From Candidatus Marinacidobacterales bacterium (lineage in GTDB: Bacteria; Acidobacteriota; Vicinamibacteria; Marinacidobacterales; SMYC01): 64,000 bases of DNA. This document shows positions 1-64,000 of this stretch, one piece after another. Location: the NCBI GenBank assembly GCA_965224085.1, contig CBDCYI010000004.1, positions 1,536,001 through 1,600,000 of the forward strand. Reading direction: 5' to 3'. Each line of letters opens with the position of its first letter. Within the stretch, counting starts at the first letter, position 1. Below the pieces are notes generated by a model. The model had not been told where the DNA came from, did not search any database, and saw nothing but the letters and a program-made list of their open reading frames with translations. A program made the position numbers and the translations under genes.

Positions 1-440
1 GCCTCGTCGTCGTCGACGTCGTACGCAGCAACGACCGCTCGCGCGTCCTGCAAGGCTTTCTCCACCACCTGAGTCAACGCGACCGGCAGCTCCGCCCGCA
101 CGTCGGTCAGTGGTGGTGGTTCTGGGTGCAGAACCGCGTCTAGCACTCGGGTGGTCGTGTCTCCGGCAAAGGCGGGTTCCCCGTCGCGTTTTCAAACAGC
201 AGGCTTCCTAGGGAGAACACATCGCTTCTTCCGTCCACCGCCTCCCCAGTGCCTGCTCCGGAGACATGTGCGCGACCGTGCCCATCACCACCCCCGCATC
301 GGTCAACCGACCTACGGTCGACGCGTCGCTCGACTCCGATGCCGCCGCAATTTGTTTCGCCAGCCCGAAGTCGAGGATCTTGACGGCGCCCAGCTCCGAG
401 ATCATCACGTTGGGAGGCTTGAGGTCCCGGTGAATGGACA
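1..440 (-). pseudogene. Degraded Ser/Thr protein kinase fragment
   Basis: [10 protein letters not shown]...DFGLAK...[11 protein letters not shown] in one frame, continuing as [14 protein letters not shown] in another; N-lobe missing; premature stop at 140. Confidence 0.85.
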
Positions 441-488
441 TCTGTTTCCCGAAACCTGATATATTCCCCGCCAATTCGGAGGTCGCGC

Positions 489-2459
489 ATGGACAAGAAG
501 CCACACGTCCCCTATGTACCCGTTTCGACCGACATGGCGGAGCTCACCTTCAAAGCCGTTTTCCTCGGCGTCATCATGGCGGTCGTGCTCGGAGCGGCCA
601 ACGCCTACTTGGGCATGAAAGCGGGGCTAACGGTCGCGGCGACCTTCCCAGCCGCCGTTGTAGCGATGGCGGCTCTCAGGCCCTTCCGAGGCACGATTCT
701 CGAAGAGAACATCGCGCGCACCACGGCTTCGGTGGGTGAAGCGCTCGTGGCCGGCGCCATCTTTACCATCCCCGCCTTCGTCATCGCGGGCGCGTGGGAG
801 GATATTCGCTACTGGGAGAGCACTGCCATCATGTTGATTGGCGGGACGCTTGGTGTTTTCTTTATCATCATTTTGAGACGCACCCTCGTCGTCGAGGCCG
901 ACCTCCCCTTTCCCGAGAGTGTCGCGGCCGCGGAGATCGTGAAGGCCGGCCAAGGCGGACAAACGGGCGCATCCCTCGTCTTTGGCGCCATGGGGCTCGC
1001 GGGCGTCTGGGAGCTGTTCAAGAACTCGAACGGCATCCAGTTCATCTCGGACAGCGCGAGCCGCTTCGTCTCGTTCGGACGCTCGACGATTCAAGTCGGA
1101 CAAGAACAGATTTCTTATACCGGTGGCTTGCATCTCGCGACACCCGCGGCATCCCCCGCGCTCATGGGTGTCGGCTTCATCGTCGGGATGCGCGTTTCCG
1201 CCATCCTCTTCGCGGGAGCGCTCTTGGGATGGCTCGTGCTGGTCCCACTAGCACTGTTTCTGAATCCGGGATGGAGCAGCCCGCTGGACTCGTCTCTCGC
1301 GGAGCAAGTCTGGCTTCGGCAGATCCGACCGCTCGCGGTCGGCACGATGATCGTCGCGGCCTTCTACACGCTCTACAATCTTCGTACGTCGCTCATCACG
1401 GGCATCCGGAACGCGGTCAAGAACATCGGCGTAACCCCCGATGATGCCGAGGCCGTCGATCGCACCGAGATCGACATCGACTTCAAGAAGACCGCTATCG
1501 GCGTCGGCATTGCCGCCATTGGAACCTTCCTCCTGTATAACTACTTCGCTCAAGCGGTCGGCGGCGCTCTGCTGCTCACCGTCGTGATGGTAATTCTCGG
1601 CTTTCTATTTGCGGCCGTCGCCGGTTATCTCGTCGGGCTCATCGGAAGCTCGAACAATCCGATCTCGGGTCTGACACTGAGCGCGCTCTTGATATCGGCG
1701 GTACTCATGGTGGCAATCGGCTTGACCGACGTCCACGGCGTCGCCGCCGTGCTCGGGGTTGCCGGCGTGGTCTGCTGCGCCGCCGGCATCGCCGGCGACA
1801 TGATGCAAGACCTCAAAGTGGGTCATCTCTTGGGAGGCTCGCCGTGGAAGATGGAGGTCGGCGAGATCATTGGCGTCCTGTTCGCCGCCTTCGTTCTCGC
1901 GTTTCCGCTGATGGCGCTTCACGAGGTCTATACGATCGGCTCCGCCGAGCTTCCGGCGCCGCAGGCCGGTCTCATGGCTTTGATGGCGAACGGCATCGTC
2001 GAGGGCGACATGGCGTGGCCTCTCGTGATCGTGGGCATGTTCCTCGCCATCATGCTGATTTTGATCGGGGCTCCGTCCCCCATGCTAATCGCCGTGGGCA
2101 TGTATCTGCCTTTCGAGTCGACTTCGGCGATCTTCGTGGGCGGTCTCATCAAAGCGCTCCTGGACTGGCGGCTGAGTCGGCAAAATGCGAGCGATGACGA
2201 GCAAGTGCGCGCCGAGAACACGGGGACGCTACTCTCCTCGGGCTTCATCGCTGGAGAATCGTTGATGGCGGTCGTGCTCGCGTTTCTCGTGCTCGGCGCC
2301 GATCGCCTTCCCGCGCTCGCATCGTTGCACCAAAGCATGACCTCGATCGGCTCGGCGAGCTATGGGCCAAGTATCCTCATCTATCCCGTCTTGCTGTACA
2401 TGCTCGTGTGGCTTCCGCTCAAGAAGATGACCGAGGGCCGGAGCACGCAGACGGGCTAG
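489..2459 (+). CDS. OPT-family oligopeptide transporter
   Basis: 656 aa polytopic membrane protein; [41 protein letters not shown] and PAPQA motifs. Confidence 0.93.
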
Positions 2460-2462
2460 ACG

Positions 2463-2816
2463 ATGAACCTTCTCGACCTCACGCCCGTCGCCGCGGCGGA
2501 GTCGGAGGAGCAGGGCGGCGGCATCGTCGTCATCCGTCCACGACCGGCCTATCACGGCCTCCTGACGCCTTTCGACTGGATCGTCTACTTGCTCGCGCCT
2601 CGGCGCCTACGGCTCGACGAGATCGGGAGCTTCTGTTGGCGTCAGCTCGATGGCCGGCGCACGGCGGGCGAAATTGCCGCGGCGCTTCGCGCTGAGTTCG
2701 GAGACTCCGTCGAGCCCGCCGAAGAGCGCGTCGGCCAGTTCATTCGATCTTTGCGCAGAGAGCAGCTCGTGCGCCTGCCCGAGCTCGATACGAAATACCA
2801 AGGAGGCACGCCGTGA
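2463..2816 (+). CDS. PqqD-family (RRE-like) protein
   Basis: LDEIGSFCWRQLDGRRTAGEIAAALRAEF...FIRSL pattern; starts 3 nt after the OPT stop. Confidence 0.8.
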   Translation: MNLLDLTPVAAAESEEQGGGIVVIRPRPAYHGLLTPFDWIVYLLAPRRLRLDEIGSFCWRQLDGRRTAGEIAAALRAEFGDSVEPAEERVGQFIRSLRREQLVRLPELDTKYQGGTP

Positions 2817-3280
2817 AGAAATGGCTTCTCGGTCTAGTCCTCACCCCCGGATTGGCGCTAGCGCAAGCTGAGCTCGTCGAGCCCGACGCGAACGGGATCA
2901 TCCCCCAACCGCACATAGCGCTCACAAATACTCACGTGGTCGACGTGCGCACCGGGACGGTGCTCGAAAACGCGGTCGTGGTCGTGGTCGTGCGCGACGC
3001 ACGGATCGTTTCTGTGGGACCGGATCCCGCACCCGCGAATGCCATCGTCATGGATCTCGAAGGAAAGTATCTTCTCCCCGGTTTCATGGACGCGCATTGG
3101 GATGGGCGAACGCTCGAGAATCTACGCCGGGCGGTCGAGTCCGGCGTCACCACCATGAAGAGCGCGAGCGTCGGCAAGCTATACCGACGGACACTCAGTA
3201 CGGGCCCCGTAGCGCGACGGTGATTCCACGAGAGATTACGAATTTGGTCGAGCTCGGCATGACGCCTCTTCGAGCGCTCG
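2813..3280 (+). pseudogene. Secreted amidohydrolase remnant with internal deletion and frameshift
   Basis: Signal peptide, [15 protein letters not shown] and GVTT; then out-of-frame C-terminal piece TDTQYGP...[12 protein letters not shown]. Confidence 0.75.
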
Positions 3281-4029
3281 ATATCGTCAACCACTTCTAC
3301 CCGGACGGCGCTTCGGCCTACAACGTCATTGCCGAGATTCCGGGAACGGACAAAGCCGACGAAGTCATCATGCTCGGCGGCCACCTCGATTCGTGGCATT
3401 CCGGGACGGGCGCGACCGACAACGCCATCGGCTGTGCCGTGATGATAGAGGCCGCACGGATTCTCAAAGCCATCGGCGTCGAACCGCGGCGTAGCATCCG
3501 CGTGGCCCTCTGGAGCGGCGAGGAGCAAGGCCTTCTCGGATCGAAGGCCTATGTCGCGGAGCATTTCGGAAACGCTGAGGAGCCTAAGGCCGAGTTCGCG
3601 AATTTCGGCGGCTATTTCAACATCGATTCGGGCACCGGGCGCGCCCGAGGGGCGACCGTGTTCGGTCCTTCGAGCGCGGCCTCGATCTTGCGCGAAGCAC
3701 TCGCTCCTTTCGCCGATCTCGGCGTTGTCGGTGCGACCACGACCACGAGCCGGCGAGTCGGTGGATCGGACCACACGTCTTTCAACGGCGCCGGGCTTCC
3801 CGGGATTGGGATGGGCCAAGACCCTATCGAATATGGATCCCACTCGTGGCACACGAATCTCGACGTTTATGAACGCGTCGTGCCGGGCGACGCGATCAAC
3901 TCGGCGACCGTGATTGCCGCCGCGCTCTACCACTTGGCGATGCGCGACGACTTGCTGCCGCGCTTCTCGAGCGAAGAGATGCCCGAGCCCCCAAAGCCGC
4001 CAGAGGAGCAACGCACGACGCAGCCATAG
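3281..4029 (+). pseudogene. M28-family metallopeptidase C-terminal catalytic part, 5'-truncated and fused to the amidohydrolase remnant
   Basis: [35 protein letters not shown] and WHTNLD motifs. Confidence 0.8.
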
Positions 4030-4058
4030 AATGCTACAAAAAAAAGAGCGCGTCGATT

Positions 4059-6950
4059 TCAACGGCCGGTAATCGGGACGAATTCGGCGAGCTCTTCGGT
4101 CCAGTTCAGCACGACGCGCAAGCGGTCGATACCGGCGCCCGGAGGGGGCCGCAGAATTAAAAAGCGATCCCCGCCAGGAAAGACATCGTAGGCGGGATTG
4201 CTGCCTGTGGTCGGTGGCGCCGGCGTGTTCAAGATGGTCCGGGAGCTGCCTACAGAAAAGCCCGACGCCGTTTGCACGGGCACGGCTAAAAGCTCTTCGC
4301 CGTGCCGGTAGTAGAGCTCGCGGCCATCGGGGCTCCACACGGGCTCGGTGCCGCCATCGATTGAGACCGCGGTCACCGGTCCAGGTGGCGGATAGGGTCG
4401 CACATAAATCTCGTTCTGTCCGGTCTCGTTCGAGACGTATGCGATGTAGCGGCCGTCGGGCGAGAAAACGGGCGAAAGCTCGTTGGCCGGACTCTCAACG
4501 AACGGTACCGGCTCGCTCCCGTTTTTGACATCGATGACCCAGAGATCTCTTTGACGGACATCTCCAATTTCGTAATACGCGAGTACGCCGTCAGTCGACC
4601 AGGAGACGGGGATGAGCGTACGCCCGGAACCGGTCAGATGCTCGGGCGGCGAGCTCCCATCCGCTGCGACGATGTACAAATCGCCCGTTCCTCCGCGGCG
4701 GCTCATGAAGGCGATACGCGTTCCATCCGGGCTCCATGTCGGGAAGCCCCCGCCTCGGATGGTGAGCTGACGGATCGAGCCAGGCCGGGTCAAGTCGAAG
4801 ATCCAGAGCTCGCGGCTGTCGCGGCCGCCGATATGCACGGCCGCGAGCCGTCCATCCGGCGAGATCCGCGGCCAACCCGGGGAGCCCATCGACACAGGCA
4901 TCACGTCGACGTTCCCTTTCGAATCGATCGCGTCGAGAACGGCGGACGGCGTCCGTTCCATGTAGACGAGCGCGCCCGCCGACGAGGTGGCAAAAGTCGA
5001 CGCTCCGAGAGGATAGGCATGGATGCCTTCGATGAGAGGCACACCCGAGCCGGTCAGGCGAAGACCGGCTGGGTCGAAAGGCGCCACTTCGATAGACCCT
5101 CCCCGAACGTAGACCAGATGCCCAGAGGGTAAATAGGACCCCTGGCTGCCAGGGCCGAGTATCGTGACCGTCCCGGATTCGCGGTCGAGAAGGGCGATCT
5201 GGTCGACAACACCCGTGGCGGACGAGGAGCGCACGGTGAACAATACGGTGCTTTCTCCTGGTAGCCAGCGAGGCCAGAGATGCTCGAGTACGTTCGGCTC
5301 GCCGCCGAGATCCGAGATGTGCGCCGGCTCGCCCCCCGCCGCGGGGACGACCAAGAGCCCTTGGGCGCCGTCCTGGGCGAACACGATCGTGCCATTTTCT
5401 CCCCAGCTCGCCCCACGTGACTGCAAACCGGCTTCAGTCACGATCTCGGCGATACCTCGGCTCACAGCTACTTTCTTCATCGCTCCTTGCGCGAAGAACC
5501 CAATCCATGCTCCGTCCGGCGAGAAAAACGGGTCGCGCGCCTCGTCGCTCCCACGTATCGCCTTCATCTCATAAGCGCCAAGCTCGCGGAGGTAGAGCAT
5601 CGCGTGATTCTCTTTTTCCGCGACGAACGCGAGCCGGGAAGCGTCGGGAGAGAGCGCGAGCGTCGATGAAGCACCCACAAACAGACGTTCCTCGGGTCCA
5701 ACGACGACCGTGCTCCTCGTGAGAGGCCCGCGCGTAACGAATCGACCCCGATCGCCAATCGCTCGAAAAAAAGCCATGCCCGCAAGGAAGGCGGCGAGAG
5801 ACGCCAGCGCGACCCAACGCCCTTTGGTTCCCCGCTCGGCGCGATCGACCGCCGTTCCCTGGCGCGCGAGCTCGGCGATCTCGATCCGCGCATCGCCAAT
5901 GTCCTGCAGCCGCTCGCGAGCGTTTTGCCGCAAACAGCGCTTCATCAATCGCAGCAACGCGCGAGGGGTGTCCGCGGGAAGCAGGCCCCAATCGACTTGG
6001 TCGCGCAAGACCGCGGCAATGGCGTCGGATGGCGTTTGACCGCCAAAAGCACGCCGGCCAGAGAGCATCTCGAAAAGAAGACAGCCGAACGCCCACACGT
6101 CGGTACGTTTGTCGACGCTCTCACCGCGCGCCTGTTCCGGGCTCATGTAACCCGGCGTTCCCAGAACGACCCCCACCCTCGTCGTGGGCGCCGACACGAG
6201 CTCGGTCCGTGTGGTGGCTTCGGCGGCGGCCTCGTCGTGCGTTTTGGCGAGTCCGAAATCGAGAACTTTGATACGGCCCTCATGTGTGATCTTGATGTTC
6301 GACGGCTTCAGGTCGCGATGGATGACCCCTTTGCGATGAGCTTCGCCGACCGCTTCCGCAATTTGCTCGGCGAACTTCAGGAGCTCGAAAAGCTCGAGCG
6401 GTCCGCGGGTGAGACGCTCGGCGAGCGTTGGGCCTTCGACAAGCTCCAAGATCAAGTACCGCTTATCGTCGACACGCAGCAGGTCGTAGATGGAAGCGAT
6501 GTTGGGGTGATTCAAGCTCGCGAGAAGCTTGGCCTCGCGCTCGAAGCGGCGGAGCGTCGAGTTGTCGTCGGCGAAGTCTCGCGACAGCACCTTGATGGCG
6601 ACCTCGCGCTCGAGGTCGGGATCTTTCGCGCGGTAGACACTTCCCATGCCCCCGCGGCCGAGCAGACCGAGGACCGCGTACGGGCCGATGTGGTCTCCTG
6701 GGACGATACTCGCGTCGTCGCCGCCCTGGAGCTCTCGCGCAACTTCTTCCCAGATGGGCCCCTTCATGGCTCCGCTCGGAAAGAGCGAATCCTCTTCGAC
6801 GCTCAGCTCGAGCAGCTTCTCCACTACATCGCGAAGCGCCGCGTCGCCATCGCAGGCTTCGGCCAGAAAGCTTGCACGCTCCTCCGGCGGCTTGTCGAGG
6901 GCCGCATCTAAAAGCGCGTCGACTCGGGAAAATCGCTTGCGATTGATCAC
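4059..6950 (-). CDS. Membrane Ser/Thr kinase with C-terminal PD40/TolB-like beta-propeller
   Basis: GRGGMG, VAIKVL, HRDLKPSN, DFGLAK, TM segment, repeated SPDG; start placed at GTG 6950. Confidence 0.93.
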   Translation of the reverse strand: MINRKRFSRVDALLDAALDKPPEERASFLAEACDGDAALRDVVEKLLELSVEEDSLFPSGAMKGPIWEEVARELQGGDDASIVPGDHIGPYAVLGLLGRGGMGSVYRAKDPDLEREVAIKVLSRDFADDNSTLRRFEREAKLLASLNHPNIASIYDLLRVDDKRYLILELVEGPTLAERLTRGPLELFELLKFAEQIAEAVGEAHRKGVIHRDLKPSNIKITHEGRIKVLDFGLAKTHDEAAAEATTRTELVSAPTTRVGVVLGTPGYMSPEQARGESVDKRTDVWAFGCLLFEMLSGRRAFGGQTPSDAIAAVLRDQVDWGLLPADTPRALLRLMKRCLRQNARERLQDIGDARIEIAELARQGTAVDRAERGTKGRWVALASLAAFLAGMAFFRAIGDRGRFVTRGPLTRSTVVVGPEERLFVGASSTLALSPDASRLAFVAEKENHAMLYLRELGAYEMKAIRGSDEARDPFFSPDGAWIGFFAQGAMKKVAVSRGIAEIVTEAGLQSRGASWGENGTIVFAQDGAQGLLVVPAAGGEPAHISDLGGEPNVLEHLWPRWLPGESTVLFTVRSSSATGVVDQIALLDRESGTVTILGPGSQGSYLPSGHLVYVRGGSIEVAPFDPAGLRLTGSGVPLIEGIHAYPLGASTFATSSAGALVYMERTPSAVLDAIDSKGNVDVMPVSMGSPGWPRISPDGRLAAVHIGGRDSRELWIFDLTRPGSIRQLTIRGGGFPTWSPDGTRIAFMSRRGGTGDLYIVAADGSSPPEHLTGSGRTLIPVSWSTDGVLAYYEIGDVRQRDLWVIDVKNGSEPVPFVESPANELSPVFSPDGRYIAYVSNETGQNEIYVRPYPPPGPVTAVSIDGGTEPVWSPDGRELYYRHGEELLAVPVQTASGFSVGSSRTILNTPAPPTTGSNPAYDVFPGGDRFLILRPPPGAGIDRLRVVLNWTEELAEFVPITGR

Positions 6951-7035
6951 AGGAACCGGTGCGAAGGATATGCGGGAGCGCCGCCAAAAGCAAGATGTCA
7001 GAATACGAGAGGCATTAATTGGGCAGATTGTCGAC

Positions 7036-8325
7036 TCATTTCGCGCACGTGCGGAAACCCGCGACCACATCCGCGCGATCGGGCAGGAAGAAATTTCGAT
7101 AGCTGTTGTTGATGAGGCGCGACCGCGTCGCCCACGCGCCGCCTTTGAGCACTTTGTGATAGCCGAACCACGGAGCCGAGTACTCTCGATAGGGATGATC
7201 GACGAGATAGCCGGGAAAAGGATAGAAGGCCGACGCGGTCCACTCCCAAACGTTCCCGATCATTTGGCGACAGCCATAGGCGCTGTCGGACGCTGGATAG
7301 GCGGCCACGTCCACGGTCCCGAGGTGGCGTGAGTCGAGATTGGCGAGCTCGGCGGAAGGCTCGGTGTCACCCCAAGGATAGCCGCCGCTCACAGCGGCGC
7401 TCGCCGCCATGTCCCACTCGGCTTCGGTCGGCAAGCGGCGGCGCGCCCAACGGCAATAAGCTTCCGCCTCGTACCAGCTCACATGGCATACCGGGGCGTG
7501 AGGCTCAAGGCGCACGTAGCGGTCGAAGTTCCTTCTCAGCCAGCCCCGCTCGTCACGCACCCAGTAATTGGGGTGCGCAGCACCCGTGCTCGAGCGGATG
7601 ACCCACCCCTCGGGGCTCCAAAACTCGCGCTCGGTATAACCACCATCGTCGACGAAGGCGGCGAACGCTTCGTTCGTGACCGGCGCGCGCGCGATGCGAA
7701 ATGCCTGAACTTCGACAGGATGACCCCACTTCTCGTTGTCGAAGAGAAACGATGCGTCTTTGGATGCGCCGAGCTGATGCCGCCCACCGGGAATCTCGAC
7801 GTCGCCGGGTAAATCGCCTTCTTCTCCTGGCGCGGCGGCGGTCGCACGCAGCCGGGGCGCCGGATATTCCAGAGTCTGGCGCGTATAGGTAAGCGCCTCA
7901 CCGTGCATGTCTTCGTGAAGGGTGCAAAGAAGCGCGAGATAAGTCTCCCGAGGGTTCGCTTCGCCGCTCCCCAAGCGTTCAGCGAAGGCCTCGAAGACAT
8001 CGTTCATATAGGCGATCGTCTTCTCCCGCGACGGGAGCGGGAGCGACCAGCGGGTGTCATGAGCGACGTGAAAGGAATCGAACAGCTCGTCGGCGCCGCG
8101 AAGCAGTTGCGGGTCGCGGCCGAGCTCGCGCAAGAAAAAGACTTCGAAGAAAAACGCGATGTGCCCTAGCTCCCAGCGCGGGGGATTCACGTTCGAAATA
8201 TGCGGGACTTCGAGCTGCTCGTCATCGAGGTCGTCTAGGAGCGCTATCGTTCGCGCGCGCGCGTCGCGTGCTTGGTCGATGAGCGTCGCGGCCGGCAAGC
8301 AGTGGTGTTTGTCGGAGAGTGCCAC
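7036..8325 (-). CDS. EgtB-family sulfoxide/selenoxide synthase (DinB + FGE-sulfatase domains), SenA-like clade
   Basis: NPPRWELGH, HEDMH iron ligands, RLPTEAEW, GNVWEW, C-terminal YREYSAPWFG...YRNFFLPDR.D..AGFRTCA. Confidence 0.85.
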   Translation of the reverse strand: MALSDKHHCLPAATLIDQARDARARTIALLDDLDDEQLEVPHISNVNPPRWELGHIAFFFEVFFLRELGRDPQLLRGADELFDSFHVAHDTRWSLPLPSREKTIAYMNDVFEAFAERLGSGEANPRETYLALLCTLHEDMHGEALTYTRQTLEYPAPRLRATAAAPGEEGDLPGDVEIPGGRHQLGASKDASFLFDNEKWGHPVEVQAFRIARAPVTNEAFAAFVDDGGYTEREFWSPEGWVIRSSTGAAHPNYWVRDERGWLRRNFDRYVRLEPHAPVCHVSWYEAEAYCRWARRRLPTEAEWDMAASAAVSGGYPWGDTEPSAELANLDSRHLGTVDVAAYPASDSAYGCRQMIGNVWEWTASAFYPFPGYLVDHPYREYSAPWFGYHKVLKGGAWATRSRLINNSYRNFFLPDRADVVAGFRTCAK

Positions 8326-8370
8326 ATTGGCAATCTATCAACGATTCCGGGGACGCGCTATTCTTGGCAG

Positions 8371-8376
8371 TACAAT
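8371..8376 (+). promoter_or_regulatory. Putative sigma70 -10 box for the candidate ncRNA
   Basis: TACAAT ending 4 nt before the predicted terminal stem; no good -35. Confidence 0.35.
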
Positions 8377-8380
8377 ATTG

Positions 8381-8545
8381 TGGCCAAGACAGCCTCTTAG
8401 AGTTATGACTCCTTATCAACGGCGGTGATTTTCTCGGCTGACGTGACGCTTAGGGTCTGTTAAAGATGGCTCTCCATCTTCGGCCGGATTCTCTCTGCCC
8501 CCTCTCTTGTTTCTGCGTTCAGAACGCTTCAGGTTTACTTGGCTA
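8381..8545 (+). ncRNA. Candidate 6S RNA-like rod-shaped ncRNA
   Basis: End-to-end pairing TGGCCAAG/CTTGGCTA, AGCCT/AGGTT, GGCGGTGA/TCTCTGCC, TCGGCTGA/TCGGCCGG around a central bubble; G-U pairs work only on the + strand. Confidence 0.5.
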
Positions 8546-9334
8546 GGGTTTCTGGGCGACGTCGATCTCGCTCGCGAGCTCTCGGAGATGGTTGAGATAG
8601 GCACGGATTTTTTTCTTTTCGGATTCCGGAATGCTATCGAAAGCGAGTCCCACTCCGCGCTCTCCTTCGGTCGATTCCGAGCGGGCCCAGGCCACACGCG
8701 CTTCGGTCGACACGGTCCCTTGGTCGTGAAGCTCGAAGCGTAGCGCGCCGACGTGATCGACTTCCGGCAACGCGTCGCCTTGGAAATAGGCTCCGCCGAC
8801 ACTCAAGTTCGTGAGATAGCCCGACAAGGAGGAGGAGCCCAAGGAGATTTGTGCCTCGATGAGCGTCGGCGCGTAGCGCTCATCGGCGCGCGCATGAACA
8901 TGAGGCGCGTCTAGAGGTGGCGTCGCGTCTTTTTTGTCGACCAGCGTCGCCAACACCAGGAGGAGCTCCGCAGTCGGAATGGGGGCGGAGGCGTAGAACG
9001 GTCTCAAGTCCACGCCGGCGAGCTCGCCGGGGGGCGTCTCATGCTTCGCGAATCGGAAGGCGCCCTTTCGGAGAGAGAGTATTTCGGTCAAGCACGCCAT
9101 TGCCTGCACGCGACGAAAGGCGCGACGGCTCTGAGGCTCGATCTCTCGCGACGCCTTGGCGAGCAACAGACGCGCCGACGAGGACTCGCCACACACGATG
9201 GCGCCCTGGGCGAAGATGATGGTACCGGACGTTTCCGGGCTCTCGACAAAGAGCTCTCCTGTCTGCTTCGAGTAGGCCAACACTTGAAGCACGTCGAGAA
9301 GAGGGACGCGCTCTAACTCGCCACTGACGATCAT
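8543..9334 (-). CDS. DUF4388 + PilZ domain protein
   Basis: GELERVPLLDVLQVL...TGEL N-terminus; R.DERY and NLSVGGAY...ARVAW...GVGLAF PilZ motifs. Confidence 0.8.
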   Translation of the reverse strand: MIVSGELERVPLLDVLQVLAYSKQTGELFVESPETSGTIIFAQGAIVCGESSSARLLLAKASREIEPQSRRAFRRVQAMACLTEILSLRKGAFRFAKHETPPGELAGVDLRPFYASAPIPTAELLLVLATLVDKKDATPPLDAPHVHARADERYAPTLIEAQISLGSSSLSGYLTNLSVGGAYFQGDALPEVDHVGALRFELHDQGTVSTEARVAWARSESTEGERGVGLAFDSIPESEKKKIRAYLNHLRELASEIDVAQKP

Positions 9335-9453
9335 GGATTTTGATGGATTCGGAAGGAGCCGTCACCCATTGTCGCACGAATTCCCGGGCCTGTCTTTACG
9401 CTCGGGCTAGACGCTAGTCCCTGTGTTATGTGACGAACTACTGATACAGGGCA

Positions 9454-10917
9454 CTAGGTGCGGGCGACACCCGAAGCCCGCTCGTCGTAGGAGAGTCGGA
9501 TCTTCGCTTCCACGTGGGGGTGCCGGCCGCAAACTTCGCGCAAGTGCTCTCGGCTCAGCTCGAGGATCTCCGTGTTCTTGACCGCCGTCACCGTGGCGGT
9601 GCGCGGCTCTCCCGAGAGCGCGGCCATCTCGCCAAAGAAATCGCCGTCACGTAACGTGGCAACGGGAAGCTGCTGGCCATCTCTGTTGACGGTCGCCCGC
9701 ACTTCGCCGGTGCTGATGATGAACATCGAATCTCCGGGACCGCCTTCGGTCACGATGACCTCTCCCGCCTTCGCGACCCGCCGCATGAGCAGAAGAGCGA
9801 CATCCACGAATTCCGCCGTCGTGAGATCCGAAAATAAGGGGATATGGGTGGGCGCTTCGTGCTCGATGTCCTGCTCGCCCTTGGCCGAGATGCCGACGTC
9901 GTCGATGATCGAGTCGATCAGCGAGTCGATATCTTCACCCAGAGCATCCACCATAGACTCGACCCCGTTGGCCGCCAGCTCGGGCTCGGAATCGGCCTAA
10001 ACAACCTCCCTCTCCTCGAGAAACGGAATGTCGGGCTCGCCAGTATTCTCGAGCTCACTCGAAGCGGCCACGTCGAGCACAATCTCGGGCGAGTCCGAAG
10101 GCAGCGTCTCGAGACCGTCCAACGAGAGCTCGATTTCCACTTCGCTCGATGGCTCCTCGAACGTCAGCTCGATCACCTCGTCGTCGCTTGGATCCGGGAC
10201 GATACCAACAAGCTCCACACGCTCTTCTTCGAAGGTCGGAGGCTCGTCAAGCGACACTTCGCCCGGCGGCTCGGTCTGATCCATCAAGTCGAATCCACCC
10301 GACTCAGCGATTTCAGCAGGCGGCTCTTCGACAGGCGGCGGCTCGGGCGTTTGCGCCGAGATCTCACCCGAGGTGCCGAACTCCATCTCCATGCTCTCTT
10401 CGAGACTGAGCTCCGGATGCGTGACGGGCGGCGGGGATGAGGCTTCCGCCGCGGGCGGCGGGGACGAAGCTTCCGCCGCGGGCGGCGGGGAGGGGGCTTC
10501 CACCTGCGGGGCCTCCTCACTAGCGCGCTGGATCGGCGCGTCGGGGTGCATCAAAGCTTCCGCCAGAGACTGACGGTTGCTCGACGTCGCGGAGCGATCC
10601 CCCGTCATCGCCGCCAACTTCTCGTGAACCTCCGTCTGGCGCGGATCGATCTGAAGGATTTTCTTGTTGATGGCGATGGCGCGGATCATGAAGCCTTTGT
10701 CGGCGAGCTCGTCCGCAACGATCCGAAGCTGCTTGACGGCTTCGTTCTTCTTCCCCGCCAAAACGAGCGTGTCGGCAAAGCGCAAACGAATCTGCGTGTT
10801 TTTCTTATCCTTCCGTAAGAGCGTGATGAACCATTCCAAAGCGCCATTGTAGTCCCGTTTTTGCAGGCACGCCTGGATCTCTTTGAACGGCTCCTTTTGC
10901 TTCTTACGGAAGGCCAT
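9454..10917 (-). pseudogene. TPR + acidic linker + cNMP-binding protein interrupted by one in-frame TAG (9997-9999)
   Basis: ORFs 9997-10917 and 9454-9954 share a frame with only that stop between them; GDFFGEMAALSGEPRTATV cNMP motif. Confidence 0.8.
10425..10504. repeat. 27-bp tandem repeat, about 3 copies, encoding (A)EASSPPPA
   Basis: CGGGCGGCGGGGA.GA.GCTTCCGCCG units start at 10425, 10452 and 10479. Confidence 0.85.
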
Positions 10918-11249
10918 CAGGCGTGTCTCAAACGATTCGGATTTCTTGGATCAACTGGGCTCGACGGACCCAGGGTTGCTTGATCTTACCACGAACCGCC
11001 TTCTTCATCGACGTAAAGCCGGAGCACGGACCCTGTGCCCGCTATCGAGGCGCTGCGCCAGCGCGATATCGAAGGGAACGTTGTTGGCCGCTTCGCTGGC
11101 TCCTGGTGCTCGCCCCGTTACGAGCGCGCCTCGCGGGCCACCCATCACTTGCCGGCCTTCCAAGCCCTCTGCTACACTTTTAAACGTCTTCGTTCCAACA
11201 GCATGCGACATTTTTCTCCACTGAAGCTCGATGACCATCGGTTTTTAGC

Positions 11250-12422
11250 ATGAGGTTTCCCGGCAGCAAACTACTCTCCCAAGACATCTCCACCGAAACC
11301 ACTTCTTTCGACAGCATCATTCGTCACTGCGAGAACGTCAACCTCTCCGGCTACATGGAGGTGACGTTCGGCGACGCCGAGGGGCTCCTCCTTTTCTACC
11401 TCGGCGAGCAGATCAATATTATCTATCGTCACACCAACAAGATCTTTCTCGGGGGTGAGGCGACGCTCAAGCTCCGCAACACCGCCCAGATGCGTGAGGG
11501 TAAGATCTCGATCTACGAGCTCCCCCTGGACATGGCGCACATGCTGCGAGGGCTCTCCAACCGAAAAGAGATTTTTGGACAGATCTTCGCCGCCGAGCCG
11601 CTGAAAGACTTCATCCGCTAGCGACATGACGACGGCCATACCGGATCGCTCGAAATCCTCACCAACAAAGGTACAGGGATGATCCTGCTAGTCCGGGGGC
11701 GTTTTTCCACGGCCTATTTCGAGACCGAAGGCGGCGTCACGTTCGAGAAAAAAGAAGCCCTCAACAAAATCTACGCGCTACTCGAGCGCGACGACACTTC
11801 GGCGCAAGTATTTCAATCCGATTTTTCTCCCGACATCTGGAAGACGCGCCAACAGGGCAGCAAGGGTCGTTCAAGCCGCCTTCAAGAGCTCCTCGAGCAG
11901 CGCGGGGACGGGCCCGCAGAGCCGATGGAGAGCACAAATTTTAACGAGACGAGCAAGCCGAGAGATAGCACGACTGCGCGCGTCGTCACCATGGCCGAAG
12001 TCGCTCCGCCGCCCGAGCCTCCCCCGAGCGCCGATCGAAGACCGCTCCAGGAGCAAATTCTCTCCGATATCGAGGAGCAAACGCCGTCGCTCCTCGCCAC
12101 TTTCTTCTTCGATCTCGGAAGCGAGGAAATCGATGCCGAACTCGTCACCGCCCCCGACGAGACCGCGGACCGCCTCATCATCGACAAGCTGCCAGCCTTC
12201 GTCAAATATCTCGAGAACCTCGCCGCGATGCGCGGCGACGATCACGTCGAGATTCTCTCGATGAGCACGGAGAATTTCTATCTCATCGTCAAATGCATCC
12301 CGGAGACCGAGGAAGGCATCGCCATGATCACCGACCGGAGCCAGCCGGTCACCCTCGCAAGCTCACTTCTTCTGAACAGCGCACACCGCTACGTGGCGAT
12401 GCTCGCAGGAACCGCCGTTTAG
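11250..12422 (+). pseudogene. Tandem DUF4388/PATAN-like domains with possible Roadblock-like C-terminus, interrupted by in-frame TAG (11619-11621)
   Basis: KDFIR*RHDDGHTGSLEI reads in frame into ORF 11679; repeated SGYMEV...GLLLF / TGSLEI...GMILL pattern. Confidence 0.65.
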
Positions 12423-12463
12423 AAACGTCAGAGCACCAACCTTCGTTTCTCCTATGTTATCGT

Positions 12464-13147
12464 GTGCGAGCTTTGGGTTTATTCGTCACGCTCGAGGGGA
12501 TCGAGGGATGCGGTAAGTCGACGCAAGCCCCGCGTCTCGCCCGCCGGCTTCGTCAGGAAGGCTACGACTGCTTTCTCACGCGCGAGCCAGGCGGCACCGT
12601 CATTGGCAGCGAGATTCGCCAGGTCATCCTCAGCCCGGAGAACCATCGCATGTGCGCCGAGACCGAGCTCGGTCTTTATTTTTCCGATCGCGCGCAGCAC
12701 TTGCGTGAAGTCGTTTGGCCGGCACTCGAGGCGGGCCGTATCGTTGTGTGCGACCGCTTTACCGACTCGACCATGGCTTACCAAGGGTATGGTCGCGGTC
12801 TTTCGCTGCGACAGATCCACGCACTCGATCAGGCAATGACAGGGCAGTTCAAACCCCACGTCACCCTGCTACTGGACTTGTCCGTCCAAGAGGGGCTGGC
12901 GCGCGCCCGCGAGCGGAACCGTGAAAGCACGTCGCACAGCGATGAAGGGCGGTTCGAACAGGAAGAGATCAACTTTCATCGGCGGGTGCGCGCCGGCTAT
13001 GCGAAAATGGCCCGCAAAGAGAGTGAGCGCTACATCACCGTGCCCGCCTCGGGAAAACCCCGCGACGTGCACGAAGCCCTTTGGACCGCTCTGAAGAAGA
13101 CTCGAAAGCTCCCGCGAAAACATGTCGTTCGAAAAGCTCGTCGGTAA
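12464..13147 (+). CDS. tmk: Thymidylate kinase
   Basis: FVTLEGIEGCGKST, TREPGG, CDRFTDSTMAYQG. Confidence 0.95.
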   Translation: MRALGLFVTLEGIEGCGKSTQAPRLARRLRQEGYDCFLTREPGGTVIGSEIRQVILSPENHRMCAETELGLYFSDRAQHLREVVWPALEAGRIVVCDRFTDSTMAYQGYGRGLSLRQIHALDQAMTGQFKPHVTLLLDLSVQEGLARARERNRESTSHSDEGRFEQEEINFHRRVRAGYAKMARKESERYITVPASGKPRDVHEALWTALKKTRKLPRKHVVRKARR

Positions 13148-14135
13148 CCGGGCACTTGTCTCGAGGATCGCGCGCATGGTTCGCTCGGGTAAAGTTCCGC
13201 CAAGCCTTCTATTCAGCGGCCCGTCCGGCGTGGGCAAGCTGCAAGCGGCGATGACGCTCGCCAAGGCGCTCAATTGCACCCGGTCCAAAACAGACGCCTG
13301 TGGCGCTTGCCCGGCCTGTCTCCGTATCGATCGGGAAGAGCACCCCGATGTTCATATCGCGCGGCCGGAAGGTGCGGGACGTCAGCTGCGCGCGGACGCC
13401 GTGCGTGAAATCGTCCGCGAGACACCGTTCCGCCCGTTCGAAGGACGCCGGCGCGTATCGATCCTGGTCGATGCCGATCGCATGAACGACGCGGCCGCCA
13501 ACAGGCTCCTCAAAACACTGGAAGAGCCGCCGCCCTGGGCCGTCCTCATCCTTGTCACTTCGAACGCAGCGTCTCTTTTGCCGACGATCCTCTCGCGCTG
13601 TCAGATCTACCGCTTTGCGCCACTCGCGATCGAAGAGCTCAGCGAGCTGCTCGTCAGCGAACACGACGTCGATCGCGAGCAGGCCACGCTGCTCGCGGCG
13701 CTTTCCGGCGGCAGCGTGACCGAAGCGCTTTCCTATAGGGACGAGCCCCTGACCGACCTCCGCCAAGAATCGCTGCGGCTTCTGTCGGTGGTCGCTCGAG
13801 GTGGGCGTGAGCAAGATCTCGTACCCTGGGCTTCCCGGCTCGCGAAAGATACGAGACTGATCCTCTTGCTGCATCTGCTCATGGGTATGGCGCGCGACGT
13901 CGCCGCGACCTCGGCAGGTGGGGTGATCGTCCATCGCGATTTGAAGGACGAGCTCGACGGGCTGTCCCAAGGGGCGCCTCTCGACGCGTGGCTCGCCGCG
14001 TATCGGCTCACCGAAAAAGCCCTCGAAGATCTCCGCGATCGCTATCTCAACAAACGCCTTACGGTGGCTCGGCTCCTCGCCGAGCTGAAGAAGCTCTCCG
14101 GTGGACAGCTCTCCCAAGCTCTAGACCACCGATAG
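13122..14135 (+). CDS. holB: DNA polymerase III delta' subunit
   Basis: GPSGVGK, CGACPAC, HPDV, AANRLLKTLEEPP, TILSRC; follows tmk. Confidence 0.93.
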   Translation: MSFEKLVGNRALVSRIARMVRSGKVPPSLLFSGPSGVGKLQAAMTLAKALNCTRSKTDACGACPACLRIDREEHPDVHIARPEGAGRQLRADAVREIVRETPFRPFEGRRRVSILVDADRMNDAAANRLLKTLEEPPPWAVLILVTSNAASLLPTILSRCQIYRFAPLAIEELSELLVSEHDVDREQATLLAALSGGSVTEALSYRDEPLTDLRQESLRLLSVVARGGREQDLVPWASRLAKDTRLILLLHLLMGMARDVAATSAGGVIVHRDLKDELDGLSQGAPLDAWLAAYRLTEKALEDLRDRYLNKRLTVARLLAELKKLSGGQLSQALDHR

Positions 14136-14317
14136 CCGGGCAGCAAGTCCTGTGGTAGACTCAAAAGTAATTATCGCCAGTTTTTCAGTGCTGTTTCTCT
14201 GACGAGCCTATCCAATTGGTTCCAACGACCAATGATCGGTCGGACCAGGCGTCTAGGCGGGTGAACGCCGGCCCGTAGCGTGTCCGAAGGGTGGGGTACA
14301 AAGGAGCGAGGTATCTC

Positions 14318-14632
14318 GTGAACCGCAAGCTGATTCGGCCAAACTTGACGGACCTCAAGGAACAGATGGGCCCGAAGGGCGCAACGCGCGCTAAGCGAGT
14401 GCCTCCGGAACAGACGAACGCGGAGAGCTTCTACTACCTCAAGCAAATGAATAGCAAGACGCCGATGGTAGTGGTCTTGGTCGACGGTGAGGAAATCCAC
14501 GGCATCATCGAGTGGTACGACAAGAACTGCCTCAAGCTCAATCGCCCCGACAAGCCGAACGTCCTGCTCCCGAAGCACAACATCAAATATATCTACAAAG
14601 CCTGCGAAAAAACGGACCCGAAATCTGATTAG
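14318..14632 (+). CDS. hfq: Hfq-like Sm-fold RNA chaperone
   Basis: [29 protein letters not shown]...LLPKHNI; RBS before GTG 14318. Confidence 0.75.
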
Positions 14633-14653
14633 AACAAGACCGCCAGACCTCAT

Positions 14654-14674
14654 GAGGGCGCGCGGGCCCTTTTT
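14654..14674 (+). terminator. Intrinsic terminator after hfq
   Basis: AGGGC-loop-GCCCT followed by a T-tract. Confidence 0.6.
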
Positions 14675-14681
14675 CTACGTC

Positions 14682-15170
14682 TCAACGCCGTTGCTTGAGG
14701 GCCGCTTCCACGTCGCGCGCCATGTCACGCTCGCGGGCGGCGGCTCTTTTGTCGTGCTGCCGCTTGCCGCGGGCGAGTGCGAGCTCGACTTTCAATCGTC
14801 CTTTTTTGAAGTACATGCGAGTAGGCACCACGGTCAGCCCCCTCTCGGTGATCTTGCCGATGAGACGCCGGAGCTCGCGTTTCTTGACTAGAAGCTTGCG
14901 TGGGCGCAGCGGTTCGTGGTTTTCATGCGTCCCGAAGCGGTAGGGGCTGATGTGCGCTTGCAGCAGATAGAGCTCCCCGTCTCGTACCGCTGCATAGCTG
15001 TCCTTCAAATTCACGGCCCCTTCGCGAGCCGCCTTGACCTCGGTCCCCACAAGGACGAGCCCTGCTTCGAGCCGGTCGAGCAGCTCGTAGGTGTGCGACG
15101 CCTTTCGATTGACGGCGACGACCTTCTCGCCCGGCTCAGACGGTCGGGAGCCAGCAGACTTTTTACCCAC
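14682..15170 (-). CDS. smpB: SsrA-binding protein
   Basis: NRKA...EAGLVLVGTEVK...RKLL...GKRQHDKR. Confidence 0.96.
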   Translation of the reverse strand: MGKKSAGSRPSEPGEKVVAVNRKASHTYELLDRLEAGLVLVGTEVKAAREGAVNLKDSYAAVRDGELYLLQAHISPYRFGTHENHEPLRPRKLLVKKRELRRLIGKITERGLTVVPTRMYFKKGRLKVELALARGKRQHDKRAAARERDMARDVEAALKQRR

Positions 15171-15282
15171 GATACAATTTGCCTTGGTGCCTTGGAAGAG
15201 ATTCGAGGCGTCCCTACTCCTCGTCCTCGTTGCGGGAGAGCCAAAACGAACGGATCGCTGACCGTAGGGAAACGCCCCAATA

Positions 15283-15291
15283 TGGTATACT
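15283..15291 (+). promoter_or_regulatory. Putative extended -10 promoter for the secretion/pilus operon
   Basis: TGGTATACT about 110 nt upstream of the first gene. Confidence 0.4.
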
Positions 15292-15402
15292 ATACGTTAA
15301 CTTTTAGCCCCGTAAACCCACGGCGGACTGGACCTTACGGCCACCGAGCCGGTGCGTCGCTTTCCAGAATCGCCTCTTCAGGGGCCCCGGGAGAGTTGCG
15401 AG

Positions 15403-16623
15403 ATGACGCAGTTCCTCGCCAAGGTGGGCACGCTCGCCGGTGACATCGAAGAGCTTGCCATGAACGCGGACACCGAAAACGTCCTGCGCGACGAGCTTCG
15501 AGAAAAAGGATACCACGTCTTTTGGGTCCGGCGGAGCCTCGGCCTTGGCGGGATAAGAAATCCCTTCAGCCGGCGGCAGCGCATCTCCCACACTGAGTTC
15601 ACCCTCTTTAACCAGGAGCTGGCGGCGCTTCTCAGAGCTGGGCTTGCTTTGCTGCAATGCCTCGACATCATGCTCGAGCGGAGGAGCAACCCGTTTTTCA
15701 AGCAAGTCCTAATCGATATCCGTAACAAGGTCAAATCCGGAATGGCACTCTCGGAGGCATTCCGCTCGCATGGCGATCTCTTCCCGCGTATCTACTCGGC
15801 GTCCCTCGTCGCGGGCGAGAAGAGCGGCGGCCTCGATACCGTGCTAAAGGCTTATGTGCGCTACCTCAAGCTCAGCGAAGCCACGCGCAAGAAGGTCATC
15901 GCCGCGCTCGTCTACCCAGCCTTCCTCTTTGCGACGCTCGCGTTCGCCACGGCTTTCTTGCTCCTCTGGGTGATCCCCCGTTTCGCCGGCTTCTTCGAAG
16001 GATTCGGCGCCGAGCTCCCCATCCTCACGGTCATCCTCATGGCCGTCGCAACTACGTTGCGCGATCACATCGTGATCCTCACGACGGCGACGCTTGCGGG
16101 ATGCATCGTCTTCTTTTTGTGGTCGAAGCGCGACGGCTCCAAAAACATCATCGACCGCTTCCTGCTGAAGCTGCCATTTCTCGGTCCCATATTTCACCTC
16201 TTCGCGACTTCGCAGTTGACGCGCTCGCTCGGGACGCTGCTTTCTGGCGGCATCCCCCTCGTCCAGGCCATCGACATCTCCGCGGGCTCGATCAGCAATC
16301 GTCATATCGGCAGCGCGGTCATGCCCGTCGCCGAGCGTGTACGTGAGGGAAAAGCCTTCTCGATCAGTTTGGAGAAAACGGGCGAGTTCTCAAATCTCAC
16401 CATTGAGATGGTAAAGGTCGGTGAGAACACCGGCGATCTCGCCGAAATGCTTCAAAACGTCGCGGATTTCGCCGATGAAGAAATCGACAACCGGTTGAAC
16501 CTCATGCTCTCCATGCTCGAGCCCATTGTGCTCCTGTTCATGGGCGGCCTCGTGGCCATGATTCTTCTCGCCATCTATCTGCCGATGTTCGATTTGATCA
16601 ACGCGGCGCGGTCAGGAGTGTAG
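15403..16623 (+). CDS. GspF/PilC inner-membrane platform protein
   Basis: QELAALLRAGL, AGEKSGGL, VGENTGDL, LEPIV, AIYLPMF. Confidence 0.93.
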   Translation: MTQFLAKVGTLAGDIEELAMNADTENVLRDELREKGYHVFWVRRSLGLGGIRNPFSRRQRISHTEFTLFNQELAALLRAGLALLQCLDIMLERRSNPFFKQVLIDIRNKVKSGMALSEAFRSHGDLFPRIYSASLVAGEKSGGLDTVLKAYVRYLKLSEATRKKVIAALVYPAFLFATLAFATAFLLLWVIPRFAGFFEGFGAELPILTVILMAVATTLRDHIVILTTATLAGCIVFFLWSKRDGSKNIIDRFLLKLPFLGPIFHLFATSQLTRSLGTLLSGGIPLVQAIDISAGSISNRHIGSAVMPVAERVREGKAFSISLEKTGEFSNLTIEMVKVGENTGDLAEMLQNVADFADEEIDNRLNLMLSMLEPIVLLFMGGLVAMILLAIYLPMFDLINAARSGV

Positions 16624-16632
16624 GACGGAGCC

Positions 16633-18294
16633 ATGGCGACGCCCCGCGACACGAATCAGTTCGTGCCCGAGCTCGACCCGGAAGGCACTGCGCTCACACT
16701 GGAAGAGGCGCGGAACAAAGAGAATGACGACGCGAAACGACTCGCCGAGCGTTGCCGCCTCGAGTTCATCGATCTGACGAGCTTTCAGCCCGACCAAGAG
16801 CTGTTCCAGAGCGTCCCAGTGGATCTCATGTTCCGCTACAACTTCCTTCCCTATCGGAAAGAGGACGGGAAGCTCGTTGTCGTCACGGCCGACCCGACCA
16901 ACGTGCCCGCGATGGACGAGGTCGCGTCGATCTTGAATACGCCCGTGCTCGCCGCGGTGGGCACCGATACCGCGATCCAGGAGCTTCTAAAAAAAAGCCA
17001 GAGCGCCCAGCGCGTGCTCGAGGAAGCCTCCGAGAGCTTCCACATGGAGATCATCCGCGAGGACGACGCGGGCGAAGAAACGCTCTCGATCGACCGCCTC
17101 ACGGATACGTCGAGCCCCATCATCCGGCTCGTCGACTCGGCCGTCTACAACGCATTGAACCGCCGGGCTTCCGACATCCACATCGAGACCCGCGACGAAG
17201 AGGTCGTCATCAAGTACCGCATCGACGGCGCGCTGACGCGGGCGATGAAGCCCATCCCCAAGGCCCATCACTCAGAGATCATCAGCCGCATCAAAGTCAT
17301 GGCGGAACTCGACATCGCCGAAAAGCGCGTCCCTCAGGACGGGCGTTTTCGACTCAAGATCAAGGGGCGCCGGATCGATTTTCGCGTCTCGATCATGCCG
17401 AGCATCCACGGAGAAGACGCCGTCATCCGCATTCTCGACAAAGAGTCCATAAGCGAGCGCTTTACCGAGCTAAGACTCGACATCCTGGGCATGGCAGAGG
17501 CCGAAGTCAAGCGCATTCGTCGTTTCATTCACGAGCCCTACGGGATGTTTCTCGTGACCGGGCCTACCGGTAGCGGCAAGACGACAACGCTCTACGCCGC
17601 GCTTTCCGAGATCTACAACGAAGAGGACAAGATCATCACGATTGAAGACCCCGTCGAATATCAGCTCAAAGGCGTCACCCAGATTCCCATCAACGAGAAA
17701 AAAGGCCTCACTTTTTCACGGGGGCTACGCTCCATTCTGCGTCACGATCCCGACAAGGTCATGGTGGGAGAGATCCGAGACCCGGAGACGGCGCAGATCG
17801 CCATCAACGCCGCGTTGACGGGACATCTTGTTTTCACGACGGTCCACGCGAACAACGTCATCGACGTTATCGGGCGCTTCTTGAATATGGGTGTCGAGCC
17901 TTACAACTTCGTCTCGTCGCTCAACTGCATCCTCGCGCAACGGCTCATCCGAACGATCTGCGCGTTCTGCAAGAAGCCGTACAGGGCCGATGCGACCCTT
18001 CTCGAGGACTCGGCGCTCGATCCGGCGCGCTACGGCGAGCACACGTTCTATCGCGGTGAAGGCTGCATTCAATGCTCGGGCTCGGGCTATAAAGGAAGGG
18101 AGGCTATCAGCGAGCTTCTCGGATTGAGCGACGAGATCCGCGAGATGCTCGTCGAAAGGCGGCCTGCGGTGGAGATCAAGAAAGCCGCGAAGCAATCCGG
18201 CATGGTCTTTCTCCGGGACTCGGCGGTCGAAAAGGCGCTTTCGGGGCAATCCACGCTCGAGGAGATCAACCGCGTCACTTTCGTGGCGTCTTGA
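16633..18294 (+). CDS. GspE/PilB assembly ATPase
   Basis: RASDIHIE, PQDGRF, GPTGSGKTTT, TIEDPVE, GEIRD, TGHLVFTTVH, tetra-Cys motif. Confidence 0.96.
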   Translation: MATPRDTNQFVPELDPEGTALTLEEARNKENDDAKRLAERCRLEFIDLTSFQPDQELFQSVPVDLMFRYNFLPYRKEDGKLVVVTADPTNVPAMDEVASILNTPVLAAVGTDTAIQELLKKSQSAQRVLEEASESFHMEIIREDDAGEETLSIDRLTDTSSPIIRLVDSAVYNALNRRASDIHIETRDEEVVIKYRIDGALTRAMKPIPKAHHSEIISRIKVMAELDIAEKRVPQDGRFRLKIKGRRIDFRVSIMPSIHGEDAVIRILDKESISERFTELRLDILGMAEAEVKRIRRFIHEPYGMFLVTGPTGSGKTTTLYAALSEIYNEEDKIITIEDPVEYQLKGVTQIPINEKKGLTFSRGLRSILRHDPDKVMVGEIRDPETAQIAINAALTGHLVFTTVHANNVIDVIGRFLNMGVEPYNFVSSLNCILAQRLIRTICAFCKKPYRADATLLEDSALDPARYGEHTFYRGEGCIQCSGSGYKGREAISELLGLSDEIREMLVERRPAVEIKKAAKQSGMVFLRDSAVEKALSGQSTLEEINRVTFVAS

Positions 18295-18318
18295 GGCCCA
18301 CACAGCAAGACGATAAGG

Positions 18319-19317
18319 ATGAGGATGAGAAGACGCAGCCCCTGGATGCGCTGGCTCCTCGACCCCGAGCCACCGGGGCTCGGTCTGGATTTGCGCACCG
18401 GCGAGCTTTCGTTCGCACGCTTGTCGGCGAAACGCGCGAAGCCCGAGCTGGATCTGTGTGTTACCTCGCCTTTGCCGACGAACTGTCTCGCGTTCAGCAT
18501 GCTCGAGCCCAACATCCTCGACCCGAAAGCGCTCGGCCAGTCGATCGAGAACATCATGTTCGGCGTGGGCGCGAATGGAGCCAAGCGGCTTGCGCTAACG
18601 CTCCCCGACTATGTCGCACGCATCTCGGTCGTCGAGCTCGCCGAAGCTCCCCGTTCGACGTCGGAGGTGATCGACATGCTCAAATTTCGACTCAAGAAGT
18701 CTCTCGGCTTCGATACCGAAAAAGCGCGGCTCGCGTTCACGCGGCTTCCCGGCATAACACCCGCCTACCTCACCGGTGTCATGCACGAATCGGTCGTCGG
18801 GCAATACGAGGACTTTCTCACTGAGCTCGGTTTCGAGGTTGGGCTCGTGATCCCGGCGAGCATGAGCCTGCTCCAGGTCCTCGCTCCCGTTGCCAGCAGC
18901 AAATTGGCGCCCGGGGCGGATTATTTCTTCGTCAATGTCGAGCGGGAATATTTCACGGTCAGTCTGGTAAGAGATCGAGAGGTTCCGGTTCTGACACGAA
19001 CGTTGGGGCTGCGCTCGCAGGGCGATGACGGCCCGCCCGTCATCTACAGTGAAGACGATCTCGTGCGGGAGATCATCCCGACCGCCATTTATTACAGGGA
19101 GAAGCTCAAAGGTTCTTCTCTCGAGCGGATTTATTACCGCTCGCTCAGGCCGGATCTGATCCACCTACGCGAGCTCCTGGAGGAACAATTCGAAGCGCCG
19201 ACCGAGCCGCTCAATCTGAGAAGTGCTGTGGGCGTCGCGGAGAATCTGAAGATGGACGCGGCCCTCGCCGATTCCGTGGGCGCCGCGGCCGGGGCGGCGC
19301 TCGGTAGCGCTGCCTGA
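18319..19317 (+). CDS. PilM-like alignment protein
   Basis: GLDL N-terminal motif; size and position before PilN/PilO-like genes. Confidence 0.7.
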   Translation: MRMRRRSPWMRWLLDPEPPGLGLDLRTGELSFARLSAKRAKPELDLCVTSPLPTNCLAFSMLEPNILDPKALGQSIENIMFGVGANGAKRLALTLPDYVARISVVELAEAPRSTSEVIDMLKFRLKKSLGFDTEKARLAFTRLPGITPAYLTGVMHESVVGQYEDFLTELGFEVGLVIPASMSLLQVLAPVASSKLAPGADYFFVNVEREYFTVSLVRDREVPVLTRTLGLRSQGDDGPPVIYSEDDLVREIIPTAIYYREKLKGSSLERIYYRSLRPDLIHLRELLEEQFEAPTEPLNLRSAVGVAENLKMDAALADSVGAAAGAALGSAA

Positions 19318-19330
19318 GACCTGACGGACG

Positions 19331-20041
19331 ATGTCTAACCGTTTCAATTTCGCGCGCCGCCCTTTCGTCAATGAAAGGCTTCCGCGATTGGTTTCCATCG
19401 CGGCGGCGACACTCGTCATCGGCCTCACGCTCGTCCACGTTTTCTTCCTCGCCCGCTACCTCGTCCGTGAGCAAGAGGAGCTCGACGTGCAGGTCGCCGA
19501 GCTACGGGACGAGCGCACCGCCACCGAATCACGCATCGCGAGCGCCGCGGCAAGCGTCGCTCAGGGTCGAACTGCGCTCGGCAACGAGAGAACGGTGTTT
19601 CTCGCGCGCATCTACCGGCTCAAGAGCTTCTCCTGGACAGGCCTTTTCAACGAGCTCGAGGCGATCACGCCGAGAGCCGTGCGCATTACTTCGATCGCGC
19701 CGCTCGAAGTCGACGGCGAGATTTCGGTGACGCTCACGCTCGTAGGGCGCACGCTCCAAAACGTGCTCGAGATGGTAAGCGCGCTCGAGGGGAGCTCGTT
19801 CTTTGCGACCGTGTTTCCTCTGGACGAAGTCGATTTGGCCGATCAGGGTGCCGGCACAAACAGCGGCATCGCGGCCACGCTACGGCTTCGTTATGTGGAT
19901 TACGAGCTCACGCCAGTCGAGCCGGAGCCTGAGGCGAAACGTGAGACCGATGAAGACACGACGTCCGGTGACGCGGATTCGGCCGAAGCCGACATCCCTC
20001 AAGCGCCCGAGCCCGGACCGAATGCGGAGCGCAACCCATGA
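19331..20041 (+). CDS. PilN-like protein
   Basis: FNFARRPF, single TM, coiled coil, SWTGLFNELEAITP..VRITSI. Confidence 0.75.
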   Translation: MSNRFNFARRPFVNERLPRLVSIAAATLVIGLTLVHVFFLARYLVREQEELDVQVAELRDERTATESRIASAAASVAQGRTALGNERTVFLARIYRLKSFSWTGLFNELEAITPRAVRITSIAPLEVDGEISVTLTLVGRTLQNVLEMVSALEGSSFFATVFPLDEVDLADQGAGTNSGIAATLRLRYVDYELTPVEPEPEAKRETDEDTTSGDADSAEADIPQAPEPGPNAERNP

Positions 20042-20631
20042 ACGCGTTTCGCGCTTTTCTGGAGAATCTGAAGAAGAGACAAAAGGCGTTCGTCCGCCTC
20101 TTGATTCTACTCGTCGTGAACGGTGTGCTCTTCGCAGCCGTGACCTATCGGCTCGCCAACAAGCAGGAGCTCCTCGCCGACGAACAAGAACGGCTGAGAT
20201 TCGAGCTCGAAGAGAAACAGACTGAGCTCGAAGCGCTGTCTTTGGAAGAAGCCCGGGCGACGGCCAACACGAACGCCGTCACCGATTTCTGGGCCGATGT
20301 CGTCAAAACGCGCGTTCCGGGACTCACGGAAGCTTTGGAGGAGATCGACCGCCTCACCAAGGAATCGAATGTCATCAAAGGCCGCACCGCCTATGATCGC
20401 GACTTGATGGATGTCGGCCTCGAGCAGATCAAAGCCACCATGCCGGTCGAGGGCACCTATTTCGACCTCGTGCGCTTCATCAACCGGCTCGAGCGCTCAG
20501 AGCGCTTCTTCCTCGTGGAGGAAGTGCGACTCGCGCAACGGGAGACTCAGGGGACGACGATCCGGCTCGATTGCAGCATTTCCTTCTACCTCAAGGCGGG
20601 GACGACAACCGCCGAGGAGGCTGGACCGTGA
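20038..20631 (+). CDS. PilO/GspM-like protein
   Basis: TM, coiled coil, VEGTYFDLVRFINRLERSERF. Confidence 0.75.
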   Translation: MNAFRAFLENLKKRQKAFVRLLILLVVNGVLFAAVTYRLANKQELLADEQERLRFELEEKQTELEALSLEEARATANTNAVTDFWADVVKTRVPGLTEALEEIDRLTKESNVIKGRTAYDRDLMDVGLEQIKATMPVEGTYFDLVRFINRLERSERFFLVEEVRLAQRETQGTTIRLDCSISFYLKAGTTTAEEAGP

Positions 20632-21107
20632 CGCGTCACCATCGAGCCCACGCGAGCGGGTTCACTTATATCGAGCTCATTATCGCGACCATGATTCTCG
20701 TCATCCTCGCTGCAGCCATCATCCCCGTGGCGACGGTGAACTCCAAACGCGCCAAAGAGATGGAGCTTCGGCGCTCGTTGCGGATGATGCGCACCGCCAT
20801 CGACGAGTATAAGCGGGCGGTGGATCTCGGGATGATCGGCGGCGTCGATGTTCAGCTAGGGAGCGAAGGCTATCCCGAGGAGCTCGAGGTGCTCGTCGAA
20901 GGGGTCGCGCAAGTAGGGACACCCGGCAAGAAGCTCAAATTCCTGCGCCGCATTCCCGCCGATCCGATGACGAACGACACCGATTGGGGCCTCCGTTCCT
21001 ATCAGGACGAACACGATTCGCGATTTTGGGGCGGTCAAAACGTTTTCGACATTTATTCGAAGAGCGCGGGCGTCGCCCTGGATGGGACGAGCTATCGTGA
21101 TTGGTAG
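20628..21107 (+). CDS. GspG-like pseudopilin
   Basis: SG|FTYIE class III signal; LRRIPADPMT. Confidence 0.88.
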   Translation: MTRHHRAHASGFTYIELIIATMILVILAAAIIPVATVNSKRAKEMELRRSLRMMRTAIDEYKRAVDLGMIGGVDVQLGSEGYPEELEVLVEGVAQVGTPGKKLKFLRRIPADPMTNDTDWGLRSYQDEHDSRFWGGQNVFDIYSKSAGVALDGTSYRDW

Positions 21108-21513
21108 ATTCGAGCGCGGGCCGTCGTCCAACAAGAGGGGTGGGTTTACGTTCATCGAGATGGTCATCGTCGTCGTGATGTTGTCCATCTTGATGGCGAT
21201 CGCAGTACCGGTTTACATGGCGCAGATACGGAGCACGCGCGAAAGCGTCCTCAAGAACAACCTCGCCACCATGCGCGAGCGGCTCGACCAATACCGCGCC
21301 GATCGCAACAAATATCCGTCGAGTCTTCAGGAGCTCGTCGAAGGTGGTTACCTACGCGACCTTCCCGAGGACCCGATGACAGGCGGGAACGAGTGGGAAG
21401 AGATCTATAACGACTACGATCCCAACGAGCCCGATGCGGAGCCCGGCATCTTCGACGTCCACAGCCGCTCCGCCGAGACTGGATCGGACGGAAGGCCTTA
21501 TAGCGAATGGTAG
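21097..21513 (+). CDS. GspG-like pseudopilin
   Basis: GG|FTFIE; YPSSLQELVEGGYLRDLPEDPMT. Confidence 0.88.
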   Translation: MIGRFERGPSSNKRGGFTFIEMVIVVVMLSILMAIAVPVYMAQIRSTRESVLKNNLATMRERLDQYRADRNKYPSSLQELVEGGYLRDLPEDPMTGGNEWEEIYNDYDPNEPDAEPGIFDVHSRSAETGSDGRPYSEW

Positions 21514-22064
21514 GGAGGCACGCAATACTCTACGGAGCCTTAGCTGTGTTTGCGCTGGCGCTCGCCTGTGGCTGCGCTTCCGAGCCGTCGGCGAGCTCGG
21601 AGCCGTCCGAGCGGCGCGCGCCACGACGTGGAGGCCGCACGGTGCAGCCCATCGACTCCGAGCTCGACTTGCAGGCCATGCTCTCGACCGTACCCGAGTA
21701 CGAAGGACAGGGGCGCAATCTCTTCATCTACGGACCCGAGCCGCCGACGCGGAGCGCCGCTCCGCCACCCCCGCCGACAAGGACGTCGCCAACGCGGCCG
21801 CCAGCGCCAACGACCGCGCCGCGTCAAGCGCCTCGTCCCAGCACCCGCTCGGACGTGAGATATGCGGGCTTCGTCGAGAAGACCACCCCCGCGGGCGGCA
21901 AGGCCAAGTATGCGATTTTTCTCGACGGCAACGAGATTCTCGCGGGCGCCGAAGGCGAGACCGTTGCCAACCGATTCACTGTGATCGAGATCGGCCTCGA
22001 ATCGGTGACCGTTTCCGCGGGAGGATCGAGCGCTACCCAGCGCATTCCGCTTCAGGCCAACTGA
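21507..22064 (+). CDS. PilP-like protein, putative lipoprotein
   Basis: Lipobox-like LACGC, RNLF, Pro-rich linker, beta-rich C-terminus; precedes the secretin. Confidence 0.6.
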   Translation: MVGRHAILYGALAVFALALACGCASEPSASSEPSERRAPRRGGRTVQPIDSELDLQAMLSTVPEYEGQGRNLFIYGPEPPTRSAAPPPPPTRTSPTRPPAPTTAPRQAPRPSTRSDVRYAGFVEKTTPAGGKAKYAIFLDGNEILAGAEGETVANRFTVIEIGLESVTVSAGGSSATQRIPLQAN

Positions 22065-22070
22065 GGAAAT

Positions 22071-24383
22071 ATGAGACGAACCCCACAGCATGCACGGCTC
22101 CTTCTGTCGATCATGGCGGTCGCGCTCGGCGTTTTTGCCTGTACCCCCGGTGGCGGCGCTTTTCGAAAAGGCCGCGACGCCGGCCAGAAAGGCGAATGGG
22201 ACGCGGCCGTCGTGTTCTACACGCGCGCCGTCAACGAGGACCCGAGCAACATCGAATATCGCTTGGGACTCGAGCGCGCTCTCATCGAGGCCTCCGCTTA
22301 TCACGTGCAGCAAGGCCAAAAACGCCTCGCCGCTGAAGAGCTGGAAGCAGCGATCGTGGAGCTCGATCTCGCCATGAGACTCGACCCGACGAACCGTTAC
22401 GCCGCCAGCATTCTCGAGGAGACTCGAGAGCGCCTTGCCGAGCGCAAAGCCGCCCAGGAAGACGCGGTGGATTTCGAGGAACGTAGGCGCCGTGCGCGCG
22501 AGCTCTTCGGCCAGCGCCCGATTCTCGAGCCGTCTTCGACCGCTCCGATCCAATTGAAGTTCGCCGAAGATACGAGCCTTCAAAAGATTTTCAAGGTCCT
22601 CTCGAAACTCTCGGGCATCAATGTCCTGTTCGATGAGTCGTTCCGCGACAAGCGAGTGACGGTGGACCTCGTGGACGTCTCTTTCGAAGAGACGCTCGAC
22701 AAGCTCGTTTTGATCAACCGGCTCTTCTACAAAGTCGTTGACTCATCGACGATCATCATCATCCCCGACAACGCGCAAAAGCATCGCCAGTATGACGACC
22801 TCGTCCTTCGAACGTTCTTCATCGTGAACGCGGAAGTGAACACGATCGCGAACATGCTCCGTACCATAGCCGGGATCCAACGCGTGCAGCCCAACCCCGA
22901 GCTGAAATCGATCACGGTAAGGGCCACGTTGGATCAAGTGGCCGTGGCCGACCGCATCGTCGAGCTGAACGACAAGACCAAGTCCGAGGTCCTGCTCGAC
23001 ATCGAGATCCTCGAGGTCAACCGCAACAAGATACTCGATTACGGGTTGCAGCTCGCGGAGCACGAGATCGGCCTTGGCTTCCTTCCGGCGGGAAGCGGCA
23101 CGAGCGCCGACGCGGATGCGGGCACCGCGGCGACGGGTATCCGGCTCAACCGCCTCACCTCGGTGGACTCCTCCGACTTTATTCTCGCTTTCCCAACAGC
23201 GGCATCCTTCCGCTTGTTCAAGAGCCGAGCCGAGGCCCGGCTTTTATCCGCGCCGAAGCTGCGCGCGAGTGAGGGCCAGCCCGCGGAGCTTAGGCTCGGC
23301 TCCGAAGTGCCCATCCCCGTGACTTCGTTCGTCTCGCAGTTCGGAACGCCTGGCGGCGTTCCCACAACACCGGTAACGTCGTTCCAATACCGCAATATCG
23401 GCATCAATATTGCGATCACGCCAAAAGTCTTCGTCGACGGCGAGATCGAGCTCCAGCTAAGCCTCGAGACGAGCACACAGCTCGATACGCGCGTCATCGG
23501 CGGTATCGAGCTTCCCGTTTTCGGCACGCGAAACGTGAACAACGTCGTGCATCTCCGGGACGGGGAAACGAACCTCATCGGCGGACTCATCCAGCAGGAG
23601 GATCGCCAGGCCATCTCGGGCATTCCCGGCCTGACGGATGTGCCGCTTCTCAGCAAACTGTTCGGCAACAACAGCGTGGAATCTGTGAGCGTAGATGTTG
23701 TCTTTTCCGTGACGCCGCACATCGTGCGAGCACCGCGCGTCACCGAGCGCGACCTCGCGCCCCTTGCGATGGGAACGGAGCAGCAGATCAAAGTACCCGG
23801 AGCCCGACCTTACATTTTCGACGCCGCACGCGATACAGAGCCGCCTCCTCCCGAAGAGGAGATCGGCGTCCCCGAGGAGGTCGTCGAGCAACCTGCAGAC
23901 GTCGCGCCTGCGCCGGAGCCGAGCACGGAGGACGCTGTCGCCCCTAACGACGTGACTACCGACGAGCGCGCCGGGCCCATCTCGATTCTCTTCAGCCCGT
24001 CCTCGGCGACGATCACCGTCGGCGAACAGGTCGACGTCGTCATTCTGGCCGGTGGCGCGCTAGGGTTGTCAGCCGGAGAGCTCACGATCACCTACGACGC
24101 CGCCGCGTTTCGTCTCTTCGATGTCGAGCCGGGCGCCTTCTTGACCATCGACGGCAAGCCCGTCGATTTCACACCGACCTTCAACCCCGGCCAAGTGCAT
24201 ATCGCCTTCGCGCGACAGGACGACACGACCGGGCTCCGCGGCTCGGGTCACTTAGTCCGATTGAGCTTCGAAGCGCTCACGCGCGGCCAGGCAGGCGTCA
24301 TCAGCGCGCGCGGCTCCCTTGTCGATCCGGATGGAACCACCATCCCGGCAAGTTTTTCTTCGCTACGCATCGAGGTCCCGTAA
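22071..24383 (+). CDS. Secretin (GspD/PilQ family) with N-terminal lipoprotein/TPR region and C-terminal cohesin-like domain
   Basis: VFAC lipobox, TPR helices, LRDGETNLIGGL, GIPGLTDVPLLSKLF, VTPHIV; tail ...ITYD...GSGHLVRLSFEA. Confidence 0.9.
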   Translation: MRRTPQHARLLLSIMAVALGVFACTPGGGAFRKGRDAGQKGEWDAAVVFYTRAVNEDPSNIEYRLGLERALIEASAYHVQQGQKRLAAEELEAAIVELDLAMRLDPTNRYAASILEETRERLAERKAAQEDAVDFEERRRRARELFGQRPILEPSSTAPIQLKFAEDTSLQKIFKVLSKLSGINVLFDESFRDKRVTVDLVDVSFEETLDKLVLINRLFYKVVDSSTIIIIPDNAQKHRQYDDLVLRTFFIVNAEVNTIANMLRTIAGIQRVQPNPELKSITVRATLDQVAVADRIVELNDKTKSEVLLDIEILEVNRNKILDYGLQLAEHEIGLGFLPAGSGTSADADAGTAATGIRLNRLTSVDSSDFILAFPTAASFRLFKSRAEARLLSAPKLRASEGQPAELRLGSEVPIPVTSFVSQFGTPGGVPTTPVTSFQYRNIGINIAITPKVFVDGEIELQLSLETSTQLDTRVIGGIELPVFGTRNVNNVVHLRDGETNLIGGLIQQEDRQAISGIPGLTDVPLLSKLFGNNSVESVSVDVVFSVTPHIVRAPRVTERDLAPLAMGTEQQIKVPGARPYIFDAARDTEPPPPEEEIGVPEEVVEQPADVAPAPEPSTEDAVAPNDVTTDERAGPISILFSPSSATITVGEQVDVVILAGGALGLSAGELTITYDAAAFRLFDVEPGAFLTIDGKPVDFTPTFNPGQVHIAFARQDDTTGLRGSGHLVRLSFEALTRGQAGVISARGSLVDPDGTTIPASFSSLRIEVP

Positions 24384-25630
24384 TGTTTCGAATACGACTC
24401 CGAATCCCCGTTGTACTGATCGCGGCGGCCCTCACGCTCGTTCAATGCAAGGCCGTGCCGCTCACGGCGCCCGGCGGGGCGAGCTTCACCATCACCGCCA
24501 ACCCGACATCGATCCCGGCGGTTGGCGGGACCTCCACGATCACTATCGTGATGTTCAAGGCCGCCGAAGATGGCGGTGGCACCGTGGCCGACGGTACGCA
24601 AATCTTTCTGACGACGAATCTCGGCGTCATCGAAGAACGCGTCGCGACCACGATCGGTATCGCGCGCGCCACGCTCCAAAGCAACGGCCGGGCGGGCACG
24701 GCGACGATCACCGCGGTCTCGGGAAATGTCACAGCGGAACCCGTCACGGTGGAGGTCGGCGCCGGCATCAATATCGTGATCACCGCCAATCCACCCACGG
24801 TGAGTCCGCCCGGCTTCACGACCGAGATCATCGCCACCGTTTTCGACAGCGACAACAGTCGCGTGGCAAACGTACCCATCATCTTCACCACTTCTGCAGG
24901 CGCTTTAGCGTCGCAGGGCGCAAGCCTCAGGACCAACGCGACCTGTCAGGCTTTCGATCGGTTGACGCTTCTGAACGAAGCCACCGCCTCGGTAACGGCT
25001 TTTTCGGGAGCGGTGGCTTCGAGTCCCGTCACCGTGGGCCGGGGCACCGTACCCGGGCCGCTCGTCACGTCGATCGCTCCGACGTCCGGTCTGCCAGGAC
25101 AGACACTCGAAGTAACCATCGATGGGCTCAACTTCCAGCCGGGAGCCGTCGTGAGCTTCGGTGAAGGGATCTCGGTGAACTCGGTAGAGTTCGTCAACTC
25201 GAACCAGCTCGTTGGGGAAATCACGATCGATTCAGACATCCAAAACACTTCCGCGTCCCGTACGGTGACGGTGACGAACCCAGACGGAACCAGCGGGAGC
25301 TTGCCGAGCGCGTTTCGTATCAACACGCCGAATCCGTCGCCCCTGATTACGAGCCTCAGCCCCACGCAAACGGCCGTGCGGGGAGCGCCCGGTGAGACGG
25401 TGTTCATCAATGGCCTCAACTTCCAGTCGGGAGCCCAAGTCACCTTCACCTCTGGCTCTGGATCCGTGAACGTCACCTTCACACAATTCAACAGCGCGTC
25501 TCAGATGGAAGTGGACATCATCGTGGATCCTGTAGCGAGCGGCGGCCCACCGGTAGGAACCATTTTTTCGGTACGCGTCATCAATCCCGACGGCCTTCAG
25601 AGCAATGCCGCGAACTTCACTACAAACTGA
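24383..25630 (+). CDS. Ig-like (Big_1 + IPT/TIG) surface lipoprotein
   Basis: LVQC lipobox; Thr/Val-rich repeats, TIDGLNFQPGAVV, VTVTNPDG. Confidence 0.75.
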   Translation: MFRIRLRIPVVLIAAALTLVQCKAVPLTAPGGASFTITANPTSIPAVGGTSTITIVMFKAAEDGGGTVADGTQIFLTTNLGVIEERVATTIGIARATLQSNGRAGTATITAVSGNVTAEPVTVEVGAGINIVITANPPTVSPPGFTTEIIATVFDSDNSRVANVPIIFTTSAGALASQGASLRTNATCQAFDRLTLLNEATASVTAFSGAVASSPVTVGRGTVPGPLVTSIAPTSGLPGQTLEVTIDGLNFQPGAVVSFGEGISVNSVEFVNSNQLVGEITIDSDIQNTSASRTVTVTNPDGTSGSLPSAFRINTPNPSPLITSLSPTQTAVRGAPGETVFINGLNFQSGAQVTFTSGSGSVNVTFTQFNSASQMEVDIIVDPVASGGPPVGTIFSVRVINPDGLQSNAANFTTN

Positions 25631-25631
25631 C

Positions 25632-26159
25632 ATGCGAGGCAAAGTGCCATTCTCGATCAACGCGCTCGTGAGCTTCTTCATCCTCCTCGGGGTCGTAGGC
25701 TGTAACGAGTTCCAGGAGCCTCTGCCCACCGCTCCGTTGCCGCCGCCGCCACTCGGTTTCAGCCAGTATCGAATCGTGGGGCATTGGGAGGCCGTTACCG
25801 AGCAAGGGCGCCGTATCGCATTCGACGTCACGTCAGACGGGCACGTCGTGAACGGGCGGCTCAACTTCCATCACGAGTGCAACGTCGGCCGCTGGCGCGC
25901 TACGGTCGACGGATTCACTGCGGAGATCGTCGACGACGCCTTCTTGACGTCCTTCGACTGGCGGAGAAGCGGCAACGGTTCTATTCTCGCCGGGCTCACG
26001 CTCTCCGGGACGTACACCGTCTCGGGAAAGTTCGATTCCGATGATCGGATGCGAGGCGGCCTCATCGACGCCGTCACCGACGTTCGCGAACGCGACCAGC
26101 CGACGGGTGTGGTCTGCCAGACCATCCACGTTCCGTTCGACGGAGAAAAGGATCCGTGA
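25632..26159 (+). CDS. Hypothetical lipoprotein
   Basis: VVGC lipobox; coupled to both neighbours. Confidence 0.65.
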   Translation: MRGKVPFSINALVSFFILLGVVGCNEFQEPLPTAPLPPPPLGFSQYRIVGHWEAVTEQGRRIAFDVTSDGHVVNGRLNFHHECNVGRWRATVDGFTAEIVDDAFLTSFDWRRSGNGSILAGLTLSGTYTVSGKFDSDDRMRGGLIDAVTDVRERDQPTGVVCQTIHVPFDGEKDP

Positions 26160-26794
26160 GAGCAGGCCTGCTACTTCTCGTCTTCTTCACCGGTCTCGTT
26201 TCGTCCGCGCGTGCGGACATCGCGGTCATGTCGGGCGGGAAAATCCTCTACATCGAACGGTTCGAGCGAGCCGATGAGGAGATTACCCTCTTTCTCGAAG
26301 GTGGTGGCGAAGTGACGATTCCTGCCGAGCTCGTCACGAACGTCGTGCCCAACGAGATCGTCGAGGATACGAGCCAAGCGCCGCAGGAGATACGCTTGCT
26401 GCCCCATCTCAGGGACCTGATCGAGCCGGCCGCCGCGAAGTACGCGCTCGATCCGAATCTCGTGGCGGCAGTCATCTGGGCCGAGTCGAGCGGGGACCCG
26501 AAAGCCATCTCGACGAAAGGTGCTTCAGGGCTCATGCAGCTCATGCCCGCTACCGCGCACGATATGGAGGTCTCGGACGTGCTCGACCCGAGCCAGAACG
26601 TCGATGGCGGCTCTCGCTATTTGCGGGCGATGCTCGACCGGCACGACGGGGATCTTTCTCTCGCGCTCGCGGCCTATAATGCGGGCCCGGAGGCCGTGCG
26701 AAAATATGGCGGCATCCCACCTTTTAGAGAGACGCAGAATTACGTCGGTAAAGTCATGCGCGCCTACGAGCGCGCCCGGGAGACGGACGAGTGA
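26156..26794 (+). CDS. SLT-domain lytic transglycosylase
   Basis: AESSGDP.AIS.KGASGLMQLMP, AAYNAG, ETQNYV. Confidence 0.93.
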   Translation: MRAGLLLLVFFTGLVSSARADIAVMSGGKILYIERFERADEEITLFLEGGGEVTIPAELVTNVVPNEIVEDTSQAPQEIRLLPHLRDLIEPAAAKYALDPNLVAAVIWAESSGDPKAISTKGASGLMQLMPATAHDMEVSDVLDPSQNVDGGSRYLRAMLDRHDGDLSLALAAYNAGPEAVRKYGGIPPFRETQNYVGKVMRAYERARETDE

Positions 26795-27831
26795 ATCGCC
26801 ACGGTGAACGCGAACGAGGTTACGTTCTCTTCGGCATCGCGATCGGGCTCGTGATTCTCGGTATCGCGATGACGGCGGCGGTGCCGCTGTGGCAGAAGGT
26901 CTTGCAGCGCGAGCGTGAGCAGGAGCTCATCTTTCGCGGCTATCAGTACATGCAGGCCATCGAGCTTTATCAGCGAAAATATCCAGGTGCGTACCCCGCT
27001 GACACGGAGGTACTCTTCAAAGAAAAATTCTTGCGCAAGCTTTACACGGATCCGTTCTCGGAAGACGGCGGTGGCGCGTTCCGCATTCTCCAGCAAATGT
27101 CGCCCGAGCTCCAGCGAGGAGCGCTCGACCAGCAACGCGCGGCGGGCGAAGCGGCGGGCATTACGAGCTTGAACCGCAGCCAGGCGCGCATGCGCACCCC
27201 GGGAGGCCAGTCCTTGTCAGGCTCGGGCCAGAAGCCGGCTGGGGGTTTTCAATCGACTTTGGGACGTGGGGCCTCGGATGCGAGCATGGGCGGCATCGTC
27301 GGTGTCGCGAGCGCGAGCGACGAAGAGACGTTTTACAAAGTTCCGGGAAAAGAGAAGTACAAAGATTGGTTGTTCGTCTACGGCGCCCAGCAAGCCGGCA
27401 TAGGACAGGTGGGGCAAGTTGGACTCGGCCAAATCGAGCAGGCCCAGCAGGCCCGACCGGCCCGACGGGCCCGACAGACCGTTCAGGCCGGACAGGCCGG
27501 ACAGGCCCGACAGCGCACACAACCGAGCCCGTTCGGACAGCAGCCGGGAGGTGGAGGACAACAACGGCTTCCTGGCCAAAGCCAACGGAACGTGAGTCCT
27601 TTTCAAGGTCTGCCGCCTCCGCCGGGTTTCACGATCTTTCGTTTCGGCGCGTCACCCTCAGCAGGCGTGCCAGGTCAGGCGGTGCCAGGCCAACCGGGAA
27701 CGGGCTTGCCGGGTCAGCCCGGCTTGGGCGCTCCGGGAGCGAACGCTCCCGGACAAAGCGGCTTTGAAAAGCCCAGCGCGCGCCAGCCCAACTTGGGCCA
27801 ACCCGGCTCCCAACCCCGTCAGCAACGGTAG
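26791..27831 (+). CDS. Minor pseudopilin-like protein lacking Glu5, with Q/P/G-rich tail
   Basis: ERG|YVLFG, QREREQELIFRG, FLRKLYTDP. Confidence 0.75.
   Translation: MNRHGERERGYVLFGIAIGLVILGIAMTAAVPLWQKVLQREREQELIFRGYQYMQAIELYQRKYPGAYPADTEVLFKEKFLRKLYTDPFSEDGGGAFRILQQMSPELQRGALDQQRAAGEAAGITSLNRSQARMRTPGGQSLSGSGQKPAGGFQSTLGRGASDASMGGIVGVASASDEETFYKVPGKEKYKDWLFVYGAQQAGIGQVGQVGLGQIEQAQQARPARRARQTVQAGQAGQARQRTQPSPFGQQPGGGGQQRLPGQSQRNVSPFQGLPPPPGFTIFRFGASPSAGVPGQAVPGQPGTGLPGQPGLGAPGANAPGQSGFEKPSARQPNLGQPGSQPRQQR
27438..27513. repeat. Imperfect 9-bp tandem repeats (CAGGCCGGA-like)
   Basis: Encodes QAQQARPARRARQTVQAGQAGQARQ. Confidence 0.7.
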
Positions 27832-27849
27832 CGGAAACGCCCTGAAGCG

Positions 27850-28938
27850 ATGCGTATCGGCATCGACGCCCACCATCTGAACGGCAAACCTCAAGGGAGC
27901 CGCACGTATCTCATCGAGCTCATCCGAGCACTCGCGCCGATCGTCGACGCCCAAGACGAGCTCGACGTCTACAGCTTTGAGCCGATAGCGTCCGAAAGGC
28001 TCTTGGACGTGCGCGGCCCGAAACATCATCGCGTGTTCCCGAAGAGCGCGCGGGTGAGGCTGCCCTTCATCGTCCCGGCCCTCGAGCTCGTCCACGGCCT
28101 CAACCTCCTTCACTCGCAATACGTCTCCCCTCCTGTTTCCTTCGTCCCCGAAATCGTGACCATTCACGACGTGCTCTTCGAGACGCATCGGGAGCTGTTC
28201 GAAGGGGCGTTTTCGGAACGCTCGGTGCGCCTCATACGTCGCTCGGCCACGCGCGCTGCGGCCGTGCTCACGGTTTCGGAATATTCCAAGCAGGCCATCC
28301 TCGAGGCCTACGAGCTTCCGGAAGAGCGGGTTTGGGTGACCCCGAACGCGGTCGATCACGGTCGTTTCTACCCATTCGAGCCGCCGTTGGATTTACGCGC
28401 TCATTACGGGCTCGAAAGGCCGTTCGTTTTAGCCGTCGGACGGCTCGAGCCGCGCAAGAATCTGGAGAAGCTCGTGCGAGCTTTCTCCGCCCTACCCCGC
28501 GAGGTCACCTTGGCCATCGTCGGTATGTCCGATTTCCGCTTCGAAGCAATCCTCGACGCGACGAAAACCCTCCCGGACGGAACGGTGAAGCTTCTCGGCG
28601 CCGTTCCCGACGCACACCTCCCGGCGCTCTACAACCTCGCGGAAGCGCTCGCTTATCCGTCCTTGGCCGAGGGGTTCGGCCTGCCCGTCCTCGAGTCGAT
28701 GGCTTGCGGAACCCCGCTTTTGACGTCCGATCGAGGCGCGCTCTCCGAAGTGGCCGGCGATGCCGCCCTCTATATCGACCCGGAAGATGTCGATTCCATC
28801 GCGGACGGCCTCTCCCAGATCCTTACCGACAGCGAGCTGCGCGGGAAACTGAGCGCGGCCGGGCTCGCTCGTTCCAAGCGCTTCACTTGGGCGGAAACGG
28901 CGCAAAAAACGCTAGCCGCCTACCGGAGCGTCCTTTGA
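27850..28938 (+). CDS. GT4 family glycosyltransferase
   Basis: MRIGIDA, VGRLEPRKN, YPSLAEGFGLPVLESMACG. Confidence 0.93.
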   Translation: MRIGIDAHHLNGKPQGSRTYLIELIRALAPIVDAQDELDVYSFEPIASERLLDVRGPKHHRVFPKSARVRLPFIVPALELVHGLNLLHSQYVSPPVSFVPEIVTIHDVLFETHRELFEGAFSERSVRLIRRSATRAAAVLTVSEYSKQAILEAYELPEERVWVTPNAVDHGRFYPFEPPLDLRAHYGLERPFVLAVGRLEPRKNLEKLVRAFSALPREVTLAIVGMSDFRFEAILDATKTLPDGTVKLLGAVPDAHLPALYNLAEALAYPSLAEGFGLPVLESMACGTPLLTSDRGALSEVAGDAALYIDPEDVDSIADGLSQILTDSELRGKLSAAGLARSKRFTWAETAQKTLAAYRSVL

Positions 28939-28983
28939 CAGCGTTCTGTCCGGGGTGCTAGGTTAGAATTGAGCGGGTGCGCT

Positions 28984-29559
28984 CCATCGCCTAAAGGCGA
29001 TGGGTTCGCGGGCGACTAAAGTCGCCTAAAGGCGCACGGCGGAGGATTACTCGCTTACCCTGAACGACTCGTCGTCTTCCGGCAGCTCTCCTTGCAGCTC
29101 GATGTACTTGGCCACAACCTCATCGGTCACGTTTCCGCTCGTCGCTACAAAATAGCCGCGCGCCCACAGGTGCCGACCCCAAAACTTCTTGCGGATCGCT
29201 CGAAAATCACGCATCAGCTTGTGCGATGTCTTCCCCTTGATCGCCTGCATTACTCGGCTCGGCGACAGCCGTGGCGGCACGCTCAGCAACAGATGAACGT
29301 GCTCTGGCCGTACATGGCCCTTCAGTATTTCTATGTGGTGCGTCGCACAGATCTCTCTTATCAACTCCCGCAGGCGAAGTGCTACATCTCCTCTCAATAC
29401 CGGCTTGCGGTACTTCGGGATGAATACGAAATGGTAGTTTAATTGATACGTCGTGTGCGATGATTTCCGATATCCTTTCATCCGGGGATCGTACCGCAAG
29501 CCTCCTAAAGGCTTCGCCTGAAGGCGAGGGGTTTCAACCATCCCCGAGTGAGACACTAA
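28984..29559 (-). mobile_element. IS200/IS605-family element (tnpA only)
   Basis: Y1 transposase flanked by hairpins CCATCGCC-TAAA-GGCGATGG, GGCGAC-TAAA-GTCGCC and TCGCC-TGAA-GGCGA; ends approximate. Confidence 0.88.
29047..29481 (-). CDS. tnpA: Y1 HUH transposase
   Basis: YHFVFIPKYRK, EHVHLL, LWARGYF, KYIELQ. Confidence 0.95.
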   Translation of the reverse strand: MKGYRKSSHTTYQLNYHFVFIPKYRKPVLRGDVALRLRELIREICATHHIEILKGHVRPEHVHLLLSVPPRLSPSRVMQAIKGKTSHKLMRDFRAIRKKFWGRHLWARGYFVATSGNVTDEVVAKYIELQGELPEDDESFRVSE

Positions 29560-29572
29560 TGAGGAGAAACCC

Positions 29573-30163
29573 ATGATTCAGAGACGCTTTCCTCTCCTTT
29601 TGTCATCGTTTTTCGTGCTCGCTTCGCTACCTTTGGGAGCCCAGCCTGTGGCTGTGACCTTCGATGCGGGGCTTGTGAGCATCAGCTGCCAGAACGCGCC
29701 TCTTTCTGCCGTTTTCGACGTGCTCGAAGAGGTCACGGGCATGGAGCTCATCCTGGAAGACGCCGTCAAATCGACAAAGCTGAACGCCGATCTCACCGAC
29801 GTCCCGCTCGCGATGGCGGTGCAGCGGCTATTGGAAGGCAACGGCGTGAACTACGCCGTGATGATGGATCCGCGGGACTGGGGTCGCGTCGACAAGGTCT
29901 TCGTCGGCGCCGGGGGCGGCGCTCCCGCACGGCGGCCGGCACCGGCCCCAAGACGGGCGCCCCAGCCACGACCGCAGCCGGTCGAGGACGACGATTACGA
30001 CGACGAGACGGACGACTTCGAAGACGACGACATGGATGAAATGGATGAAATGAACGACGAAGAGATGGAGGACGACCCGAACGCGTTCCCGCCGCCGGGT
30101 AGCACTCCCGTGCCGAGCTATCTGGCGCCAACCCACCGCCGCCCGCGACTTTCCCGTTCTTAG
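29573..30163 (+). CDS. Exported protein with STN-like domain and acidic tail; 3' end probably frameshifted (natural end perhaps ~30262)
   Basis: Signal peptide, NAPLSAVFDVLEEVTG...DVPLAMAVQRLL; PVPPNQQQ-like repeats downstream lie in shifted frames. Confidence 0.55.
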   Translation: MIQRRFPLLLSSFFVLASLPLGAQPVAVTFDAGLVSISCQNAPLSAVFDVLEEVTGMELILEDAVKSTKLNADLTDVPLAMAVQRLLEGNGVNYAVMMDPRDWGRVDKVFVGAGGGAPARRPAPAPRRAPQPRPQPVEDDDYDDETDDFEDDDMDEMDEMNDEEMEDDPNAFPPPGSTPVPSYLAPTHRRPRLSRS

Positions 30164-30316
30164 ATGCGCTCGGCAAAATACGCCCCATCCCCGTCCCGCC
30201 GAACCAGCAACAAATGCCCCATCCCCGTCCCGGCAAAGCAGCAGAAACAGCAACAAAACTAGCTCGCCGGCCAACCGCCATAGCGAGGACGCCCGCGAGG
30301 CTGCTATCCTGCAGCC

Positions 30317-32383
30317 GTGGCGAATCCGGCGGACAAATCGATCGACGCTTACCGGGCAAAGCGTGACTTCGATCGGACCCCCGAGCCCGCTCCAGAAGGG
30401 CGCACCGACACGGGCTTCGCGTCGTTCGTCGTCCACCGGCACGAGGCTCGCAGGCTTCATTACGACCTTCGCTTGGAGATGGAAGGGGTCCTCAAATCCT
30501 GGGCTATACCTCGCGGCTTCTCCTACGATCCTACGGTAAAAAAACTCGCCGTCCGCACGGAGGATCACCCGCTCGCCTATACAGATTTTCACGGCGTCAT
30601 CCCGAAAGGCGAGTATGGCGGCGGCACGATGACGATCTGGGACCGCGGCCGCTACGAGCTCTTGAAAGCCGACGACGGACCCGAAGCCGTCGAAGCAGGC
30701 AAAGTCGAGATAAAGCTGCGGGGCGGGAAGCTGCGCGGCGAATGGCACCTCGTTAAAACGAGGTCGGAAAAACAAGAATGGATCCTCTTCAAAGCACGGG
30801 ACCGCTACTCACGCGACGACGCCGAGAAGCAACCTTTCTTCGATCTCGCGCGCGCGAGCGAGGCACCAGTGCCCGAGCGCGTCGCGCCCATGACGGCGGG
30901 AGAGCCATCCAAGCGCTTTTCCGATCCGGCGTGGCTCTACGAAGTCGAGTTCGCGGGAGAACGAGCGGCGCTTCGCATCGCGAGCGAGAAGACGACGATC
31001 GTCGGTGCGAATGGCGACCTGCTCGGAGACGTCCTCGAGGACGTAGGGCGCTTGCGCTGTGAGCACGCATATGTCGACGGCGTACTCGTCGCGACCGACA
31101 AGAACCAACGACCGTCTCGCGCCGAGCTCGATCGCCGTTTCCGCGGAGAGTCCGACGCGACCGTCGTCTTCTACGCGTTCGATATCCTTCACTACGAGGA
31201 GTGGGATATACGCGCGTTGCCGCTTCTCGAGCGAAAGCAAATATTGCGCGCCGTCTTACCCAAGCTCCAGCACGTTCTGTTCGTCGACCACGTCGCGGCG
31301 CGCGGTGAGGAATTTTGCAGCCTCACCGAGGCCGCCGGGCTTCCCGCCGTCATCGCCAAAAAAGCGGCCGGCTCTTACGCATCAGGACCGTGCGGAGATT
31401 GGCGCCGCATAAAAACGATGGACGCGATTGGGGCTAGCGACAAAGATCTCGTCGAGGCCATGAGCACTCGCAAGCCGAGCACGCGCAAGATCAAGTTCAC
31501 GAACCTCGACAAGATCTTCTGGCCGGAAGAGGGCTATACCAAAGGCGATCTGATCCGCTATTACGAGCATGTCGCCGAGACGCTACTTCCCTATCTTCAC
31601 GAACGTCCCTGCCACATGTTGCGCTATCCGGACGGCATCCACGGCAAGGCCTTTTACCAAAAGGACGCTCCCGACCACGTCCCCGACTGGGTCGAGACCG
31701 AGAGCATCTCCTCGGACAGCAAGGGCGAGGCCATCCGCTACATCGTTTGCAATGACCGGAACACTCTCGTGCTCATGGCCAACCTCGCGAGCATCGACAT
31801 TCATCCATGGTTCTCGCGCCGAAAATCGCAGGACGCGCCAGACTGGGCGGTCTTCGACCTCGACCCCGACGGGTCACCCTTTCCCGATGTCGTGAAGATT
31901 GCACGGACTGTGGGAAAGGTCTTGCGAGGTATCGGGCTCCGGCCCTATTTGAAAACCTCGGGCGCAACCGGCCTTCACGTCTACGTTCCGGTAAAGCCGA
32001 GATACACGTACGAGCACACCCGCCGGTTCTGTGAAGCGGTCGCGATTCACATCGTCAAAGAGCACAAAGACATCGCGACGGTGGAGCGCGTCGTGAGCCG
32101 CAGGCGCGGGAAGGTCTATATCGACTTCTTGCAAAACCGCAAAGGCCAGACGATCGTACCTGCGTACAGCGTGCGGCCGCGGCCGAAAGCGCCCGTTTCC
32201 GCGCCACTCGATTGGGATGAGCTCGACCTCGATCTCGAACCGACTATGTTCAACATCAAGACGATGCTGCCGCGACTCAAAAAGGTCGGCGATCTCTTTC
32301 AGGGAACGCTACGCGACCAGCAAGACTTACTGCCCGCAATCGAAGCGTTCCAGAAGCACTATTTGGACGAGCGCGACCACTAG
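30317..32383 (+). CDS. ligD: LigD-type NHEJ protein: phosphoesterase, degenerate ligase, primase-polymerase
   Basis: YRAKRDF..TPEP, HYDLRLE; RYPDG, FYQK, FDLDP, KTSGATGLH, YIDFLQN. Confidence 0.9.
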   Translation: MANPADKSIDAYRAKRDFDRTPEPAPEGRTDTGFASFVVHRHEARRLHYDLRLEMEGVLKSWAIPRGFSYDPTVKKLAVRTEDHPLAYTDFHGVIPKGEYGGGTMTIWDRGRYELLKADDGPEAVEAGKVEIKLRGGKLRGEWHLVKTRSEKQEWILFKARDRYSRDDAEKQPFFDLARASEAPVPERVAPMTAGEPSKRFSDPAWLYEVEFAGERAALRIASEKTTIVGANGDLLGDVLEDVGRLRCEHAYVDGVLVATDKNQRPSRAELDRRFRGESDATVVFYAFDILHYEEWDIRALPLLERKQILRAVLPKLQHVLFVDHVAARGEEFCSLTEAAGLPAVIAKKAAGSYASGPCGDWRRIKTMDAIGASDKDLVEAMSTRKPSTRKIKFTNLDKIFWPEEGYTKGDLIRYYEHVAETLLPYLHERPCHMLRYPDGIHGKAFYQKDAPDHVPDWVETESISSDSKGEAIRYIVCNDRNTLVLMANLASIDIHPWFSRRKSQDAPDWAVFDLDPDGSPFPDVVKIARTVGKVLRGIGLRPYLKTSGATGLHVYVPVKPRYTYEHTRRFCEAVAIHIVKEHKDIATVERVVSRRRGKVYIDFLQNRKGQTIVPAYSVRPRPKAPVSAPLDWDELDLDLEPTMFNIKTMLPRLKKVGDLFQGTLRDQQDLLPAIEAFQKHYLDERDH

Positions 32384-32389
32384 GCTAGC

Positions 32390-32803
32390 CTAGCCGTCTG
32401 AAAGGTCGAGAACGTCGAGACCCAAATGTGTTCTCACCGCGCGCCCGAAACGGGCATCGGTAGTCAAAAGTCGAGCCTCGAGCTCTTCGGCAAGCGCGAC
32501 ATAGGTCGCGTCGTAGGCTGTGAAATTCTCGCGCAATTGAAGAATTCTTCCAAGGAGCGCCGCATGGGCATACCGGGTCAGAGGAAGGTCGACGAGATCG
32601 ATCGCGGCGTCCGAGGCGCGCCGTGCCGAGAGCACCCCGGCACGCATCGCGCGCCGCAAAACCGCCGCGATCTCAACATCACATAGCGCGGGAACGTGCA
32701 AGTCGGCGTCGCGCTCTACGATGACCTGCGTCACCGCCGGCCCGACGGCAGTGCCAAGAAGATAGTCGGCCAACGCGGACGCATCGATGACTACGCGCGT
32801 CAC
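32390..32803 (-). CDS. vapC: VapC PIN-domain toxin
   Basis: VVIDASAL, NFTAYDATYVALAE, LLTTD. Confidence 0.92.
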   Translation of the reverse strand: MTRVVIDASALADYLLGTAVGPAVTQVIVERDADLHVPALCDVEIAAVLRRAMRAGVLSARRASDAAIDLVDLPLTRYAHAALLGRILQLRENFTAYDATYVALAEELEARLLTTDARFGRAVRTHLGLDVLDLSDG

Positions 32804-33039
32804 GAGCCGATGTGCTCGTTCCGCTCGTCGCGCAACCAATCCGCGGCCGAACGACCCAAGTCTACTCGAGGACGCTTGGCGATACGCTCGAAGACCTCAC
32901 TCGCCTCAGGACGGCTCACCGCGCGTTCGAGAAGTTTCTGGACGAAGTCGGTCAGCGATTGACCCGCCGCTTTGGCTCGTTTCGTGAGCTCTCGATGCAG
33001 TCGATCCGGGACGTTGCGTACTTGGATCATCTTGGACAC
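32800..33039 (-). CDS. FitA-like ribbon-helix-helix antitoxin
   Basis: IQVRNVPDRLHRELTKRAKAAGQSL; GTGA overlap with the toxin. Confidence 0.88.
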   Translation of the reverse strand: MSKMIQVRNVPDRLHRELTKRAKAAGQSLTDFVQKLLERAVSRPEASEVFERIAKRPRVDLGRSAADWLRDERNEHIGS

Positions 33040-33051
33040 ATCTCCAGCATG

Positions 33052-33072
33052 GCACATGTGTACCACATGTGC
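33052..33072. promoter_or_regulatory. Palindromic operator of the TA operon
   Basis: Perfect GCACATGTG-TAC-CACATGTGC just upstream of the antitoxin RBS. Confidence 0.7.
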
Positions 33073-33078
33073 AAATGA

Positions 33079-33714
33079 TTACGGATAAAACGGTGCGAGT
33101 TTTTCGTAGATGGCCGCGGTGGCGCGGCAGTCTTGAAGGCAATAGCGCACGATTTCGTCCAGCCGGCCGTCCTCATAGGCCTGGCCGACGGAAGCGCCAT
33201 CCATCTTCGACTTCGGCGACGCTACGCCAAAGACGGCACAAAAATAGTCGAGGCTTCCGCGGCGTCGGCGGTCGTTCCCCTCGAGCGCTTCACGCAGATC
33301 GAAATGGGGGTAGGTGGTGAGCGGCTCCGACGGGATCACGACCCGCGGTCTCAGATCGTGAATGGCGCTGCGGACGTTGAGATAGGGGATGTCGAACCGC
33401 TTTCCGTTGAAGGTCACATAGCGCTCCGGCTCGTTTGCCGACAGCCAGTCCCAGAAGCTCGTGAGCAGAGCGGGCTCATCCCCCTCCCAGAAAATATGCT
33501 CCGCCTCTCCGTCCGTGTCCACGAGCCCGATCACGATCACGCGCCCCGTGGTCGGGTCGAGCCCGAAGCGCGACACCAAGTCCTCGCGGCGCTTCTCGAG
33601 CTCTTCGGGCTCCGGGTTGTCGCGCTCGAGACTTCGAAATAAATAGTCTCGCGCGCGCTCGGGGACCGCGTCGATCGATTGACCGACGGTCTCGATGTCG
33701 AGGACTAGCGCCAT
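33079..33714 (-). CDS. PolB-like 3'-5' exonuclease (DEDDy)
   Basis: LDIET, TFNGKRFDIPYL, YCLQD; TAATG coupling to the upstream gene. Confidence 0.88.
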   Translation of the reverse strand: MALVLDIETVGQSIDAVPERARDYLFRSLERDNPEPEELEKRREDLVSRFGLDPTTGRVIVIGLVDTDGEAEHIFWEGDEPALLTSFWDWLSANEPERYVTFNGKRFDIPYLNVRSAIHDLRPRVVIPSEPLTTYPHFDLREALEGNDRRRRGSLDYFCAVFGVASPKSKMDGASVGQAYEDGRLDEIVRYCLQDCRATAAIYEKLAPFYP

Positions 33715-36545
33715 TAATCGAGCCCCGCCGCAAGCGCCGCGATCTGCGCCGGGTGGTAGGCGCTTCGCCCGGTAGCGTCCGTAATTTGATGTCGGCACGA
33801 CGTGCCGGGCGCGACGAGGACCGTGTCGAGAGGCGCATCCCGAACCGCCGGCAGGAGACGCCGCTCCGCCATCTGAAGAGAGATATCGAAATGCTCTTGC
33901 TCGTAGCCGAACGAGCCCGCCATCCCGCAGCAACCCGCGTCGATGAATTGAACGTCGCTCCCCATCTTTTTGAAAAAAGCCATGAGAGGCTCGATGCCCA
34001 CGATCGCCTTCAAGTGACAATGGCCGTGCAGAAGAAGATTCGCAGGCGCTTCGGGGAAATCGAGCTCGAGGCCGTCGAGCTCCTCGAGCAGGAAGCTGTG
34101 CTCAGCGAGTCTCTTCGCGTCGTCGCCGGGAACGAGATCCGGATACTCGTCGCGGAAGCTGAGGATACAGGACGGTTCGAGACCGACGATGGGGACGCCG
34201 TCGCGCGCGAACGCAGACAGCACGTGGACGTTTTCGGTCGCGAGCGAGCGCGCGCGCTCGAGCATCCCTTTCGAGATCGCCGGCCTCCCGCAGCAGACTT
34301 TCTTCGCGAGCATCACTTCGAACCCGCCTGCTTCGAGCACGGCAACGGCCGCTTTGCCGATTTCGGGCTCATGGAAGTTCATAAAGGTGTCGTGAAACAA
34401 AACGACCTTCTGTGTCGCTCGGCAGGGGGCGCGGCGGGCGAACCACGCCTCGAAGGTCTCGGCAGCGAACGGCGGAAGGCTTCGCCGGCGATCGATCCCC
34501 GTGATCGATTCGAGCAGGCCGCGAAACCAACTTTGGCGGATGAGCCAGTTCGCGATCGGGCGAGTGGCGACCCCGAAACGCCCAGCCACATCTGGACGGG
34601 TGAAGAGACGATCCCGCATCGGGTAAGGCCGATCGCGATGGTAGAGCGCGAGATACTCTGATTTGATCTTCGCCATGTCGACGTTTGATGGACATTCCGC
34701 TTTGCAGCCTTTGCAGGAGATGCAGAGGTCCATCACTTCGTGAAGGCGATCGCTCGCGAAGTCTTGCGGGGGCAAACGGCCGTCGAGAACCGCGCGGAGC
34801 GCATTGGCGCGGCCCCGCGTCGAGTGCTCCTCGTCGCGCGTCACCATGAATGAAGGACACATCGTGCCTTCGAGACTCTTCCGGCAGACGCCGGCACCGT
34901 TACAAAGCTCGATGGCGCGGGCGAAGCCGCCTTCGTGCGTATAGGGAAAATAGGTTTTTGGCTCAAGCGCCCTGTACGCCTCGCCGTAGCGCAAATCTTC
35001 GTCCATCGCGGGCGCGTCGACGACTTTCCCGGGATTCATGAGGCCTTTGGGATCGAAGGCGGCTTTGAGCTCTTTGAACGCACTATAGATCTGCTCGCCG
35101 AAAAGACGCTCGTTGAAGTGGCTGCGTGCGAGCCCGTCGCCATGCTCGCCGCTCATTGAGCCCCCGTACTCGACGACGAGATCGAAGACCTCTTCCGCGA
35201 TGGTGGTCATTTTGGTCACTTCGGCGCCCTCTTTGAGATTGATGAGCGGGCGGATGTGCAGACACCCCGCCCCCGCATGGGCATAGAACGAGCCGACCGT
35301 TCCGTGACGGCCGAGAATCTCTTCGAAACGGCGGATGAAATCTGGAACACGCTCGGGCGCGACCGCCGTGTCTTCGACAAACGCGATGGGCTTGCGATCG
35401 CCGGGAAGGCCGAGAAGAAGGGGAAGCGCCGCCTTGCGGACCTTCCAGACATTGGCCTGGGCTGCGGCATCAACAACGCGCACCATCGGCTTCGCCGACG
35501 CGCCGATGCGAGCTTCGAGCGCGTCGAGCTTCGACAAGACTTCCTTCTCGCTCTCACCCGAGAACTCGACGATCATGAGCGCTTTGGGCTCGCCCTGAAC
35601 GAAGTGCATGCGGCGCGAATATTCGAGCGATTTTCGCGCGAGGTCCATGACCATTTCATCGACGAGCTCGACCGCGGAAGGCTCGAGCTCTAGAATCTCG
35701 GTGCCGCACTCGAGTGCGGGGAGCAGCCCGTCGAAGTGGAGCACCGCGAGCGCCACGGCCGGAGGCAGTGGGACAAGGTTGATTTTCGCTTCGACGACCG
35801 TCGCGAGCGTCCCCTCGGAGCCCACGACGACTTTGGCCAAGTTGACCACGTCGGGATGCAAGAGCTCGTCGAGGTTGTAACCGCTCACACGCCTCGGAAT
35901 CTTCGGGTAGCGGCGGTCGATCGCGTCGCGATGTTTACCGGCAAGCGCCACCGCCTTCCGGTAAATGGCGGCCTCGAGCCCTTCCCCTTCGGTCTTCTTT
36001 GGAAGGTCGCTCCGCGGCACCGGGCCGAACGTGACCGGGGTTCCGTCCGAGAGGATGGCTTTGACTTCCAAAACGTTCTCGACGGTCTTCCCGTAAATGA
36101 GAGAGCGAGCCCCGGCCGAGTTGTTCCCGACCATGCCACCAAGGTTGGCGCGATTGCTCGTCGCCGTCTCGGGACCGAAGCGCAGCCCATGAGGCTTCAG
36201 GTGTGCGCCGAGAACGTCGTGGATGATCCCCGGCTGTACCCGGGCCCAATACTCTTCGGGACAGATTTCGACGACGTCCCGCATGAACTTGGAGTGATCG
36301 AGGATGAGCGCCTCGCCGACGGCTTGGCCCGCGAGCGACGTCCCCGCGCCGCGCGGAAGGATGGGGACGCCCTCGCGCGCGGCAATGCGGACCGCACGCT
36401 CGACGTCGCCGGCGTGCCGCGGCACGACGACGCCAATCGGCTCCTTCTGGTAAATGCTCGCATCCGTGGAATAGAGTATTTTCGTGTAGCGATCGAAGCG
36501 GACTTCACCTTCGATATGCTCCCGGAGCTCTTCGGCCAGACCCAT
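33714..36545 (-). CDS. FAD-linked oxidoreductase with 4Fe-4S and CCG domains (YdiJ/D-hydroxyacid dehydrogenase-like)
   Basis: RGAGTSLAGQ, GSEGTL, GEHGDG, CISCKGCKAECP, CCG motifs. Confidence 0.92.
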   Translation of the reverse strand: MGLAEELREHIEGEVRFDRYTKILYSTDASIYQKEPIGVVVPRHAGDVERAVRIAAREGVPILPRGAGTSLAGQAVGEALILDHSKFMRDVVEICPEEYWARVQPGIIHDVLGAHLKPHGLRFGPETATSNRANLGGMVGNNSAGARSLIYGKTVENVLEVKAILSDGTPVTFGPVPRSDLPKKTEGEGLEAAIYRKAVALAGKHRDAIDRRYPKIPRRVSGYNLDELLHPDVVNLAKVVVGSEGTLATVVEAKINLVPLPPAVALAVLHFDGLLPALECGTEILELEPSAVELVDEMVMDLARKSLEYSRRMHFVQGEPKALMIVEFSGESEKEVLSKLDALEARIGASAKPMVRVVDAAAQANVWKVRKAALPLLLGLPGDRKPIAFVEDTAVAPERVPDFIRRFEEILGRHGTVGSFYAHAGAGCLHIRPLINLKEGAEVTKMTTIAEEVFDLVVEYGGSMSGEHGDGLARSHFNERLFGEQIYSAFKELKAAFDPKGLMNPGKVVDAPAMDEDLRYGEAYRALEPKTYFPYTHEGGFARAIELCNGAGVCRKSLEGTMCPSFMVTRDEEHSTRGRANALRAVLDGRLPPQDFASDRLHEVMDLCISCKGCKAECPSNVDMAKIKSEYLALYHRDRPYPMRDRLFTRPDVAGRFGVATRPIANWLIRQSWFRGLLESITGIDRRRSLPPFAAETFEAWFARRAPCRATQKVVLFHDTFMNFHEPEIGKAAVAVLEAGGFEVMLAKKVCCGRPAISKGMLERARSLATENVHVLSAFARDGVPIVGLEPSCILSFRDEYPDLVPGDDAKRLAEHSFLLEELDGLELDFPEAPANLLLHGHCHLKAIVGIEPLMAFFKKMGSDVQFIDAGCCGMAGSFGYEQEHFDISLQMAERRLLPAVRDAPLDTVLVAPGTSCRHQITDATGRSAYHPAQIAALAAGLD

Positions 36546-36583
36546 GGCGGCCGATTCTACCATTGTGCTAGATTTGGGCCCCC

Positions 36584-37588
36584 GTGAAACGCTTCTTCGG
36601 TCTTCTTGGTGCTCCGTGCGCGCTCTGCACCCTGCTAGTGCTACTCGTGCTCACACTCTCCTGCGGCGGAGCGGAAAACGGCAAGCTCGTCATCCGCCTG
36701 GGACATATCGGCTTTCCCGAGTCCCCCTTCGACCGAGCCTCGCGGAAATTCAAAGAACTCCTCGAAGCGCGCTTTCCCGAGCGCGTCGAAGTACGCATCT
36801 TCGGCTCCGGCCAGCTCGGTGAAGATAAAGAAATGCTCGAAGGGCTGCGCCTGGGGACACTCGAGATGCACGTGCCCTCGTCGGTCCTGCATTCCGTCGA
36901 GCCCATGTTCGGTGTTTTCGACCTACCGTTTCTCGTACAGGATCGCGGCCAGATCGAGCGCATCGCGGACGGCCCCACGAGTGAAAGCCTCAAAGAGAAG
37001 CTCCTCGATCACGAACTTGTTCTTCTCGGTTTCTGGGAGAACGGCTTTCGGATGATCACGAACAACGTGCGGCCGGTCGTGCGACCTGAAGATCTGGCCG
37101 GCATCAAGATCCGAACCCCCAAGGACCCCGAGCGGGTGAAGCTCTTCAAAGCGTTCGGAGCCAACCCGACCTCGATGAGCTTCGGCGAAGTGTTCTCGGC
37201 GCTCAAGCAAGGCGTCATCGACGGTCAGGAGAACCCGTTCTCGCAAATCGTCCCCGCGCGCTTTCACGAAGTACAGAAATATCTCTCGGTCTCGCGGCAC
37301 GTATACTCGCCGGCCTACCCGCTGATGAGCCAATCATTTTTCGCGGCTCTCGACGACGACATAAAAGACGCGATTCGGGAGGTCGCCGAGGAAGTCGGAC
37401 GCTTCCATCGCGAGCTCGGCAAAAAGGAAGACGCTCGCTATCGCATCATGCTCGAAGACGAGCTCGAGATTACAGAGATCGACTTCGAAGCCTTCGCCGC
37501 CAAAGCAGGGCCCCTCTACGAAGCGTTCAACGAGCACTACGGCCCCGCGCTCGTCGAGACGATCCAGTCCTACCGAAGTCAAGAATAG
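36584..37588 (+). CDS. dctP: TRAP substrate-binding protein
   Basis: ENGFR, GIKIR, ALKQGVIDGQENP. Confidence 0.92.
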   Translation: MKRFFGLLGAPCALCTLLVLLVLTLSCGGAENGKLVIRLGHIGFPESPFDRASRKFKELLEARFPERVEVRIFGSGQLGEDKEMLEGLRLGTLEMHVPSSVLHSVEPMFGVFDLPFLVQDRGQIERIADGPTSESLKEKLLDHELVLLGFWENGFRMITNNVRPVVRPEDLAGIKIRTPKDPERVKLFKAFGANPTSMSFGEVFSALKQGVIDGQENPFSQIVPARFHEVQKYLSVSRHVYSPAYPLMSQSFFAALDDDIKDAIREVAEEVGRFHRELGKKEDARYRIMLEDELEITEIDFEAFAAKAGPLYEAFNEHYGPALVETIQSYRSQE

Positions 37589-38080
37589 GTGCTGGTGACT
37601 TTTCTCAGCACCCTGCCAGACCGCGTCGAGAATATTCTTCGCTCCGTCCTCTCCGCCGCCGTCGCGCTCGTGCTCGCTGCCATCGCCGTCATCTGTTTTC
37701 TCGAAGTGGTGCGTCGTCCCTTTGGCGGAAGCTTCGTTTGGTATGACGAGTTCGTCGGCTACCTGCTCGTGTGGTTGACCTTTCTCGCGGCGGTCCTTGC
37801 CCGATCGCACCACCAGCACATTGGAGTCGACAACGTTCTCGAGAAAGTCTCGGCAGGCGCCCGACGCGCCATCGAGCTCGTGGGCCACGCGATCATGATC
37901 GCCGTGCACATCGTGCTCTTCCTCTATGGCGCAGAGCTCGTCTCTCGCTTCCTGACCGAGCGTGCGATCACCGTGGATATCCCGGTAGGGCTCATCTACG
38001 CGATCATCCCGCTATCGGCGGCGCTGATGTTGATCGTGGAAATCATCCATGTCGCTCGGCTTGTGAGCTCAAGAGAGTAG
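37589..38080 (+). CDS. dctQ: TRAP small permease
   Basis: 4 TM segments, WYDE, HIGVD. Confidence 0.88.
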   Translation: MLVTFLSTLPDRVENILRSVLSAAVALVLAAIAVICFLEVVRRPFGGSFVWYDEFVGYLLVWLTFLAAVLARSHHQHIGVDNVLEKVSAGARRAIELVGHAIMIAVHIVLFLYGAELVSRFLTERAITVDIPVGLIYAIIPLSAALMLIVEIIHVARLVSSRE

Positions 38081-38087
38081 CCAGGCC

Positions 38088-39371
38088 ATGGAGTTTCTTC
38101 TTCTCCCGCTACTCCTCGTTCTCATCGCCATCGGGGTTCCGATCGGCTACGCGCTCATCGCTGCAGGTATCGTCATCATCGCGCTCACGACCTCGACGCC
38201 GCTCGTCGTCGTAGCACAGCGTCTATTCAACGGGTCCGACAGCTTTCCGATGGTCGCCGTGCCGCTCTTCATCCTCGCGGGTGCCCTGATGAACCACGCG
38301 GGCATCTCCCGGCGACTCGTGGATTTCGCCGCGAGCCTCGTTGGCTTCGTCCGAGGGGGGCTCGCGATGACGACAACACTCTCGAGCATGTTCTTCTCCG
38401 AAGTCTCGGGCTCCGCGGTCGCGGATGCTGCTGCTCTCGGAAGTGTCCTCATCCCGGCGATGAAAGAGCGCGGCTACCCCGCACGCTTCGCCGCTGCCGT
38501 TTTGTCCTCATCGGCGACGATCGCTATCATCATCCCGCCATCCATTCCAATGATCCTCTTCGGCGCCATCACCGGAGCGTCGATCGTCAAGCTCTTCATG
38601 GCCGGTGTCGTCCCCGGCATACTCGCCGGGCTCGCCATCATGGGAACGAGCTACTGGCTCGCCCGGCGCGGCGGCTTCGCCGAATCCGAGCCCTTCGATA
38701 TCAAAAAAGTGGGGAAAGGCTTTCGCCGCGGGTTTTGGGCGCTCAGCCTCCCTATCGTCATTCTTGGTGGCATCTTCGCCGGCATCTTCACGGCCACGGA
38801 AGCCGCCGCGGTCGCTGTGTTTCTGGCCCTGAGCCTCGGACTGTTCGCCTATCGGGGCATGAAGCCAAACGCCCTCTGGACGATCCTGGTCGACTCCGCG
38901 CGTCAAACCGCGGTGGTCATGATCCTGGTGGCGGGCTCCGCCGTGCTCGGCTGGTACCTCGCGAACCAACAAGTCCCGGCGCGGCTCGCGACGTTCATCC
39001 TTACAAACGTCACCGGAAACGTCATGGCGCTTCTACTCATCGACGCCATCCTGCTCGCGGCGGGGATGATCCTGCATAGCGCGGCAGCCATCGTGCTGCT
39101 CGTTCCCATCCTGCTGCCATTGACGACAGAACTCGGCCTCGACCCCATCCACTTTGGATTGATGGTGACGGTGAGCCTCGCCATCGGGCAGCAAACCCCT
39201 CCCGTCGCGTCGGTCTTGATCACGACGTGCTCCATCGCCGATGTCCCGATGTGGGACGTGATGCGGGTGAACATCTACTTCATCCTCGCGCTCGCGGTCG
39301 TGCTGCTGCTCGTGACGTTTTTTCCGGGCTTGAGCCTCTTTTTGCCGGAGCTTTTGTCGGCCAAGCCCTAG
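38088..39371 (+). CDS. dctM: TRAP large permease
   Basis: AVPLFILAG, SGSAVAD, IIPPSI, TATEAA, TPPV. Confidence 0.93.
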   Translation: MEFLLLPLLLVLIAIGVPIGYALIAAGIVIIALTTSTPLVVVAQRLFNGSDSFPMVAVPLFILAGALMNHAGISRRLVDFAASLVGFVRGGLAMTTTLSSMFFSEVSGSAVADAAALGSVLIPAMKERGYPARFAAAVLSSSATIAIIIPPSIPMILFGAITGASIVKLFMAGVVPGILAGLAIMGTSYWLARRGGFAESEPFDIKKVGKGFRRGFWALSLPIVILGGIFAGIFTATEAAAVAVFLALSLGLFAYRGMKPNALWTILVDSARQTAVVMILVAGSAVLGWYLANQQVPARLATFILTNVTGNVMALLLIDAILLAAGMILHSAAAIVLLVPILLPLTTELGLDPIHFGLMVTVSLAIGQQTPPVASVLITTCSIADVPMWDVMRVNIYFILALAVVLLLVTFFPGLSLFLPELLSAKP

Positions 39372-39372
39372 C

Positions 39373-39663
39373 TTAGCTGCTACGCGCCCGCGCGAGCTGA
39401 ACGACCGTCGCGCCCCAGCCGCCGCGGTCCGGCGTGGCTTCCTCGAAAGCCTCGACGAGCTCGCTCTTCTCGAGGACACTTCGCACCCGTTGTTTCTGAA
39501 CGCCTTTGCCACGGCCGTGGATGATCCGCACCTCTTCGAATCCCGCTTCCCGCGCCGCTTCCAGATAGGACGCCACCACATCGGCGATGTCCCGGGGCGC
39601 GAACGTATGAAGATCGATGCTGTCCTCAATGGGGTGCTCGACCGGTCGTTCGTCTTCAGTCAT
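39373..39663 (-). CDS. Smr/MutS2 C-terminal domain protein
   Basis: IDLH, IIHGRGKG, GGWGATVV. Confidence 0.92.
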   Translation of the reverse strand: MTEDERPVEHPIEDSIDLHTFAPRDIADVVASYLEAAREAGFEEVRIIHGRGKGVQKQRVRSVLEKSELVEAFEEATPDRGGWGATVVQLARARSS

Positions 39664-39669
39664 CGTGCG

Positions 39670-39767
39670 TGGCGGAAGTGTGTGGGAATCGAACCCACCG
39701 TCCCCGGGATTAACCGAGGACCATCGGATTTGAAGTCCGAGGAGGCCACCAGACCCCAGTCACTTCC
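39670..39767 (-). tRNA. selC: tRNA-Sec (anticodon UCA)
   Basis: 98 nt, extended acceptor stem, 6-bp D stem, loop CTTCAAA, long variable arm, GCCA end. Confidence 0.95.
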
Positions 39768-39787
39768 AGATGAATGGATACAACTAC

Positions 39788-40275
39788 TTAGGATGCACTT
39801 ACCTTCTGCGTTTTGTTGAATTTCAACACCGTGTGACGTGTATGTGCCACCTCTGTGCATCCTTGATCCAGTAATGAGATCGCTTCTCTGGCGGCCACGT
39901 CGTGAGCATATCGCATAGTTGTCACGATGGTCGCATGCCCGGCCAGCGCCTGGACTGTGACTAGATCAACTCCTCGGGCAGCCAGACGGCTACAAAACGT
40001 ATGCCGACACGTGTGAAGTGTAACACCCTTGAGCTTCGCTCTTTGGGCTGCCTTGGCAAACGTCTTTGAGACTTGGGTGCCAAACCCAAAGACCCGGCCG
40101 TGGTCGTTCAGTTCCATTTCACTGAGCGCTTCCAGGACTGTTTTACACAGCGGCAAGCGCCGCGACTTCCCGCTCTTCGATCGCCGAACGACAAGCTGAG
40201 CATGCTCCTGATCCACGTCGCCGCAGTCAAGCCGCAACAACTCGCCTCTCCGGAGGCCTGTGTATAGCGCCATAA
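39788..40275 (-). pseudogene. Tyrosine integrase C-terminal half, cut by IS6
   Basis: TGLRRGEL, HTCRHT, LAGH, TMRY. Confidence 0.9.
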
Positions 40276-41081
40276 GGTATTGTCAAGTTGACGTTGAGCG
40301 AGCGAACCTATTGCGTCGAGCTGATTTCCTTTGCTCTCATCGGACGGCACAGGTTACCTCCTGCCAGACGATGAAAGCGCGGTCTCGTAGCTCCCGATGA
40401 TGATGCGCTTGCAACAAATGCCGTCCGACGCGAAAGAGGTTTTGCACGAGTCCATGCACGGTCAAGAATCGTTGCGCCTGCCCAGGAGTTTTAAACTTCC
40501 GCATCTGTCGTTCCCGTTGTCGCGTCGGTTCGTGCGAGACTTCGGCTAGGTTGTTTCTGTACTGGTCAGTGTCGTGGACGACGGACGGCATGACCTCGCG
40601 GTGAGCGGCGCTGTAGCTTCTCAGTTTGTCGGTGACCAGCTGCCAGGGCGGACGGCCTTGCCCCTTCAACAGCTTGCGGAAGAATCGTTTGGCGGCTTTC
40701 TGATCACGGCGAGGCTGGACGAGGATATCAATCACATCACCATCTTGGTCTACCGCGCGCCAGAGGTATTGGCGTTCGCCTTGTATCTTTATGAAGACCT
40801 CGTCCAGGTGCCACGTGTCACCAAGGCGACCCTGCCAACGCTTCAGTCGCCGAGCGTATTCCGGCCCGAACTTGATGCACCAAAGTCGGATCGCTTCGTA
40901 GGAAACCGTGATGCCTCGCTGAGCAAGCAGCTCTTCGACGTTTCGAAAGCTCACGCAGAATCGGTGGTAGAGCCAGACGGCGTGGCTGATGATTTCCGGT
41001 GGAAATCGATAGCCGTGGTAGCTTGGCGCATCGGTCTTCATTGGACCATTCTGTCAGTCACCAGCTCAATTTTACAGTACC
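40276..41081 (-). mobile_element. IS6-family element, copy 1 (transposase 40337-41041 intact)
   Basis: IRs GGTATTGTCAAGTTGA / GGTACTGTAAAATTGA; WHLDE, TDK and NNLAE DDE motifs. Confidence 0.95.
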
Positions 41082-41759
41082 GGTGTCAGCTCTGGCCGAT
41101 GAGATGGGACTGTCGCTCTGTCCGACAAGCGATGCAACCCGCGATGAATCGCGGGCTCTTTTGCTCGTCAGCTCGCCGGCGACGACTTCGCCACTCTGCT
41201 CGTCGACACACAGATGGAGCTTGCGATAGTCCCTGCTATTTGGTGCTCTGCGCAGCTGGCCGGCGTGGACAGCGAGACCGCTGCTGTCGATCAAGATGTG
41301 CAACGGCGTCTTCTGCTTGTCTTGGTAGAAGGGGACCTTACCCAGCTTCGCCTTGCGCCTCGAGATCGTGGTGTGATCGGGCACATCATTGTCTAGCTTC
41401 ATCAGAGCGAACAACGATCGCAGCAATCCCTCGCTCTGCCTAGACGACAGATGAAAACACCATGCCCAGGGTGACAGCCGTCTCGATGGCGTGGTTCGAG
41501 TACTTGCGTTGACGGCCCGGTTTCCTCCTCCTTGGCCGGGGCGCGTCCCAGTTCACAAGCTTGCCGGCGGTGAGCGAGATCCAGACGGTCAGGCTCCCGC
41601 GGTTGCGTAGACCCGCCTCATATTCACGCCAATTCCTCACGCGATAGGCCTTCTTCACATACTTCCGCTGAGTGCGTTTGAAAATGCTCATGGGGAACCT
41701 CGTATCCGTGAGTACAGGACAATTGTGGACCGAGATCGCGAGTTGTGCACCAAGGCATC
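41082..41759 (-). mobile_element. IS5-family element, frameshifted and 3'-truncated by IS6
   Basis: Near-identical to the 5' part of 58061-59151; extra T near 41455. Confidence 0.92.
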
Positions 41760-41974
41760 GAGAGCGCGGGAAAGCCCCACTCGCCAGCACCAACTTCGGG
41801 GGCTGTCCCTTGCCCTGCCATGTATCCGGAAGGGCAAAGGCAGGGTATCGGCAAAGGCCAGGGGGTGAACAACGAAGCAACACTGCTCGTCGGTCTGAGG
41901 CAAGCCCCGCTAGTCGGCCGGGGACACGAGCAATCCAGATTAGCGGTTCCCAGTTGTGGGATAATAGGAACTCC

Positions 41975-43297
41975 ATGACTGCCAAGACGTCGACCAGATC
42001 CGATCACCCGGCCGAGAAGACCCAGAGCGGAAGTTACTTCGTCTCCAACTACCCTCCTTACGCCAGTTGGACGGACCATGGCTCGAGTGAATTTCACCTG
42101 CAGTTGGAGCAGCCGGCAGGGAAGAACGTACCGCTCGGGATCTACATCCATATTCCATTCTGCCGACTGCGCTGTAAGTTCTGCTACTTCAAGATCTTCA
42201 CCGGTAAGAATGCGAAGGAAATCCAACGCTATCTGGATGGAGCGGTGCACGAACTTGAGCTCTATGCCAAGAGCCCGATCGTTGGCCGACGCAAGCCGCG
42301 ATTCGTCTACTTTGGCGGAGGAACGCCTTCCTATCTCTCGAGCCGGCAACTGGCCGGACTGGCGGACCGAATGCAGGACCTTCTTGTCTGGGACGAAGCG
42401 GAAGAGGTGGCTTTCGAATGCGAGCCGGGAACTCTGACCGAGCCAAAACTGAGGGCCATCCGAAACTTCGGAGTGACTCGACTGAGCCTCGGGGTCGAGC
42501 ATTTCGATGATGAGATCCTGAGCCTCAATGGCCGGGCCCACCTCTCCAAAGAGATCTTTCGTGCCTATGAGTATGCTCGATCGATCGACTTCCCTCAGAT
42601 CAACATCGATCTGATTGCAGGCATGATGGGAGAGACCTGGGAAAAATGGCGATCCTGTGTCAAACATGCTCTGGACCTGCAGCCCGACAGCATCACCCTC
42701 TATCAGATGGAGCTCCCCCACAACACCTCCATCTCCCGAGAGATGAGGGAGCGGGGAGAGGTGGCCGGACCGGTGGCAGATTGGCAGACCAAGCGCGATT
42801 GGGTCCAGCACGGTTTTGAGGAGTTCGAGAAGCTCGGGTACACCGTTATTGATGGTTACACAGCCGTCAAGGACCCTGACCGAACCCGCTTTGTCTACCG
42901 AGAGCTCCTCTGGAGGGGAGCCGATATGATCGGAGTCGGCAACTCGGCGATTGGACACTTGGGAGGTGCTCACTACCAGAACGAGGCCAGCTTTGACGGC
43001 TATCTCGAGAAAATCGAGAACGACCGCTTACCGGTTTGGCGGACTCTCCAGCTAAACCGGCAAGAGCTTCTGATCCGAGAACTTATTCTGCAGCTAAAGT
43101 TCGGGCAAGTCAGCCGCGAATACTTCCAGAAAAAGTTCGACGTCGATATCCGATCCCACTTTGCAAAACCGATAGTCCGGCTCCAGGAGACAGGTCTACT
43201 GGAGGCCCGGGGCGGCGATCTGACTCTGACCCGAGAAGGTCTACTGCGCGTGGATGGACTGCTTCCCCAATTCTTCTTGCCCCAGCATCTGTCCTGA
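41975..43297 (+). CDS. HemN-like (class C) radical SAM enzyme
   Basis: YIHIPFCRLRCKFCYF, YFGGGTPS, RLSLGV, NIDLIAG. Confidence 0.9.
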   Translation: MTAKTSTRSDHPAEKTQSGSYFVSNYPPYASWTDHGSSEFHLQLEQPAGKNVPLGIYIHIPFCRLRCKFCYFKIFTGKNAKEIQRYLDGAVHELELYAKSPIVGRRKPRFVYFGGGTPSYLSSRQLAGLADRMQDLLVWDEAEEVAFECEPGTLTEPKLRAIRNFGVTRLSLGVEHFDDEILSLNGRAHLSKEIFRAYEYARSIDFPQINIDLIAGMMGETWEKWRSCVKHALDLQPDSITLYQMELPHNTSISREMRERGEVAGPVADWQTKRDWVQHGFEEFEKLGYTVIDGYTAVKDPDRTRFVYRELLWRGADMIGVGNSAIGHLGGAHYQNEASFDGYLEKIENDRLPVWRTLQLNRQELLIRELILQLKFGQVSREYFQKKFDVDIRSHFAKPIVRLQETGLLEARGGDLTLTREGLLRVDGLLPQFFLPQHLS

Positions 43298-43309
43298 CGG
43301 TAAACCCTC

Positions 43310-43759
43310 ATGGCCTACGAATTCAAACTGACTGATCGGGTCCAGTTCGCGGAAACTGACCTCGCGGGAATTGTCCATTTCACGAATTTCTTTTGCTATA
43401 TGGAAGCGGCTGAGCACGCCTTCTATCGATCCCTGGGATTCAGTATCCACTCTCCAGGATTACCTCGAACCCTGGGCTTGCCGCGGGTTGCCGCGGCCTG
43501 CAAGTACCGCGCACCTCTCTACTTCGAGGATCAGTTCGAAACTCACCTCCTGGTGCGTGAAGTACGAGAGAAGACGCTCAGTTACGTCTTCTACTTCCGC
43601 CGCTTGTTGAGCGACGCCAGTCCGGTCGTTGCCCGCGCCGAGCTGACTATCGCCTGTGTAGCGATCGAGGACGGACTGGTATGCATGAAAGGAATTACCA
43701 TCCCGACGAGCTTGCGCGACCAGCTTGAGGTAGCGCCTGAGGAACTAATGGTCTCCTAG
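43310..43759 (+). CDS. 4HBT/YbgC-like acyl-CoA thioesterase
   Basis: VQFAETDLAGIVHFTNFFCYMEAAE. Confidence 0.9.
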   Translation: MAYEFKLTDRVQFAETDLAGIVHFTNFFCYMEAAEHAFYRSLGFSIHSPGLPRTLGLPRVAAACKYRAPLYFEDQFETHLLVREVREKTLSYVFYFRRLLSDASPVVARAELTIACVAIEDGLVCMKGITIPTSLRDQLEVAPEELMVS

Positions 43760-44153
43760 GCTCCGGATGACAACCTGGGAGGTTATCCTACAAGGCTCCG
43801 CCCGTGCCGACCTGCCGGCTTGGGCAGAATCGCCCTTGTACTCCAAGCACCTGCTTGGCTTGGAATCAAGTTTGACTGGCTGGGTTTGGTCGAACCCTGG
43901 GTCGGCCGAAGGCTGCGCTCCGCTGGCGGCTCTGATAGTTGTGCCCTGAAGTTGAATGGGAGTCGATCACCGGATCTGGGAGTTGGAGTGCCCACTCTCG
44001 GAGCGCCAAGCGCCAGCGCGAGCGGAATGTGTGCCACTCTTAGCCCTAATCGCAAAATCTTCGAAGCACGAAAACGCGAAACAGCCGCACTGGGCGCAGG
44101 CAAGAAGCTCATTCTGGGGCACCCGCTCGCCGCCACGATAGGTGATTCTGCAC

Positions 44154-45025
44154 GGTATTGTCAAGTTGACGTTGAGCGAGCGAACCTATTGCGTCGAGCT
44201 GATTTCCTTTGCTCTCATCGGACGGCACAGGTTACCTCCCGCCAGACGATGAAAGCGCGGTCTCGTAGCTCCCGATGATGATGCGCTTGCAACAAATGCC
44301 GTCCGACGCGAAAGAGGTTTTGCACGAGTCCATGCACGGTCAAGAATCGTTGCGCCTGCCCAGGAGTTTTAAACTTCCGCATCTGTCGTTCCCGTTGTCG
44401 CGTCGGTTCGTGCGAGACTTCGGCTAGGTTGTTTCTGTACTGGTCAGTGTCGTGGACGACGGACGGCATGACCTCGCGGTGAGCGGCGCTGTAGCTTCTC
44501 AGTTTGTCGGTGACCAGCTGCCAGGGCGGACGGCCTTGCCCTTTCAACAGCTTGCGGAAGAATCGTTTGGCGGCTTTCTGATCACGGCGAGGCTGGACGA
44601 GGATATCAATCACATCACCATCTTGGTCTACCGCGCGCCAGAGGTATTGGCGTTCGCCTTGTATCTTTATGAAGACCTCGTCCAGGTGCCACGTGTCACC
44701 AAGGCGACCCTGCCGACGCTTCAGTCGCCGAGCGTATTCCGGCCCGAACTTGATGCACCAAAGTCGGATCGCTTCGTAGGAAACCGTGATGCCTCGCTGA
44801 GCAAGCAGCTCTTCGACGTTTCGAAAGCTCACGCAGAATCGGTGGTAGAGCCAGACGGCGTGGCTGATGATTTCCGGTGGAAATCGATAGCCGTGGTAGC
44901 TTGGCGCATCGGTCTTCATTGGACCATTCTGTCAGTCACCAGCTCAATTTGACAGCAATGGCACCGCCCGCGTGGGCGGAGGTCATCGGGGAGTGACCGA
45001 AATCGTTCGTTCACTCGAAAGTACC
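44154..45025 (-). mobile_element. IS6-family element, copy 2 (transposase 44215-44919), with extended left end
   Basis: Near-identical to copy 1; ~67 bp extension shared with copy 3. Confidence 0.95.
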
Positions 45026-45383
45026 GTTTGACGGAGTGAACGGAGTGAAGCAAACAATCGACCTCCTCGCCGCTCAAGATATCGGGTAACGTTCGAGGTT
45101 TCTTGGGCCAAGGAATCTTCGCCACCTCCTCCGGGCGGTTGAGTGTGGTTGCGTAGAGAAACTTGAGAGAGGCGACGTACATGTGGTGGCTGGCCGGAGA
45201 GGCCTTCTTCTCGTTAACGAGATGAATCAGATAATCGCGGGTCTCCGGCTCGCCCATCTCGGCGGGTGAGCGCATGTAATGTGCCGCGAAATGGCGCGCT
45301 CGCAGCAGATACTCCTCCTGCGTGGAGCGTGCGAACCCCTTCAGTTTCATGTCGGCAAGCATTTTTTCGCTAAGGCATCCCAT
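45026..45383 (-). pseudogene. N-terminal fragment of a tyrosine recombinase of the type that accompanies IS91-like transposases
   Basis: KMLADMKLKGFARSTQEEY...SLKFLY...LPDILSGEEV; cut by IS6. Confidence 0.8.
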
Positions 45384-45939
45384 GATTATTCCTCCAGTGA
45401 TTTAGCAGACGACGACCATCGCCGCCCGCGGGGGACAGGGATGATGCCATGTGTGAGAGAGCGGTTCCGAGAAACGCAGGACTCGTTGTCCAGAGCGAAG
45501 ATCGAACGAATGAAGACGACGGCGAAGCCGTCCTCCTTATTCCCTTCTGGCTCCCGTGGCCCGGAAAAACAAGGGAAACGGGTTAGAGGCGAGTGAGTTC
45601 ACCGCGGCTGGCTTGCCGTGCAAAACCCGGAGTCCGGAGCCCCTGCCGGAGGCACCCGTCCGCCCATCGCCCATAGTGACTCGCATCACGGCGCGTAGGT
45701 TGTGTCCAGGGCGGCGCAGCCGGCGCGCGAAGCGCGCGAAACCCTTGACACGACCTGCGCGCCGTGATTCCCTGGAAGGGCGATGGGCTGCGGCGAAAAA
45801 GGCGCAGGCAAAATGCCCCCAGTTTGGCTCACCAGTTCGGGAGAGCTTGCAGGTCCCGCCGCCGCGCGAGCGGCTTAGTTCAACCCTCGTTTTGTTGACT
45901 CGAGTCATCGGCTTGGCCTAGGATAGGAATTCCTTTTGT

Positions 45940-46015
45940 GGGGCTGTGGCGCAGCTGGGAGCGCGCCTGAATGGCATTCAGGAGGCCACGGGTTCGATCC
46001 CCGTCAGCTCCACCA
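45940..46015 (+). tRNA. tRNA-Ala (GGC)
   Basis: 76-nt cloverleaf, G3-U70 pair, CCTGA-ATGGCAT-TCAGG, CCA end. Confidence 0.96.
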
Positions 46016-46199
46016 AAGGAATCAGCAAGTTAGAGGTTACAGAAACTAGGCGCTGTGGAAAAGGGGCTAGTAGGGGACCATGGGGGGCCGATTCGATTTG
46101 GGGCGCCCTAAAACCCTCCAACCGTGGAATTTCATCGTCCGTTCCGATCATCGGCTGTGAAGCGTAACCTCCATTTTGGCGGCAAGCTCCGGTAGTGGT

Positions 46200-46661
46200 C
46201 TAGTTGCAATAATCTCGCCCGTGGTCCAGTACATCTCCTTGCCGAGCTTCGTCGAGCTCAACGGCAAGCGCGGACAAGAGGTTGAACTCGGTATCGGAGG
46301 GACGCAAGACGTCGACGAAATCCTCGCTGGCGAGGAGCGCGTGGAGGCGCAATTTCTCGAGTGCGCTAGAAAGCGTGAACTGCACGCCGTGTAGCGGCAG
46401 GCCCTCGAAGCCCTCCTCGCGCGCCCCAGCGCGGCGGCTCCAAACGACGCGAGCCGCGATCTTGCACAGGCGTGGCTGATGGTAGAAGGAGAGCTTGAGG
46501 TAAACCTCGCTCCCGGGAGCCAGAGGTCTGTCGGTCACGAGGCAGGCACCGGTCATCGAAATGTTGGTCAGCACGCCGTAGTCGCGCTGCTGGGAATCCG
46601 TGAACACCGCCGCGGTCGCGGCGTGTTTAGGTGCCAGCCGTTGAATCGTTCGCTTCTCCAT
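46200..46661 (-). CDS. PilZ domain protein
   Basis: EKRTIQR, NISMTGACL, ARVVW, GVQF; C-terminus may be degraded. Confidence 0.75.
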   Translation of the reverse strand: MEKRTIQRLAPKHAATAAVFTDSQQRDYGVLTNISMTGACLVTDRPLAPGSEVYLKLSFYHQPRLCKIAARVVWSRRAGAREEGFEGLPLHGVQFTLSSALEKLRLHALLASEDFVDVLRPSDTEFNLLSALAVELDEARQGDVLDHGRDYCN

Positions 46662-47078
46662 AGGAACGGCTTCTCCAAAGGAGGTAGTGTCCGCTCGGCG
46701 AAAGTCCAATGCCGAGCGAGAGAACATCTGGTTCAGTGTATGCATGAGTTTTTGGTCTCCGGGGTCTCTTTGCAAGTGCTATACCATCGTCGGTGCGGGA
46801 TGGATCTTTCTTGTAACTGGCTTATTGATGTCGTTTACGCCTTTCTTGTCCAGTCGCCATTCCGGGGATCCACCGGAATGCGCCCGCAAAAGCGGCGGGG
46901 CGATAAGAAAGGCGGTGGGTCCGCGGAAAAAGCGGCGGGCCTCCAGGTTCGTGATAGCCGGTCGCCTAATGATGCTACACTTCACCGGTGCCGACGTGCA
47001 TGAGCTAGCGGCGGCGGCTCGCCCGACAGACCTCGCAGCGTGCTGACGCGCGACAAGAAATCACGTTGTAACCTTTGC

Positions 47079-47132
47079 ATCCATTCATCTGGAAGTGACT
47101 GGGGTCTGGTGGCCTCCTCGGACTTCAAATCC
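47079..47132 (+). repeat. Attachment-site duplicate: 12-nt leader plus the first 42 nt of tRNA-Sec, inverted relative to the intact gene
   Basis: 54-bp exact reverse complement of 39726-39779. Confidence 0.95.
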
Positions 47133-47200
47133 CATCTGGACCGAGCACATGTTCGATGGATACGACGCTTGTGTCGTCCTGTCAAGGAGTTAGCCCGTTT

Positions 47201-47266
47201 CGAGTTCGACTGAGTTCGACCAAGTTCGACTGACTTGCGCGACAAGGTGGCACAAATGTGTCACAC
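47201..47266. promoter_or_regulatory. Putative recombination accessory sites
   Basis: Three 10-bp-phased AGTTCGAC repeats; 47245-47266 matches the reverse complement of 39831-39852 at 18/22. Confidence 0.55.
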
Positions 47267-47371
47267 GTGGCGAGTCGACGTGCTATTTCTGTTACTCTCC
47301 CTAGTTTTGGGAGACGCCGGGCGTGAGTGTGCCCGCCTCGGCGCTTAACTCCCGCTTGGCGAGAATACCGG

Positions 47372-48127
47372 TTACTTGTTCTTGCGGCGGTTGGAGCGGA
47401 TGAGGCCGAGGAGCCCGGCGCCGAGGAGGAAGATGGTGGAGGGTTCGGGCACGGCAGCCTGGACATCCCCGTCACGCACGGCCCAAGGGACCCAAATAGA
47501 ATCGTTCTCAACCCAGCCCCCCGTCTGGTGGCCGGCTGGCTCAAACCTTCGGATGAAAATAAAGTAGTAGGCCCAGTCCACAAGCTCCGGAGTTCCGCCG
47601 GGGCCGCAGTCGGAGCACATAACCTGGTCCTGGAGTTTCGTTTCCGACCAAAACCCCCCGTTCCGTCCTGCCTCGAGATTCGCAAACAGCGCGAGGTCTG
47701 GATCGCCGCTATCGAGAATCGATTGGAGGTAAGTACCTCCCAGCTCGTTGTAAAACATGTGTCCCATCTCGCTACCGGTGCAGTTTCCCCCGAATGAACT
47801 TACGAAGGTGGACATGCCCGAGCATGTCGGGTCCGACAGCAGCGTTATGGGTAGACGCCAGTCGTTGAAACCGAGGTAGCCGGTTCCACCGGCCGCGTTC
47901 ATTGCAGGCAGCCACTCGTAATGAGCGGTGATCCACGACATCGTCCCATCGGCGTTAATGCCTGACACGCCGAACGTTTGACTCGCTGCAAGATTCGCAT
48001 CTGCAAGCCAGGTTATATCGAGGTCGGTATCGTAGACGGCTTGCCCACCCAGCCGCGGGATCAGCGTCGCGTGGGCTGGCGCTGCCAACAGCACCAACAA
48101 GCCCGTACTCAATAGTAGCTTTAGCAC
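47372..48127 (-). CDS. PEP-CTERM sorting-domain surface protein (Lcl/DUF1566-like region)
   Basis: Signal peptide, YDTDLDITWL, GFNDWRLP, VPEPSTIFLLGAGLLGL.RR; start uncertain. Confidence 0.88.
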   Translation of the reverse strand: MLKLLLSTGLLVLLAAPAHATLIPRLGGQAVYDTDLDITWLADANLAASQTFGVSGINADGTMSWITAHYEWLPAMNAAGGTGYLGFNDWRLPITLLSDPTCSGMSTFVSSFGGNCTGSEMGHMFYNELGGTYLQSILDSGDPDLALFANLEAGRNGGFWSETKLQDQVMCSDCGPGGTPELVDWAYYFIFIRRFEPAGHQTGGWVENDSIWVPWAVRDGDVQAAVPEPSTIFLLGAGLLGLIRSNRRKNK

Positions 48128-48535
48128 TTTGCGCGTCAGGAACTCCGATCTGACAAGTGAAGCAACTACCACGCCACTTCCAAGAAACGTGGTGTTTCCA
48201 TACATTTAGGACCAACCGCGACTTTATGAAGAGACCCAGAACGTAAGCTATTCCGACGCAGCACATCAACAGAACAACAAAGTCTAACTACGACTCTTTT
48301 TAGAATCAGTAACTTGCCGATAGCGCGTAGGTTCGTAGGCCAAGCGTAGGATTTCCGACAGTTGATCGCTCCGTCGGAGGCTCCCGCTCCTGCTTCTTCG
48401 TCTGGGTCGGGTGGAAGCGAGCCGGGCTGAGCACTCTACCCGCTTGGGGACTGTGCCGACGATGAGTGAAAACGACGTTCTAGGTTGAAAACCGACCTCC
48501 TTTCTGATTCTATTCACCCCGAGAGGGCTCCATGG

Positions 48536-48805
48536 ATGCGCGTTATTGCCATCGCTCTCGTTTGGCTTGCGACGAGCGCGTTTACTCAGACGTTTGATGC
48601 GAAGGTCGTTGGCGTTCACGACGGCGATACGATCACTGTCTATGATGGCCGCGAGCAGACACGAATTCGTCTCGATGGAATCGACTGCCCGGAGAACGGC
48701 ACGGACTTCTCCCAACGAGCGAAGCAATTCACGTCCGAGCTCGTCTTCGGAAGGCAGGTTCGGATTGACGGCAAAGAGACGGACCAATACGGCCGCCTCG
48801 TCTGA
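48536..48805 (+). pseudogene. Thermonuclease (SNase-like) N-terminal fragment
   Basis: VHDGDTI, IRLDGIDCPE, DQYGRLV then stop. Confidence 0.85.
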
Positions 48806-48960
48806 ATGCGGACTGGAGTCAGTCGACGTTGAAACCGCGTTCGAAGCCGTCGTGGGTGAGGAGACAATGCGCCCCCTAATAGGCGTGGGGCAATCGCCCG
48901 GCCGCTCTTCGTGAGGAAGTCGACCCACCAGAAAACTCAGGCACAATGAGGACACCATAG

Positions 48961-49461
48961 ATGACCATATTGGTGGTTGGAGCCACAGGCATGACCGGAC
49001 GGTCCCTAGTGAAACAGTTGCAGGGCAAGGGTCACAACGTTCGCGTTATTGTACGCTCGTCTCACAAACTCCCCGCCGAGGTTTTGGAAAACTCAAACAC
49101 GACGGTCATAGAGGCCAGTGTTCTCGACTTAACTGATGAGGAGATGGCGGAGCACGTAAAGAACTGTGATGCAGTTGTCTCGTGCTTAGGACATGTCATG
49201 GATTTCCGCGGAATGTTTGGAGATCCGAAAAATCTATGCACAGACGCGACGCGACGTTTATGTGACGTGATCGAAAAGAATGGCCCTCCCAAACCCACCA
49301 AATTCATTCTTATGAACACCGTTGGGGTCCAGAATCCCGATCTCGAAGAGAAGAGGACTTGGTTTGACCGGGGACTCCTTATCCTCTTGCGTCACACTTT
49401 GCCTCCGGCCAGGGACAATGAAACAGCGGCTCAGCCGCTGGACACCCAGTGCGTGGTATGA
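48961..49461 (+). pseudogene. NAD(P)H-binding Rossmann protein, C-terminally truncated
   Basis: LVVGATGMTG, CDAVVSCLG; abuts the integrase fragment. Confidence 0.75.
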
Positions 49462-49580
49462 AGTTGTTGCGCGAGAACAACAATAAGATGCGAGTGCTTT
49501 CCTCTGAGGAGGAGGTGGCGCTTTTGAAGGCAGCTCGAGCCAGCCGGCAGCCTCAGTTGGCTCTCTTTATTGTTATGGAA
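49450..49580 (+). pseudogene. Middle fragment of the tRNA-Sec island integrase
   Basis: Reads MKLLRENNNKMRVLSSEEEVALLKAA...LALFIVM and joins MALYTGLRRGE at 40273 through shared TTATGG. Confidence 0.8.
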
Positions 49581-50452
49581 GGTACTTTCGAGTGAACGAA
49601 CGATTTCGGTCACTCCCCGATGACCTCCGCCCACGCGGGCGGTGCCATTGCTGTCAAATTGAGCTGGTGACTGACAGAATGGTCCAATGAAGACCGATGC
49701 GCCAAGCTACCACGGCTATCGATTTCCACCGGAAATCATCAGCCACGCCGTCTGGCTCTACCACCGATTCTGCGTGAGCTTTCGAAACGTCGAAGAGCTG
49801 CTTGCTCAGCGAGGCATCACGGTTTCCTACGAAGCGATCCGACTTTGGTGCATCAAGTTCGGGCCGGAATACGCTCGGCGACTGAAGCGTCGGCAGGGTC
49901 GCCTTGGTGACACGTGGCACCTGGACGAGGTCTTCATAAAGATACAAGGCGAACGCCAATACCTCTGGCGCGCGGTAGACCAAGATGGTGATGTGATTGA
50001 TATCCTCGTCCAGCCTCGCCGTGATCAGAAAGCCGCCAAACGATTCTTCCGCAAGCTGTTGAAAGGGCAAGGCCGTCCGCCCTGGCAGCTGGTCACCGAC
50101 AAACTGAGAAGCTACAGCGCCGCTCACCGCGAGGTCATGCCGTCCGTCGTCCACGACACTGACCAGTACAGAAACAACCTAGCCGAAGTCTCGCACGAAC
50201 CGACGTGACAACGGGAACGACAGATGCGGAAGTTTAAAACTCCTGGGCAGGCGCAACGATTCTTGACCGTGCATGGACTCGTGCAAAACCTCTTTCGCGT
50301 CGGACGGCATTTGTTGCAAGCGCATCATCATCGGGAGCTACGAGACCGCGCTTTCATCGTCTGGCAGGAGGTAACCTGTGCCGTCCGATGAGAGCAAAGG
50401 AAATCAGCTCGACGCAATAGGTTCGCTCGCTCAACGTCAACTTGACAATACC
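49581..50452 (+). mobile_element. IS6-family element, copy 3; transposase has CGA>TGA nonsense at 50206
   Basis: Inverted relative to copies 1 and 2; carries the extended left end. Confidence 0.95.
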
Positions 50453-50575
50453 CTCAAAAGGAGTGGAAATGAAGTAGAAGTAAAGGAATTGGAATCCTTC
50501 GTTCAAGGGGAAACCGTGGTATCCTAAGAAGCGTCTTTCAATGCAGAAGGGGGCAGTGCCATTTGGAGGAGGACT

Positions 50576-50827
50576 ATGGCCAAAGCGCGAGTGTTGACGA
50601 GGTCGGAACTAGCCGAGCATTTGGGCGTCGATAAAAAGATGGTAACAAAATGGGAGCGGTCTGGGATGCCGGTCCACACTAGAGGGCGCGGCGTGGCGTC
50701 TCAATTCCGTCTGCGGGAGGTCCGTGCGTGGCTAAAGGTGCGGGAAGCCAAGGCCAAAGCGGCGGAGAAGGCAAAGGTGCGAGAAGCCAAAGCGGCAGAG
50801 AAGGCGAAGAAGACAGCGAAGCAATAA
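50576..50827 (+). CDS. Small winged-helix protein (Nu1 terminase small subunit/excisionase-like)
   Basis: LTRSELAEHLGVDKKMVTKWERSGMP...VRAW; strong RBS GGAGGA. Confidence 0.6.
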   Translation: MAKARVLTRSELAEHLGVDKKMVTKWERSGMPVHTRGRGVASQFRLREVRAWLKVREAKAKAAEKAKVREAKAAEKAKKTAKQ

Positions 50828-51019
50828 GACGCGGCGGCGATGAGATGAGACAAGTCTGACTGCGCGAGTCCTTGGAACTCGCTAGTCTCGCGGTACCGGT
50901 TGCCAACGACGCTGCTCGGGGAGCGCGTCGTACTCCTGGTCTTCGGTGACGAGTGCCTCTTCGAAACTGCGAAAGCTGTCGACGGCTTGCTTGCCCAGAT
51001 GGGACAGCAGGGGGTGGCC

Positions 51020-51285
51020 TTCCCTGGGATCGTGAGCTTGCTCAGGGACTTGAGGCTGACTTGCTTTCCTTTGATAGGGAAAAGCGCTCTATTCCTGGAA
51101 TCCACAATTCTACGAGACGGAAGGTGCTTATTGAGCAGCTCCTAGAAAGCGTTCGCCGGGTCAAGTATGTTGAGGTGATCCGCACGCTGAAGCTGAGCAA
51201 TCGTCGTGCCGACCCGAACGATGATCTGTTCGATCCTTTGAAAGCTGCGATACTGTGTCAGCGTCGGCGGAATATACAAGATGTA
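51020..51285 (+). pseudogene. Fragment resembling an aGPT-pyrophosphorylase clade 3 protein
   Basis: IPGI...LIEQLLESVRRVKY...RRADPNDDLFDPLKAAIL; family recalled from memory. Confidence 0.45.
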
Positions 51286-51534
51286 AAGTCGAACATGGTC
51301 TTTGGACATTTTCTCAACCAGCAGCAACGAGGAATGGTGGCGGCTACAGTGTGATAGCCGCTTGCCTTTTGTTACATATGGTTCGAATTTCGCCGACTGC
51401 GTTTATAGAGCTTCGCGTACTTGGCGTGTGCCTGAAGCTGTTTTCACGCTACGCCGAGCGGGCCCACCAAGGGGCTACCGTCGCCGGCGACCATCTACGC
51501 GGCACGGCAGTAGTAGTTGAGAATGCCCCAAAGT

Positions 51535-52508
51535 GAGTCAAGCCCATTCTTAGTTGAAATGTTCTACGGCTCCCGGTTCGTTTAAGCAACGTTCTTCCTC
51601 GACGTATTCTTTTTCGCGGTCTCGATCTTCAGTTCACGCTTGAGCGCTTCACGCAGCTTTGGAAGGTGTCGGTAGCCCATCACCTTCCGGAGGCGCGGCT
51701 CGATGTCGGTGAGCGCGGTCGCGAGCCAGCGTTGGCGTTGGTTCGAAGTCTTCCAGTGATCGACCTTCGCGCAACGTTCCTCGATAAGCGCATTGACGGA
51801 CTCGATGCAGTTCGTCGTCTTTAGTGAGTGACCGAGCACCCCGTACACGCCAAGACGATGCAAGGTCAGGGTCTCCTCCAGCCCCTCTTCGAGGCTAGAG
51901 GCCGCAGACTGATTCCTCTCTTCCAGCTCGCGGTGGAGTTGCTCGAGGGCCTCAAGCGCCTCCTTGTGCGTCGGCCGGCCGTACGCGCGCTGCAGCCGCT
52001 TGCGCCACAACGACTGCTCGCTCTTGGACAAATAGCTCACGACATTCTCTCGTTTGTGCCACTGGCAACGGCCCACGACGACCCGCCTGCGAAAGGCCTT
52101 GGTCACGGCTCCTCGCAGCCCCTTGCTGCCGTCGATGACCACCAGCAGCCCTTCAGAGATATCGAGACCCCGCTCGACCAATGAACGCAGAAACGACCTA
52201 AGAACACGCTCGTTCTCAGTGTCTGTCTCCACGAAGCCGAGGAAGCGTTTGTCCCCGGATAACGTGATGCCGAGAGCCACCACCATCGTCGCGTCGGCGA
52301 ACGTCTTGCCGTCCAGGACCATCGCCACCACGTCCTCACCCGAGAGATCACGCTCCTGCATCTCACGCAGCTTCGCTGCGCTTGCTTCGACGAAGCCGCG
52401 CGACACCGACGAACTCGACAGACCGATCGCGCCCGGGACCAATTCCGCCGCCGACTCATAGTTCCGGCACGAGATCCCGTACAGCACTCTTCGTAGAAGC
52501 AACTTCGC
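51535..52508 (-). mobile_element. IS256-family element, 5'-truncated
   Basis: VLDGK, VIDGSKGL, RCQWHKRENV, TTNCIES; terminus GAGTCAAGCCCATTCTTAGTTGAAA. Confidence 0.88.
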
Positions 52509-52875
52509 TTGAGCTCCTCGGCACCGTCGAGCGCTTTGCTTCCCTCCGCGTAGTAGTCGAACCAAGCCAGTCCACTGTCTGTATAGGTCTTCGCGGTCGG
52601 CGGGGGTGTGGGAGGCTTCTCTCCGGTGATCGCTTCCCACACCAGCGAGTTGGCCAAGTGCACGTAGCAGCGACTGCCCGCTCTGGGAATCGGTGCTCGA
52701 ACGCGTCTCGTCGCATGGGATATACAAGGATCTGGAGTCCACCGTACTCGGCCTTCCTGGTTACTTGTTCCTCGGCGGTGTATCCACCACCCAGTGGCAT
52801 CGCCACAAACTGCCGAATGACGCCCTTTTTGACACAGAAGCCGTCGAGCCACGGCTGTTGCGGGACTACCATGTA
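52509..52875 (-). pseudogene. Frameshifted fragment of a conserved hypothetical protein
   Basis: QPWLDGFCV..GVIRQFVAMPLG.GYTAEEQ, then in another frame RCYVHLAN...PPTAKTYT..GLAWFDYY. Confidence 0.6.
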
Positions 52876-52953
52876 GTTTTGCGGGCTGCGTTCGGTCTAA
52901 CTTCCTTGTGGGTGAGCCAGCCTCGGATTGACGTCCGGCGCGCAACACGCAGA

Positions 52954-53570
52954 TCAGCGGGTAGCGGTCCCTGTTGGGAAGCCGGTCGCCATGTTGGCCA
53001 TGCGCTGGAGGACGCCCGGCCCAACGTCTTGAATGTTCATGTCCACCAGCGGCTTCAACGTGAAGGGTCCAGGACTGTCGTCCGGATCTGGTTCGATCGA
53101 CACGACAGCCTGATAGCCGATCAGCGAAACCGGTGGCATGATGAAGTCCTGCCCTGGGAATGGCGGCGTGCTTCTCGGACCGGCCGCGTCCGAGTCGGCA
53201 CCCATCACCTGAGTGAATTGGCCCGTCGACACCGGGCCTTCGGGGCCGACCACCCAGCCCTCGTAGATCCAGCCCGCCGGCAACGCCGGCAACACCAGCG
53301 ACGCGCCCGGACCAGCAGCAGGGTCGAGCCACCAGATACCGGACGCGTAGTCACGCGTTACAGCGGCAGTGGAGGGTGATTCCAAGATGAAGCTCCCGGA
53401 CGCGGAAGCGAAGGTGGTGCCCAGCGCTGTAGCGTCCGCCACAGAAAGCGCTGCATTGTTTCCAGCGAAGTCACCAGCGAGATACTTCGTCGCCGACGGC
53501 GCTGGGTCGGAATCTGGCGACGGCTCGATGGTCAGGATGAACTTCGTCGCAGACGAGAGCGTGGCTGCCC
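52954..53570 (-). pseudogene. 5'-truncated exported protein of an 'anti-sigma factor'-annotated family
   Basis: FILTIEP..DSDPAPS, LPALPAGWIYEGWVV, SIEPDPDDSPGPF; frame open upstream without a start. Confidence 0.55.
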
Positions 53571-53597
53571 TCTTCGCTCTCTTGCGAGTTTCCGATC

Positions 53598-54828
53598 CCG
53601 TCGTGTCCGAAAATGTGAACGGAGCCGAAAGCTCGACTCCTAGAGGCGTTCTCGAAATTCACGGAGACCAGCCGACGCGGCACTGGCTCTGCGATAGGCA
53701 CTCCCGAGCAGACCTCTCCTCCAGACCATCCGTTCCGTCCAGCTGGCGCGCCCGAACTCCTCTCCTATGCGGCGTCGCGGTGGTAATAGCTGAGCAAGCC
53801 GCCCAATCGCTTACGACATCGCACCTTCCCGTGAGGACTGCCGACGCATTCTTCCGCTTCGAGCAACGCGTTCCCGAGCCCTTGATGGTTGCGCTCTCCG
53901 TGATAATGATGGATGAACTCAGCGACGGCACGGCGCAGCGATTGCTCACTGAAAAAGATCATCCGCTCCAAGCACTCGCTCTTGATCGACAAAACGAACC
54001 TTTCGACATAAGCGTCAGATTCGGCGAACGGTACGGCAGCCGAACGACTTCAGTTCCGGCGTGCTCAAGCAAGTCGCGAAACTCCGTGGTGAACTTCTTG
54101 TCGCGGTCCAGGATGAGGAATCGCTTGCCGCGCAGAAAGCCGTCGAGCGGGTCGGTGAGATTCCGACCGACCTGCATCATGAACGCGTCGTCCGGCCCGG
54201 GAGTTATTCCGGCAATGTGTACTTTTCGCGAAGACAGCTCGATGACGACGAGCACATAGTAGGTCACGAGCCTGCGAACTGTGGCGACCTCGACGGTGAA
54301 GAAGTCGGTCGCAGCAACGGTTTCCCAATGGGCGGTGAGAAACGTGCGCCACGGCGTCCGCTCACCTCTCTCCGGCGCAGGCTCGATGCCATGTTCTCGC
54401 AGAATATTGGCGATGGTGCTCCTGGCTACGATATGGCCGAGATTCGAGAGGGCGCCGCGAATGCGTGTATAGCCCCACCTCGGATTCGACTGCACCATCC
54501 CTACGACGAGCTTGCTAATCTCGGCCATGACCCGGGGCCGTCCGGGCTGTTTCCGCCGCTCGCTGTAGTCCCACTTCCGCGCAATCAGCCTTCGGTGCCA
54601 AGCCAGCAGGGTTTCCGGTGTGACGATACCGGCGACTTCTGCCAAGAGTTTCCGGCCAAGCGCCTTACCCTTTACCGCGAGCCGACGTCGCTCGGCGTCC
54701 GTCAGGAGAAGCTTCTTCCCGCGAAGCCGAGCTTTGAGGACTAGCCATTGGCCAACCAAGCGTAGACACGTCTATTCCGAAACGTCCCGGCGAGCCGGTC
54801 TTGAGTTCGTTTGTGTTTTTGGACACGA
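53598..54828 (-). mobile_element. rve integrase-core IS-like element, 5'-deleted and frameshifted; one terminal IR interrupted by the group II intron
   Basis: [31 protein letters not shown]; IRs CCGTCGTGTCCGAAAA and TTTTTGGACACGA^CGG. Confidence 0.8.
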
Positions 54829-55730
54829 GTGCGTCCAGCGAAGGCTGGCATGTTCAGTGGGAGAGAGTCCCACCGGGGAAAAAGTTAGCGCCCCGTAGCT
54901 TGAGTCACGTTCGTGGAGGAAACGAGACGGATGAAGCTGACTGACAAAGCCATCTTGAGGATGGTGAGCGAGTCACCGGGCCGTAACACAAGTGAACCCA
55001 TAGGTGGCCCCGACAAAAAAAATAGACCCCAGAGGCCGAGTTTTCTCGTGTCGGACGAAGGCAACAGGATGTGTCGCCAGACTATCTGATGAGGCACATC
55101 CCTCTGGCGGGGTGGTAGGGACAGCACGGTGATAAGGACATGCCAAGCAACTGGAGAAGCCGTCCTCGTCCCGTCGAGAAATCGACGGAGCAAGGTAGAC
55201 CGCATAACCGGAGGCCCCGGGAAAACGGTCGCAGACGAGACGGTGGCGGCTGGGTCGGTAGTAGCGTTGAAACGGGGCAACGCCCGTGGAGCAAAGGGGC
55301 CCTGCTGCACACAACTCCTTCGTCAACAAGCGAGGCAGGGGTGAGATGACAAAATCACCCATCACTCTGCAGGAGCTGAGACGAAGGATATACGTCAAGG
55401 CGAAGGCCGAGAAGTCTTGGCGCTTCTTGCGCCAAGGTTTCGGCTGGAAGCGATGGAGTAGGCGATGGATGTACGCGACTGTCGGACTGTTCACAGATTA
55501 CCGAGTTCGATGTCTCGTAGATTCGCCGAAAGACGCCCCGGCTCGATAGGTCACATAACCCTTCGCGGGAAGTGTGCAGGAGCGCGTAGTGCGGGAAAGC
55601 CGCACGCTGCGTGCGATGTGGCGGGGGCTGGAAACGGACTTACGGTGCGGCTAGTGAGGCACTCCCACAGGAAACGGGGAGAAACAGATAGGCCGCGCCT
55701 ACGGAGCACCGCGCCAGCCCTCGACCCTAC
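54829..55730 (+). mobile_element. Group II intron with in-frame deletion of almost all of the RT ORF
   Basis: GTGCG 5' end; domain V GCGCGTAGTGCGGGAAAGCCGCACGCTGCGTGC; domain VI ending CGACCCTAC; mini-ORF 55346-55549. Confidence 0.9.
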
Positions 55731-56189
55731 CGGCATCCGACCGCGGAGTGGACGCTGCAACAGTTCCGGGAGGCGATTGGGTGCGAGCACGCTTATCGAT
55801 TCGTCATCGTGGACCGCGATGACAAGTTCTCAGCAGACCTCCGCCGCTCCGTCCGGGGGATGGGTGTTCGGCCGTTGAGGACGCCGCGCAGAGCACCGCA
55901 GGCGAATGCCTATTGTGAGAGACTCATCGGCACCACACGCCGGGAGTGCTTGGATTTTCTGATACCGCTGTCAGAGGAACATCTCCGCCGACTCTTGACC
56001 GAATGGCGTGACTACTACAATCGGGCGAGACCGCATTCATCGCTCGGGCCAGGCCTTCCCACCACCTGTGTCGAGCTTCCGATGAAACCGGACCAGCACC
56101 GGCATCAATTACCCACCCAGCGCGCCGTTGCCTTGAGGCCAGTCCTTGGTGGGCTCCATCACGATTACCGGTTGTCACGCGTCGCCTGA
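55731..56189 (+). pseudogene. rve integrase-core transposase C-terminal fragment
   Basis: HPTAEWTLQQFREA, PQANAYCERLIGT.RRECLD, YYNRARPH, LGGLHHDY. Confidence 0.85.
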
Positions 56190-56561
56190 CGGACCTAGCT
56201 TCTCGCGGGGAACAACGCGTTCTTTCTCGAGCACGTTATTGCGTCGGTGGCCCGGCAGCGACAGAGTGCAGAACCTCCACCGAGGCGAACACGAGTTCGC
56301 AGGACCTCAACTCCCATGGCTGTCTGCCCGTCAATACGCGATCTTTTTTTGCGGATCACAACCGACGGTAGCTGCAAAGCCTCGGCCGCCACGACCTCAT
56401 ACTGCCCAGCATCCTAATCGGAAGCCTGGGAACGGATGCCGCCCCACAATCCCGGCTTGACTATGGTCGGCGCTTTATGTTTGCCGGGTTAAACCAAATC
56501 GTGTTCTTTACCCATAAAAGAATTGATGGTATTCTGAAGCAGAGTTAGGAGGAACCAAAAG

Positions 56562-58001
56562 GTGAAAACGTCAGCCGTGTTAGAACTCATCAAGGACAAG
56601 GGAATCTTGGCGATAGATCTGCGATTCGTTGACTTACCTGGGCTTTGGCAGCACTTCACAATGTCAGCTCAGGAATTTCTCCGCGCGGACATTTTTGAAG
56701 AAGGGGTCGGTTTTGACGGGTCAAGTATCCGAGGCTTCCAAGAGATCCACGAGAGCGACATGTTACTGATCCCCGATCCGGCAACTGCATTCATCGATCC
56801 GTTCGCGGACGCGCAGACATTATGTCTCATTTGTAACGTAAAGGACCCGATCAAAGACGAGGCATATACGCGCGACCCTCGCAACATCGCGCAGAAGGCC
56901 GAGGTTTACTTGAAATCGACCGGTATTGGCGACACTGCGTACTTTGGTCCCGAACCGGAGTTCTTCATCTTCGACGATGTACGGTTTGGGCAAACCCATA
57001 ACGAGGGCTACTACCACATCGACGCTACAGAGGGCTTCTGGAACGCTGGACGAGCCGAAAACCCCGACGGAGCCGGCCACTCGCGCAATCTCGGGTACAA
57101 GCCACGGTACAAGGAGGGGTACTTCCCGGTGCCTCCCATGGACAGCCAGCAAGATATTCGCACTGAGATGATGTCGGTGCTCGAGTCAATCGGAGTTGAC
57201 GTCGAGGTGCATCATCATGAGGTCGGTACGGCGGGGCAAGCCGAAATCGACATGCGGTTTGATTCGCTCGTCCGCATGGGCGACAAGCTGATGAAGTACA
57301 AGTACGTCATCAAGAATGTTGCCCACCGGCACGGAAAGACTGTCACGTTTATGCCGAAACCGATCTTCCAGGACAACGGTTCCGGGATGCATGTCCATCA
57401 GAGCATCTGGAAGGACGAGAAGAACCAATTTTTTGAGGTCGGTACCTACGCCGACCTCAGCGAGATGGCGCTACACTACATCGGAGGGATCCTCAAGCAC
57501 GCGCCGGCATTGTTGGCGCTGACCAATCCGACGACCAACTCGTATCGTCGGCTCGTGCCAGGTTACGAGGCGCCGATCAACTTGATCTACTCGATGCGCA
57601 ACCGCAGCGCTGCGGTGCGTATTCCAGTCGTATCGACCAGTGAAAAGGCGAAGCGAATTGAATGTCGGTTTCCCGATTCGACTTGCAACGGGTACCTAGC
57701 GCTGAGCGCGATGCTAATGGCCGGGCTTGACGGCATCGAGAATAAGCTGACTCCCCCGGGCCCGCTCGACAAGGATCTTTATAGCCTGCCGCCAGAAGAG
57801 CAAGTTGAGATCGACAGCACGCCGGCGGATCTGTCGGACGTGCTCGACGCGCTCGAGGCCGACCACGAGTTCCTCCTTAAGGGCGACGTGTTCACGCGCG
57901 ATGTCATCGAGAGCTGGATTTCCCACAAACGCGACAACGAAATCGACGCGGTTCGCCTGCGGCCCCACCCATGGGAGTTCGCGCTCTATTTCGATATCTA
58001 G
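56562..58001 (+). CDS. glnA: Glutamine synthetase type I
   Basis: [43 protein letters not shown]. Confidence 0.97.
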
Positions 58002-58060
58002 GGATACAGGGGATGGTCGGCACGGCTACGTCACCAGTTGTAGTAGTTTAGACTTGAGTT

Positions 58061-59151
58061 GATGCCTTGGTGCACAACTCGCGATCTCGGTCCACAATTG
58101 TCCTGTACTCGCGGATACGAGGTTCCCCATGAGCATTTTCAAACGCACTCAGCGGAAGTATGTGAAGAAGGCCTATCGCGTGAGGAATTGGCGTGAATAT
58201 GAGGCGGGTCTACGCAATCGCGGGAGCCTGACCGTCTGGATCTCGCTCACCGCCGGCAAGCTTGTGAACTGGGACGCGCCCCGGCCAAGGAGGAGGAAAC
58301 CGGGCCGTCAACGCAAGTACTCGAACCACGCCATCGAGACGGCTGTCACCCTGGGCATGGTGTTTCATCTGTCGTCTAGGCAGAGCGAGGGATTGCTGCG
58401 ATCGTTGTTCGCTCTGATGAAGCTAGACAATGATGTGCCCGATCACACCACGATCTCGAGGCGCAAGGCGAAGCTGGGTAAGGTCCCCTTCTACCAAGAC
58501 AAGCAGAAGACGCCGTTGCACATCTTGATCGACAGCAGCGGTCTCGCTGTCCACGCCGGCCAGCTGCGCAGAGCACCAAATAGCAGGGACTATCGCAAGC
58601 TCCATCTGTGTGTCGACGAGCAGACGGGCGAAGTCGTCGCCGGCGAGCTGACGAGCAAAAGAGCCCGCGATTCATCGCGGGTTGCATCGCTTGTCGGACA
58701 GAGCGACAGTCCCATCTCATCGGCCAGAGCTGACACCGCATACGACGCCAGCGGCGTCTATGAGGCAATCGAGAATCACAGCGCTCATCGCTCGCCGAGG
58801 GTGCTGATACCGCCGCGCAAGGGCGCCCAGCTCGCATCGGGGCCGGCGAGCAGCCGACAGCGCAATCGCAACATTGCAGCACAAGCTCGGCTCGGCAAAC
58901 GAAAGTGGCACACAGAATCGGGCTACAGCAAACGGAGCAAAGTCGAGACAACGTTCCATCGCTACAAGGCTATCGTGGGCTCAGCGATGCGAGCGAGAGG
59001 GTTGGCGGCACAGAGAGTCGAGGCAAGGATCGGGTGCAAGATTCTCAACACCATGACGGCGCTCGGGATGCCTGATAGCGAGATGATCGGATGATGGGAG
59101 TCGGGGCCAAGCGAACTCTCGGCCTCTATCGGAGTTGTGCACCAAGGCATC
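58061..59151 (+). mobile_element. IS5-family element, intact transposase 58129-59094
   Basis: 20-bp perfect IRs GATGCCTTGGTGCACAACTC; NWREYEAGLRNRGSLTVW, IDSSG, ADTAYD, YSKRSKVE. Confidence 0.93.
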
Positions 59152-59226
59152 GGTGCGGAGCTTGCTCAGAATCGTCTTGATCTGATTAAACTCCTCGTCA
59201 TACATCACCACATCAGTGGTCGCCAT
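59152..59226 (-). pseudogene. mglB: MglB (Roadblock/LC7 GAP) N-terminus truncated by IS5
   Basis: MATTDVVMYDEEFNQIKTILSKLRTDA resembles the Myxococcus MglB start; lies downstream of recR. Confidence 0.75.
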
Positions 59227-59349
59227 GACTCTGATATCCTCCGTCCGAGACCTGCACGCGGGATTTAAGACTGCGGGCTTGAATACCTTATAGATATATC
59301 GAAAAGATTGCCACTTGGCAAGCGGCGGTGCGTTCTAAATCGCGTAGAT

Positions 59350-59949
59350 TCAGTACTCACGGCGGCCCTCCAAGGCCTTTCCGACGGTCACTTCGTCGGC
59401 ATAGTCGAGCTCGCTGCCCACAGGAATCCCCATGGCGATGCGGGTCACTTTGACTCCTAGAGGCTTGATGAGCTTCGAGAGATAGATGGCCGTCGCCTCG
59501 CCTTCCACGTTGGGATTCGTCGCGAGAATCACTTCTTCGAACTCTCCGTCCGCGAGCCGCGACAAGAGACCCGCGATTTTGAGCTGCTCCGGACCGATAC
59601 CGGAGAGCGGCGAGAGGCTCCCCATTAGTACATGATAGCGCCCTTTGAACTCGTGGGTCTTCTCGATGGCCACGACGTTGGGAGGCTCTTCGACAACGCA
59701 GAGGAGCCGAGAGTTCCGATCGGGGCTCGAACAATAGGCACAGGGGTCCTCATCGGTCACGTTGTTGCAGAGAGAACACGTGACGATTTTGTCTTTCACG
59801 TTCTGGATCGCCTGAGCGAGATGCTGCGCCTCGTCCGTGCTGGCTCGTAGGATATGGAAGGTGATGCGCTGTGCCGATTTCGCCCCGATCCCCGGGAGCT
59901 CCTTCAGCTCCGCAATCAATCGGGACACGGGCTCCGGATAGTCCTTCAC
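59350..59949 (-). CDS. recR: Recombination mediator RecR
   Basis: [12 protein letters not shown]4 zinc finger, [12 protein letters not shown]. Confidence 0.97.
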
Positions 59950-59950
59950 G

Positions 59951-60244
59951 CTAAAAGAGGCCGGGAATGTTGCCCGCGATAGAGCCGAGCTGGCTTTGGG
60001 CTGCTTCGTCGACTTTGCGCGACGCCTCGTTGACGGCCGCGGTCACGAGGTCCTGCAACATTTCGACGTCGTCCTTGTCGACGACTTCCGGGTCGATCGT
60101 CACTCCGAGGACGGTCTTGTTGCCGCTCATTTGGACCGTCACCATCCCGCCTCCGGCCGAAGCTTCCACACGGAGGTCGTCGAGCTGTTTCTTGAATTTC
60201 TCCTGAAGCGCTTGGGCTTGCTTCATGATTTGGTTCATTTTCAT
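59951..60244 (-). CDS. ybaB: YbaB/EbfC nucleoid-associated protein
   Basis: [26 protein letters not shown]. Confidence 0.95.
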
Positions 60245-60274
60245 TATTGACTCCAAAGGTTTGGGGTTCGAAAC

Positions 60275-61984
60275 TCACGCCTCCGGTTTCTTCACGCTCT
60301 GGATCTCACCCTGAAACGTATCGATGAACTGCCGCACGAGCGGGTCGCGCCGAGCCCGCTCTTCTAGGTCTTCCGAGGATTTGTTTTCCTTGATGGGCGC
60401 TTCGACGGGTGCTCGGGGCGGCGCATCCTTGCTGGCGCCGTTTTCCTGGACTCGGACGGTGACAGATAGCTTCCGGTTAGCGAGGCGTGAAGCTTGCTCT
60501 TCGAGCAGATCCTTCAACATCTTCTGCTCGAGCTGCTCCGCGAGAACTTTGTGACTAGAAAGAAACTTCAAACTCAGGCGGTTGCCGTCGAGCTCATAGC
60601 TCGCGTGATGACTCACGATCGCGTGGAGCATCGGCTTGGATGTTTTGAGCTGCTCGACGAGTTGGTTCATGAAATCGTTCGAAAGCTCGGACTCGGCCTC
60701 GCCGAGAGGCGGGACTTCGGCCGTCCAGTCTTCCGGGGCGGCCTGAGTCGCTCGCTCCGGCGGTGGCTCTGGCTCAGTCGGTTTCGCGACCGTGCGGGGT
60801 TTCGCCGCAGGCTCAGGCGCTGACCCGGAGGAGGGTGGCGGTGGCTCCCCGGCCACGAGCGCCTCGAAACGCGCGAGCAGATCTTCGAAGGAAGCAAGCT
60901 TTCTGAGCTGCGAGAGCTTCAAGAGAGCGACTTCAACGTGGAAGCGCGGCTCGGGTGACGTACGAAGCTCGATCTCCGTCTGCGTGAGCACCTCGAGCCC
61001 ACGTAGCAAGTCTTCCTCGGAGAGCTCGACCGCGAGCTCCTGGAGCTCCGAGGTCTCACCAGGAAGCTCGAAGAGCTCCGAAGCTTCGGGCGCGACTTTC
61101 GCGACGAGGATGTCGCGCAAATATTGCATGAGCGCTGATATGAAATAACGCAGGTCGCGCCCGCCGCGGACGAGCTCGTCCACGATCTTCAAGATGCGCG
61201 CGGTGTCCTGGCCCACGAGGGCGTCGGCAGTTTGCCGCAGCACGTCCCGCTCGATAAGGCCGAGAAGCTCCGTGACGTCGTGCTCTTCGATCTTTTCGCC
61301 GGAAGCGGCGATCACTTGGTCGAGCGCGGAAATCCCGTCCCGCAGGCTTCCAGTAGCCGCGCGGGCCAACATGCGGATGGCCCCCTCGGGAATCTCGATG
61401 CCCTCGGCGCTCGCGATCATCTGGAGCTGCTGCGCGATCTCGGCGGGCGCGACGGTCCGGAACTCGTATTCCTGGCACCGCGAGAGGATCGTGTCCGGGA
61501 TCTTGTGGTGCTCGGTCGTGGCGAAGATGAACTTCACTGCCGGCGGCGGCTCTTCGAGTGTTTTCAAGAGTGCGTTGAAGGCCGGCGTTGACAGCATGTG
61601 GACTTCGTCGATGATGTAGATCTTGAAGCGATCCCGAGACGGGGCGTAGCGTGCTGCATCGATGATCTCGCGAACCTGCTCGACGCCGTTGTTGCTCGCG
61701 CCGTCGATCTCGAGCACATCGAGCGAGCGCCCGCGCGCGATTTCTTCACAAGCTGGACACGCGCCGCACGGCCGCACCGTAGGACCGTTCTTGCAGTTGA
61801 GCGCTTTCGCGAGAATCCGCGCCGTCGTCGTTTTCCCGACCCCACGAACGCCCGCGAACAGGAACGCGTGGGCAATCCGGTCTTGCTGGATCGCATGGGT
61901 CAGCGTGCGCGTGACCGCTTCCTGACCGACTAGGTCTTCGAATACCTTGGGCCGGTACTTGAGGGCTAGAACTTCGTATGGCAT
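60275..61984 (-). CDS. dnaX: DNA polymerase III gamma/tau
   Basis: LALKYRP, GVRGVGKTT, IDEVHML, SRC. Confidence 0.97.
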   Translation of the reverse strand: MPYEVLALKYRPKVFEDLVGQEAVTRTLTHAIQQDRIAHAFLFAGVRGVGKTTTARILAKALNCKNGPTVRPCGACPACEEIARGRSLDVLEIDGASNNGVEQVREIIDAARYAPSRDRFKIYIIDEVHMLSTPAFNALLKTLEEPPPAVKFIFATTEHHKIPDTILSRCQEYEFRTVAPAEIAQQLQMIASAEGIEIPEGAIRMLARAATGSLRDGISALDQVIAASGEKIEEHDVTELLGLIERDVLRQTADALVGQDTARILKIVDELVRGGRDLRYFISALMQYLRDILVAKVAPEASELFELPGETSELQELAVELSEEDLLRGLEVLTQTEIELRTSPEPRFHVEVALLKLSQLRKLASFEDLLARFEALVAGEPPPPSSGSAPEPAAKPRTVAKPTEPEPPPERATQAAPEDWTAEVPPLGEAESELSNDFMNQLVEQLKTSKPMLHAIVSHHASYELDGNRLSLKFLSSHKVLAEQLEQKMLKDLLEEQASRLANRKLSVTVRVQENGASKDAPPRAPVEAPIKENKSSEDLEERARRDPLVRQFIDTFQGEIQSVKKPEA

Positions 61985-62036
61985 GCCTCTCTGGCTAGAT
62001 GCTATCCTTTTTGCTTCGAATTCGAAGAATATGGAG

Positions 62037-62145
62037 CCCTGCGGCTCAGGCGGCCCGCGGCACAATCGAGGGTCCGCTTACCGCTGCTCCCTTTCGGGTC
62101 TGACGGGGTTCACAGGCTCGACTCGCACGGGACCTGAGCCGCGGG
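62037..62145 (-). ncRNA. ffs: Small SRP RNA (4.5S)
   Basis: TCAGACCCGAAAGGGAGCAGC domain IV within a long hairpin; upstream of dnaX. Confidence 0.9.
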
Positions 62146-62203
62146 ACATTGGCTCGTATTTCGGTGATGGCTACTACTTGCTACCTCTTTGTTAATGACA
62201 GAT

Positions 62204-62293
62204 TGGCGGAGGGGGTGGGATTCGAACCCACGGTACCGTTGCCGGTACACTAGCTTTCCGGGCTAGCCAGATAAGCCACTCTTGCACCCCTCC
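62204..62293 (-). tRNA. tRNA-Ser (GGA)
   Basis: 90 nt, long variable arm, CTAGC-CCGGAAA-GCTAG, GCCA end. Confidence 0.9.
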
Positions 62294-62338
62294 TCCAGGC
62301 TCGTGCTCAGGCAAGGGGCAATTATACCGCAGGCGGAC

Positions 62339-64000
62339 TTACCGGGCCTCGCGGACTTCTCGCGCTTGGATCTCCGCTCCCTCGTGGAGCCCGGAGCCCG
62401 AGCGATCCGCGCGGCGCCGGCGCCATCGATCCGGGATGGTGGTCAAAGCATCGGAGAGCGAGTCCAGGCTGTGATAGGTAACGGGCACGACGACAAGGGT
62501 CAAGACCGTGGCGACCGTTAAACCGAAGATCACAGCCACGCCCATCGGCCCCCACCACTGTGAGGACTGGCCTCCGGGGCTCAGCGCGCCGCGGAAGAAG
62601 TCGATATTGATCCCGAGCGTCAGGGGGATGAGCCCGAGAACGGTCGTGACCGCCGTGAGCAGCACGGGCCGGAGGCGGATGATCCCGGCTTCGATCACGG
62701 CCTTGGTCTTCTCCATCCCGCTCTCACGGAGTTGACGGATGAAATCACACAGCACGATCGCGTTATTGACCACGATGCCGGCGAGCAAGATCACTCCGAT
62801 CCCCGTCATGATGATGCCGAACGGCGTCGCCGTGATGATCAAGCCCCACAAAACTCCGATGAGCGACAGAAGCACAGAGACCATGATCGTGATCGGCAGG
62901 ATGAGGGAGTCGAACTGCGTCACCAGCACGAGCGAAATGAGCAGCACCGCAATCACGAAAGCCCGCTGAAGAAAAGCCTGGGATTCTTGCTCGTCCTGAT
63001 TCGATCCCGCGAAGGACCAGCGGTAGCCCGGAGGAAAGTCGATCTTCGTGAGCCGTGCCGCGACCTCTTGCCGCACGGAATCTTCTGTCCGTCCCGGCGC
63101 GCGCACGACGTCTCCGTCGATGGTCACGACGCGCTTCAAGTCGACGCGGTTGACGGTCGCGGGGCCGACACCGGGCTCGAGCTCAACGAGCGTCCGGAGC
63201 GGAATCGGGATGCCGTCTTCATCCGGTACGGTGAGATCGCCGAGGTCGTCGAGCGAGCCGCGCGCTTCGGGAGCGAGCCGCACGGTAATATCGTACTCGT
63301 CTTCACCGATGCGATATTTCGAGGCCTCCGTGCCACGCAGCGCGGTCTGCACCGTCGTCGCGATCTCCTGAGTATTGACGCCGGCGAGCATGGCTTCGAT
63401 GCGGTCCACGCGCAGCCGCAGCTCCGGCTTGCCGCGATCCAAGTCGTCGTCGAGATTCACGAGACCGGGCACACTCCGAATGCCGGTCTTCACTTCCTGA
63501 GTGAGCCGCGCGAGCCCGTCGAAGTCATCGCCGACGATGCGGATCGTGACGGGCTTTCCAACTTGTGGGCCTTGTTGGGGCTTGTCCACTTTGATCTCCG
63601 CCCCGTCGAGATTCGTGATCGCTTCCCGCACTTCCTCCATCGTAAGGAGGGAGTTTCTTCGCTCGCGCTCCTGGCGATCGACGAGATCCAACGTAATGCG
63701 GCTGTTGTTCGAAACCCCGCCGCTACCGCCCCCGAGCACGTCACCGCCCCCGATGCTGATGCCTTTTGAGCCGATATTGGCCACGGTATGTAGAAGGTCC
63801 TTGGTATTTCCGGTTCTGGATTCGATGCGGCGCACGACTTCGTCCGAGGTCTCGAGCGTCGCGCCGCTCGGCGCCTCGACGTCCACGAAGATTTGCTCCG
63901 GGTCCATCTCCGGAAAGAACTCCATCCCCTGTCCGACAACGCCGTAAGCCACAAGAGTGAACGCGAAAAGCGCTCCCATCGTCCAAATGGCGGCCGAGCG
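62339..64000 (-). CDS. AcrB/AcrD/AcrF-family RND transporter, C-terminal part (runs off the window)
   Basis: GIVVNNAIVL, RLRPVLLTA.TTVLGLIP, PMGVAVIFGL. Confidence 0.93.
   Translation of the reverse strand, partial: RSAAIWTMGALFAFTLVAYGVVGQGMEFFPEMDPEQIFVDVEAPSGATLETSDEVVRRIESRTGNTKDLLHTVANIGSKGISIGGGDVLGGGSGGVSNNSRITLDLVDRQERERRNSLLTMEEVREAITNLDGAEIKVDKPQQGPQVGKPVTIRIVGDDFDGLARLTQEVKTGIRSVPGLVNLDDDLDRGKPELRLRVDRIEAMLAGVNTQEIATTVQTALRGTEASKYRIGEDEYDITVRLAPEARGSLDDLGDLTVPDEDGIPIPLRTLVELEPGVGPATVNRVDLKRVVTIDGDVVRAPGRTEDSVRQEVAARLTKIDFPPGYRWSFAGSNQDEQESQAFLQRAFVIAVLLISLVLVTQFDSLILPITIMVSVLLSLIGVLWGLIITATPFGIIMTGIGVILLAGIVVNNAIVLCDFIRQLRESGMEKTKAVIEAGIIRLRPVLLTAVTTVLGLIPLTLGINIDFFRGALSPGGQSSQWWGPMGVAVIFGLTVATVLTLVVVPVTYHSLDSLSDALTTIPDRWRRRRADRSGSGLHEGAEIQAREVREAR

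Follow-up and report, generated by a model that had tools for sequence, protein, structure and literature searches.

A probable reverse-polarity integrative element at tRNA-Sec, eroded and rearranged by IS6-family copies in an acidobacterial genome

The stretch of DNA analyzed here (64,000 nt; hereafter, the window) probably carries, with a likelihood that we put at about 75%, the eroded remains of an integrative element that inserted at tRNA-Sec with reverse polarity and was later subject to an IS6 inversion. According to the proposed history, the tyrosine integrase would place attP immediately 3' of its own gene, and what this attP carries in place of the 3' part of tRNA-Sec would be the first 42 nt of the gene together with its leader. 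A crossover, which we infer to lie in or beside the anticodon loop, would have inserted the element on the upstream side. The attR junction would then comprise the integrase 3' end, the leader and 5' half supplied by the element and the host 3' half as a working gene, and the attL junction the host upstream DNA and 5' half followed by the P' arm of the element, as a dead fragment. Later, an IS6-family element would have inserted into the integrase, whose first ~150 codons were lost, and an inversion between opposed IS6 copies would have turned attL and the island body relative to attR. The inversion would have paired IS6 copy C with copy A or B.

ARAGORN and Rfam (RF01852) identified an intact tRNA-Sec gene (anticodon TCA) at 39670-39767 on the minus strand. 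The gene scored 74 bits against an Rfam gathering score of 47 and was the only intact copy found in the genome, where its 5' half had just two matches. An identity block at 39726-39779 (minus strand), consisting of a 12-nt leader and tRNA-Sec nt 1-42, matches the reverse complement of 47079-47132 at 54 of 54 bases. The initial annotation had reported this repeat, and the base-by-base match bears it out; left out was the strand, which is plus for the partial copy and minus for the intact gene, making the pair an inverted repeat. A repeat search extended the match to 61 nt at 97% identity (39723-39783 versus 47075-47135), and the exact 54-nt repeat alone is far beyond chance within 64 kb. The partial copy and the DNA that follows it scored 28 bits as a tRNA, under the gathering score, versus the 74 bits of the restored target gene. 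The intact tRNA-Sec is attR, with a 5' part from the element fused to the host 3' part. From the repeat and from relatives, we recognized 47079-47132 (plus strand) as attL, the displaced native leader and nt 1-42, inverted with respect to attR. As is usual for integrative elements at tRNA genes, the target gene marks one end of the element and a displaced piece of that gene the other, here an exact 54-nt copy whose inverted orientation we attribute to the later IS6 inversion. The canonical polarity, with a 3' part supplied by the element and a 3' fragment downstream, was not found in the window element, because what was displaced is the leader with nt 1-42, still joined to the native upstream region.

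Related genomes (designated by G numbers) revealed what lay upstream of tRNA-Sec before integration. The segment at 45884-47078 (plus strand) is native chromosomal DNA, orthologous in G001, G002 and G003, and contains tRNA-Ala(GGC) (45940-46015), a minus-strand PilZ gene (46200-46775) and, at 46945-47078, the conserved upstream region of tRNA-Sec. In G001 and G003, both of the same genus, the ortholog of window positions 46945-47090 stands directly before a complete tRNA-Sec, an uninterrupted site from which G000 departs exactly after tRNA-Sec nt 42. Native upstream DNA directly ahead of the complete gene is what the initial annotation had expected of an empty locus. Downstream, smr directly follows tRNA-Sec in G001, and a 1.1-kb insert precedes it in G003. 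Since the upstream DNA of these two genomes corresponds to 46945-47090, the broken copy in the window has kept its native upstream DNA, and it follows from the empty sites that the leader and first 42 nt of the working gene came with the element, which moved the native upstream region away from that gene. The working tRNA-Sec of the window has the integrase 3' end in front. Integration that parts tRNA-Sec from its native upstream DNA, as had been claimed, thus agrees with the orthology between the flank in G001 and G003 and that of the broken copy, and these alignments support reverse polarity as the probable mode of entry. Integrase-type DNA upstream of tRNA-Sec was also present in G002 of the same genus (the last 92 codons only), in G010 of another genus (a 356-residue gene with one frameshift) and in G013 (a remnant of about 75 nt).

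The window integrase survives in two pieces. The 3' fragment (39788-40275, minus strand) is a tyrosine-recombinase C-terminal domain (PF00589, E 5e-25) that aligns with residues 196-356 of the full-length homolog P0001 (67% identity over 161 aa). Although the gene is a fragment only, it retains the RRGEL, HTCRH and RYAHD stretches that align with P0001 and P0002 and, with them, the conserved Arg, His-x-x-Arg and Tyr of the catalytic domain. Its stop codon lies 20 nt ahead of the 5' end of tRNA-Sec, and on the other side the fragment runs directly into the left end of IS6 copy A. The middle fragment (49422-49580, plus strand), recognized by tblastn, alignment and flanks, corresponds to P0001 residues from about 145 to 196 and abuts the right end of IS6 copy C. 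The observation that the intact tRNA follows an integrase 3' end was correct as to layout, but IS6 has split the integrase, and some 150 residues are missing from its N-terminus. From this damage we conclude that the window element would now be immobile, unable to excise or integrate. A SAM-like fragment at 45026-45383 was considered as the missing N-terminus, in frame across IS6 A-B; it bears no similarity to P0001 and is part of a separate multi-copy element instead. In heterobivalent (arm-binding) integrases, an extra N-terminal domain goes with repeated arm-type motifs to either side of the core; in P0001, some 60 residues precede the core-binding domain, and their one family match, to DUF6538, is weak.

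Most of the DNA between the two junctions is native or is cargo bounded by IS6-family copies. Their DDE transposase matched NF033587 at 211 bits (cut-off, 125). Copy A (40276-41081, minus strand; the 802/806-nt variant, placed by NF033587 and repeats) and copy B (44154-45025, minus strand; the 872-nt variant) are direct repeats of each other, and copy C (49581-50452, plus strand; also the 872-nt variant, with a short transposase frame of 173 aa) is inverted relative to both. Between A and B lies cargo that is not part of the tRNA-Sec element (41082-44153), including a HemN-like radical SAM gene (41672-43297, plus strand), a thioesterase gene (43310-43759, plus strand) and IS5-like transposase fragments. 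Copy B is followed by an 858-nt terminal fragment of another multi-copy element (45026-45883, minus strand), which encodes a SAM-like recombinase N-terminus and has 17 BLAST hits in the genome and about 15-fold unitig depth; its other half was not found beside another IS6 copy within 40000-52000. The initial annotation had given 39670-49580 as the island. Because the tRNA-Sec copies are inverted, 39784-47078 is not island interior, and it consists of two IS6 copies, 3 kb of cargo, the fragment of the other element and native DNA. The island remnant is instead 47133-49580 plus 39768-40275, about 3 kb without IS DNA. Its remaining cargo (47372-49421), largely specific to this genome, comprises two minus-strand frames, one for a PEP-CTERM protein (47372-48205) and the other a 224-aa ORF that matched no family (48284-48958), and, on the plus strand, a truncated gene for an NAD(P)H-binding protein (48961-49461). 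Matches to relatives cover no more than some 300 nt of 47133-49421 (2289 nt) and lie at other loci.

IS6-family insertion characteristically generates an 8-bp target duplication. The two 8-nt IS6 flanks at the integrase break match at six of eight positions, including the hexamer TTATGG that the middle fragment shares with the start of the 3' fragment. The fragments lie on opposite strands, each against an IS6 end, and read '...FIVM' and 'MALYTG...' across the break. The other IS6 flank pairs do not match, the second IS6 copy yielded no matching duplication, and A and C, the copies at the ends of the inversion, differ in length variant. Inversion between IS6 copies is the event that best explains the flipped attL, judging from the integrase fragments, from their flanks and from tRNA-Ala and tRNA-Sec, which point the same way in relatives and in opposite directions in the window, and the order of the IS6 events would follow the history proposed above. 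The same repeats, some 870 bp long and plentiful (45 BLAST hits in the genome), could have misled the assembler at an IS6 join, in which case the real attL and attR would be direct and the locus a plain integrated remnant. The co-orientation of tRNA-Ala and tRNA-Sec in all three relatives fetched with both genes (G002, G003 and G013), opposed in the window, also fits such an artefact, and public unitigs cannot phase the junctions. Over 45100-49560, short-read unitigs (four runs from three studies) carried either kind of flank to the left and to the right of the 54-nt repeat without telling how the flanks pair; they break at both edges of the repeat and so give the arrangement no independent support. 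We nonetheless judge an assembly error improbable, as the window sits within a 1.95-Mb contig, which suggests that repeats of this size were spanned, and the integrase halves abut IS6 ends with six shared nucleotides, as real insertion and inter-copy recombination would leave them.

Exact inverted repeats of 54-61 bp with different upstream sequence on each side might also operate as a flip switch, with inversion of 39784-47074 bringing the native upstream DNA to the intact tRNA-Sec and yielding two expression states of selenocysteine decoding. The unitig graph is compatible with either pairing. Yet no intact recombinase is left for these sites, and the 7.3-kb interval holds IS cargo and native genes rather than a dedicated switch. 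No relative has the same geometry, which is in any case fully explained as a by-product of IS6 rearrangement. A switch of this kind is, in our estimation, very improbable.

The reverse polarity of the tRNA-Sec element recurs among its relatives. We surveyed the layout of 45 loci of related integrases drawn from class and phylum samples, whose hosts are Acidobacteriota by their labels. A tRNA or tmRNA accompanied the integrase in 37 and always lay at its 3' end. The arrangement was convergent, the classic layout, in 27 of the 37; in the other 10 it was tandem, with the integrase running into the 5' end of tRNA-Sec (five loci), Leu-CAA (two), Leu-TAG, Arg-CCG or tmRNA (one each). Mapping the att sites of integrase homologs, a check suggested in the initial annotation, uncovered direct repeats of the 5' half ending at nt 39-42 in three genomes. 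The repeat spans an 8-nt leader and nt 1-42 of Leu-CAA in G227 (copies 16.3 kb apart), 1 nt and nt 1-42 of Leu-CAA in G470 (14.5 kb apart) and nt 1-39 of tRNA-Sec in G747 (45.4 kb apart, on the same contig and strand). Among the convergent relatives, G369 has a 47-nt 3' fragment that starts near the anticodon stem, the classic polarity at the same sublocation, and G245 has tmRNA 3' fragments. Overall, a displaced 5'-half copy was present in 4 of the 10 tandem loci. None was found genome-wide in G002 and G010, or within the stretches covered in G705 (40 kb), G735 (6.8 kb), G742 (10 kb, where the contig ends) and G761 (10 kb). With copies in only 4 of 10, the other end must mostly be lost, far away or unassembled. 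Searches for the family retrieved five loci in genome contigs (one of them close), three distant loci in metagenome contigs and none in viral contigs. Phylogenetically, G227 groups weakly with P0001 and P0002 (66/88) in a tree whose deep branches are poorly supported. A single clade for all tandem loci was not recovered; they are scattered in a larger quick tree, itself weakly supported, on which at least four polarity switches are counted.

The junctions also share predicted arm sites. A putative P-arm motif (39830-39852, minus strand), a paired GGCACA/GTCACA half-site detected as a repeat pair and by comparison with shuffled sequence, falls within the 3' end of the integrase coding sequence and 69 nt upstream of the block. 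The predicted P' arm (47133-47300, plus strand) contains three phased 10-mers at 47203-47236 (spacing, 10 and 10) and, beginning 113 nt past the block, the second copy of the motif (47245-47267). The two copies match at 18 of 22 positions (19 of 23 in the repeat search), versus a maximum of 16 over 40 shuffles. Both the 22-bp motif inside each end and the phased 10-mers had been noted before, and the motif layout recurs: in all four elements with mapped ends, a 22-mer lies 68-99 nt ahead of the block and has a second copy 113-129 nt beyond it, the two agreeing at 18-22 of 22 positions (shuffle maximum, 16-17). Positions equivalent to the window P' arm motifs are present in G227, G470 and G747. 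The integrase would presumably bind at these predicted sites. We also asked whether the P' arm had decayed from the 3' half of a tRNA, but local alignments beat shuffles in none of the four elements, the 28-bit Rfam match notwithstanding. The conserved layout bears on a further explanation, namely that the partial copy is a chance segmental duplication or pseudogene left by transposon activity and that the neighboring integrase is a coincidence. The region is indeed crowded with transposable elements. Chance would nevertheless have to end the copy at nt 42, where the repeats of G227 and G470 also end and at most 3 nt from the end of the repeat in G747, set arm motifs at matching distances in four of four elements and leave the partial copy flanked by the native upstream DNA of relatives, a combination that we find barely conceivable.

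The single tRNA-Sec gene stands permanently behind integrase-derived DNA. As selA, selB and selD each scored above their curated cut-offs and have no internal stops, tRNA-Sec is presumably transcribed from element-derived DNA. Promoter-like hexamers reported at the broken copy do exist (at 47043 and 47069), but their spacer is 20 nt and they gained no support from a sigma-70 scan, which returned no promoter-like site at either junction (46700-47500 and 39300-40300). The suggestion in the initial annotation that the element could control selenocysteine decoding stays conjectural, with an immobile element and no promoter found on either side. A broader proposition is that this integrase family captures the transcription of host tRNA-Sec and tRNA-Leu genes, leaves fossil promoters and flips polarity repeatedly. 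As a whole, we hold it tentatively and think it somewhat unlikely. If true, the gene would be fused behind int, with upstream signals overlapping the integrase's own arm sites, and selenoprotein synthesis would depend on the element and could be modulated by it. The last ~75-270 nt of a decayed element would be kept as a new promoter, of which G002 and G013 look like fossils, and over evolutionary time integration at the symmetric anticodon stem-loop would change polarity again and again.

As a working rule, integrases that use tRNA genes replace the 3' part and leave the host promoter in charge, and island-finding software, following this rule, seeks 3' fragments downstream. Here, a single integrase family within a single phylum integrates with either polarity at one type of site, and its reverse-polarity members give the host gene new upstream DNA. 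Such islands would be missed or mis-bounded by any search confined to the interval from a tRNA to a fragment downstream of it. Even a single-copy tRNA for selenoproteins can end permanently behind element-derived sequence. Since the window copy is a fossil, its direct biological effect would be limited to promoter replacement. The family offers natural integrase pairs with which to study how the direction of integration is determined when the core is nearly symmetric.

Our literature search by phrase found no paper on 5'-end tRNA integration and, judging by titles and the beginnings of abstracts, none on tRNA-Sec islands in Acidobacteria. The closest known systems are the canonical tRNA/tmRNA elements, exemplified by the selC islands of enterobacteria. 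The window element resembles them in its tyrosine integrase, attP beside int, presumed crossover inside the tRNA gene, restoration of the gene by element DNA, far end marked by a displaced piece of the gene and arm-type repeats to either side of the core; G369 and G245, convergent members of the same integrase family, behave as canonical elements do. Unlike them, it carries the 5' half and leader, enters upstream and replaces the transcription signals. The IS6 copies recall IS26-like rearrangements, with an IS6-family transposase, many near-identical copies, direct copies that bracket cargo and inverted copies that bracket an inverted segment; they differ in that the expected 8-bp duplication is only 6/8 and the copies at the inversion ends are of different length variants. 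The division of tRNA integration sites into three sublocations reportedly originated in a 2002 paper. As described in a survey of Klebsiella islands, these sublocations are the anticodon loop, the T-loop and the 3' end, and islands with clade I.d integrases are the exception to all others surveyed, integrating upstream of the tRNA gene arg2 (10.1101/2020.11.02.365908). As far as the described site goes, our element is alike in integrating on the upstream side of a tRNA gene. The Klebsiella case is, however, described for the D-loop sublocation of an arginine tRNA in Gammaproteobacteria (10.1101/2020.11.02.365908), whereas the block here ends at the anticodon stem-loop (nt 39-42) of tRNA-Sec and tRNA-Leu in Acidobacteriota. 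The dusA-specific integrases are set apart by their description, which gives a protein-coding gene, not a tRNA, as the target (PMC4482086). Set beside these systems, 5'-half, reverse-polarity capture at the anticodon region is a variant on the known tRNA-integrating elements.

We identified with ARAGORN a single tRNA-Sec gene in the window (39670-39767, minus strand), which scored 74 bits in Rfam against a gathering score of 47. When reverse-complemented, 39726-39779 (a 12-nt leader and tRNA nt 1-42) was identical at 54 of 54 bases to 47079-47132, and a repeat search of the window extended this match to a 61-nt inverted repeat with 97% identity. The initial annotation had proposed an island at tRNA-Sec that duplicated the 5' half of the gene by reverse-polarity integration. 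The repeat on which it relied is real and non-random and the duplication stands, but the annotation omitted that the two copies are inverted. Copies facing apart are not what simple integration yields. A TRAP transporter operon and smr (39373-39663, minus strand) lie on the downstream side of the intact gene. On its upstream side, an open frame of 161 codons (39788-40273, minus strand) stops 20 nt short of the gene and encodes a tyrosine-recombinase catalytic domain (PF00589, E 5e-25). The promoter-like hexamers reported before the broken copy were located at 47043 and 47069, separated by a 20-nt spacer, but a sigma-70 scan of both junction regions returned 0 sites.

The comparison with relatives identified the native flank. 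We used smr-tRNA-Sec as the query on 41 genomes (the window genome, G000, and 40 related genomes) and read the upstream sequence in the returned loci. In two genomes of the same genus (G001 and G003), the complete tRNA-Sec is preceded by sequence ~90% identical to window 46945-47090, and the window leaves both exactly after tRNA-Sec nt 42 (alignment A4). Thus, the broken copy sits on native upstream DNA and foreign DNA precedes the intact gene. This empty-locus comparison had been named beforehand and gave the predicted outcome, which supports the core interpretation of a reverse-polarity integration displacing the native upstream region. This interpretation also generalised to other genomes. 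Another ~600 nt upstream, G003 also carries a co-oriented tRNA-Ala(GGC) gene, whose counterpart is window 45887-46016. The order and co-orientation of tRNA-Ala, native upstream region and tRNA-Sec were shared by all three relatives from which both tRNAs were fetched (G002, G003 and G013). In G002, the DNA beside tRNA-Ala (L013 9625-10021) is a 93% ortholog of window 31908-32304, pointing to a further, larger rearrangement of the dctPQM-smr-tRNA-Sec-tRNA-Ala block between this genome and that of the window.

The 3' end of tRNA-Sec was also occupied in some relatives. In G003 and G004, both of the same genus, it holds a classic small insertion, which in G003 measures 1.1 kb (L005 385-1524), is delimited by a repeated 24-nt segment of the tRNA 3' end and contains two small ORFs and no integrase. 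Hence, both ends of tRNA-Sec have been used within one genus. G021 and G025 yielded extra partial matches over the tRNA-Sec 3' end up to ~nt 31, which suggests that a different family within the order carries anticodon-type fragments of classic polarity at tRNA-Sec.

The integrase at the junction proved to be split. Its closest full-length relatives in a large protein collection were P0001 (356 aa) and P0002 (361 aa); P0001 combines catalytic and core-binding domains with ~60 extra N-terminal residues, where the family match is weak. The 3' fragment in the window matches P0001 residues 196-356 with 67% identity across all 161 aa. Using tblastn of P0001 against the whole genome, we found a second piece (residues 145-196) on the plus strand at 49422-49577 and no trace of residues 1 to ~144. 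When aligned, the two pieces read '...LALFIVM' and then 'MALYTGLRRGEL...' across the break. A truncated NAD(P)H-binding gene (48961-49461) stands where the integrase N-terminus would be. What the initial annotation called the integrase is therefore present as pieces only (39788-40275 and 49422-49580). We rejected as the missing part a SAM-like recombinase N-terminus (45026-45383), which is unrelated to P0001. It is encoded by the 858-nt end of another multi-copy element (45026-45883; 17 BLAST hits in the genome, ~15-fold unitig depth), the other half of which was not found nearby. Cut by an IS6 copy (copy B, below), this end stops 56 nt short of tRNA-Ala.

Three copies of an IS6-family element (NF033587, 211 bits versus a cut-off of 125) punctuate the region. 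Copies A (40276-41081) and B (44154-45025) are direct and copy C (49581-50452) is inverted relative to both. The left end of copy A adjoins the integrase 3' piece and the right end of copy C adjoins the middle piece on the other strand; the 8-nt flanks of the integrase break agree at six of eight positions, including a shared hexamer (TTATGG). Flipping the C-A (or C-B) segment rejoins the integrase across one IS6, sets the displaced 5'-half junction (attL) in direct orientation with the intact tRNA-Sec junction (attR) and also brings back the tRNA-Ala, native upstream region, tRNA-Sec order seen in relatives. Copies A and C differ in length (802/806 versus 872 nt), each representing a variant common in the genome, and flank comparison found no matching duplication for the partner copy. 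The multi-copy 872- and ~802-nt variants differ by 66 nt near the right end. With 45 BLAST hits to the IS6 element in the 6.9-Mb genome, the inverted arrangement may, with low probability, instead be a mis-join in the assembly. Public short-read unitigs (4 runs, 3 studies) cover 45100-49560 and show alternative flanks at 47075 and 47132 (integrase-type upstream sequence and the tRNA 3' half, with the flank pairing unphased), as expected for a two-copy repeat. Unitigs of runs X2 and X3 also joined the tRNA-Ala end to the tRNA-Sec start (window 46015 to 47089/47100), skipping ~1.08 kb; the short sides of these joins are 23-30 nt, and the unitigs may derive from other organisms in the sampled material. 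Beyond copy C are, adjoining one another, a fragment of the alpha-glutamyl/putrescinyl thymine pyrophosphorylase family of phage DNA-modification enzymes (50953-51354) and a Mutator-family transposase (51582-52742).

The reverse-polarity integration left an island remnant that comprises a P' arm and cargo (47133-49421), the integrase pieces (49422-49580 and 40275-39788) and a short spacer with the element-supplied leader (39768-39787), for a total of ~3 kb without IS DNA. The 2289 nt of 47133-49421 are largely private to the window genome: a search of G000 and 20 related genomes matched only a ~300-nt stretch, in three genomes and at other loci. We corrected the island boundaries of the initial annotation, because the interval between the repeats is not island interior save for the spacer, leader and integrase 3' piece at its left end. 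The remainder is made up of IS6 copies A and B with 3 kb of cargo between them (IS5-like transposase fragments, a HemN-like radical SAM gene and a thioesterase), the foreign 858-nt fragment and the native tRNA-Ala, PilZ gene and tRNA-Sec upstream region. The element copy in the window is a fossil.

We searched for P0001 in two samples of 401 genomes each, both including G000, one drawn from the class and the other from the phylum, and scanned the 45 returned loci for tRNAs. A tRNA or tmRNA flanked the integrase in 37 of the 45, always at its 3' end; the other eight had no tRNA within the ~1.5-kb flank. The layout was convergent, as in the classic arrangement, at 27 loci; at the other 10 it was tandem, the integrase leading into the 5' end of the tRNA. 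The tandem targets were tRNA-Sec (G000, G002, G010, G742 and G747), tRNA-Leu(CAA) (G227 and G470), tRNA-Leu(TAG) (G705), tRNA-Arg(CCG) (G735) and a tmRNA 438 nt away (G761). Mapping the att sites of integrase homologs, as the initial annotation proposed, revealed direct 5'-half repeats upstream of the target in G227 (8-nt leader and nt 1-42, 16.3 kb away), G470 (1 nt and nt 1-42, 14.5 kb) and G747 (nt 1-39, 45.4 kb, same contig and strand). No displaced 5'-half copy was found genome-wide in G002 and G010 or in the stretches available for G742, G735, G705 and G761, so the far end was mapped in 4 of the 10 tandem loci. Among convergent loci, G369 carries a 47-nt 3' fragment starting near the anticodon stem and G245 has tmRNA 3'-end fragments of 23-31 nt; none was found within 40 kb in G351 and G338.

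Individual loci provided further detail. G747 has three more tRNA-Sec 5'-half fragments elsewhere, two of them followed by the same conserved arm sequence, which thus follows three of its four partial 5' halves in all (L090, L091 and L092). On the contig that holds the integrase, sequence resembling an integrase end precedes the 5' half, the pattern expected if serial (tandem) integrations had pushed older junctions upstream. In G227 (L035), the integrase frame (1237-2520) enters tRNA-Leu (2474-2562) and ends 4 nt past the identity block; thus, the last integrase codons would differ between the integrated and excised states. The near-full-length tRNA-Sec integrase of G010, from another genus (L017 10001-11075), is 94% identical to P0001 and loses the catalytic tyrosine region to one frameshift near residue 294; this MAG derives from long reads and the frameshift could be a sequencing error rather than a true defect.

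The integrase family plainly uses both directions. In a 16-row tree, the G227 integrase sat on a long branch and grouped with P0001 and P0002, with weak support (66/88). We also built a quick 40-row tree, leaving out partial or near-duplicate sequences (L031, L040, L064, L078, L079 and the G000 and G002 fragments); the program dropped one row as too short. Tandem loci were scattered in this tree, and one well-supported clade united two tandem members with a convergent one. Parsimony required at least four tandem/convergent changes, a soft count because the deep branches are weak.

The four elements with both ends mapped share a common site architecture. Their identity blocks stop 0-3 nt past the 7-nt anticodon loop, and two short direct half-sites form a motif 68-99 nt upstream of the block, in the integrase 3' coding end; attL holds this motif again, 113-129 nt downstream of the block. 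The motif matches at 18, 22, 19 and 20 of 22 positions (shuffle maxima, 16-17). In the window it is the 22-bp arm-like motif already noted in the initial annotation (69 nt upstream, 113 nt downstream), the layout of which is thus reproduced in all four elements; the G227 motif lies 68 nt upstream and 113 nt downstream. The stem-loops of Sec and Leu(CAA) also resemble each other in sequence. From the motif layout and block ends, we infer that strand exchange would take place within the anticodon loop; the stem arms would provide the core sites and the half-site motifs would serve as arm sites.

The displacement bears on tRNA-Sec expression. The intact gene is the only one found in the genome, and selA, selB and selD are present, above curated cut-offs and with no internal stops. 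Expression of tRNA-Sec therefore has to come from its present context of integrase-derived DNA. Relatives G002 and G013 kept before tRNA-Sec only the last 92 integrase codons and ~75 recognisable nt, respectively. These remnants would fit the retention of a needed upstream signal, although they may also reflect neutral decay. An active element of this kind might regulate the tRNA, in line with the control of selenocysteine decoding suggested in the initial annotation.

Our search of one literature collection returned nothing on 5'-half integration at tRNA-Sec or in Acidobacteriota, nor on repeated polarity switches within one integrase family. By the usual rule, the 3' half belongs to the common core and integration thereby rebuilds the tRNA (PMC10865867). 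The configuration filter of the Islander method allows a 5' fragment upstream (PMC4383910). A preprint on Klebsiella describes the islands of one integrase clade as lying upstream of arg2, with a D-loop sublocation, unlike all the others (10.1101/2020.11.02.365908). Thus, upstream integration at tRNA genes has scattered precedent.
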